Assembly (NCBI GenBank): GCA_044228505.1
Contig: JBGAUT010000014.1
Location: forward strand, 1 to 14,724
Origin: Polyangia bacterium
Lineage (GTDB): Bacteria > Myxococcota_A > Polyangia > Palsa-1104 > JAEUJZ01
Length of the DNA: 14,724 nucleotides
Direction of reading: 5' to 3'
Shown here: positions 1 through 14,724 of the stretch, in pieces
How positions within the stretch are numbered: position 1 is the first letter of the stretch
Layout of the letters: every line of letters starts with the position of its first letter
The notes under the pieces: model-generated
What the model was told of the DNA's origin: nothing
Seen by the model: the letters and a program-made list of their open reading frames with translations, nothing else
Database searches by the model: none
Program-made: the position numbers and the translations under genes

Positions 1-1087
1 GCCCACCAGCGCCAGCGCCCCGAGCATCACATCAATGATCGACTTGGGATCCTCAATGCGCAGAATATGATCGGGCGAAATGACGCTGGCCCACTGCCTA
101 ATAATCACGTCGTCCTGGTAGTTGGCGTAAAGAGGATTCTCTGTGGCAGCCTGCGCATCTTCCGCAGGGCGTTGGCTTGGATCGTAGGTGAACTCGGCGA
201 TGGGAACATCGCTGTTTGGACCGGTCTCGCCTTTTTGGGAAATGACACCCTCGAAGCGCTGAATGTTGCCGTTCACTTCTAGCTCGACCCGATAGGACGT
301 CGGCGCAAGGTCGGTCTCGTGGAACCGATAGTTCTGGACGTAGACGCGATACTTGCCGGTGGGAGCAGTGCCCTTTCGCCACCGGACGTTTTCGACGGGC
401 TTGGTCGTCTCACCACGCACATTACGATCGACGTCCAGCTCACCGCGACAGACGGACTGCTTGTGTCCATAAAAGATGTGCTCGCCCGATGGCGTCACAA
501 CGTGAAGATCGAGGTCGTTGCGGTTGTCCCAGATCAGGCTGGCACGAACGTCGACCCCTTCGTAGACACCGCCCGCTGCTTCGACGCGCTTTTTGATCTC
601 GGCATCAATGTCCCGACGGCGCTCCGCCATCGACTTCTGCGGATAGATGAAAAAGACGTGATACTTCTGCGCAAGCTCCGCAAAAATCGCGCCCGAATCG
701 AGATCGTGGCGCTCCTCCCGACCGAGGACACGGCGGATCTGTTCGCGACTCACCTTGGGATAGAAGCCTTCGTCACCAAGGAAAAAGAAGTAGCCCTTTT
801 TGCCGTTTCGCAAGCAGTCCAGCTTCGAGTGGCGAGCGTAAAAGTAGGCCGCTAGCTCGTAGGACTCTTGGCCAGTGCCACCGCCGCCCTCTTCGATCCA
901 AATCTTCGATAGCACTTCGTCGAGCCGGTTGTCCGCCTCGAACTGTCCCACTTGCAGCGGTGCCTGATCCGAGTTCGCATCCCCAATGGCGGCAAAACTA
1001 ACCGCCGGACCGGAGACGTAGTTTTTCATAATGATCTGCCCGATAAACATCGGCAGCTTGTCGTAGAAGCTGCTGATCAAGGCCATC
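1..1087 (-). CDS. Hypothetical protein, 3'-truncated at the window edge (C-terminus lies beyond coordinate 1). It has a Gly-rich EEGGGGTGQESYELAAYFYARH segment and a beta-rich region (SLIWDNRNDLDLHVVTPSGEHIFYGH...YRVYVQNYRF...YRVELEVNGN) that I can only loosely liken to vWA-associated / DUF2135 (YfaP)-type domains.
   Basis: I hand-translated the reverse complement of 1..1100 and found one uninterrupted reading frame from about 1097 to the window edge at coordinate 1. It has no stop in the window, so it is absent from the M-to-stop ORF track. An in-frame TGA at about 1098-1100 closes the frame upstream. Candidate ATG starts are rc 1087 (MALISS...), 1050 and 1029 (MKNYVSG...). I saw no clear SD for any of them, so the start is uncertain. 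All plus-strand ORFs here (for example 319..855) look like antisense shadows. Confidence 0.55.
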
Positions 1088-1122
1088 GCAGCGATGGCAG
1101 AGGCCAGGTGCGGCTGGGCGTG

Positions 1123-1140
1123 TGGTCCTTTTGTGGTCCC
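1123..1140. promoter_or_regulatory. Direct-repeat motif GTGGTCC-TTTT-GTGGTCC (copy A), lying 36-53 bp upstream of the preferred start (1087) of the minus-strand gene.
   Basis: A second copy at 4342-4359 (GTGGTCC-TTTG-GTGGTCC) is nearly identical, 17 of 18 bp. Both copies sit at the 5' end of minus-strand genes. On the coding strand the motif reads GGACCAC-N4-GGACCAC. Confidence 0.35.
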
Positions 1141-1404
1141 TCCGCACTTTCAATCCACAGTTCCGAACAGACGTGGGGCAGAGGCCTCTCCGTGTAACGA
1201 CTAGGAGCCAGTTTTCAGACGGAGAGATGCTCCTCTGTGCCCCAACGGAGGAGACCCAAACACGGCACGGTGTGGGTCAGAAATTCAGCCTGGAATTGCT
1301 CCTTGATGGACCGGAAGCGAACGCGATGGAGTACGGCCATCTAGTCATCCGAGCAGGATCGGCCCCCCATGATCTAGCGGTGGTCCATCGTCTGCGAAGT
1401 TTCG

Positions 1405-1410
1405 TATAAT
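1405..1410 (+). promoter_or_regulatory. TATAAT -10-like hexamer 6 nt upstream of the GTG start at 1417, compatible with a leaderless or very short-leader transcript.
   Basis: The hexamer is an exact TATAAT. There is no SD between it and the GTG. I could not pick out a -35 with confidence. Confidence 0.2.
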
Positions 1411-1416
1411 GATGCG

Positions 1417-2100
1417 GTGAAGCGGACAAACACGCGTCTTGGTGGTTTGGGGATCCTTGCGCTGGTCCTTGTGGGGCCAGGTCCGGTTCAGGCCGGCGAT
1501 CGTGGTCCCGAGTTTCCGTCGCTACCCTCGGCAACCGCGCTGTCGTTTTACCAGAAGCTGACCGGCATCATGCCAGGTGCGCGCAAAGATCTGCGCTGGA
1601 CCCTCAGCTTCGTCGGCGGTCAACCCCGCCTGTCTGTGCAGACGCGCAACTGCCCGGGGTCCAGCCAGGAGCAAGGAGCGGCTGTGCCAAGCTGCAAAGA
1701 GCCCTTCGGCAAGCCGGTGGTGTCGTACGAAGGCAAGCTGATTCAGCGGCCCTACGGCGTTGAGCTGCGGCTATCAAGAGAGGCACCGGCAGAGGACTAT
1801 CCGTCGGGGATGAACTTGACTTGCTTGCGCACCGTGGTTGGAGTGCTGCCGCCCGGTGCCTCGCTTGGGATGGGGGATGCCTGCAAAGGCGACGGGCCAC
1901 CGCCGCGCTGGCAGCCGGGGGCGACCAAGGATGTCGGGCTGTGGCTGTGCAGCCTGCAGAATGAGAATGGGGAACCGTGGTCCGGCTCTCGTTCGGTGGG
2001 GCCGCTGGCCTTTGCACCGAAGGCAGGCGTCGAGTGGCTCTTCGTCAACAACGACTGCGCGGGCCAAGAGGGCGCATATCGTGCGCTGCCGGGCCCGTAG
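1417..2100 (+). CDS. Secreted hypothetical protein, 227 aa, with an N-terminal signal peptide and six Cys residues.
   Basis: GTG is the first start codon after the in-frame TAG at 1375-1377. The N-terminus MKRTNTRLGGLGILALVLVGPGPVQA|GD has the n-, h- and c-regions of a Sec signal peptide. Third-position GC is high, consistent with coding. The overlapping minus-strand ORFs 1604..2017 and 1774..2334 have no such features. Confidence 0.5.
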   Translation: MKRTNTRLGGLGILALVLVGPGPVQAGDRGPEFPSLPSATALSFYQKLTGIMPGARKDLRWTLSFVGGQPRLSVQTRNCPGSSQEQGAAVPSCKEPFGKPVVSYEGKLIQRPYGVELRLSREAPAEDYPSGMNLTCLRTVVGVLPPGASLGMGDACKGDGPPPRWQPGATKDVGLWLCSLQNENGEPWSGSRSVGPLAFAPKAGVEWLFVNNDCAGQEGAYRALPGP

Positions 2101-2528
2101 GCGGCTACGTATCGACCGTTCGCGCTGTGTCGTCAAGGCTCTGGAAGCATTGGCATAGTCCGAACAAACGGACTGGAACGCTGTCTTCCCAGGGGCCGAG
2201 TCAGTTGTACCTGACCGGGCCCGCTTGTGTATCCGGCGAACCCGGGTGCAGCCCGTCTGACCTATTTTTATGAGGCATTGTTGGATACCGTGGAGTTTCT
2301 GGAAAATGAATGATACAAGTTCCGCACCAGACATCAGCTACCATGGCTGAGCCAATCATAGAGAAGTAAGCGTACGTGACGCACTCGTGAAATCAGTTAA
2401 AAAATGCTATTTTACTACACTGTAAACTTGCAGTACGATCAACAAACGCGGGAGAGTCTGGGCTGGCTTCCGTATTTGGCAATGCCGACAGCTCACCGAT
2501 CGTTTTTGTCGTATGGAGAAGTGTGATC

Positions 2529-2969
2529 ATGCATAAACTGCTCAGGGTATTTCTCATCATACAGACGCTGTTTCTCGGTATCACGGCGGTCTTGGGCGGG
2601 TTGGCCCTGGTCACTGGATGGAACTCACCACCGCTTTCGGAATTGAACGGGTCAGTATTCAAAGATTTCACCATTCCGGGAATTTCGCTATTTTTGATTG
2701 TTGGCGGCAGCGGGTTCTGCGCTGCGGTGTCGCTCTTTCGAAAGAGTCAATTAGCCAACGTGTTTTCAATCGCCGCCGGAGCGGTGATTATGTTTTTCGA
2801 ATTTGTTGAAGTGCTTACCATCGGATCCCCTCCCGGTGCTGCAAGGAATCTTCAGATTGTATATTTTGGGCTCGGATTTATCATCGTTATAACGGCGCTT
2901 GCGGTACGGTTCATGGAAATCACCGCAAGCCATACCAGCGCGAACACGACCTCGTCTTTCAAAGACTGA
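2529..2969 (+). CDS. Small integral membrane protein, about 146 aa, with about 4 predicted TM helices. Function unknown.
   Basis: The ATG at 2529 is preceded by GGAGAAG (2513-2519) at SD spacing. The ORF-track start at GTG 2523 is less likely. Four hydrophobic stretches are LRVFLIIQTLFLGITAVLGGLALV, GISLFLIVGGSGFCAAVSLF, VFSIAAGAVIMFFEFVEVL and IVYFGLGFIIVITALAV. The gene lies in a visibly lower-GC stretch than its neighbours. Confidence 0.55.
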   Translation: MHKLLRVFLIIQTLFLGITAVLGGLALVTGWNSPPLSELNGSVFKDFTIPGISLFLIVGGSGFCAAVSLFRKSQLANVFSIAAGAVIMFFEFVEVLTIGSPPGAARNLQIVYFGLGFIIVITALAVRFMEITASHTSANTTSSFKD

Positions 2970-3227
2970 GAGTATTCCGGAATCTCCTGATTCAGCAGCG
3001 CGACCGGCTCTGGCACCTTTGTGCGCCTGTCGCTGGAGCACTCCGATCGACGCAGCCTCGCGCAGCTCAGACACGTACTTCTATGATGAATGTGGAGAGA
3101 GTCAATGCGCTCTGCTTCAGCATCGACTGCAACTCTTCGTAAGTAGGCAGGACATAGCTCATCAGGAATCAAACGATGTCTACCGTGGCGGAGAATCCTG
3201 AAAACGGCAGCGACGGTTCGATGTTGG

Positions 3228-4337
3228 CTAGAGCTTCAGTTTCTTCATCTCTGAGGCCATGAAGCTGTCATTGATGTGAGCGTAGACCATGGTCATCTGA
3301 ATGTCGGCGTGACCCAGCAGCTTTTGCAGCGTGGGGATCGATCCGCCAGACTGCACAAACAGCGACGCGAAGCTGTGGCGAAGACAGTGCAGCGGGGCCT
3401 GTGGAACCCGGAGTCCGGCGGCGCGGTAGAGCGCAACCGGGCTGGGCGCTCGATACGCTTGATGCCAAGGCGCAGCATCGAAGTTGCGTTTCTTCGGGCT
3501 GAGAGGGCAGATGACGTCCTCCTTCGTCGCCGGACAGCGACTCTGCCAGTCTCGCAGCGAGGTGAACAGCTCATCAGGCATCGGCACGGTGCGCGGCTTT
3601 CCTGTCTTGGTTACCCCACGATAGGACTTGCTCACGGTGATGACCCCTCTCTCCAAGTCGCAGTCTCGCCATCGCAAGCCAAAAATCTCCCCGGCCCGTA
3701 ACCCTGCCAAGAGGCCGAGCCGCACTGCCACAGCGAAAACCGCCCCGCGCAAGTCATGCTTCGCCTGATCATCTGCTGCGTCGAGGAGTCTCCGGGCCTC
3801 TGCGAAGCTCAAGAACTCAAGCCGTGCTTCCTTGCGGGGTTTTCGAAGTCCCGCGAAGGGGTTTTGAACCACCAGGCACTGCTTGGTGGCCCACGCGAAC
3901 ACGCAGCTTATCTGTGACAAACGGACCGCAGCCGTGTTGGCTGCCCCACTACGGATGAGGACGTTCCGCAGCTTCTCAGCTTGTGCGGGGGAGAACTGGG
4001 ACGCGACCAACGCCCCGACCTGACGCAACACGGGACGAAGGTGGGTCCGGGCTTTGCGCGCCCAACGATCGTGATTGCGGATTTTCGGTGAGTCGTACTC
4101 GCTCAGAAAGCGCTCCGACAGATCGGCGATTGTCATCATCGCCAGCTCGGGCTCTCGCTCCGGCACTCCCAACTTGCCGCGTGCGATCCGGGCCTCGATC
4201 TCGATGAGCATCCGCTTCGCTTCTGCGTGGGTATGTTGTCCGCTCGCTCTCTGCTTGCGCTTTCCATCGACGTCGACGAAGCGCAGATACCACCCGACGA
4301 AGCGACCGCCCTTTACCTTCCTTATCACCTCACCCAT
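3228..4337 (-). CDS. Tyrosine-type site-specific recombinase / phage-type integrase.
   Basis: The C-terminal catalytic signature is present: GLRAGEIFGLRWRD (Arg box), HCLRHSFAS (H-x-x-R) and LLGHADIQMTMVYAHI (His...Tyr nucleophile). The N-terminal KGGRFVGWYLRFVDVDGKRKQRASG...AEAKRMLIEIEARIARG is the usual integrase N-terminal arm/SAM-like domain. My preferred start is ATG at rc 4337 (MGEVIRKVKGG...), with AAAGGA 9-14 nt upstream. The ORF track gives the longer GTG start at 4385. Confidence 0.9.
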   Translation of the reverse strand: MGEVIRKVKGGRFVGWYLRFVDVDGKRKQRASGQHTHAEAKRMLIEIEARIARGKLGVPEREPELAMMTIADLSERFLSEYDSPKIRNHDRWARKARTHLRPVLRQVGALVASQFSPAQAEKLRNVLIRSGAANTAAVRLSQISCVFAWATKQCLVVQNPFAGLRKPRKEARLEFLSFAEARRLLDAADDQAKHDLRGAVFAVAVRLGLLAGLRAGEIFGLRWRDCDLERGVITVSKSYRGVTKTGKPRTVPMPDELFTSLRDWQSRCPATKEDVICPLSPKKRNFDAAPWHQAYRAPSPVALYRAAGLRVPQAPLHCLRHSFASLFVQSGGSIPTLQKLLGHADIQMTMVYAHINDSFMASEMKKLKL

Positions 4338-4341
4338 TGCC

Positions 4342-4359
4342 GTGGTCCTTTGGTGGTCC
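4342..4359. promoter_or_regulatory. Direct-repeat motif GTGGTCC-TTTG-GTGGTCC (copy B). It overlaps the SD region and lies immediately 5' of the integrase start.
   Basis: The coding-strand reading is GGACCAC-CAAA-GGACCAC-GGCA-ATG. It is near-identical to copy A at 1123-1140. Confidence 0.35.
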
Positions 4360-4443
4360 ACCGCCCCGAAGGATTTCGCCGACACAGCCCAGCACGAGGC
4401 CTGTGTAAGCGTCCACCCACAGCGATAGAAACCAGTTAAATCA

Positions 4444-4459
4444 TTACATTTTTATGTAA
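4444..4459. promoter_or_regulatory. Perfect 16-bp palindrome TTACAT-TTTT-ATGTAA in an AT-rich spacer. It is a candidate operator or recombinase-binding site upstream of the integrase, or a weak terminator hairpin for the 77-aa ORF.
   Basis: The two 6-bp arms are exact reverse complements. The site lies 107 bp upstream of the int ATG and 10 bp downstream of the stop of ORF 4469..4702. It is embedded in the AT-rich sequence AACCAGTTAAATCATTACATTTTTATGTAACGCTAAATACTAG. Confidence 0.3.
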
Positions 4460-4468
4460 CGCTAAATA

Positions 4469-4702
4469 CTAGTCGTAGATGATACGGGTGTCGTCGCCGC
4501 GAGAGCGGGTGACGTCCATGGCGACCACGATCGGTGTGTCGTTCATGCACTCGCGAATCTTGCCGTTGGGATCGAGGTTCTGGTGCACGCCTCGCCGGGC
4601 CGCAGCCTCTCCAGCCGAGCCATAACCGCGATAGGTAAACACGTCGCGGTTGTTCGAGCGCGACTCAAGCGCAATGTCCTCATCGTAGTTGCCACCGCCC
4701 AT
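4469..4702 (-). CDS. Hypothetical small protein, 77 aa.
   Basis: The ATG start is preceded by a purine/G-rich SD-like AAAAGGGGGG about 6 nt upstream. Codon usage is GC3-rich and in line with the neighbouring genes. I recognise no family in MGGGNYDEDIALESRSNNRDVFTYRGYGSAGEAAARRG... Confidence 0.45.
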   Translation of the reverse strand: MGGGNYDEDIALESRSNNRDVFTYRGYGSAGEAAARRGVHQNLDPNGKIRECMNDTPIVVAMDVTRSRGDDTRIIYD

Positions 4703-4769
4703 GGGAGCCCCCCTTTTACTGGCCTGTCCGCCGATCTTATACCAGTTGGGGCGATGCCACGCGGGCCAG

Positions 4770-5279
4770 CTACTCGGCGTCGATCAGCGCCTGGACTGCC
4801 ACCGATAGATACCCCGCATAGCGGGCGCGAAAGGCCGGGTCTTTCCAGTCGTCCGAGGTGACTTTGCCACGGCACTCGGACGTGCCACACCGGCAATCCA
4901 TCTGAAATCCACCGTCTGCGTGATCGATTAGCACCGTGCCGTAGTCAAACGTCAGTTCGGCCCCAGCGGCGATGTCGGTGAGTGCCACGACCATGATCTG
5001 CCCCCGAATGCCGCAGTTCGGAGCGCACGAGTGATTGACGAAGTCGCCATCGCCTAGCTCGTCCTCGCCAATCGGTCCTAGCAAATAGCCCGGCCAGATC
5101 GAAATGGCGACCGCTTGCACCTGCGGCGACAGCTTCTGAAACGTCGCCACGTCGTAGACATGTCCGCCAAACAGCGCCACCGTCTCACCGGCCCGAATCG
5201 GCTCGATGGCGAACGTGCCACGGCCATCCACCTGGCTTTTGCGGGTTACGACTTTGGGGCAAAGGTAACTTAGCGACAT
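4770..5279 (-). CDS. SET-domain protein, 169 aa, a putative protein/amine lysine N-methyltransferase with a post-SET Cys cluster.
   Basis: Canonical SET motifs are present: the GxG region DGRGTFAIEPIRAGETV, FVNHSCAPNC (NHSCxPN), ELTFDYG (ELxFDY) and CRCGTSECRGK (post-SET cysteines). AAGGGA sits 5-6 nt upstream of the ATG. The gap to the upstream SET gene is 12 bp. Confidence 0.85.
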   Translation of the reverse strand: MSLSYLCPKVVTRKSQVDGRGTFAIEPIRAGETVALFGGHVYDVATFQKLSPQVQAVAISIWPGYLLGPIGEDELGDGDFVNHSCAPNCGIRGQIMVVALTDIAAGAELTFDYGTVLIDHADGGFQMDCRCGTSECRGKVTSDDWKDPAFRARYAGYLSVAVQALIDAE

Positions 5280-5291
5280 ACGGATCCCTTG

Positions 5292-5702
5292 TTAGGCCGA
5301 CTGAGTGGCGCTGACCTGTTTCAGAAAATGACCACCGCCTGCAAGTTCGTGATCAAAGACTCGATAATCGCAGGTCAGTTCCTCGCCCGCCTTGATATCA
5401 CGATTGGCACGAATCACGGCGGGTGGTGACTCGGTGGTATTCGGATGATCACTGTGATTCATGAACCTGCCATCATCACAGCTCAAGACCAAGCTGCCAG
5501 GGAGATCTTCAAATCCGTAGCCATATCTGGAAAGAAATGTACGAAATATCGGCGGCAGCAATTCGATCTGTTCTCTGGTAAAAACTCGCTCTGACGCATC
5601 ATTCCATTCCCAAACCAAGCACCCGGCAGGAATATCTTCCGCCGCGAATAGACCAATACCACCGTGCTGATCGGGTCCAAGATAGGTCTTTACTGTTAGC
5701 AT
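5292..5702 (-). CDS. SET-domain protein, 136 aa, the second SET paralog. It has no post-SET Cys cluster.
   Basis: SET motifs are the GxG region HGGIGLFAAEDIPAG, RFMNHSDHPNT (NHSxxPN) and GEELTCDYR (ELxxDY). GC looks lower than in the flanking NRPS-like gene. Confidence 0.8.
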   Translation of the reverse strand: MLTVKTYLGPDQHGGIGLFAAEDIPAGCLVWEWNDASERVFTREQIELLPPIFRTFLSRYGYGFEDLPGSLVLSCDDGRFMNHSDHPNTTESPPAVIRANRDIKAGEELTCDYRVFDHELAGGGHFLKQVSATQSA

Positions 5703-5731
5703 GTTAGCGGATCCACATCAAAGGAAACGAC

Positions 5732-8197
5732 TCAGTAGGAGCCCACTAGAGAAGGGTTTAGCTCTTTGGTGTAAAACACGGCTTCTTTATGCACTGCGGC
5801 GGCTGACAGCAGTATTTTTTGGCCGTTGTCCTCATACGTTGCATAGGACTGACTACTCGTCCGAACAAATCCAAGCATTTCTGCCGATAGTGCGGTTGCG
5901 CGATGCAGACATAAGGCACCAGCGTGACGATAACCGAGCGATTTGGCCATATCTAGAATACGGCGGTCCAGTTCGAACAGTAGCTCGGTGCCGTCGATAC
6001 CTGGTTTTGCCCCAGCAATCGCCATATCCAGCATTTCTCGCTCCAGGAGCTTCGGAACTCGCAGATCGTAGGGCTCAAAGAAGTACGCGAGAAATGTCTG
6101 ATAACGCACAAAGGCTTCGGATAGCTCGGCCGGTTCGAGCGGAACCGGCGTGATCCAGTCCCCAGCCAGGCTGAAGCCGACCAGCTCACCACTTGCGCCG
6201 TCGAGCGCCACCAGCGACAGCCCTTGTCCTCGGTAACGCGAAATCAGCGCCCGATAGAACGGCAACAGATCGACGGCCTGTAGCCGGAGGCTTTGGCACA
6301 CGGGCTCTGCGCTGACAAAGACCTCGCACGCAAAGTGAATCAAGGCCTCTTCCGAGACTTCAGTGGCAGGCACAATCCGATAGTTGGGTAACGCGCTGGG
6401 CGTAGGGATCGGCTCGCGACCGCTGAGCCACCGCCCAAGCTGAGCCACCGATGAATCCCGTAGCAGCGAAAGGGGTACCTGCGGCCCCCCCCGAGTGGCC
6501 AGCTTGGCCCCTAGCTCCGCCAAGGCCAGTGAGTCGCCCCCGAGCAGGCCGAGGCTGTCGTGCGGACCCACCGGATGGATGCCCAGGACTTCCGAAAACA
6601 GTGTAGCCAGCGACTGCTCGTCTGCATCGAGAGGGACCGTCTCCGAGGGTCGATTCGCCTCGATTCGCTGTGCGATCTCCACCAGCGCTCGCCGGTCGAT
6701 TTTGCCACTTGGAACCAGCGGCAGCTCGGCCAGCGCCATGAATCGCGACGGCACCATCGCCGCTGGTAACCGCTCGCTCGCCCGCTGACACAGCCGCTCA
6801 ACCCCCAGTTCCATCGGCGAGCAAAACAGCCACAAGCGCCGAACTTCGGGATCCGCCGGACTGGGAACCGCGACGGCTGCCACCATCCCGCCCGCAGGCA
6901 AGTCGCTCGACACGGCCTGCTCGATCTCCTCCAGCTCCATCCGGATGCCGCTGACTTTGACCTGATTGTCGACGCGGCCCAGGTAGTCGAGCTGTCCATC
7001 AGGCAAGCTGCACACGCGATCCCCAGTTCGGAACAATCGCTTGTCGCAGCGCGTTGGATGCGGAACGAAACGCAACCGGTCTTCCTCTGGACGTCGCCAA
7101 TAGCCCCGAGACAGCACGGGCCCCCCGACGTACAGCTCGCCCTCGACTCCTACCGGAACAGGCCGCCGCTGCTCATCCAGCACCAACAGCTCGGCACCGG
7201 TGATGGCAGAGCCAATCGGTACTCGGCCCTTCGGAATCGGCGTCTGCGGGGCAAACTCGGCACAGGTCACATCGGCGGATACCTCGGTGCTGCCGTACAG
7301 GTTAAGCAGCGTCGCCTGCGGATGGGCCTGTCGAAAGCGCTGTAGTAGCGCCGTACTCAGCGTCTCGCCACTGCTCACCCACAGCGAGAGGAGGGGCAGC
7401 CGCTCGCCGAGGTCAGGAAACACCCGCAGCAGCGTCGATAGCAGTGATGGCACCAGCGTGAGCCGGGTCACCCGATGGGCGGCCAACGTCGCCACTAAGC
7501 GGTGCAGATCCGTCACTTCCTCTGGCCGAATGATCGCGGTGGGCACACCTTGCAACAGCCCGCTGAACACCTCCGTCACCGAGTCCACGAAGTTGAGCGA
7601 GGATCGATGCGCGACCACGTCTCCGGGCACAAGCGGATACTGGGCGAAGCCCCAGCGCAAGCGCGTTGCCATCCCGACTTGGGTCACACAAACGCCCTTC
7701 GGTCGGCCCGTGCTGCCGGAGGTATACAGAAGGCACAAGAGGGCCTCAGCCCCGTCGCTCGGCATCTGCAGCGGTTCCGTAGAAAAAGCCGCCACTTCTG
7801 CGGAATCTACCGCCACGCCGGTCAGCGACGACCGCAGCGACAGGGCATCCTGGTTTGCCCCGCTCGTCAACATCACCTGGGCCCCGCAGTCCTCGGCGAT
7901 CCACTGCTGACGCTGCTGGGGATACGTCGGATCGATGGGCACATAGATCCCGCCGGCGAGCAGGATGCCGAGCAGCCCGATCGTCGACTCCAGGGATCGA
8001 GAAATCGCCAAACCAACCGGTGTTCCGCCGCCGACACCGCGACCACGCAGAGCCCGAGCCACTTGTGAGGCTCGCCCGAGGAGCTGCTCGTAGGTAAGAG
8101 ACTGCTCAGCGCAGCGGAGTGCCAGCGCTGTCGGATGGCGCTGCGCAACCGCTACAAACCATGCCGCCAAGTTCTCGTCTGATTGCGAGTTCTCCAT
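5732..8197 (-). CDS. Stand-alone NRPS-like protein of 821 aa: adenylation domain, peptidyl-carrier (thiolation) domain and a C-terminal roughly 210-aa GNAT-like domain (A-T-X). It has no condensation, thioesterase or reductase domain.
   Basis: A-domain core motifs are LTYEQL (A1), LLYTSGSTGRPKGV (A3), NFVDSVTEVF (A4), NLYGSTEVS (A5, Ser in place of Pro), LFRTGDRV...YLGRVDNQVKVSGIRMELEEIE (A7/A8) and LPLVPSGKIDRRAL (A10). The carrier motif is HDSLGLLGGDSLALAEL, with Ser556 as the putative Ppant site. The C-terminal 605-815 lacks HHxxxDG, GxSxG and Rossmann motifs but shows a GNAT-like pattern (see the domain feature). Confidence 0.9.
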   Translation of the reverse strand: MENSQSDENLAAWFVAVAQRHPTALALRCAEQSLTYEQLLGRASQVARALRGRGVGGGTPVGLAISRSLESTIGLLGILLAGGIYVPIDPTYPQQRQQWIAEDCGAQVMLTSGANQDALSLRSSLTGVAVDSAEVAAFSTEPLQMPSDGAEALLCLLYTSGSTGRPKGVCVTQVGMATRLRWGFAQYPLVPGDVVAHRSSLNFVDSVTEVFSGLLQGVPTAIIRPEEVTDLHRLVATLAAHRVTRLTLVPSLLSTLLRVFPDLGERLPLLSLWVSSGETLSTALLQRFRQAHPQATLLNLYGSTEVSADVTCAEFAPQTPIPKGRVPIGSAITGAELLVLDEQRRPVPVGVEGELYVGGPVLSRGYWRRPEEDRLRFVPHPTRCDKRLFRTGDRVCSLPDGQLDYLGRVDNQVKVSGIRMELEEIEQAVSSDLPAGGMVAAVAVPSPADPEVRRLWLFCSPMELGVERLCQRASERLPAAMVPSRFMALAELPLVPSGKIDRRALVEIAQRIEANRPSETVPLDADEQSLATLFSEVLGIHPVGPHDSLGLLGGDSLALAELGAKLATRGGPQVPLSLLRDSSVAQLGRWLSGREPIPTPSALPNYRIVPATEVSEEALIHFACEVFVSAEPVCQSLRLQAVDLLPFYRALISRYRGQGLSLVALDGASGELVGFSLAGDWITPVPLEPAELSEAFVRYQTFLAYFFEPYDLRVPKLLEREMLDMAIAGAKPGIDGTELLFELDRRILDMAKSLGYRHAGALCLHRATALSAEMLGFVRTSSQSYATYEDNGQKILLSAAAVHKEAVFYTKELNPSLVGSY
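5753..6385 (-). other. C-terminal domain X, about aa 605-815, a putative GNAT-fold acyl/aminoacyl-transferase domain.
   Basis: The pattern GAKPGIDGTELLFELDRRILDMAKSLGYRHAGALCLHRATALSAEMLGFVRT mirrors GNAT motif A (GxG then LL..L...A...G...I.L.V) and motif B (A..(L)..(K/M)..GF). It is clearly homologous to the C-terminal domain of the second A-T-X protein (YRFAMTICTHRVTAIQAERAGFTRL). I assign the fold from the motif pattern only. Confidence 0.4.
6428..6634 (-). other. Carrier-protein (T/PCP) domain, about aa 522-590.
   Basis: The motif is LGGDSL. The Ser codon lies at about 6530-6532. Boundaries are approximate. Confidence 0.75.
6683..8140 (-). other. Adenylation (AMP-binding) domain of the A-T-X protein 5732..8197, about aa 20-505.
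   Basis: Motifs A1 to A10 are listed under the CDS. Asp235 of the FDxS-equivalent (NFVDSV) is retained, implying an alpha-amino-acid-type substrate. Boundaries are approximate. Confidence 0.8.
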
Positions 8198-8352
8198 CTA
8201 GATACTACTATAACCATAATTGTTTTTATTCATAATTAATTCATCACACATTGCTGTTCCACGATTTATCCAGCAATGGAATTTAATCACAAAATTCAGA
8301 TCTCGATGCCGTACTCCAATTCGACCATCAACATGCCATTGCGCATGAGAGT
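8198..8352. promoter_or_regulatory. AT-rich spacer of 155 bp (about 30% GC) between the two NRPS-like paralogs. It is a candidate internal promoter or regulator site, and contains a TTCATAATT direct repeat and an AATTAATT palindrome.
   Basis: The sequence is TAGATACTACTATAACCATAATTGTTTTTATTCATAATTAATTCATCACACATTG... Its AT content is striking next to flanking genes that I estimate by eye at 60-65% GC. CATAATT occurs twice, about 17 bp apart. Confidence 0.3.
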
Positions 8353-10821
8353 TCATGTAAGCTCCTTAACAAACAGGATCGCCTCGCGATGGACATTGGC
8401 CAATGAGGCAAACACCCGCTGTCCTTCAAACTCGTACGTGGAATAATCACGCGATGAGAGCCGAGTAAACCCGGCCCGCTCGGCCTGGATCGCGGTCACG
8501 CGATGCGTGCAAATCGTCATAGCAAAGCGGTAGCCACGTTCCCGAGCCGCAGCCAATGATTGCAGCTCCAACTGGCGGGTCATCTCGTACCCAGGAACGC
8601 CTGGAATGGTGCCGGTCAAAGAAAGTTGCACCACTTCGCCTCGGCTGGGTTCCCCGTACTTTCGAATGAACTCGTGTTCCAGCTCGGTCAGCAGATCGAG
8701 GCTCGGCAGCAGCCGCACCGGTGCCGTCTCAACCGGGACGACCGCCAGGCTGCAGAAGTCATGCGCGAGACAGATACCCAACACCGGCTCGCTATCCTTT
8801 AACCGTGCCACAAACGACAGATCGTCCGCCCAGCTCGCCTGCACAATCGGAGTGACAAACGGCAGGTCTTCTTCCAGCGTCAGCGACGTGGCAGCGGTGA
8901 GCGGCTCACGATCAGCGTCCATCTCAGCCGCCAGTCGAATGGTCTGCTCCTCACTGAGCCCCGACGCAGACAACGGCAACAGCTCGTACGTAGGCTGTGG
9001 AGGCAGGTCCAATGCCGAATGTTCGTCGCCATCGATCCAGCTCGCGATGACATGCAGGGGCAGCCGAGCAACTTGCACGCTCTCCAGCCGGCCACCGTGG
9101 AAATCTCGAACGATTGCGACCAAAAGCTCCGCCAAAGCGAGCGAATTCCCGCCCAAATCGGCAAAGGAATCCTGGCGCGCAATCGGACTCACAGATAGCA
9201 AGGAAGAAAACAGCGCAGCCAGCCGCCGTTCGGTGCCGGATTGCGGTTCCTCCGATGGCTCCAGCACCCGAGTCGTGCGCTGCGCGAGTTCCGTCAAGGT
9301 GCGCCGATCGAGCTTGCCATTGGGCAAAAGCGGCAGGGTTGCGATGGCAAGGTACTCGGCCGGCAGCATGCTGATCGGTAGCAGTCGCTGCGCCGCAGCC
9401 TGCAGCATCGAGACCGGCAGGTCCGGTGGCGAAAAAAACGCAAAGAGTCGCCGCGACAGAGGCTGGTCGGGTTCTTCTTTGACCACCACCGCCAGCTCAC
9501 GGAGCAAAGGACACGCGCCGAGCAGCGTCCGCTCAATCTCCTCCAGCTCGACCCGCACCCCGCGCAGCTTCACTTGATGATCTTGCCGCCCCAGAAAATA
9601 CAACTGACCGCTGCTGTCCCGTCGCACGCGATCGCCGGTGCGAAACAGCCGCTCACCCGGATGGTGCGGATGGTTCACAAAGCGCCGTGTCTGCTCGGCC
9701 GGACGACGTAGATAGCCCTGCGCAAGCACGGGGCCACCAACGTACAATTCGCCGCTTTGGCCATCGGGCACGGGCTGCATCTGCTCGTCCAAGATCAGCA
9801 GCTCGGCACCAGCCATCGACGATCCGATCGGCACCCGGTCTTCGGGCAGCGGCACTCTAGGCGGAAAGACCGCACAAGTGACATCGGCCGTCACTTCTGT
9901 GCTGCCATAAATATTGAGCATCGTGGCCGACGGATGGGCAGCCCGAAACTGCCGAAGCAGCGAGAGCGGCAGCTCTTCTCCGCTACAGGTCCACAACGTA
10001 AGCTGAGGCAGGGCCTGTTCCAGGTTGGGCACCGTGCGCAACAGCGCCGCCAGCACCGATGGCACCACGGTCAGTCGTGACACCTCAAAGCGTCTGAGCG
10101 CCGCGATGAGTGTTCCCAAATCCCTGACTTCGCTCGGATACAGCAGTGCGGTCGGAACGCCGCTCAGCAGTCCCGAAAAAATCTCGGCCACCGAGTCCAC
10201 AAAGTTGAGCGACGAGCGGTGCGCCACCACCTCGACACCACCTTGCGCAAACGGGAAGGCGGTCACGCCCCAGCGCAGGCGGTTGAGGGTAGCGCGGTGA
10301 GTGCCACACACGCCGTTGGGCCGACCAGTGCTGCCCGACGTATACAGGACATACAGCAGATCGTCGACGCAAGTCTTGGTCGCAGCAAAGTCCGTTGGTG
10401 GTGCCTGTCCACGGAGTGCATCCAGATCGACCACCAAGCCAGCGAATTGCTGCAGCGGCGGCACCATGGAAGACGAGGTGACCACCACCGATACCTCCGA
10501 GTCGGCCAGCAGGAAGCGCTGACGCTCCGTCGGATAGTCGGGATCGATCGGGACGTAGGCCCCTCCGGCCAGCAGCGTGCCAAGCACCGCGGTAAGCGAC
10601 TCCACCGAGCGTGGCAGCACGATGCCAACCAAGACGCCGCGAGTGACGCCATGCCCACGCAGGGCTTGGGCAACCGCAATCGCTCGCCGAAGGAGCTCCC
10701 CGTAGGAAAGATTCCCCTTGGAAGAAAGGACCGCAACAGACTGTGGTTGGCTCGTCGCTATTCGAAGGAAATGCGTCGACAGGGAGATGTCTTCAGACAA
10801 AAACATAGGCGCGACGACCAT
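8353..10821 (-). CDS. Stand-alone NRPS-like protein of 822 aa, paralogous to 5732..8197, with the same A-T-X architecture (A domain, carrier domain, GNAT-like C-terminal domain).
   Basis: A-domain motifs are LSYGEL (A1), VLYTSGSTGRPNGV (A3), NFVDSVAEIF (A4), NIYGSTEVT (A5), LFRTGDRV...FLGRQDHQVKLRGVRVELEEIE (A7/A8) and LPLLPNGKLDRRTL (A10). The carrier motif is QDSFADLGGNSLALAEL, with Ser560. The C-terminal 612-820 is homologous to domain X of the other protein. An SD-like AAGGGA lies about 10 nt upstream of the ATG at 10821. Confidence 0.9.
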   Translation of the reverse strand: MVVAPMFLSEDISLSTHFLRIATSQPQSVAVLSSKGNLSYGELLRRAIAVAQALRGHGVTRGVLVGIVLPRSVESLTAVLGTLLAGGAYVPIDPDYPTERQRFLLADSEVSVVVTSSSMVPPLQQFAGLVVDLDALRGQAPPTDFAATKTCVDDLLYVLYTSGSTGRPNGVCGTHRATLNRLRWGVTAFPFAQGGVEVVAHRSSLNFVDSVAEIFSGLLSGVPTALLYPSEVRDLGTLIAALRRFEVSRLTVVPSVLAALLRTVPNLEQALPQLTLWTCSGEELPLSLLRQFRAAHPSATMLNIYGSTEVTADVTCAVFPPRVPLPEDRVPIGSSMAGAELLILDEQMQPVPDGQSGELYVGGPVLAQGYLRRPAEQTRRFVNHPHHPGERLFRTGDRVRRDSSGQLYFLGRQDHQVKLRGVRVELEEIERTLLGACPLLRELAVVVKEEPDQPLSRRLFAFFSPPDLPVSMLQAAAQRLLPISMLPAEYLAIATLPLLPNGKLDRRTLTELAQRTTRVLEPSEEPQSGTERRLAALFSSLLSVSPIARQDSFADLGGNSLALAELLVAIVRDFHGGRLESVQVARLPLHVIASWIDGDEHSALDLPPQPTYELLPLSASGLSEEQTIRLAAEMDADREPLTAATSLTLEEDLPFVTPIVQASWADDLSFVARLKDSEPVLGICLAHDFCSLAVVPVETAPVRLLPSLDLLTELEHEFIRKYGEPSRGEVVQLSLTGTIPGVPGYEMTRQLELQSLAAARERGYRFAMTICTHRVTAIQAERAGFTRLSSRDYSTYEFEGQRVFASLANVHREAILFVKELT
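8362..8988 (-). other. C-terminal domain X, about aa 612-820, a putative GNAT-fold transferase domain.
   Basis: TGTIPGVPGYEMTRQLELQSLAAARERGYRFAMTICTHRVTAIQAERAGFTRL aligns with GNAT motifs A and B and with domain X of the paralog. Confidence 0.4.
9037..9249 (-). other. Carrier-protein (T/PCP) domain, about aa 525-595.
   Basis: The motif is LGGNSL, a variant of GGHSL/GGDSL. Boundaries are approximate. Confidence 0.7.
9292..10749 (-). other. Adenylation domain of the A-T-X protein 8353..10821, about aa 25-510.
   Basis: See the CDS entry. The FDxS-equivalent NFVDSVAEIF shares D-S-x-x-E with the paralog. Boundaries are approximate. Confidence 0.8.
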
Positions 10822-10959
10822 CCAGGTTTTCCCTTTGTTGCCGAGAGTTGGCTCTGAACAAGGACAAGGAAGGTAGGGACACCTTGGGTATCCGAATCTG
10901 GAAGCGACCAGGACGCATGTTCTGCCAAAATTTTCGCTAGGTTGCGCCGATTAGACAAC

Positions 10960-12234
10960 TTAAATCTCGACCTGTTTTAGCTCGCGAACCCGTCGAACAC
11001 CGTAGAGCAAACACAGCAGGATCGCCGCCCCGACCACGTTTAGCACGGCGTCGGTCGTGTACAGCGCTCGCAGTCCGTGACGCGCATAGACATGCGTATC
11101 GAGCGACAGCACATACATCTGGGCAATACTAGAAAACGCATAGAAGATCGAATACTGCGTCGAAGATGAATGACTTGATTTACTAATCAATTCAAACACC
11201 ATAGCTGAACAAGCCGCAATCGAGACACCCTGCATCACATCGTATACAATCGAGCCGATCGCATAGACAGATGGAGAAATTGGCATCACGGCCCAATATG
11301 TACCGACCATCGCCATAGCCACCGCAGAGATTATATATAGCGCACGACTATCGATTCGAAGGCAAAAGACACCACCAAGATAGACGCCAAGAAACGAAAG
11401 AAACCAACCAGCGAATCCATTGAGACTTACGGTCATCCATTCAGGGGCCTGATAATCTACCGCCAAGGCCGGTAAAAAGAAATTAAGAGCCATCGTGCTC
11501 GCAGGACAAATACACAAAACCAGACCCAGCCAGCCATCCCTTCCGGTCAGGGTCTGGCGAGCCTCCGCAACGAAAGCGCGAGCAATGACTCGCGGCTGGT
11601 GGCGCAAGCGCTCCGGTTCGGGAATAACCAGCGCCGCCAGGGCTGGCACAATGATGAGCGAGCCACTCACCAGCGCGAGCGTTGAGACGGAGCAGCGCTG
11701 CGTCAACACCAACATCAGCGTCGCACCAACCGAGCCACCGACTTGTATGCCCAAGTTGAGCAAGTTAGAGGCCTTGAGTCGACCGGCGCGATCCAGCGTG
11801 GTGGCAGCCAGTCCGCCAAAACAGCTCGTCGCCAACCCATATTGCATCTGCGCAACCAGAATCAGCGCATAAAAGAGATTCTCATGATTTCGCGTAATAA
11901 GGAACAATGCGATGATAATAGAGAATGCACAAGCCAAAGACATCCAAACAAACCACGATTTTCTTTTGATCCACAAATCCGTAATCGGATTACAGAACGG
12001 CTGTATAATATAAGGAAAGACGGAAGCCGTACTATACCAACCAATGGCCTCGATCGAGAGACCGAATTTACGCATCAAAAATGGCATCTCACTCAAGAAA
12101 AAGGAACCGGCCATTCCTAGCGAGAGCGCAATAATAAAATAGGGTAGAGCCGCATATCCGGACAGAGAATGCTCGATGGGCACTGGCTCGGTCAGACCGT
12201 CGCCCGCGAGATTGCGATGCAAGGCCGACTCCAT
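10960..12234 (-). CDS. MFS-type transporter with 12 predicted TM helices, a possible exporter for the product of the adjacent enzymes.
   Basis: The protein is 424-425 aa with about 12 hydrophobic segments. A cytoplasmic-loop motif after TM2, NPITDLWIKRKSW, resembles the MFS G-x-L-x-D-R/K-x-G-R/K-R/K loop. The start is ATG at rc 12234, and the track's TTG at 12237 is the alternative. GC looks lower than in the NRPS-like genes. Confidence 0.75.
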   Translation of the reverse strand: MESALHRNLAGDGLTEPVPIEHSLSGYAALPYFIIALSLGMAGSFFLSEMPFLMRKFGLSIEAIGWYSTASVFPYIIQPFCNPITDLWIKRKSWFVWMSLACAFSIIIALFLITRNHENLFYALILVAQMQYGLATSCFGGLAATTLDRAGRLKASNLLNLGIQVGGSVGATLMLVLTQRCSVSTLALVSGSLIIVPALAALVIPEPERLRHQPRVIARAFVAEARQTLTGRDGWLGLVLCICPASTMALNFFLPALAVDYQAPEWMTVSLNGFAGWFLSFLGVYLGGVFCLRIDSRALYIISAVAMAMVGTYWAVMPISPSVYAIGSIVYDVMQGVSIAACSAMVFELISKSSHSSSTQYSIFYAFSSIAQMYVLSLDTHVYARHGLRALYTTDAVLNVVGAAILLCLLYGVRRVRELKQVEI

Positions 12235-12402
12235 CAACGCGCCTGTCCGCTTGACCGCGAGCTACCGTTCATCAGCCTCTTTTTGTTCATCCGATCCACA
12301 TCTTTTCCATATGTTACCAAAGTCTTCGGCGACTCGATCGCACGCCCCAACCGGAAGAATCGCAGGAACGAAGCTCGCCAAGCGGCGGCGGCTCGGGGCT
12401 TC

Positions 12403-13461
12403 CTACTTGGATGTGCCAGAACCAACGAAGGCGGGGTCTTCGAGTGCCAGCGGGGTACAGTTCAGCGGGGCCACAAGTGGATTGCAGCGAGCGGGCTGGC
12501 CGGTGGGAACCTCAAAGCGATAGGAAAACTTACTCGTCGGTTCTGGAAAGTCGGTACTGATGAAGTGGGCCGCGCTCAGAAGGGCCGATTGCCCTCGGGA
12601 GATGTCTGCTAGGCGAGCTTCTTGGGTATCAGCGTCGGCACGAGTCCGCACGAGAAAGTGACTCTGCACTGCTTTCTGGATCTGCGCTTGGTCGGCCACG
12701 CTTTTTGGATTGTTGAGGACCGACACCGCCCCAAACGGATCTTCCGGCGCAGAGTCCACAAACAGCAGCCTTCCTTGCAGATCCTTTTTGTTGTGGGTGT
12801 ACGCAGTCCGCACCGGGCCCGTGGTGTCGAACGCAAAGAGCACTCTGCCCCGCAGCCGACCGAGCACCGGCCAGCCGCGCTCACGAAGCGCATCACGGAG
12901 CGTAGCCGATTCCCCCTGAACTTCCGCAGGAGTGATCACCCGTTGCCGTGGGAAGGCCGTCAGGATCTCGGCCTCCAGGTGCCCAAAGAAGCTCTCTAGT
13001 TCATCAGCGGGTGTGTCGTTTTTCGGTTCGATCTGAACGTAGATCGGGAGGTGTCCTGGATATGCATCCGAGAAACGTCGAATCTCTCGCAGGCAGTCGA
13101 GTAAGCGGGTGCAGCGCGTACCGGTGTCCACAAACGGAATGTGAACCACCGTCAATCCGTCCTGCGCATCAAAGGAGACATCCAGCTCCAGTTGACGGAT
13201 TTGCAAACGATCAAGCTGCTCGTAGATCGGAGCGTGCGTGTACTCCCACGCTTCAACGGAACCATCGTGGGTGTCGACGTGATAGCTATTGTGGGTACCC
13301 CGGACCTGAACGTGCTGGAGCTTGAGCAGGTCATCCAGCGGATACTTGAACGGCTTTCCGATTACGTCCGGCGGCACGTCTGAATCGCTACCGCTCGCGC
13401 CACAACCAGCACCGATCGTCAGCGCGACCAGCAGACCGATTCTAAGGAGCCCTCTACGCAT
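12403..13461 (-). CDS. Putative lipoprotein of 352 aa with a PLC-like phosphodiesterase motif (PI-PLC X-box-like HNSYH).
   Basis: The N-terminus MRRGLLRIGLLVALTIGAG|C fits a signal peptide plus lipobox ([LIV..][A/G][A/G]C). VRGTHNSYHVD resembles the catalytic-His region of the PI-PLC X domain, which is SSHNTY in eukaryotic PLCs. The rest of the protein has no family I can name. Confidence 0.5.
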   Translation of the reverse strand: MRRGLLRIGLLVALTIGAGCGASGSDSDVPPDVIGKPFKYPLDDLLKLQHVQVRGTHNSYHVDTHDGSVEAWEYTHAPIYEQLDRLQIRQLELDVSFDAQDGLTVVHIPFVDTGTRCTRLLDCLREIRRFSDAYPGHLPIYVQIEPKNDTPADELESFFGHLEAEILTAFPRQRVITPAEVQGESATLRDALRERGWPVLGRLRGRVLFAFDTTGPVRTAYTHNKKDLQGRLLFVDSAPEDPFGAVSVLNNPKSVADQAQIQKAVQSHFLVRTRADADTQEARLADISRGQSALLSAAHFISTDFPEPTSKFSYRFEVPTGQPARCNPLVAPLNCTPLALEDPAFVGSGTSK

Positions 13462-13521
13462 GCGCGGAGCCTACTACGAACGGCTCTACGTTGTATCTGG
13501 ATGTAGCGAGCGGTAGGACCG

Positions 13522-14724
13522 TTACATCTCCAGCGGCAGAAACCGAGCAGGACCGAAGACCTCGGCCCGCAGCTTCTTGAGCTGCTCGGCGACTTCCCAA
13601 GCATCCTGGGCTCGCTGCCGAGGACTATCGCGGATGAGGAACTGTAGGAATCGGGTAAATCGCTCATCGACCTGAGTCGGCACCGTTCCTTGTCGCACGT
13701 CGCCACCCAGCAGAAAGATCATCGTCTTGCCGAGAGAATACAGGTCGGACGCTGGCAGCGGCGGTTTGCGCGCCATCACCTCGGGAGGACTAAAGTCGGG
13801 ATTGTGCGCTCGAAAGCCCTGCCCGGTCTTTTCAGGTGCCACCACCGCATAGGTCCAGTCGATCACAAACACGTTGTGGTCTTCCGGACGCACCAGAATG
13901 TGGGCGGGCTCGACGTTGCCGTGAATGATGCCCTGCTGATGGGCAAAGCCCAGCGCGGACAGCGAGCGCGCCAAAATCCAGGCGACATGCTCGGCGTTGA
14001 GTCCATCCGGATAGCGATCCCGCACCATGTCTAGATCGTAGCCATCCAGATAGGCAAAGATGCTCCCCGCCTGTCCCGATGGTGCCATGAACTGATCGAT
14101 CAGCTGCGGCAAGTGTTTGCGCTGGGCACCCTCTTGGGATTGCAGCGTCCGCACGATCCGCGCCTCTTCCATCAGCAGGTCGCTGTCTTCCCGCTGCATC
14201 GCGATCTTGACCGTCACATCTTGCCCAGCCCTCGCACCCGATTGACACGATCCGCGATAGAGCATCGCCAGATCCCCTTGGGCCAAGATCCTCGTCACTC
14301 GATAACTGCCGCTCGGGGCGTTGACGGTAAAATCCACCTCTGAGTTTGGCGATGGTGTCGGGACACTGCGCAGCCGAGGAGGCGGCGGACGGACAGACGG
14401 AGTCTCTACATCGGACCCAGCGGCTTGGACGTCCGTCTCGACCGGAGGACGCGCACTCTCTAGCTCACGCACCGCTCGCTGATGCCATTCGTACAGCTTG
14501 CTTAGCAAATGACGGGCACTGTTCTGCGCGAGGCTGTTGCCGCCAAAGCGCTCGGGCCGCAGACGACGAACCAAAACCACATACTCTTCTTCGAGGAGCA
14601 CCAGCCGTTCATCGACACTGAGGTCTTGCAGTGCCATCGCTGGAAACACCTCCTGCGTCGAACGAGCCCCCGCCACGAGCGACTGAACCTCTGCCAGATC
14701 ATCGTGCAGCACGAACCATCCCCC
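13522..14724 (-). CDS. Ser/Thr-protein-kinase-like protein, probably 5'-truncated by the window end. Its catalytic motifs are degenerate, so it is a predicted pseudokinase or atypical kinase.
   Basis: Kinase subdomain landmarks are VTVKIA (VAIK Lys), LLMEEARIV (alphaC Glu), IIHGNVEPAHILV (catalytic loop, with HRD changed to HGN and Lys changed to Glu), VIDWTY (DFG changed to DWT, Asp kept), SPPEV (APE-like) and SDLYSLGK. The Gly-rich loop is degenerate (ILAQGDLAMLY). The frame is open from the GTG at 14712 to the window end, so the N-terminus may extend beyond 14724. Confidence 0.65.
   Translation of the reverse strand, partial: GGWFVLHDDLAEVQSLVAGARSTQEVFPAMALQDLSVDERLVLLEEEYVVLVRRLRPERFGGNSLAQNSARHLLSKLYEWHQRAVRELESARPPVETDVQAAGSDVETPSVRPPPPRLRSVPTPSPNSEVDFTVNAPSGSYRVTRILAQGDLAMLYRGSCQSGARAGQDVTVKIAMQREDSDLLMEEARIVRTLQSQEGAQRKHLPQLIDQFMAPSGQAGSIFAYLDGYDLDMVRDRYPDGLNAEHVAWILARSLSALGFAHQQGIIHGNVEPAHILVRPEDHNVFVIDWTYAVVAPEKTGQGFRAHNPDFSPPEVMARKPPLPASDLYSLGKTMIFLLGGDVRQGTVPTQVDERFTRFLQFLIRDSPRQRAQDAWEVAEQLKKLRAEVFGPARFLPLEM

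Follow-up and report, generated by a model that had tools for sequence, protein, structure and literature searches.

The two copies of a near-identical 18-bp repeat in the window (the whole stretch of 14,724 nucleotides that was analysed) are very likely to be arm-type sites of a lambda-like (heterobivalent) tyrosine integrase, with one tandem pair in each arm of the attP site of a 3.4-kb element, a reading to which both sequence comparison and structural modelling point. The element that carries them, small, integrative and from an uncultured Myxococcota lineage, had not been characterised before; sites of this kind are well known.

A repeated motif inside the ends of an integrated element

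Both copies of the motif, GTGGTCCTTTTGTGGTCC (copy 1) and GTGGTCCTTTGGTGGTCC (copy 2, 4342-4359), lie on the plus strand and are identical at 17 of 18 positions, in agreement with an earlier note on this DNA, which had called the repeat non-random and its copies co-oriented; the coordinates given there for copy 1 (1123-1140) were one base off and are corrected here to 1122-1139. Each copy is a direct repeat of a 7-mer with a period of 11 bp, or one helical turn, as that note had also recognised. The 3' flank that it took the copies to share, (C/A)(T/C)CGC, is approximate only (CTCCGC after copy 1, ACCGCC after copy 2), and we found no similarity around the two copies past the 18 bp, which rules out a long terminal repeat. 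When the window was scanned for GTGGTCC-N4-GTGGTCC with up to two mismatches allowed, two matches were returned, both exact at all 14 specified bases, against a mean of 0.12 in dinucleotide-preserving shuffles, 3 of 200 of which held two or more. The 7-mer GTGGTCC occurs seven times in the window, where 1.65 occurrences are expected, and always on the plus strand. With two copies only, and flanks that are dissimilar beyond them, the match might have been put down to chance or to the functionless remnant of a duplication. However, not only is the expectation low even with mismatches allowed, but the 18-mer is kept exactly in other elements whose flanks have diverged and whose integrases are 58-82% identical, and its position is kept across the family; on these sequence comparisons an origin by chance, already judged very unlikely in the earlier note, is effectively refuted.

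The same note had placed the copies at the 5' ends of two minus-strand genes. This holds for copy 2, which stops 4 nt short of the integrase ATG (4337) and includes a plausible Shine-Dalgarno sequence (AAGGA, 8 nt from the ATG), an overlap that had been correctly noticed, but it does not hold for copy 1, where the "gene" is a fragment made by an insertion. The open reading frame in question starts from an ATG at 1086, 35 nt from copy 1, begins MALISSFYDKLPMF and runs off the left end of the window. Joined to a 77-aa minus-strand open reading frame (4469-4702) that ends ...DVTRSRGDDTRIIYD*, it forms a protein whose whole length (100%) is covered by intact proteins of about 490 aa, with up to 88% identity, some of which are named YfaP family or VWFA domain-containing; in the protein alignment these homologues read straight across the junction ...TRIIYDKLPMFIGQ... 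At the DNA level, alignment with an intact gene (L001) shows host sequence breaking off after ...ATCATCTACGAC (right junction) and continuing from TCTACGACAAGCTG... (left junction); the "hypothetical protein gene" is thus an interrupted gene's C-terminal part.

The insertion, the junctions and the core of the 3.4-kb element are established here (Table 1). A direct repeat, TCTACGAC (1060-1067 and 4472-4479), bounds the insertion, and at the left junction the core has perfect 7-bp inverted repeats, which are candidate core-type sites, arranged canonically around a short overlap of 7 bp, CTACGAC, in a sequence unlike the arm heptamer GGACCAC. Both motif copies lie inside the element ends in direct orientation, and when the ends are joined, as they would be on excision, the resulting attP measures about 210-220 bp and has the core between two tandem pairs. 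Since the window contains no tRNA genes and no matches to Rfam families, there is neither a tRNA target nor a known RNA element in it. A sigma-70 scan gave no promoter-like site near copy 1 or copy 2. The in-frame ATG that reopens the C-terminal part of the gene (1084-1086; MALISSF-YDKLP...) is supplied by the element and is not kept in the related locus L018; this reopening is probably incidental.

Table 1 Features of the integrated element, its junctions and the interrupted gene, in window coordinates.
Feature	Position	Strand	Remarks
C-terminal part of interrupted YfaP-like/vWA gene	1..1067	-	Runs off window edge; in-frame ATG at 1086 is element sequence
Left junction core, GCAGCTT-CTACGAC-AAGCTGC	1053..1073	-	L001 alignment; inverted repeat from hairpin scan
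Integrated element, 3404 bp (3412 bp with one core copy)	1068..4471	.	Intact homologues cross the junction
P'-arm pair, putative arm-type sites, GGACCAC-AAAA-GGACCAC	1122..1139	-	54 bp inside left core
Cargo ORF, 227 aa, signal-peptide-like N-terminus	1417..2100	+	No family match
Cargo ORF, 148 aa, hydrophobic (membrane-protein-like)	2523..2969	+	Low-GC segment; no significant family match
Tyrosine integrase, 369 aa	3228..4337	-	PF00589, E = 5e-28
P-arm pair, putative arm-type sites, GGACCAC-CAAA-GGACCAC	4342..4359	-	112 bp inside right core
Conserved P-arm box GGTTTCTATCGCTGTGGG, family consensus ~GGTTTCCGTCGCTGTGGG	4416..4433	-	Kept in relatives
AT-rich palindrome TTACATAAAAATGTAA, in P arm between core and arm sites	4444..4459	-	Kept in many relatives
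N-terminal fragment of the same YfaP-like gene, 77 codons	4469..4702	-	TAG stop (4471-4469) from element
Right junction core copy TCTACGAC	4472..4479	-	Host sequence again above 4479

These boundaries bear directly on the proposal that the copies are operators of a tandem-binding transcription factor, for example of the response-regulator type, that co-regulates int and its neighbour. Such a factor would be in keeping with direct repeats of 11-bp period, one abutting the int start and the other shortly upstream of an ATG, yet the gene after copy 1 was created as a fragment by the insertion, the P' pairs of other elements precede unrelated host genes in various orientations, and the element encodes no regulator. 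Across 934 kb of related loci the motif never occurs away from integrase elements, its 10 exact matches all lying at integrase-element ends. We therefore regard shared operators as decidedly improbable. What survives of the suggestion in the earlier note that these are binding sites for tandem-binding regulators is a heptamer pair of the kind bound by tandem protomers; what falls is the idea of two independent promoters.

The interior of the element has its own features, among them a dip in GC content to 49% at 2501-3000. Three single GTGGTCC heptamers on the plus strand (1380-1386, 1502-1508 and 1977-1983) lie in its P' side in the same orientation as the arm sites, where about 0.05 would be expected for that stretch; no partner heptamers were found for the GGACCAC at 1380, 1502 or 1977 at +/-10-12 or 22 bp, and the one at 1380 sits 31 nt upstream of the cargo ORF that starts at 1417. 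The P arm holds two further boxes, an AT-rich palindrome (TTACAnAAAAATGTAA) and GGTTTCCGTCGCTGTGGG, which are conserved more strongly than the heptamers and are both present in L002, L003, L024, L025, L027-L029, L032, L033, L035, L039, L106, L108 and L112, with an inverted copy of a P-arm box, ACAGCGACGG, in the P' arms of L112A and L112B. They may serve as promoter, bending-protein site or accessory site; in the window the palindrome at 4444-4459 is a candidate bending-protein site or int promoter element, and the box at 4416-4433 may be a bending-factor or promoter element. Searches of viral contigs with the excised-circle junction GCAGCTTCTACGACTAGTATTTAG and with the 18-mer gave no matches. 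Beyond the element, the window carries two paralogous adjacent open reading frames of about 820 aa on the minus strand (5732-8197 and 8353-10821), which form a repeat with a spacing of 2612 bp and the first of which has an AMP-binding-type motif (SGSTGRPKG), adjoined by two SET-domain genes (PF00856) in a row, at 4770-5279 and 5292-5702.

Paired heptamers in related elements

The elements L002 and L003 (integrases 87% and 82% identical to that of the window, from uncultured Myxococcales MAGs) and L104/L105 (82%) occupy the very codon of this gene that is hit in the window, and every one has an exact GGACCACCAAAGGACCAC before int. An identical 18-mer precedes int in L108, where the integrase is 58% identical. 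L018 gives a view of the other end: it keeps the 18-mer of copy 1 unchanged (GGACCACAAAAGGACCAC) at 52 bp from the core, with the C-terminal part of the gene coming next, in flanks that have otherwise diverged from those of the window. A metagenome scan yielded 22 full-length integrase relatives with 38-63% identity. When the sequence upstream of int was surveyed at 28 loci, about 20 proved to have recognisable GG-initial heptamers paired in tandem (11-bp period) upstream of the int ATG, several of the others being ambiguous or on contigs that are too short. The pair abuts the ATG at some loci and lies up to about 70 bp from it at others, and integrases with such a pair nearby range from 38% to 87% identity. 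The heptamers themselves are lineage-specific, including GGACCAC, GGATCAC, GGACGAC, GGACCCC, GGATACG, GGCGCAC, GGCACAC, GGGCTCA and GGGGCAC.

This variation weighs against the suggestion that the GGA repeats act on the mRNA as translational targets of CsrA/RsmA. Although two GGA motifs stand 11 nt apart and the second of them falls within the likely Shine-Dalgarno sequence of int, GGA has become GGC or GGG in many relatives of the same architecture (GGCGCAC, GGCACAC, GGGCTCA, GGGGCAC). Nor is there a hairpin that would present the GGAs, the folding of both copies being no better than that of shuffled sequence (z = +0.3); P' copies lie outside any 5' UTR, copy 1 has no genuine 5' UTR around it, and the overlap with a Shine-Dalgarno sequence is confined to copy 2. 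In the subfamily of L020, L038, L040, L042 and L044, moreover, a -10-like TACGAT box follows the pair, which may thus lie outside the transcript. Regulation by CsrA/RsmA, as raised in the earlier note, is highly improbable.

For most relatives one arm only is visible. Second copies of the motif were not found in L002, L024, L025, L028-L033, L037 or L104, where either the contig stops too soon or the element extends past the sequence available. Both ends are on the contig for seven elements (the window, L040, L042, L106A, L106B, L112A and L112B), and in 7/7 the int-proximal heptamers recur in a far-end pair in the same orientation. When the pairing of P with P' arms was permuted, a total mismatch as low as that of the true pairing was reached in 2 of 5040 permutations. 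The gap from pair to core is 109-113 bp on the P side in six elements and 31-54 bp on the P' side, and in L040, L106A/B and L112A/B, as in the window, the pairs flank a core that is duplicated at both junctions. L040 is 2.14 kb long, has a 12-bp core and encodes int and a 175-aa secreted protein alone, and int is the sole gene common to all elements. Two contigs hold two elements each: L106A and L106B are inserted back to back in the sequence of a cheB receiver domain, and L112A and L112B in an MFS transporter gene. Within one contig the heptamers differ (GGACCAC versus GGCGCAC/GGCTCAC in L106; GGGCTCA versus GGCACAC in L112), and because co-resident elements use different heptamers, the reader of the sites would be an element-encoded factor, not one of the host.

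Several observations concern these elements as a group. L106 and L112 are unrelated MAG contigs, each with an element pair in one host gene (L106 9859-14669; L112 9853-18480), the partners lying in opposite orientation a few bp apart, each with its own integrase and heptamer type. Cargo varies: L108 carries a larger set that includes a SIR2_2-domain protein and a kinase, and the cargo of L040 (1461-1988) likewise has a signal-peptide-like N-terminus and no family match. The YfaP-like/vWA gene looks like a recurrent insertion target, being interrupted also at a second position (after about residue 331) in L020-L023, by an integrase lineage with 42% identity in which GGATCAC-N4-GGATCAC precedes int at a distance of 34 bp. 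In different host genes (window, L024, L106, L109 and L112), the target cores share a CATCAT/ATGATG-like half-site, seen in the window as GCATCAT-CTACGAC and at the D-V-M-M-P codons of cheB as CATCAT-CACATCC-ATGATG, and this sequence similarity suggests a core specificity common to the family, which by happenstance falls on conserved codons. Contigs L003, L024, L029, L034, L035, L037, L039, L042, L107 and L108 start 100-250 bp upstream of int or at the P' arm, and L018 likewise breaks off at an att site. Assembly would break at att sites if occupied and empty ones occur together in the sampled populations, a hint of mobility in these elements.

The integrase and its N-terminal domain

The integrase has a predicted N-terminal domain of the arm-binding type (residues 1-56), followed by a core-binding and a catalytic domain. 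Sequence searches place this first domain loosely: PF14657 (Arm-DNA-bind_4) matches the window's integrase at E = 0.0025, below threshold, no Pfam arm-binding family is matched at E <= 0.01 across 61 homologues, and a search of the PDB with the N-domain sequence gave a weak AP2-domain match only (E = 0.5). In AlphaFold models of high confidence (pLDDT 89-90), built on a 61-sequence alignment, the N-terminal unit is predicted to consist of three beta-strands (residues 3-9, 12-21 and 27-31) and a helix (37-55), ahead of the core-binding and catalytic domains, which is the three-strand-plus-helix arrangement of an arm-binding domain. The full-length model matches lambda Int (1z1b; about 360 columns, with the lambda arm-binding domain included) and Tn1549 Int, and the N-terminal domain has a fold match to the arm-binding domain of HPI Int.

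To relate the sites to the protein we used a partial Mantel test on 21 elements. After correction for the remainder of the protein, heptamer distance correlates with the distance between residues 1-58 of the integrases (partial r = 0.38, permutation p ~0.003); once the N-domain is taken into account, no correlation with that remainder is left (partial r = -0.01, p = 0.53). On visual inspection, GGAC-type heptamers accompany integrases with ...KQRAS.Q..., and GGC/GGG-type heptamers accompany integrases with ...(T/A)RATKAT... The sequence of the sites thus co-varies with that of the element's own integrase, and we observe directly the co-location, orientation and conservation of the pairs as well as their co-variation, both between arms and with the N-domain of Int.

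Those data also help to decide whether the pairs might be read not by the integrase but by an Xis-like recombination directionality factor or a host architectural protein. Proteins of the Xis type do bind tandem direct repeats in att arms as well; their sites, however, are normally confined to one arm, whereas here there is a pair in both. Among the element's small open reading frames no Xis- or RDF-like one was recognised (Pfam, PHROGs), and the 2.1-kb L040, which has the same architecture, makes do with Int and one secreted protein. A host factor would have no need of different heptamers for two elements in one genome (L106, L112), and the divergence of the heptamers tracks the N-domain of Int specifically. 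We consider a directionality or host factor unlikely as the reader of the pairs.

A proposed mechanism and known systems compared

From the arrangement of putative arm-type sites described above we infer physical binding of the pairs by Int, the geometry of the intasome and an autoregulatory role. Integrase protomers would place their N-terminal domain on the heptamer GGACCAC and their central and catalytic domains on the core, and such arm-core bridging would fold the arms into the complex for integration (attP x attB) and for excision (attL x attR). Each 18-mer could take two Int N-domains, which the 11-bp spacing would bring onto the same face of the helix, and in the excised attP the P arm pair would lie 112 bp from the core and the P' arm pair 54 bp from it, with the pairs in direct orientation. 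Since a gap of only 4 nt separates the P-arm pair from the int start and the pair covers the likely Shine-Dalgarno sequence of int, occupancy by Int probably damps int expression, a form of autoregulation of which we are less confident than of the arm sites as such.

With these assignments an unexplained repeat becomes an annotated mobile element, integrated, with its ends, core, arm sites and integrase all defined, and the "hypothetical protein" next to it becomes one half of a disrupted gene. They also provide a testable specificity code, relating heptamer to integrase N-domain across a family of Myxococcota integrases, with possible uses in the prediction of att sites in metagenome-assembled genomes and in the choice of tools for site-specific recombination. 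The arm-site result reveals no new regulatory principle, the pairs being a functional-looking but ordinary feature of a known kind of system. More speculatively, the elements may form an undescribed Myxococcota family of minimal elements (~2-5 kb; integrase plus small cargo), placed in conserved codons (YfaP-like vWA, cheB receiver, MFS transporter) and often as back-to-back pairs, that act as reversible gene-disruption switches in which arm sites on the int ribosome-binding region couple the level of integrase to the integrated or excised state, a possibility that we put forward tentatively and hold to be rather doubtful.

In Anabaena, the nifD element with XisA carries a recombinase, lies inside coding sequence and is excised precisely, restoring the gene. 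The window's recombinase element is similarly placed in a coding sequence that precise excision would restore; the likeness is positional only and, unlike in Anabaena, nothing in the window indicates developmentally regulated excision. The arm-binding domain of the Yersinia HPI integrase (PDB 3JTZ) and the Tn916/Tn1549 Int proteins show low sequence similarity to the window's integrase, and membership of a Pfam arm-binding family is not reached.

A parallel in layout is found in mycobacteriophage cassettes. In Cluster J mycobacteriophages, imperfect direct-repeat pairs of arm sites flank the attP core, and arm-type-like sites overlap the start of int, suggesting autoregulation (PMC3706429). 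The window shares with these cassettes (L5; Cluster J) the direct-repeat arm pairs around the core and the arm-like sites at the int start, but in the mycobacteriophages attP is 3' of int, the core overlaps with a tRNA gene and inverted repeats make up the sites at the int start, whereas in the window the P-arm pair itself is the int-proximal site.

The window's integrase is less than 20% identical in sequence to phage lambda Int, and the two systems differ in several ways: here the sites have the sequence GGACCAC, with two per arm as far as is visible, transcription of int leads away from attP and the int start codon directly adjoins the P-arm pair, the target is a protein-coding gene that is disrupted by the insertion, and the element is 3.4 kb long, with no recognised Xis and no phage genes. 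The positions of P1/P2 and of the P' sites in lambda, on the other hand, resemble the arm distances seen here, about 110 bp on one side and about 50 bp on the other. A lambda-like attP is about 240 bp long, and the integrase recognises its arm sites with an N-terminal arm-binding domain (bioRxiv 10.1101/2023.11.06.565760). Like lambda Int/attP (P1, P2, P'1-P'3), the system described here combines a three-domain integrase, with a predicted N-terminal arm-binding domain, with arm sites on both sides of the core, inverted core-type sites around a 7-bp overlap, adjacent arm sites about one helical turn apart and an attP of about 0.2 kb.

Follow-up and report, generated by a model that had tools for sequence, protein, structure and literature searches.

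The conserved gene pair in which a Ser/Thr kinase gene precedes a vWA/YfaP-like gene has very probably been struck by two independent insertions in the DNA examined here, a window of 14,724 nucleotides from an uncultured Myxococcales lineage. One is a small tyrosine integrase element within the vWA gene; the other is a block of genes, independent of the element, placed between the two host genes (Table 1). An earlier note had described 2270-12400 as a single horizontally acquired island: close relatives do lack this DNA and an integrase-driven element is present, but the two do not form one unit. The phosphatidylinositol phospholipase C (PI-PLC)-like gene that it left outside belongs to the block.

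Table 1. Features of the locus (window coordinates)
Feature	Position	Strand	Basis or remark
vWA/YfaP-like gene, 3' part from codon 78	1..1059	-	Translation; leaves window at left edge
Integrative element, 3,412 bp (one core copy counted)	1068..4479		Exact empty site and attP-type junction
attL	1053..1073		Core GTCGTAGA at 1060-1067; relatives' homology breakpoints here
Tandem heptamers GTGGTCC-N4-GTGGTCC, putative arm-type site	1122..1139	+	54 nt inside attL
Doubtful orf95	1122-1409	+	
Variable cargo	1140..3229	+	Homology to related elements interrupted here; contains low-GC 2200-3200
Secreted 227-aa protein	1417-2100	+	
146-aa membrane protein, four helices	2529-2969	+	
Tyrosine integrase, 369 aa	3228..4337	-	PF00589, E 5.9e-28; phrog_1, E 2.9e-65
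Second GTGGTCC-N4-GTGGTCC site	4342..4359	+	5 nt upstream of integrase ATG
AT-rich arm, 43% GC	4386..4468		Palindrome TTACATTTTTATGTAA at 4444-4459
attR	4469..4479		Core GTCGTAGA at 4472-4479
vWA/YfaP-like gene, orphaned 5' fragment, 77 codons (MGGGNYDE...TRIIYD)	4472..4702	-	Sequence
Second insertion, ~8.8 kb, in kinase-vWA intergenic spacer (~60 nt)	~4714..13520	-	Absence in relatives
SET gene	4770-5279	-	
SET gene (SET2)	5292-5702	-	
A-T-GNAT synthetase, first	5732-8197	-	PF00501, PF00550
AT-rich spacer between synthetases	8198-8352		
A-T-GNAT synthetase, second	8353-10821	-	PF00501, PF00550
AmpG-like MFS transporter	10960-12237	-	
PI-PLC-like protein	12403-13461	-	
Host Ser/Thr kinase, conserved partner upstream of vWA gene	13522..14712	-	Pfam

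Limits, target and mobility of the integrase element

Homology to the relatives L020, L022, L050, L052 and L016-19 was broken into three stretches, 2-1065/1073, 4469/4472-4713/4715 and 13521/13580 onward, and therefore left two gaps. At the edges of the first gap lie 8-bp att cores, with 10 of 11 nucleotides identical between 1057-1067 and 4469-4479, and the attL core falls within a perfect core-type 7-7-7 inverted repeat, GCAGCTT-GTCGTAG-AAGCTGC. The direct repeats that the earlier note had proposed to look for thus exist, at 1060-1067 and 4472-4479 rather than in the flanks it proposed. The tRNA or tmRNA gene to be sought next to them did not materialize, as ARAGORN returned 0 genes and Rfam 0 matches, and the target is a protein-coding gene. 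Judged from its sequence and from relatives, 1068-4479 is a site-specific integrative element of the tyrosine integrase type with a short core, and it would have recombined via the 8-bp crossover core GTCGTAGA into the vWA gene, splitting it into a 5' stump and a 3' part.

The interrupted gene encodes a conserved vWA/YfaP-like protein of ~490 amino acids, and the integration point corresponds to codons I-Y-D. The stop codon (TAG) of the orphaned 5' fragment is the element-side triplet 4469-4471, while the start currently called for the truncated 3' ORF is an ATG at 1086 that the element supplies (MALISSF-YDKLP...). In L020 and L022, where the gene is intact, its start showed 80% nucleotide identity to the 5' fragment. 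When the two parts were fused (1-1059 and 4472-4702), the resulting ORF matched more than 100 full-length homologues with 100% coverage, and its alignment with a 66% homologue, P0041, ran gapless through the junction. Because the core lies in the same reading frame on both sides, an intact gene would be rebuilt by precise excision. For annotation, the "hypothetical" ORFs 1-1086 and 4469-4702 are the halves of one disrupted gene.

The comparison with relatives that the earlier note had called for yielded an exact empty att site and revealed two insertions, not one. As predicted, attB was empty in L020, L022, L050, L052 and L053, and the empty site of L020, cggcagctt-GTCGTAGA-tgatgcgggtg, equals the left side of attL joined exactly to the right side of attR. 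The empty L053 was 99.95% identical to the occupied L048 and 99.4% identical to the occupied L024; filled and empty forms of the site coexist in one population. This polymorphism of the element also explains why contigs often break at this locus. The attP-type junction 4479->1068 (...aaatacta-GTCGTAGA-agctgctg...) was detected in L011 and L012, short-read metagenome contigs from different samples and assemblies; since each of them also holds one chromosomal junction, the joint may represent a tandem copy, not a free circle. Altogether, the 3.4-kb integrase element appears to be still on the move. Presumably it also travels between cells; transfer genes are absent from it.

Integrase, candidate arm sites and cargo

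The tyrosine integrase reported in the earlier note was confirmed by its Pfam match and by a complete catalytic set (R214, K247, H317, R320, H343 and Y352). At E <= 1e-20 it had 149 relatives, of which those few with a named source came from Myxococcales or Polyangia, apart from one MAG labelled Pseudomonadota; the best match in IMG/VR reached 31% identity over partial length. The tandem heptamer pattern occurred twice in the window, compared with 0.12 matches expected, and all seven copies of GTGGTCC lie within the element on a single strand. The site near attL is kept in the diverged elements of L021, L024 and L036, and the position of the other, upstream of the integrase start, is common to L036, L048 and L055. 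Relatives that target cheB have variant heptamers (GGCGCAC) upstream of the integrase start. We consider the heptamers putative arm sites, to which the integrase would bind. The palindrome pattern of the AT-rich arm is likewise kept in the 58-63% integrase relatives.

In L024, L048 and L055, the related elements lose homology at 1139 and regain it at 3230, and the cargo between these points is replaced by other sequence in relatives, indicating a freely exchanged slot; related elements with other cargo occupy the same site in L021, L024/L048, L055 and L036. In plan, the element comprises a tyrosine integrase, two conserved ends with tandem GTGGTCC heptamers and an exchangeable cargo slot. The three cargo ORFs had no match in Pfam, NCBIfam, PHROG or PADLOC, and no relaxase, conjugation, oriT, excisionase or phage gene was found inside the element. 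With the integrase the only one of its genes to be recognized, the element falls outside the definitions of ICE, IME and prophage. The genes at 4770-12237, which the earlier note had regarded as cargo co-oriented with the integrase, do share its orientation, but the real cargo is on the opposite strand, at the other side of the integrase.

There is a slim possibility that this integrase defines a family, so far undescribed, of minimal Myxococcota elements (2.4-3.4 kb) made up of an integrase plus arm sites. They would home to highly conserved codon blocks of conserved signalling genes and maybe act as reversible on/off switches. The targets of such a family are the vWA/YfaP-like kinase partner, at two different sites, and the CheB receiver domain; the switch idea arises from the restoration of the ORF by precise excision and from the occurrence of both states in one population.

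The gene block between the kinase and vWA genes

The place of the block is taken by ~50-60 nt in L020, L022, L050 and L052 and by 24 nt in L016-19, and no att sites, boundary repeats, tRNA or mobility gene were found for it. In L053 the empty att site is contiguous with SET-SET-ATX-ATX-MFS, so the cluster is found apart from the integrase element, and the 5' stump at 4472-4702, located between integrase and cluster, places the cluster outside the element. The block is lineage-specific and mosaic in composition, and it occurs both together with the integrase element and on its own. Outgroup parsimony suggests that it was gained: horizontal transfer or illegitimate recombination may have brought it in, and it may then have spread or persisted via homologous recombination in the conserved flanks. 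The only related cluster found in another context is a distant A-T-X/SET cluster in L056, with 69% GC and beside a Y2 transposase.

It is scarcely credible that 2270-12400 is a single island of about 10 kb bounded by the integrase, with the SET, A-T-X and MFS genes as integrase cargo. The integrase adjoins the cluster genes in the same orientation, and the window, L048 and L055 carry both features where L020, L022 and L016 carry neither; yet the att cores and homology breakpoints confine the element to 1068-4479, the stump of the target gene parts the integrase from the cluster, in L053 the cluster is there but the att site is empty, and neither a repeat nor a tRNA turned up near 12238-12402. 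Differential loss, in which the 8.8-kb block is ancestral and was deleted in relatives, is highly improbable. It would suit the host-like composition of the PI-PLC gene and the roughly equal distance (~80% nucleotide identity in the flanks) of L055, which has the block, and L022, which does not. Against it stand the 13 loci whose vWA gene is intact, from MAGs that carry labels of several different phyla and are in some cases very distant: in all of them a kinase homologue lies directly upstream and ends ~25-100 nt before the vWA gene, and none has a homologue of a cluster gene, so that loss would need many independent, precise deletions.

Also improbable is a historical link between the insertions, whereby the cluster came by earlier integrase activity at or near the hotspot, through accretion followed by rearrangement or decay. 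In this clade the strongly conserved kinase-vWA module acts as a hotspot that insertions have hit repeatedly, at three distinct sites within the vWA gene; the site-1 element exchanges its cargo freely, and the distant cluster of L056 adjoins a transposase, all of which would fit such a link. The cluster, however, is located upstream of the vWA start codon and outside every recognized att site, and its edges contain neither a remnant of an integrase nor a heptamer site or core-like repeat. The reading of two independent insertions remains the one we prefer.

The mosaic GC content described in the earlier note was largely borne out, as sliding and per-gene GC reproduced most of its low segments. 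The sliding profile dropped to ~49-52% at 2200-3200, 5300-6000 and 10800-12400, with 49.0-49.5% in the windows within 2201-3000, 49.7% in the 146-aa membrane gene, 50.4% in SET2 at 5292-5702 (GC3 48%) and 51.8% in the MFS gene at 10960-12234; the spacers at 8198-8352 and 4386-4468 had 35.5% and 43.4%. Compared to a background of 103 same-species 400-nt windows (~11 kb; mean 57.8%, sd 2.7%, minimum 50.5%), the low-GC segments lay 2.3 to 4.2 sd below the mean. Trinucleotide distance deviated (z 3-6) at 2001-3000, 6001-8000, 9001-10500 and 11001-12500, while the PI-PLC gene and the kinase were host-like by this measure. Within the block, the MFS gene, SET2, the spacer and the A domains deviated from this small background, in a pattern common to L055. 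Because the background covers only ~11 kb, we regard the deviation as real but moderate. The 60-65% GC assigned earlier was seen in the A domains (63-65%) and the integrase (61.1%) but not in the flanking host genes (57-61%); likewise, of the two A-T-X genes said to have low-GC 3' ends, the X-domain part was mildly low in the first (56.0%) and not low in the second (59.8%), whose apparent dip is due to the AT-rich spacer next to it.

It is possible, though doubtful, that protein composition and weak codon bias in membrane and poorly expressed genes, rather than mixed origin, account for this mosaic. GC1 and GC2 are low in the MFS and 146-aa membrane genes, as is typical for hydrophobic proteins, and part of the low GC of these two genes does stem from their hydrophobic residues; the host background itself reaches down to 50.5%, and the pattern is also kept in L055, which makes it stable and not recent. 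Codon bias of that kind sits poorly with GC3 values 10-25 points under those of host genes (MFS 57%, membrane 57% and SET2 48% versus 65-78%), with SET2 and the 35% GC spacer being indels relative to L055, and with the low-GC 2200-3200 falling in the exchangeable cargo slot. We favor a mosaic in the block that would be partly old, since the MFS gene and X domain are low in GC in L055, an ~80% relative, as well, and partly due to later small indels, namely SET2 (5292-5702) and the AT-rich spacer (8198-8352).

Relation to known systems

Both large block genes have the domain composition of Ebony-type A-T-aaNAT synthetases, with a predicted condensation function that would join a carrier-bound acyl or aminoacyl group to a free amine. 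Drosophila Ebony is described as an adenylation-carrier enzyme with an aaNAT-like condensation domain (PDB 6dym; Izore et al. 2019, cited in PMC10531068). The X-domain profile matched PDB 4fd5 (E 1.5e-27), and Ebony 6dym was matched with the enlarged profile only (E 1.1e-19). With sequences of the window alone, only insect AANATs matched (best E about 1e-3, others 0.02-0.7), just one of them at E below 0.001. Stand-alone homologues match PF00583, and the AF2 model, at a mean pLDDT of 49, did not confirm the fold. The block synthetases resemble Ebony in combining adenylation and carrier domains with a C-terminal arylalkylamine-N-acetyltransferase-like GNAT, and differ from it in being bacterial, tandemly duplicated and always accompanied by SET-domain genes. 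The two tandem Ebony-like amide synthetases and their SET partners are thereby flagged as a lineage-specific biosynthetic block.

For annotation, the limits of the mobile DNA are corrected, and the NRPS-like cluster should not be labelled integrase cargo. The locus provides what appears to be an active, very small integrase element from uncultured Myxococcota, with nucleotide-precise att sites, candidate binding sites and a cargo slot. Elements that interrupt a gene and rebuild it on excision include skin in sigK, SPbeta in spsM and the Listeria comK prophage; these are prophages or their remnants, and their excision is under developmental or infection-linked control. The element shares with them an in-frame coding insertion, an ORF restored by excision and both states in natural populations; it differs from them in having no phage genes and no sign of regulated excision.

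Integrase-only or "minimal hitcher" islands (iOriT) have been defined in nosocomial Proteobacteria and Firmicutes (bioRxiv 10.64898/2026.01.13.699239). Like these, the element is small, att-delimited and equipped with an integrase, without relaxase, conjugation or phage genes; unlike in the iOriT islands, no oriT was identified in it, and it is not known to have a helper element. The dusA-associated integrase islands of Proteobacteria have dusA (or dusB/C) as their target and enter it at the 5' end (Farrugia et al. 2015, PMC4482086). Here, too, the gene that a tyrosine integrase targets is conserved and protein-coding, and the insertion falls on a conserved stretch in its 5' part; no gene but the integrase is constant, beside highly variable cargo; excision joints are detectable, and an element end gives the truncated gene a new start. 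Unlike in the dusA islands, the element supplies only 7 codons for 75, so restoration of the vWA protein is unlikely; the element is also far smaller, at 2.4-3.4 kb in minimal forms, its hosts are Myxococcota, and the target is a vWA/YfaP-like gene (cheB in a sister clade). It was rejected as a dusA-associated island on this target gene. The integrase element is of an ordinary kind, and its target is new.

The split vWA gene and its empty sites

Near-identical metagenome contigs were retrieved with two proteins, PI-PLC and the 369-aa integrase, for both of which exact-protein look-ups succeeded (no record was returned for the 385-aa GTG-start integrase or the 821-aa A-T-X protein), and were then aligned to the window. 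In two of these contigs, L011 (JGI 3300006056) and L012 (ENA ERZ27257527), window position 4479 is joined to position 1068 via a shared octamer, GTCGTAGA, which occurs at both ends of the element, with 10 of 11 positions identical between 1057-1067 and 4469-4479. The minus-strand open reading frame (ORF) at the right end has the C terminus ...TRIIYD followed by a stop, and the minus-strand ORF leaving the window at its left end begins MALISSF-YDKLPMF; the att core encodes Y-D in the same reading frame in both halves. When joined, the halves have more than 100 full-length homologues (~490 aa, 100% coverage) and show no gaps across the joint against a 66% identical protein, named YfaP family/VWFA-domain in its source. 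One conserved gene was thus split by a 3.4 kb insertion spanning 1068-4479. The core at attL lies inside a perfect inverted repeat, GCAGCTT-GTCGTAG-AAGCTGC. This is the textbook arrangement of a 7-bp overlap flanked by a pair of core-type recombinase sites.

An intact vWA gene was found in the relatives L020, L022, L050, and L052 (~80% nucleotide identity) and L016-19 (~72%), whose homology to the window covers 2-1073, then 4469-4713, and then 13521 onward. L020 reads cggcagctt-GTCGTAGA-tgatgcgggtg, the predicted attB. When the metagenome collection was scanned with a degenerate pattern covering all four att forms, contig L053 was recovered, which aligns contiguously to window 60-1067 (96%) and 4469-12228 (88%) with its att site empty. 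L053 matches L048 at 99.95% identity and L024 at 99.4%, and the site is occupied in the MAG from which the latter two contigs come; thus, filled and empty states occur within one population. Together with the attP-type joints, this polymorphism shows that the element is active now or was so recently. L011 and L012 also hold a single chromosomal junction apiece, so the joint may reflect a tandem copy instead of a free circle; recombination at the core is required in either case. Same-species contigs (L001-L015) very often break in or beside the element (e.g., window 2403, 4479/4580, and 4753-4964), consistent with assembly-graph branching from element presence/absence and attP joints.

Coordinates of features in the window and in relatives
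Feature	Location	Remarks
Interrupted vWA gene	window 1-1059 and 4472-4702	right-hand minus-strand ORF, 4469-4702
Octamer GTCGTAGA	window 1060-1067 and 4472-4479	att core
Inverted repeat	window 1053-1073	around attL core
Tandem heptamers GTGGTCC-N4-GTGGTCC	window 1122-1139	54 nt inward of attL
Cargo slot	window 1140-3229	secreted 227-aa protein, 146-aa membrane protein, doubtful 95-aa ORF; strand opposite integrase
Tandem heptamers GTGGTCC-N4-GTGGTCC	window 4342-4359	5 nt upstream of integrase ATG
Palindrome TTACATTTTTATGTAA	window 4444-4459	13 nt inward of attR
Block, apparently derived	window ~4714-13520
SET methyltransferase-like genes	window 4770-5702	second gene, 5292-5702
A-T-X genes	window 5732-8197 and 8353-10821
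vWA locus, L036	10750-13140	interrupted
vWA locus, L045	1248-2862	interrupted
vWA locus, L024	5700-10028	interrupted
A-T-X/SET cluster, L056	5203-10961	distant relative
cheB element, L058	6019-11848	GCA_009612975.1

A separate block and the composition of the window

In L020, L022, L050, L052, and L016-19, the distance from the kinase stop to the vWA start is 24-60 nt. A tblastn survey of genome loci placed the end of a kinase homologue ~25-100 nt upstream in 13 of 13 intact-vWA loci, from MAGs labelled as several different phyla, and detected homologues of the PI-PLC, MFS, A-T-X, and SET genes in none of the 13. Because all of these loci show the adjacency without block homologues, the kinase-vWA order appears to be ancestral and the block derived. 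This 8.8 kb block extends over the PI-PLC gene, left outside the island in the earlier note, and it was found in the window species, the CALLYL/L053 population (88%), and L055 (~75-84%); L053 carries it without the integrase element. No repeats, tRNA, or mobility genes were found at the block edges, where the spacers were compared by eye for shared repeats; import by recombination in the conserved flanks is proposed.

The proposal of foreign DNA plus an integrase was right in spirit, but its single unit of ~10 kb (2270-12400) was wrong: the conserved kinase-vWA module has received two independent insertions. One is a minimal integrase element of a kind already known, well delimited and still mobile; the other, a biosynthetic block specific to the lineage, has no identifiable vehicle. 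A generic search for repeats across the window listed none pairing the flanks suggested for the single island (2100-3230 and 12238-12402); the 8-bp att core was not ranked, and the heptamer pair surfaced (D12). Searches of the window for tRNA/tmRNA genes and Rfam families found none. Pfam agreed with the gene calls made by eye, i.e., an integrase, two SET, two AMP-binding plus PP-binding, MFS, PI-PLC-C1, and Pkinase, and the vWA/YfaP-like target and element cargo matched no family in NCBIfam, Pfam, or PADLOC. PADLOC matches of the kinase reflect generic kinase-domain similarity and were not counted as evidence for a defence system.

The GC mosaic perceived by eye was borne out by the GC profile and per-gene values. 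GC content is 49.0-49.5% in windows within 2201-3000 (49.7% for the 146-aa membrane gene there, GC3 57%), 50.4% in the second SET gene (GC3 48%), and 51.8% in the MFS gene (GC3 57%), and the spacers 8198-8352 and 4386-4468 have 35.5% and 43.4%, respectively; the integrase has 61% and the A domains 63-65%. The 3' ends of both A-T-X genes had been called low in GC, which holds mildly for the first (56%) and not for the second (59.8%), where the apparent dip is due to the neighbouring AT-rich spacer. Compared to a small same-species background (L001 1-7940 plus host parts of the window; 57.8 ± 2.7% GC in 400-nt windows, minimum 50.5%), the low-GC segments lie 2.3-4.2 standard deviations under the mean; because this background is small, the deviation is real but moderate. 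Trinucleotide distance marks out 2001-3000, 6001-8000, 9001-10500, and 11001-12500, with the PI-PLC and kinase genes host-like. The low-GC segment 2270-3230 is element cargo, and the AT-rich spacer 4386-4468 is the element arm beside attR. Within the block, the mosaic is partly old, since L055 has GC just as low in its MFS gene and first X domain, and it is partly from later indels; the SET2 stretch 5310-5762 and the AT-rich spacer stretch 8204-8346 are absent from L055. This ~80% relative has 37 nt in place of the former and 11 nt in place of the latter. The AT-rich spacer between the A-T-X genes has no Rfam match, and gene callers placed a doubtful 52-aa ORF over it.

Ebony-like synthetases and their SET partners

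The two A-T-X proteins (821 and 822 aa) are paralogues with 44% identity. As a word-indexed homology search with the X domain gave one match, an exhaustive profile search was used instead and recovered 499 relatives, many of them ~800 aa long and carrying the domain C-terminally, and many others stand-alone proteins of ~215 aa. An AMP-binding domain was found in two of the scanned ~800-aa relatives, a PLP decarboxylase lies N-terminal of the other domains in the homologue P0134, and several stand-alone proteins match GNAT PF00583. With the enlarged X profile, insect arylalkylamine and dopamine N-acetyltransferases matched at E 1.5e-27, and Drosophila Ebony (6dym) matched through its C-terminal domain at E 1.1e-19; the window X sequences alone matched only insect AANATs, a single one of which fell below E 0.001 (E ~1e-3), with the others at 0.02-0.7. 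Based on these profile matches, the A-T-X enzymes are predicted to be Ebony-like A-T-aaNAT amide synthetases. The description of Ebony's atypical condensation domain is due to Izore et al. 2019, as cited in PMC10531068. For the X domain, a 3-sequence alignment gave an AlphaFold model too poor (pLDDT 49) for use in a fold search.

A distant cluster in L056 (69% GC) consists of PhyH followed by A-T-X, SET, A-T-X, and SET, beside a Y2 transposase. Because it also combines A-T-X with SET genes, the pairing is conserved, and gene content suggests a functional pairing of the SET methyltransferase-like proteins with the synthetases. This Ebony-like/SET cluster merits separate study.

Anatomy and target choice of the integrase element

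The element integrase has the full set of catalytic residues, and the only models it matches are generic integrase ones. The element yielded no excisionase, relaxase, or phage genes, and a prophage origin was rejected, with IMG/VR holding no close relative of the integrase. The paired-heptamer pattern was found twice against 0.12 expected, and all 7 copies of GTGGTCC in the 14.7 kb window fall inside the element on one strand (1.65 expected). The paired site also occurs in diverged elements of L021, L024, L036, L048, and L055; owing to this conservation, it is very likely a protein-binding site of the arm type. Because homology to the L024, L048, and L055 elements is limited to 1068-1139 and 3230-4479, the interval between them is a replaceable cargo slot. 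The three cargo ORFs of the window have no family match, and the slot in L048/L024 holds a type I restriction-enzyme HindI endonuclease-like C-terminal domain, a kinase fragment, an M28 peptidase, and others. An ORF of equal length (146 aa) in the second L036 element was considered as a homologue of the window membrane protein and dismissed, as the two share no similarity. The palindrome near attR may be a host-factor site, an excisionase site, or the integrase promoter.

An ATG at window position 1086 and seven codons (MALISSF) from the element's left end are in frame with the vWA 3' part, and L036 has an analogous MRDIR start; the putative truncated protein from the 1086 ATG would be missing 75 N-terminal residues, among them the region of the DxTxS-like motif.

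Integrase relatives number 149 at E ≤ 1e-20, ~39% being the lowest identity among those listed. Short contigs carry many of them, and where a source is named, as it is for a few, it is Myxococcales or Polyangia, with one MAG labelled Pseudomonadota. In L036, a 40% identical integrase lies in a 2.4 kb element with the same heptamer pairs at both ends. This element occupies a second target in the same vWA gene, the codons YVQNYRF (core GTGCAGAAC[G/T]ACCGCTT), which are also interrupted in L045 and probably L044. Relatives with 58-63% identity sit in the codons of the CheB receiver domain (DVMMPKMDG) and carry tandem heptamers of variant sequence immediately ahead of the integrase start, plus a conserved TnACAnAAAAAnTGTAA palindrome. 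As the vWA and CheB sites show, the family targets conserved codon blocks in conserved genes. The TnACAnAAAAAnTGTAA pattern is kept upstream of the integrases in L058, L060, and L062, with a conserved tttaa-Nggtttcc stretch after it. The related element of L058 splits cheB at the receiver-domain phosphorylation motif and has two inverted integrases, one per end, plus HutD and polyprenyl synthase genes. Within the clade, interruptions of the vWA gene fall at three different conserved codon blocks (IYDKLP, YVQNYRF, and SPDHILR). At the third, which corresponds to window 60-77, the inserted DNA measures 4.3 kb and lacks an integrase; it has an imperfect 17-nt flanking repeat, a DUF4246/2OG-oxygenase gene, and a Gly-zipper protein.

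The mechanism is conventional; what merits attention is the target choice, the minimal size, the polymorphism within a population, and the repeated interruption of one module. The closest described analogue of this integrase family is the dusA-associated integrase islands (PMC4482086).

Follow-up and report, generated by a model that had tools for sequence, protein, structure and literature searches.

A myxobacterial gene cassette linking two Ebony-like A-T-X proteins to two SET-domain methyltransferases, a candidate pathway to cationic aminoacyl-amines

We describe here a five-gene unit from a myxobacterium (Polyangia bacterium, contig JBGAUT010000014.1, analysed as a window of 14,724 nucleotides) that encodes an MFS transporter, two Ebony-like proteins built of an adenylation (A) domain, a carrier (T) domain and a C-terminal domain X (ATX1 and ATX2), and two SET-domain methyltransferases (SET1 and SET2). 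With a probability of roughly 55%, we propose that this cassette produces small cationic aminoacyl-amines, one or two in number, by means of Ebony-like ATX proteins, SET methylation and MFS transport. The genes and domains are as follows.

10960-12237, minus strand: MFS transporter, 425 aa (Pfam MFS_1, 4.4e-26)
8353-10821, minus strand: ATX1, Ebony-like A-T-X protein, 822 aa (AMP-binding 1.2e-69, PP-binding 1e-5, TIGR01733 356 bits)
9289-10761, minus strand: ATX1 adenylation domain, residues ~21-511 (profile matches)
9031-9225, minus strand: ATX1 carrier (T) domain (PP-binding; GGNSL serine motif)
8356-9000, minus strand: ATX1 domain X, AANAT/Ebony-CN-like, residues ~608-822 (member of the profile alignment)
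5732-8197, minus strand: ATX2, Ebony-like A-T-X protein, 821 aa (AMP-binding 2.3e-73, PP-binding 1e-8, TIGR01733 353 bits)
6677-8152, minus strand: ATX2 adenylation domain, residues ~16-507 (profile matches)
6425-6613, minus strand: ATX2 carrier (T) domain (PP-binding 1e-8; GGDSL serine motif)
5735-6400, minus strand: ATX2 domain X, AANAT/Ebony-CN-like, residues 600-821 (AlphaFold and Foldseek)
5292-5702, minus strand: SET1, SET-domain methyltransferase, 136 aa (Pfam SET, 2.2e-15)
4770-5279, minus strand: SET2, SET-domain methyltransferase, 169 aa (Pfam SET, 2.5e-13; post-SET zinc motif)

The co-directional genes claimed in the preliminary description were all found on the minus strand, and the gaps between MFS, ATX1, ATX2, SET1, SET2 and a following 77-aa ORF (138, 155, 29, 12 and 67 nt) agree with the 12-155 bp given there for six genes; a further 83 nt separate the ORF from an integrase gene. 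Pfam searches matched MFS_1, AMP-binding, PP-binding, SET and Phage_integrase, each in the protein where it had been expected. All cassette genes are under purifying selection, with dN/dS values of 0.12-0.14 for the MFS gene, 0.06-0.11 for SET2 and, for SET1, 0.08 in comparison with the related locus L022 and 0.36 in comparison with L027, where dS is only 0.09. An alternative start of the MFS gene, ATG at 12234, would give a protein of 424 aa. Rfam and tRNA scans of the whole window were empty, and promoter and terminator scans gave no more matches than in shuffled sequence.

Both ATX proteins exceed the 317-bit cut-off of TIGR01733, the amino-acid adenylation domain model, and in both the PP-binding match lies above its cut-off, with the carrier directly following the A domain. 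The two proteins are 44% identical over their full length. In translation, the A3 motif of ATX1 reads YTSGSTGRPNG, with Asn replacing the usual Lys, and its A10 motif PNGKLDR, while ATX2 carries YTSGSTGRPKG, FRTGD and PSGKIDR. As the preliminary description had noted, C, TE and R domains are lacking: no Pfam match to Condensation, Thioesterase or a reductase was obtained in either protein, so that neither has the Condensation domain and TE or R release domain of a canonical modular NRPS. The specificity codes, whose ten residues were read against a GrsA reference sequence that reproduces DAWTIAAICK, are VDATTSIADK for ATX1, unchanged in an ortholog at locus L003 that is 60% identical overall, and VDTTVSLADK for ATX2, and the pattern across the A-T-X family is VDxTxS[LI][AG]DK. 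Position 235 is Val or Leu and not Asp, with Asp found at 236 and 331. Beta-alanine codes are of the VDWVISLADK type, with Asp moved from 235 to 236, and the resemblance of both ATX codes to them points to a small beta-alanine-like acid as the probable substrate. The idea that SET-associated A domains are marked by a small residue at position 239 of the code was rejected, as the A-T-X protein P0014, which has no SET partner, also has Val there.

Domain X, the last ~220 residues of both ATX proteins, has no Pfam or NCBIfam match. A profile built from 16 X sequences, however, matched the Ebony C-terminal domain (PDB 6dym) over its full length (E 4.6e-13), the polyamine acetyltransferase A654L of PBCV-1 (3qb8; E 1.5e-14) and Drosophila AANAT1 (E 1e-8). 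The AlphaFold model of ATX2 X (pLDDT 76.9, pTM 0.79), searched with Foldseek against the PDB, matched Drosophila dopamine N-acetyltransferase (5gi5; E 1.3e-10) and the condensation domain of Ebony (6dym; E 1.9e-10, TM 0.71), with TM values of 0.68-0.71 for the two together. Profile homology and predicted fold thus agree on the GNAT-like C-terminal domain that had been suggested, and the lack of such a fold, named beforehand as evidence against it, was not observed. With Drosophila Ebony, the N-beta-alanyl-dopamine synthase of A-T-CN architecture, the ATX proteins share the order of domains, the absence of C and TE domains, a similar size (~880 aa for Ebony, ~820 aa for ATX), a homologous C-terminal domain and an A code that resembles the beta-alanine type; they differ in being bacterial (Myxococcota) and in occurring as two tandem paralogs linked to SET and MFS genes. 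The Glu-Pro of ATX2 X (residues 631-632) aligns with Glu47-Pro48 of AANAT1, whereas Ebony lacks Glu-Pro at the aligned position. Given that X matches 6dym and the AANATs by both profile and model and that the codes are of beta-alanine type, the Ebony analogy holds, and together with the decarboxylase context of acidobacterial relatives (see below) it makes an A-T unit with an amine-selecting transferase, as initially proposed, the best reading of A-T-X.

Insect-type AANATs and polyamine N-acetyltransferases (Dat/AANAT1, 3te4 and 5gi5; A654L, 3qb8) have the same fold as X and share the Glu-Pro with it, whereas X is fused behind A-T and has lost the CoA-binding loop motif: the motif Arg/Gln-x-x-Gly-x-Gly/Ala is not conserved in the X alignment. 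Since X is fused behind A-T and has lost this motif, its donor is probably a carrier-bound thioester. The same loss is reported for carrier-protein-dependent GNATs, such as SbzI of altemicidin biosynthesis and FeeM, in which an acyl or aminoacyl carrier-protein thioester takes the place of acyl-CoA in the acylation of an amine and the P-loop is replaced (PMC11685415). SbzI and FeeM, however, are stand-alone members of other GNAT subfamilies that work with separate A and carrier proteins, whereas ATX combines all three in one polypeptide.

The A-T-X family is rare. An exhaustive profile search of 1.8 billion representative proteins gave 13 A-T-X clusters at E<1e-30, and a word-indexed protein search for X homologs gave one; for the retrieval of loci a 5-sequence X alignment was used, the 16-sequence alignment being too diverse. 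Family members occur in distinct pathway settings, fused to decarboxylases in Acidobacteriota and paired with SET proteins in Myxococcota. At acidobacterial loci a PLP decarboxylase precedes a decarboxylase-A-T-X fusion, an arrangement similar to the insect route of aspartate decarboxylase, DOPA decarboxylase and Ebony, and at an Aquabacterium locus a decarboxylase-X fusion adjoins a transporter of the BTP family (chlorhexidine efflux, PF05232). Some other A-T-X loci have no SET gene, which indicates that A-T-X function does not need SET; genes of 169 and 157 aa upstream of the A-T-X genes P0006 and P0014 were checked as hidden SET proteins and ruled out. Ebony-type enzymes are known from animals, and a bacterial A-T-X family bears on the origin of Ebony. 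By analogy, A-T-X proteins may also be regarded as compact single-protein candidate amide synthetases for the production of aminoacyl-amines.

The two SET-domain proteins recognized in the preliminary description are well supported, with PF00856 scores (57.4 and 50.8 bits) above the 22.4-bit cut-off and the catalytic motifs NHS and ELxxDY in place. SET1 has NHS (as NHSD) and ELTCDY without C-terminal post-SET cysteines, and SET2 has NHSC, ELTFDY, a CxCx4C post-SET zinc motif with cysteines that do not vary among 30 homologs, and a conserved tail at the C terminus. In sequence as well as in fold, SET2 resembles histone methyltransferases more closely than it does BurB, a bacterial SET protein discussed below: a search of PDB sequences gave KMT2A at 3.6e-10, and the AlphaFold model (pLDDT 93.5) had the SET domains of ASH1L and MLL as its top Foldseek matches. 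It shares NHSC, ELTFDY and CxCx4C with canonical protein-lysine methyltransferases (KMT2A/MLL1, ASH1L, NSD), but is only 169 aa long, lacks pre-SET and chromatin-reader domains and lies in an operon-like, NRPS-like context; SET1 differs from these enzymes in its missing post-SET cysteines.

Conservation of the SET genes together with A-T-X had been set beforehand as a test on which the proposal could fail, and in five diverged lineages of myxobacteria the genes were indeed linked, with two ATX genes and at least one SET gene in each: the window type, L001, the group L003/L012/L026, L004 and L005. The window type comprises L002, L010, L022 and L027, of which the last three carry the SETs, whereas L002 has both ATX genes on a contig that ends before the SET position. 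An A-T-X gene is often directly trailed by its own SET gene, which in L003 and L012 has a 4-nt overlap with the ATX1 stop codon. SET1 occurs in L010, L022 and L027 but not in L001, and it is only ~30% identical to the SET found between ATX1 and ATX2 in L003, L004, L005 and L012. SET2 is kept after ATX2 in L001, L003, L005, L010, L012, L022 and L027 and is missing in L004; in L001, ATX2 is frameshifted. The MFS gene accompanies the A-T-X genes in L001, L003, L004, L010, L012, L021, L022 and L024, with its orientation relative to them flipped in L003, L004 and L012. In L003 the SETs are carried within a 7.9-kb insert, and in L003 and L012 neither the inserted unit nor those flanking genes that were annotated include a recombinase. 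In some genomes the cassette appears to be mobile.

In the pathway that we propose, the A domain of each ATX protein would adenylate a small beta-alanine-type acid, to judge from the codes either an omega-amino acid or perhaps the N-methylated onium form of one, and, by analogy with Ebony, load it as a thioester onto the carrier domain of the same protein. X would then take the pantetheine thioester rather than acyl-CoA as acyl donor, as its sequence suggests, and free the acid through aminolysis by a free amine. The near-identical A codes, combined with X domains that are only ~34% identical between ATX1 and ATX2, suggest that similar acids are joined to different amines, or that two acylations follow each other. 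SET1 and SET2 are putative SAM-dependent methyltransferases that would act on a lysine-like primary amine of the pathway, be it in a precursor, a carrier-bound intermediate or the product, which they may convert to a quaternary ammonium compound as first suggested, and the MFS protein is predicted to carry product or precursor across the membrane. The cassette is small (~7.5 kb, five genes) and could be expressed as a unit, so that what it produces and what the SETs do there can be tested directly. A more detailed version, in which a protein-lysine methyltransferase fold, one SET per A-T-X, would have been recruited to N-methylate the aminoacyl group at its terminal amine while it is carrier-bound, with the pantetheine arm as a mimic of a long lysine side chain, to give betaine amides, and in which the cassette would in addition be a recombinase-less mobile unit that inserts by a 17-bp core sequence and can form a ~8.7-kb circle, strikes us as doubtful.

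A different order of steps, which we regard as possible but rather unlikely, is suggested by the bur (malleicyprol) NRPS-PKS pathway of Burkholderia, where BurB is a SET-domain methionine S-methyltransferase and serves as the precedent for small-molecule methylation by a SET domain in thiotemplate biosynthesis (PMC7496086, PMC12542666). The earlier statement that SET proteins and NRPS-like enzymes occur together in no described bacterial cluster is thereby outdated. In the corresponding scheme the SETs would first make an onium acid from a free precursor, for example beta-alanine betaine, another N-trimethyl acid or S-methylmethionine, the A domains would load the zwitterion, and X would pass the onium acyl moiety on to an amine. 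BurB makes S-methylmethionine en route to DMSP, and the A domain that loads DMSP has no Asp235 and binds the onium group with an acidic residue elsewhere (PMC7496086), a feature shared by the ATX A domains in so far as they also lack Asp235 and carry Asp at 236 and 331. BurB is, moreover, detectable from SET2, both by sequence (E 2e-4, with the PDB sequence of BurB and over residues 81-143 only) and by Foldseek (E 6e-8, at rank 21 and with an rmsd of 8.5). Against this order, A-T-X relatives that lack SET and bear decarboxylases share the code pattern, which fits unmethylated omega-amino acids as well, and SET2, which still has the canonical motifs of lysine methyltransferases together with a post-SET zinc site, lies much nearer to KMT2A than to BurB. 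SET1 gave no BurB match in sequence searches, and neither protein has the close sequence relationship that would place it with BurB and the MSMTs. The SETs do resemble BurB/MSMT of the bur and Streptomyces DMSP pathways (PDB 9l4t, 9l4v) in being small stand-alone prokaryotic SET proteins in a thiotemplate cluster; BurB, however, acts on a thioether sulfur and not an amine, its cluster has no Ebony-like enzyme, and the similarity of SET2 to it is weak and partial. If our proposal is right, the ATX-SET cassette would be only the second setting of a SET-fold methyltransferase tied to a thiotemplate pathway, and probably the first such case aimed at an amine instead of a sulfur. Literature searches on Ebony-like enzymes of bacteria or on SET combined with NRPS yielded only fungal chromatin papers and reviews, and no cassette with an Ebony-like A-T-X pair, a SET pair and a transporter was found in the literature searched.

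It is also improbable, in our view, that the SETs are ordinary protein-lysine methyltransferases that modify ATX or another protein, or that they are mere neighbours with no role in a metabolite. The nearest solved structures, histone methyltransferases, would fit such a role, and SET2 belongs to a family of small SET proteins that is widespread in prokaryotes, also in those with no NRPS genes: several homologs lie in unrelated gene neighbourhoods, and members from Micrarchaeia and Paceibacterota, 39-46% identical, are annotated as protein-lysine methyltransferases. However, the linkage to ATX survives changes of gene order across the five lineages, three different types of SET each adjoin an ATX gene, 4-nt overlaps included, and in L003 the SETs move within the insert. 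Other SET2 homologs recur next to amine-metabolism genes, and one, 46% identical, lies within an unrelated cluster with an NRPS (A-MT-T-R), an arginine decarboxylase and a saccharopine-dehydrogenase-like gene.

Most unlikely of all is that X is no release or condensation domain but acetylates the tethered amino acid with acetyl-CoA, or aminoacylates an envelope amine (lipid or muropeptide) in concert with an AmpG-like MFS protein, for although the closest solved relatives of X depend on acetyl-CoA, the MFS protein has a distant AmpG-like match and the A domains give scores with DltA models as well, these scores fall far below the family cut-offs (47 bits against 756 for AmpG), the loop motif for the CoA pyrophosphate is not conserved, the ATX proteins contain no alternative release domain, and Ebony (6dym) is a direct precedent for aminolysis by the same fold.

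The preliminary description had counted the small 77-aa ORF as a cassette gene and had placed the cassette next to an integrase; neither the ORF nor the integrase belongs to the unit. The downstream region and the upstream flank are organized as follows.

1-1067, minus strand: 3' continuation of the disrupted gene, running off the window (tblastn and translation)
1068-4471, no strand assigned: 3.4-kb integrase mini-element (flanking 8-bp direct repeats, split gene)
1417-2100 and 2523-2969, plus strand: ORFs within the mini-element
3228-4385, minus strand: tyrosine recombinase (integrase) within the mini-element (Phage_integrase, 6e-28)
4469-4702, minus strand: 5' remnant of the disrupted gene, 77 codons (homologs run past its end)
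12403-13461, minus strand: PI-PLC-C1 phospholipase, upstream flank (Pfam)
13522-14712, minus strand: Ser/Thr kinase-like gene, upstream flank (Pfam)

The PI-PLC and kinase genes are probably not members of the cassette, as their conservation is limited to close relatives (L001, L010, L021 and L024) and they are missing beside the cassette in L003, L004, L005 and L012. The 77-aa ORF is what is left of the 5' end of a longer gene (at least 454 aa), and the rest of that gene lies at window positions 1067-1: its homologs extend beyond the terminal RIIYD as KLPMFIGQIEL, tblastn with residues 76-133 of the homolog P0222 matched window positions 1068-895 at 79% identity, and the 3' part is 96% identical to L022 7758-8792. 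An MbtH-like identity of the ORF was rejected, as it has no MbtH motif and is a gene fragment. The intact gene belongs to no Pfam family, and a vWA identity proposed for it found no Pfam support either. The integrase is unrelated to the cassette, because its mini-element is bordered by 8-bp direct repeats of its own (TCTACGAC at 1060-1067 and 4472-4479), because the two gene halves flank the element, and because L022, with the same cassette, no integrase and the gene intact (at least 454 aa, 7536-8897), represents the empty site; integrase and cassette thus do not share one att-bounded element, as they would in an integrase-borne island. Homology to L001 stops at the integrase stop codon, and the GC content drops to 0.52-0.54 within the mini-element.

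The cassette, consisting of an MFS transporter, two A-T-X proteins (ATX1 and ATX2, each with an adenylation domain, a carrier and a C-terminal domain X) and two small SET-domain methyltransferases (SET1 and SET2), is compact, testable and unusual, and is a variation on two known kinds of system, Ebony-type synthetases and SET small-molecule methylation, rather than being categorically new. Pfam searches confirmed all domains named in the preliminary description and also the lack of a condensation, thioesterase or reductase domain in ATX1 and ATX2; tRNA and Rfam scans of the window returned no features. The genes are as follows.

Genes of the window
13522-14712, minus strand: Ser/Thr kinase-like gene
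12403-13461, minus strand: PI-PLC-C1 phospholipase
10960-12237, minus strand: MFS transporter
8353-10821, minus strand: ATX1 (822 aa)
5732-8197, minus strand: ATX2 (821 aa)
5292-5702, minus strand: SET1 (136 aa)
4770-5279, minus strand: SET2 (169 aa)
4469-4702, minus strand: 77-codon ORF
3228-4385, minus strand: tyrosine recombinase
2523-2969, plus strand: membrane 148-aa ORF
1417-2100, plus strand: secreted-looking 227-aa ORF

From the MFS gene through the 77-codon ORF, the intergenic gaps are 138, 155, 29, 12 and 67 nt. ATX1 and ATX2 share 44% identity over their full length, and SET1 resembles SET2 over only 48 residues, those surrounding the catalytic motifs.

The Ebony analogy for the ATX proteins is well supported, and the GNAT-like nature of domain X held when it was tested by profile and by fold. 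The last ~220 residues of ATX1 and ATX2 have no Pfam or NCBIfam match. Among PDB entries, a three-sequence profile of domain X touched insect dopamine N-acetyltransferases at E 8e-4, and a 16-sequence profile matched the C-terminal condensation domain of Ebony, the insect A-T-CN enzyme, over its full length (6dym, E 4.6e-13), the chlorovirus polyamine acetyltransferase A654L (1.5e-14) and Drosophila AANAT1 (1e-8). The AlphaFold model of the ATX2 domain (pLDDT 76.9, pTM 0.79) has Drosophila dopamine N-acetyltransferase and 6dym as its closest PDB folds (E ~1e-10, TM 0.68-0.71). In a HMMER alignment, an invariant Glu-Pro of the X family (ATX2 residues 631-632) falls on Glu47-Pro48 of AANAT1, of which Glu47 is the general base; the X family keeps this pair, whereas Ebony lacks it at the aligned position. 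Conservation in X does not extend to the Arg/Gln-x-x-Gly-x-Gly/Ala motif, the loop with which acyl-CoA-dependent GNATs hold the CoA pyrophosphate. Loss of the same loop has been reported for SbzI, a carrier-protein-dependent GNAT (PMC11685415). Among 1.8 billion representative proteins searched exhaustively by profile, 515 relatives of domain X were recovered, 13 of them with E below 1e-30. Roughly fifteen of the best matches are proteins of ~800 aa with X at the C terminus; other relatives carry a PLP-dependent decarboxylase in front, or KR-ACP or FAAL-KR-ACP in place of A-T, and many matches are stand-alone proteins of ~215 aa. In the homologous proteins P0092 and P0100, X forms the C-terminal part of KR-ACP and FAAL-...-KR-ACP architectures, and it may therefore also release polyketide or fatty-acyl chains from their carriers in an amine-dependent manner.

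For the adenylation domains, specificity codes were extracted by aligning 22 family members with a fragment of GrsA-PheA; the fragment yielded the textbook code DAWTIAAICK, and the alignment register is therefore valid. ATX1 has the code VDATTSIADK, identical in its L003 ortholog, itself only 60% identical overall, and ATX2 has VDTTVSLADK, within a family pattern of VDxTxS[LI][AG]DK. Asp235, which binds the alpha-amino group of the substrate, is replaced by Val or Leu, with Asp at positions 236 and 331, which we take to be the pattern of beta-alanine-activating domains with codes like VDWVISLADK. Adenylation domains that load onium zwitterions likewise lack Asp235 and have an acidic residue at another position (PMC7496086). 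Since the pattern fits both kinds, the codes suggest that the ATX substrate is a small amino acid of the beta or omega type, or a methylated form thereof. The A3 motif of ATX1 (SGSTGRPNG, window 10330-10365, residues ~153-164) has Asn at the position where adenylating enzymes normally have Lys; this Asn is shared by the orthologs P0002 and L003, and ATX2 retains the Lys.

More distant A-T-X relatives provide a second line of evidence. A Bryobacteraceae MAG (L009, 4971-10558) and a Terriglobia MAG (L008, 5018-10648) each encode a lone PLP decarboxylase and, after it, a decarboxylase-A-T-X fusion, which in L008 is divided into two overlapping reading frames; the fused PLP decarboxylase of these Acidobacteriota relatives belongs to group II. 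MAGs of Aquabacterium and Rubrivivax (L006, 6803-10762; L007, ~6900-11100) have a fusion in which only a shortened A domain and X come after the decarboxylase (decarboxylase-A'-X), and in Aquabacterium the gene 3' of this fusion encodes a transporter of the BTP family (chlorhexidine efflux, PF05232), whose members export short diamines. The insect route to N-beta-alanyl-dopamine follows the logic of two decarboxylases and an Ebony-like enzyme. By that logic, one decarboxylase would supply an omega-amino acid and the other the amine, and because they match the insect route these contexts lend independent support to aminoacyl-amine synthesis as the probable function of the A-T-X family. None of the more distant A-T-X loci examined outside Myxococcota has a SET gene nearby, and we therefore regard the ATX-SET pairing as specific to this cassette.

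Within Myxococcota, that pairing is conserved, against the second refuting condition set in the preliminary description. Profile scans of genomes and metagenomes with domain X, together with exact-protein look-ups, recovered loci of five diverged lineages, in which all taxon-labelled loci are Myxococcales or Nannocystis, and at least one SET gene lies beside the ATX pair in five of five.

Homologous loci by lineage (identity to the window, then gene order)
Lineage 1, window type (L010, L020-L025, L027, L002): 85-100% identity; MFS-ATX1-ATX2-SET1-SET2
Lineage 2 (L001): 73-79% for MFS/ATX, 86% for SET2; window order, SET1 absent, ATX2 frameshifted
Lineage 3 (L003/L026, L012): ~60%; MFS(inverted)-ATX1-SET1'-ATX2-SET2
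Lineage 4 (L004): ~60%; ATX1-SET1'-ATX2-PhyH dioxygenase-MFS(inverted)
Lineage 5 (L005, Nannocystis sp.): 55-60%; PhyH-ATX1-SET1'-ATX2-SET2

The SET1' gene of lineages 3 to 5 begins at most a few nucleotides from the ATX1 stop codon, and in L003 and L012 the two genes overlap by 4 nt; SET1' is only ~30% identical to SET1 of the window, so that three SET types are involved. SET2 of L005 was matched as two pieces in different frames and is probably frameshifted. Against L022 and L001, dN/dS is 0.06-0.11 for SET2 and 0.08 for SET1 (0.36 for SET1 against L027, where dS is only 0.09); the values are 0.17-0.20 for the ATX genes and 0.12-0.14 for MFS. In L001 (8070-10531 and 10531-10571), a ~79%-identical relative, the ATX2 ortholog is split by a frameshift into 650 aa plus 176 aa and SET1 is wholly missing, a pattern that hints at degeneration or modular loss in this lineage. 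The cassettes of two lineages include a PhyH-family Fe/2-oxoglutarate dioxygenase with an HxD motif (L004 4031-4966; L005 ~7200-8024), a family that includes hydroxylases and halogenases of carrier-bound amino acids. The PhyH gene occupies the SET2 position in L004, and a tandem-repeat array with units of roughly 45 nt (GCTAGGGTC...CTGCT..., 3580-3960) lies between ATX2 and the PhyH gene.

In our model, each ATX would load a beta-alanine-type acid onto its own carrier domain, X would free the bound acid via aminolysis by a free amine, the SET proteins would methylate a lysine-like amine of the pathway, and the MFS protein would move the product or a precursor. We assign this Ebony-like model as a whole a probability of about 0.55. 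Its parts differ in strength: the ATX proteins are likely carrier-dependent amide synthetases, the SET proteins probably act in the same pathway, and a quaternary ammonium compound as the end product is less likely than not.

The order of these steps might be reversed. BurB, the SET-domain enzyme of the Burkholderia bur NRPS-PKS locus, converts free methionine to S-methylmethionine, from which DMSP is derived and loaded by a zwitterion-specific A domain (PMC7496086; BurB structures, PMC12542666). This is a counterexample to the preliminary statement that no described bacterial cluster pairs SET proteins with NRPS-like enzymes; the precedent thus lessens the novelty of a SET protein in a thiotemplate pathway and raises a bur-like order, with SET acting first. 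The methylated acids among the candidate ATX substrates would suit such an order, and BurB is a remote relative of SET2 (E 2e-4, rank 21 by fold); we consider it unlikely. A purely protein-directed function of the SET proteins has in its favour that the nearest solved relatives of SET2 are KMT2A (E 3.6e-10) and ASH1L, that its model (pLDDT 93.5) is closest in fold to the ASH1L, MLL and NSD SET domains, and that members of its widespread family in Micrarchaeia and Paceibacterota (39-46% identical) are annotated as protein-lysine methyltransferases. SET2 itself has NHSC and ELTFDY motifs, a CxCx4C post-SET zinc motif with cysteines invariant in 30 homologs, and a conserved C-terminal tail. In L013 (1-13727), a SET2 homolog (46% identical) lies between NRPS and amine genes, in the order large NRPS ending A-MT-T-reductase, SnoaL-like protein, SET, arginine decarboxylase and saccharopine-dehydrogenase-like enzyme; in L015, L016 and L017, the gene after SET encodes a saccharopine-dehydrogenase-like enzyme, and a divergent acyl-CoA ligase gene lies upstream. 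Further SET2 homologs have unrelated neighbourhoods, and the repeated association with amine metabolism is a hint rather than proof. With the ATX linkage kept across the lineages, we judge the protein-directed function improbable. Given the match of X to the Ebony condensation domain, a role of X other than release, or an envelope-directed one, is very improbable.

Returning to the Ebony-like cassette, its boundary has to be drawn more narrowly than first proposed. The 77-codon ORF, initially counted as a cassette gene, is the 5' stump of a split gene: its homologs are longer and run past ...RIIYD into KLPMFIGQIEL..., a continuation that tblastn placed at window 1068-895 on the same strand, in a frame open to the window's left end. 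The halves lie 3.4 kb apart (1068-4471), with the 8-bp repeat TCTACGAC at 1060-1067 and 4472-4479, and the intervening segment, lower in GC than its surroundings, holds the integrase (3228-4385) and the two plus-strand ORFs. L022 represents the empty site: there the gene after the same cassette is intact and encodes at least 454 aa, and no integrase is present. The disrupted gene has no Pfam family. L001 and L027 have an integrase at the same insertion site, and homology of L001 to the window stops at the integrase stop codon. Because of the split gene, the flanking repeats, the empty site and the shared site, we interpret the integrase, noted at first as a neighbour of the cassette, as the recombinase belonging to a small element whose target is the downstream gene. 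The biosynthetic unit thus includes neither the integrase nor the 77-codon stump.

Signs of mobility were seen for the cassette in other lineages. In L003 (5687-15681), and likewise in L012 and L026, an insert of 7,922 bp separates the HRD from the DFG motif of a Ser/Thr kinase gene. It comprises exactly MFS, ATX1, SET1', ATX2 and SET2, with a 17-nt direct repeat, GTCCCGGTAACAT(G/C)TTC, on both sides; L012 has the same kinase insertion at 88% nucleotide identity to L003. Neither the L003-type insert nor the L004 unit contains a recombinase gene, and the cassette-end sequences of L003 and L004 were not found in the window. L004 (1-8817) is a MEGAHIT contig assembled at k=141 with an exact 141-nt terminal overlap, and thus represents a unit of 8,676 bp in circular or tandem form, containing ATX1, SET1', ATX2, the PhyH dioxygenase and MFS. 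In this unit the MFS 3' end abuts the conserved right-end sequence CCCGACATCGCGCGTTCCC...GTGGTCCCGG, a junction that would be as expected for an excised circle of an L003-type insert.

Follow-up and report, generated by a model that had tools for sequence, protein, structure and literature searches.

Ebony, a beta-alanyl-bioamine synthase also called NBAD synthase, is a textbook insect enzyme: it acts in pigmentation and cuticle hardening and recycles histamine and dopamine, and the amino acid it activates is beta-alanine. It consists of an adenylation (A) domain, a carrier (T) domain, and a C-terminal GNAT domain, with no condensation (C), thioesterase (TE), or reductase (R) domain, and its A domain bears the unusual motifs NFVDS and YGSTEV..DVT. 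In nonribosomal peptide synthetases (NRPSs) the corresponding task, joining the acyl group on the carrier to a free amine in an amide and thereby releasing the product, falls to condensation domains, which have an unrelated, chloramphenicol-acetyltransferase-like fold and an HHxxxDG motif; terminal C domains of the rhabdopeptide or bacillamide type release the product with free amines. A 2023 review places Ebony under the eukaryotic NRPS-like proteins. The insect arylalkylamine N-acyltransferases Dat/AANAT1, AANATL, and AgmNAT, as well as the polyamine acetyltransferase A654L of PBCV-1, are free-standing and use acyl-CoA, and the Glu of the DEPLN motif is the general base in the insect AANATs (PMC6070697). 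A bacterial GNAT that moves a carrier-protein-bound acyl group to an amine is SbzI of the altemicidin pathway (PMC11685415).

The window analyzed here, a stretch of 14,724 nucleotides from a member of the Myxococcota, encodes two adjacent proteins, A and B, that share the domain order and the unusual A-domain motifs of Ebony. The first-pass annotation had called such proteins a poorly described enzyme class. Their architecture is that of insect Ebony, the end domain of which has been solved (6dym), so that this description holds for the bacterial branch alone, which is apparently undescribed. Literature searches for bacterial Ebony-like enzymes found none within the papers searchable here and, as far as that literature extends, A and B are Ebony-type synthetases of a previously undescribed bacterial variant. 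We consider it probable (about 70%), from sequence comparison and structure prediction, that they are paralogous Ebony-type enzymes in which beta-alanine or a similar acid would be joined to a free amine by the C-terminal domain, termed X below.

Domain order and kinship with Ebony

Gene A (5732..8197, minus strand, 821 aa) and gene B (8353..10821, minus strand, 822 aa) are separated by an AT-rich spacer of 155 nt. BLASTP gave a single collinear full-length alignment of the two proteins with 366 identities in 831 positions (44%, E = 0), a likeness far above chance; by domain, the identity is 51% for A, 30% for T, and 31% for X. The first-pass annotation had described a tandem paralogous A-T-X pair, and both the limits of the open reading frames and the collinearity bear this out. 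The shared motifs it quoted, VAHRSSLNFVDSV.E.FSGLL, LFRTGDRV, and HR.TA..., are present, with two slips: LLYTSGSTGRP does not hold for B, which reads VLYTSGSTGRP, and the gap from GQ to S spans 4 residues, not 3.

AMP-binding and PP-binding domains were matched in both proteins by Pfam, and the NCBIfam model TIGR01733 (amino acid adenylation domain) scored above its cut-off in both; the same two libraries detected no Condensation, Thioesterase, or reductase domain in either. On the basis of these matches, motif positions, and the pocket alignment, the adenylation domain of A spans approximately residues 16-510 (6668..8152, minus strand), with YTSGSTGRP at 158-166, NFVDSV at 202-207, YGSTEV at 301-306, FRTGDR at 389-394, and PSGKIDRR at 496-503. 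That of B spans approximately residues 21-514 (9280..10761, minus strand), with YTSGSTGRP at 160-168, NFVDSV at 206-211, YGSTEV at 305-310, FRTGDR at 393-398, and PNGKLDRR at 500-507. The carrier domains (A, 6425..6613, minus strand, PF00550 E 1e-8; B, 9031..9225, minus strand, PF00550 E 1e-5) contain LGGDSLA at 552-558 with the phosphopantetheine Ser556 and LGGNSLA at 556-562 with Ser560, respectively, and this serine is invariant across the full-length family alignment.

Comparison of B, which is identical to database protein P0002, with Drosophila Ebony (the query was 100% identical to entry P0264) produced one collinear BLASTP alignment covering B residues 64-821, with 27% identity and E 5e-61. 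The Scytonema homologue P0085 aligned with Ebony at E 4e-96. Apart from this modest identity and the distance between insects and Myxococcota, the window proteins depart from Ebony in forming a tandem pair of paralogues and in having SET methyltransferase and MFS genes as linked neighbors.

Adenylation pocket, PanD neighbors, and predicted acid

Pocket codes were taken from an ungapped L-INS-i alignment that reproduced DAWTIAAICK for the GrsA reference control. They read VDTTVSLADK for A, VDATTSIADK for B, and VDAVVSFGDK for Ebony; a canonical beta-alanine code would read VDWVISLADK, a string for which a literature search returned no match. Alignment with GrsA-PheA puts the first Val of the FVDSV motif at 235 and its Asp at 236 in both A and B, and Val235/Asp236, Asp331, and Lys517 are common to the A, B, and Ebony pockets. 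At residue 239, A has Thr, as does P0288, a mosquito orthologue that NCBI names mycosubtilin synthase subunit C and that shares 60% identity with Ebony along its entire length; B has Ala there, as does fly Ebony. The codes of A and B each differ from that of Ebony at 4 of 10 positions, which counts against the Ebony-type reading.

These positions correct the earlier reading, in which Asp235 was retained and alpha-amino acids were activated. Its register was off by one, an error confined to the Asp235 assignment among the A-domain motifs, and the substrate claim fails with the Asp at 236, as in beta-alanine-activating Ebony. If both enzymes nevertheless activated alpha-amino acids, with the GNAT-like domain passing the aminoacyl group to an acceptor, the TIGR01733 scores and the presence of an Asp in the A4 motif would fit; the shared arrangement with beta-alanine-specific Ebony, and the PanD genes flanking family members, make this quite improbable.

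Ebony relatives with the same three domains number in the hundreds in bacteria, and among 120 full-length homologues listed, over 60 carry an X domain. A word-index search with the X of A alone returned a single protein, which we ascribe to a limit of the method rather than to rarity; related loci were retrieved with the full-length family alignment. The cyanobacterial homologues (for example, Scytonema hofmannii PCC 7110 P0085, Microcoleus P0078, and the Nostoc fusion P0116) have the A-T-X order over 97-98% of their length, are 37-41% identical to the window protein (P0085, ∼39%), and have the pocket code VDWITSLGDK, in the same frame as in the window proteins. The gene for PanD (aspartate 1-decarboxylase) directly follows the homologue in 13 of 13 cyanobacterial loci, most of which also have a PLP decarboxylase nearby, and the clusters encode an exporter of the MATE or MFS type and an SfmD-like heme peroxidase. 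This gene set points to a beta-alanyl-(catechol)amine as the product, and no characterized member was found among these cyanobacterial homologues. The window differs from them in having SET genes and lacking PanD, the PLP decarboxylase, and the SfmD-like peroxidase. The window encodes no PanD and no decarboxylase, the myxobacterial relatives have none within ∼8 kb, and the context of the window itself indicates neither the acid nor the amine. Because the pocket register is that of Ebony and PanD adjoins the cyanobacterial homologues, beta-alanine or a close analogue is most likely the acid that A and B would load.

Fold and proposed role of the X domain

The X domain occupies residues 603-815 of A (5753..6391, minus strand), with AEPV at 630-633, LAGD at 677-680 with the invariant Asp680, CLHRAT at 763-768, and VHKEA at 802-806, and residues 610-822 of B (8356..8994, minus strand), a member of the family profile alignment, with REPL at 638-641, LAHD at 685-688, CTHRVT at 771-776, and VHREA at 810-814; the ranges given in the first pass, 605-815 and 612-820, agree with these boundaries. 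Neither Pfam nor NCBIfam matched these last ∼210 residues at a cutoff as loose as E = 10, and single-sequence searches of the PDB yielded a marginal AANAT-like match for the X of A (E 0.08) and nothing relevant for that of B. A profile built from 23 X homologues, by contrast with those weak single-sequence searches, matched the Ebony C domain (3.7e-13), PBCV-1 A654L (5.6e-13), and Dat (1e-10), and among these searches with X it was the family profile only that gave clear matches. The AlphaFold model of X (pLDDT 95) ranked the Ebony C-terminal structure 6dym first in Foldseek, and across profile and fold comparisons the Ebony end domain was the best or second-best structural match. The assignment of a GNAT-like C-terminal domain made at first pass agrees with these results. 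FeeM/Fem-type N-acyl amino acid synthases, suggested at that stage, are not the closest structural GNAT relatives. A canonical NRPS condensation domain was also considered and rejected: A and B had no match in Pfam or NCBIfam to the PF00668-type Condensation domain that bears HHxxxDG, and the fold of X is that of a GNAT.

X combines the AANAT-like GNAT fold with a DEPLN-type catalytic Glu. In the profile alignment its E-P pair falls on Dat E47-P48, and its C161 and T166 fall on Dat C181 and S186; in our reading of the same alignment, the canonical R-x-x-G-x-G/A motif has become D-G-x-E-x-A in the X consensus. Where X has E-P, Cys161, and His201, Ebony has A-D, Asn, and Gln, whereas Thr166 and Asp78 are common to both. 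Judged by these active-site residues, A and B are relatives of Ebony and not copies, and the retention of the Glu, Cys, and His lost in Ebony suggests that the chemistry of X may be closer to that of an acyl-CoA-using AANAT.

The same three residues would suit an N-acetyltransferase that draws on acetyl-CoA and caps the amino acid on the carrier, or some other substrate. That role would leave the proteins without any release domain, and it accords poorly with the position of X after carriers in both NRPS-like and PKS contexts (KR-ACP-X), with its fusion to amine-producing decarboxylases, and with the carrier-bound acyl donor of Ebony, the nearest full-length relative; we regard it as very improbable. 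The fusions take the forms decarboxylase-A-T-X, decarboxylase-X, and X-decarboxylase, and ∼215-aa stand-alone X homologues also exist. With regard to a biogenic amine such as dopamine or histamine as acceptor, decarboxylase fusions and neighbors belong to other branches, with none in the window or the myxobacterial loci.

In the Ebony-type scheme that we favor, the A domain would adenylate beta-alanine or some small beta- or omega-amino acid much like it, and the acyl group would pass to the carrier arm as a thioester. X, which unlike the AANATs follows a carrier domain in one polypeptide and would presumably receive the acyl group from that domain's arm, would accept this arm as a GNAT accepts acyl-CoA, with a free primary amine bound in the acceptor pocket; its structural relatives with a known acceptor all use small amines. 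The conserved Glu of (R/A)EP(L/V), the counterpart of the AANAT DEPLN base, would deprotonate the amine, and attack of the amine on the thioester would free a beta-alanyl amide in one step. X would thus resemble NRPS condensation domains in role, and SbzI (PMC11685415) in being a GNAT with a carrier-bound acyl donor and an amine acceptor.

Paralogue conservation and gene neighborhood in Myxococcota

In neighbor-joining trees calculated without support values, the A-type and B-type proteins fall into two distinct clades, with several Myxococcota contributing orthologues. On these trees the duplication is old and the clades are separately conserved, and the tandem pair is kept in loci L001, L002, L004, L005, and L006. 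The age of the duplication and the marked divergence of X suggest that the two enzymes probably have different amines as acceptors or act on two amino groups of the same acceptor, and the first-pass proposal of two different acceptors is plausible in this respect. They might instead act in series, in line with the two successive aminoacylations also raised at first pass, the product of one being the acceptor of the other (giving a beta-Ala-beta-Ala-amine), or each might acylate a different end of the same diamine or polyamine. No feature separates serial action from two parallel reactions, and locus L003 has a B-type gene and a SET gene with no A-type gene within 8 kb downstream; we find serial action conceivable and rather doubtful.

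An MFS transporter gene (10960..12237, minus strand, PF07690 E 4e-26) lies 138 nt upstream of B and adjoins the B-type gene in L001, L003, L004, and L006, with an MFS or MATE gene at the corresponding position in the loci of the cyanobacterial homologues; its protein is a probable exporter and would carry the product out of the cell. Downstream of A by 29 nt is the SET1 methyltransferase gene (5292..5702, minus strand, 136 aa, PF00856 E 2e-15), with NHS and ELxxDY motifs, followed after 12 nt by SET2 (4770..5279, minus strand, 169 aa, PF00856 E 2.5e-13), with a post-SET CxCxxxxC motif. Linkage of SET genes to the synthetase genes is kept in Myxococcota, and a SET2-type gene follows the A-type gene in L001, L004, and L005. 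SET1 and SET2 are probable pathway partners, which would act as small-molecule N-methyltransferases on the acid, the amine, or the product. Methylation of a small molecule by a SET-domain enzyme has a precedent in bacterial natural-product chemistry: BurB methylates free methionine in a thiotemplate pathway (PMC12542666). A literature search combining SET, myxobacteria, and NRPS found nothing.

Methylation could also precede loading, the A domains then accepting a cationic acid made by the SET enzymes, such as an N-methylated beta-alanine, beta-alanine betaine, or a DMSP-like sulfonium acid, and X coupling the amine. Translational coupling of SET and synthetase genes in Myxococcota, the BurB reaction, and the lack of a nearby PanD are consistent with this order of steps, as are the myxobacterial codes, which differ from the PanD-linked cyanobacterial code at 239, 278, and 330 and also vary at 299 and 322. 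We consider it unlikely, since Asp236 and Asp331 are kept exactly as in Ebony and SET2 is much nearer to histone-type SET domains (best PDB match, MLL1 SET, E 3.6e-10) than to BurB (E 2e-4).

Taking beta-alanine or a close analogue as the loaded acid, we tentatively propose that Myxococcota possess an Ebony-type synthetase plus SET cassette, duplicated as B-SET and A-SET on an integrase-bearing island, in which the SET proteins act as small-molecule N-methyltransferases and the exported products are N-methylated, possibly quaternary, beta-alanyl amides. If so, together with the cyanobacterial PanD/decarboxylase clusters, the insect Ebony/AANAT system would have a large bacterial counterpart of varied chemistry, and Ebony itself may descend from it. 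The bacterial relatives are material for tracing the origin of the insect enzyme. Among them, the clusters of the cyanobacterial members lay out a full beta-alanyl-amine pathway, and the myxobacterial members form a distinct variant, a conserved tandem pair tied to SET-domain methyltransferases and a possible second case, after BurB, of SET domains in natural-product chemistry. Both groups offer directly testable sources of new small amides.

The pair is flanked, according to Pfam, by genes for a Ser/Thr kinase, a PI-PLC, the two SET proteins, and an integrase. The same set is found at L001, a kinase and an integrase lie near the pair in Nannocystis, and a sister family is encoded next to VgrG/PAAR genes in strain ST9. 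Such surroundings would befit a eukaryote-like effector island whose synthetases modify proteins, for example by lysine beta-alanylation. We judge this highly improbable in view of the small-amine acceptors of the structural relatives of X, the linked MFS exporter, and the finding of no secretion signal or effector domain on A or B. Elsewhere in the window, open reading frames within 1-3200 had no family matches, no tRNA was detected, and a promoter and terminator scan gave no excess over shuffles. The C-terminal domain of the sister family that adjoins VgrG/PAAR genes in ST9 had no PDB sequence match and no profile link to X, and by predicted fold it is a GNAT.

Tandem synthetases and their relation to Ebony

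The minus-strand ORFs at 8353-10821 (gene B, 822 aa) and 5732-8197 (gene A, 821 aa) encode proteins that match each other in a single alignment across their full length (44% identity, E = 0). Both A and B contain an AMP-binding and a PP-binding domain and score above the NCBIfam threshold for "amino acid adenylation domain." Neither protein showed a condensation, thioesterase, or reductase domain, and their last ~210 residues (domain X) stayed without a match in Pfam or NCBIfam when the search was relaxed to E = 10. These ORFs, alignments, and domain matches confirm the two tandem paralogous proteins of adenylation-carrier-X (A-T-X) architecture proposed in the first-pass annotation, and the motifs quoted there are present in the sequences, barring trivial slips. 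B and A are separated by 155 nt of markedly AT-rich sequence (8198-8352; e.g. ...attaattatgaataaaaacaattatggttatagtagtatctag), and a simple scan of this spacer revealed no consensus promoter or terminator.

What had been missed is that this architecture is the one found in Ebony, with collinear homology through all three domains. The insect enzyme is NRPS-like and beta-alanine-activating, and it joins beta-alanine to dopamine or histamine via a carrier-bound thioester (PMC6070697, PMC10510592). Using a Drosophila Ebony query that was 100% identical to database entry P0264 ("Ebony, Drosophila melanogaster"), we obtained one collinear alignment with B that spans all three domains (27% identity over B residues 64-821, E 5e-61), and the Scytonema protein P0085, a cyanobacterial family member, aligned with 29% identity (E 4e-96). 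All sequence-level hallmarks of the Ebony type are present in A and B, namely the order of the domains, the collinear homology, the frame of the pocket, the serine of the carrier, and the fold of the end domain. The two differ from Ebony in their kingdom, their partner genes, their tandem duplication, and the catalytic residues found in X. No description of bacterial Ebony-like enzymes was found in the literature searched, of which the coverage was incomplete. In the A-T tree, insect Ebony was nested within the bacterial family, beside P0155, in a large clade with the cyanobacterial group; this placement, from a neighbour-joining tree without support values, is compatible with inter-kingdom transfer.

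Pocket codes were read from an L-INS-i alignment numbered by the GrsA-PheA sequence; at the canonical positions, this reference gave DAWTIAAICK, in agreement with its published code. The codes of A and B are VDTTVSLADK and VDATTSIADK, respectively, compared with VDAVVSFGDK for Drosophila Ebony, VDWITSLGDK for the cyanobacterial homologues, and VDPTIS[LI]GDK for a ~770-aa sister family (P0029-P0115, ~760-790 aa). The FVDSV motif places Val at position 235 and Asp at 236, so that the earlier reading of Asp235, and hence of an alpha-amino acid substrate, was out of register by one residue and fails. At residue 239, A has the Thr seen in the mosquito orthologue P0288, and B has the Ala of fly Ebony. 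Although NCBI names P0288 "mycosubtilin synthase subunit C," it matches Ebony from end to end at 60% identity. The letters at 330/331 from an earlier automatic alignment were discarded owing to a gap shift. A presumed textbook code for beta-alanine, VDWVISLADK, was not found in the literature searched and was given no weight. There is moderately good support for beta-alanine, or a closely similar compound, as the acid activated by A and B.

Fold and active site of the C-terminal domains

When searched alone against the PDB, the X domain of A gave only a marginal match, to a protein resembling the insect arylalkylamine N-acetyltransferases (AANATs; E 0.08), and that of B gave nothing. A full-length search retrieved a large family of ~800-820 aa proteins covering 97-99% of B, and X was carried by 67 of the 120 proteins among the matches listed (local BLAST). 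A word-index protein search with isolated X returned a single match despite dozens of homologues in the same database and is no measure of rarity. An X profile (A2, an alignment of 23 sequences) run against PDB sequences matched the Ebony C-terminal domain (6dym, E 3.7e-13), the PBCV-1 A654L polyamine acetyltransferase (E 5.6e-13), and the Drosophila dopamine N-acetyltransferase Dat (E 1e-10). The GNAT-like fold had been named correctly at first pass. The conserved Glu-Pro of X (REPL, B 638-641; AEPV, A 630-633) aligns with E47-P48 in the DEPLN motif of Dat, in which Glu acts as the general base of the insect AANATs (PMC6070697). In the profile alignment, the invariant Cys and nearly invariant Thr of X are the counterparts of Dat Cys181 and Ser186, respectively, and an invariant His pairs with a Dat His. 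The AANAT-type Glu-Pro, Cys, and His kept by X are replaced in Ebony by Ala-Asp, Asn, and Gln, so that X resembles the AANATs more than the end domain of Ebony itself does. Two residues are common to Ebony and X: the Thr, and an Asp (D680 in A, D688 in B) that is absent from Dat and may hold the beta-amino group of the donor.

The nearest A-T relatives, the sister family, are 50-56% identical in A-T and end in a different, ~170-aa domain for which no link to X was found by HMM or hhalign and no match among PDB sequences. Its AlphaFold model is a compact GNAT (pLDDT 89.7), with ArsN and SbzI, the latter a carrier-protein-dependent GNAT (PMC11685415), among the best Foldseek matches. A-T-GNAT is therefore a design that recurs in these bacteria. 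In Nannocystaceae ST9 (L087 1-15291), a sister-family gene immediately follows VgrG/PAAR genes (type VI secretion) and is close to SET-domain and kinase genes.

A-type and B-type proteins form separate clades in both the A-T and X trees (neighbour-joining, without support values), each with orthologues in several Myxococcota, and the tandem pair also occurs in five other loci (L001, L002, L004, L005, and L006). A and B are 51% identical in the A domain and only 31% in X, a pattern that fits two acceptor specificities with a shared or similar acid; less probably, the two act serially on one molecule.

Partner genes in cyanobacteria and Myxococcota

The gene order in Scytonema hofmannii PCC 7110 is SfmD-like haem peroxidase, PLP decarboxylase, MATE, A-T-X, and aspartate 1-decarboxylase (PanD); Microcoleus has the Scytonema order with an MFS gene, and Nostoc has MATE, a decarboxylase-A-T-X fusion, and PanD. 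In a tblastn survey, PanD lay immediately 3' of the A-T-X gene in 13/13 cyanobacterial loci fetched, and a decarboxylase lay nearby in most of them. In Bryobacteraceae and Terriglobia loci, too, a decarboxylase is found, immediately 5' of the A-T-X gene. Fusions were of the types decarboxylase-A-T-X (P0017, P0101, P0116, and P0127), decarboxylase-X (P0125 and P0199), X-decarboxylase (P0263), and KR-ACP-X, with X C-terminal to a PKS-type KR-ACP (P0173). The fused decarboxylases are PLP-dependent, and several X fusions are annotated merely as "histidine decarboxylase." Because PanD produces beta-alanine and decarboxylases produce amines, the predicted chemistry of the family is beta-alanine plus amine, as in Ebony, and the conserved cyanobacterial cluster of SfmD-like peroxidase, PLP decarboxylase, MATE or MFS, Ebony-like A-T-X, and PanD (L082 5790-12926, L084 4322-11077, L085 6531-12314, and L010, L012, L014, L015, L017, L019, L021, L027, L032, and L055) is predicted to encode an entire pathway leading to a beta-alanyl-(catechol)amine. 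No description of this cluster was found in the literature searched.

Downstream of gene A, on the minus strand, lie two small SET-domain methyltransferase genes, SET1 (5292-5702, 29 nt from A) and SET2 (4770-5279, 12 nt from SET1). The NHS and ELxxDY motifs are retained in the two products, and a post-SET Cys motif is present in SET2. Genes for A-T-X proteins or for the ~770-aa sister family are flanked by SET genes in at least 15 Myxococcota loci (the window and L003, L004, L005/L083, L008, L009, L011, L013, L016, L018, L024, L025, L029/L087, L030, and L031), and none was found in the cyanobacterial A-T-X loci. The order B-SET-A-SET, with stop and start codons that overlap or nearly abut, was seen in Nannocystis and L004, and this order is frequent among the SET-linked Myxococcota loci. 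In a thiotemplate pathway of Burkholderia, free methionine is methylated by the SET-domain enzyme BurB (PMC12542666), and by analogy a small-molecule role would be reasonable for the SET proteins of the window. SET2 is closer to histone-type SET domains (E 3.6e-10) than to BurB (E 2e-4).

Neighbourhood of the pair

On the same strand as the pair (minus) are genes for a eukaryote-like Ser/Thr kinase (13522-14712), a eukaryote-like PI-PLC (12403-13461), an MFS transporter (10960-12237), and a tyrosine integrase (3228-4385). No tRNA genes were found in the window, and positions 1-3200 contain, on both strands, several 90-230-aa ORFs without Pfam matches. Uncultured Myxococcales MAGs (90%, 65%, and 60%) and a Nannocystis MAG (60%) came out as the closest genomes. 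The order kinase, PI-PLC, MFS, B, A, SET, integrase recurs in L001, and in Nannocystis (L083 2670-5000) the pair has an excisionase-like HTH_17 gene and genes for an integrase and a kinase nearby. GC content is lower in the MFS and SET genes (52-55%) than in the synthetase genes (62-65%). The recurrence of the integrase, PI-PLC, and kinase flanks (the full set in L001, integrase and kinase in Nannocystis), together with the uneven GC content, suggests a mobile, mosaic island. In the syntenic MAG L001, SET1 is apparently missing, and the gene A orthologue (8070-10531) is split into ORFs of 650 and 176 aa overlapping by ~20 nt, through a frameshift, pseudogenization, or misassembly.
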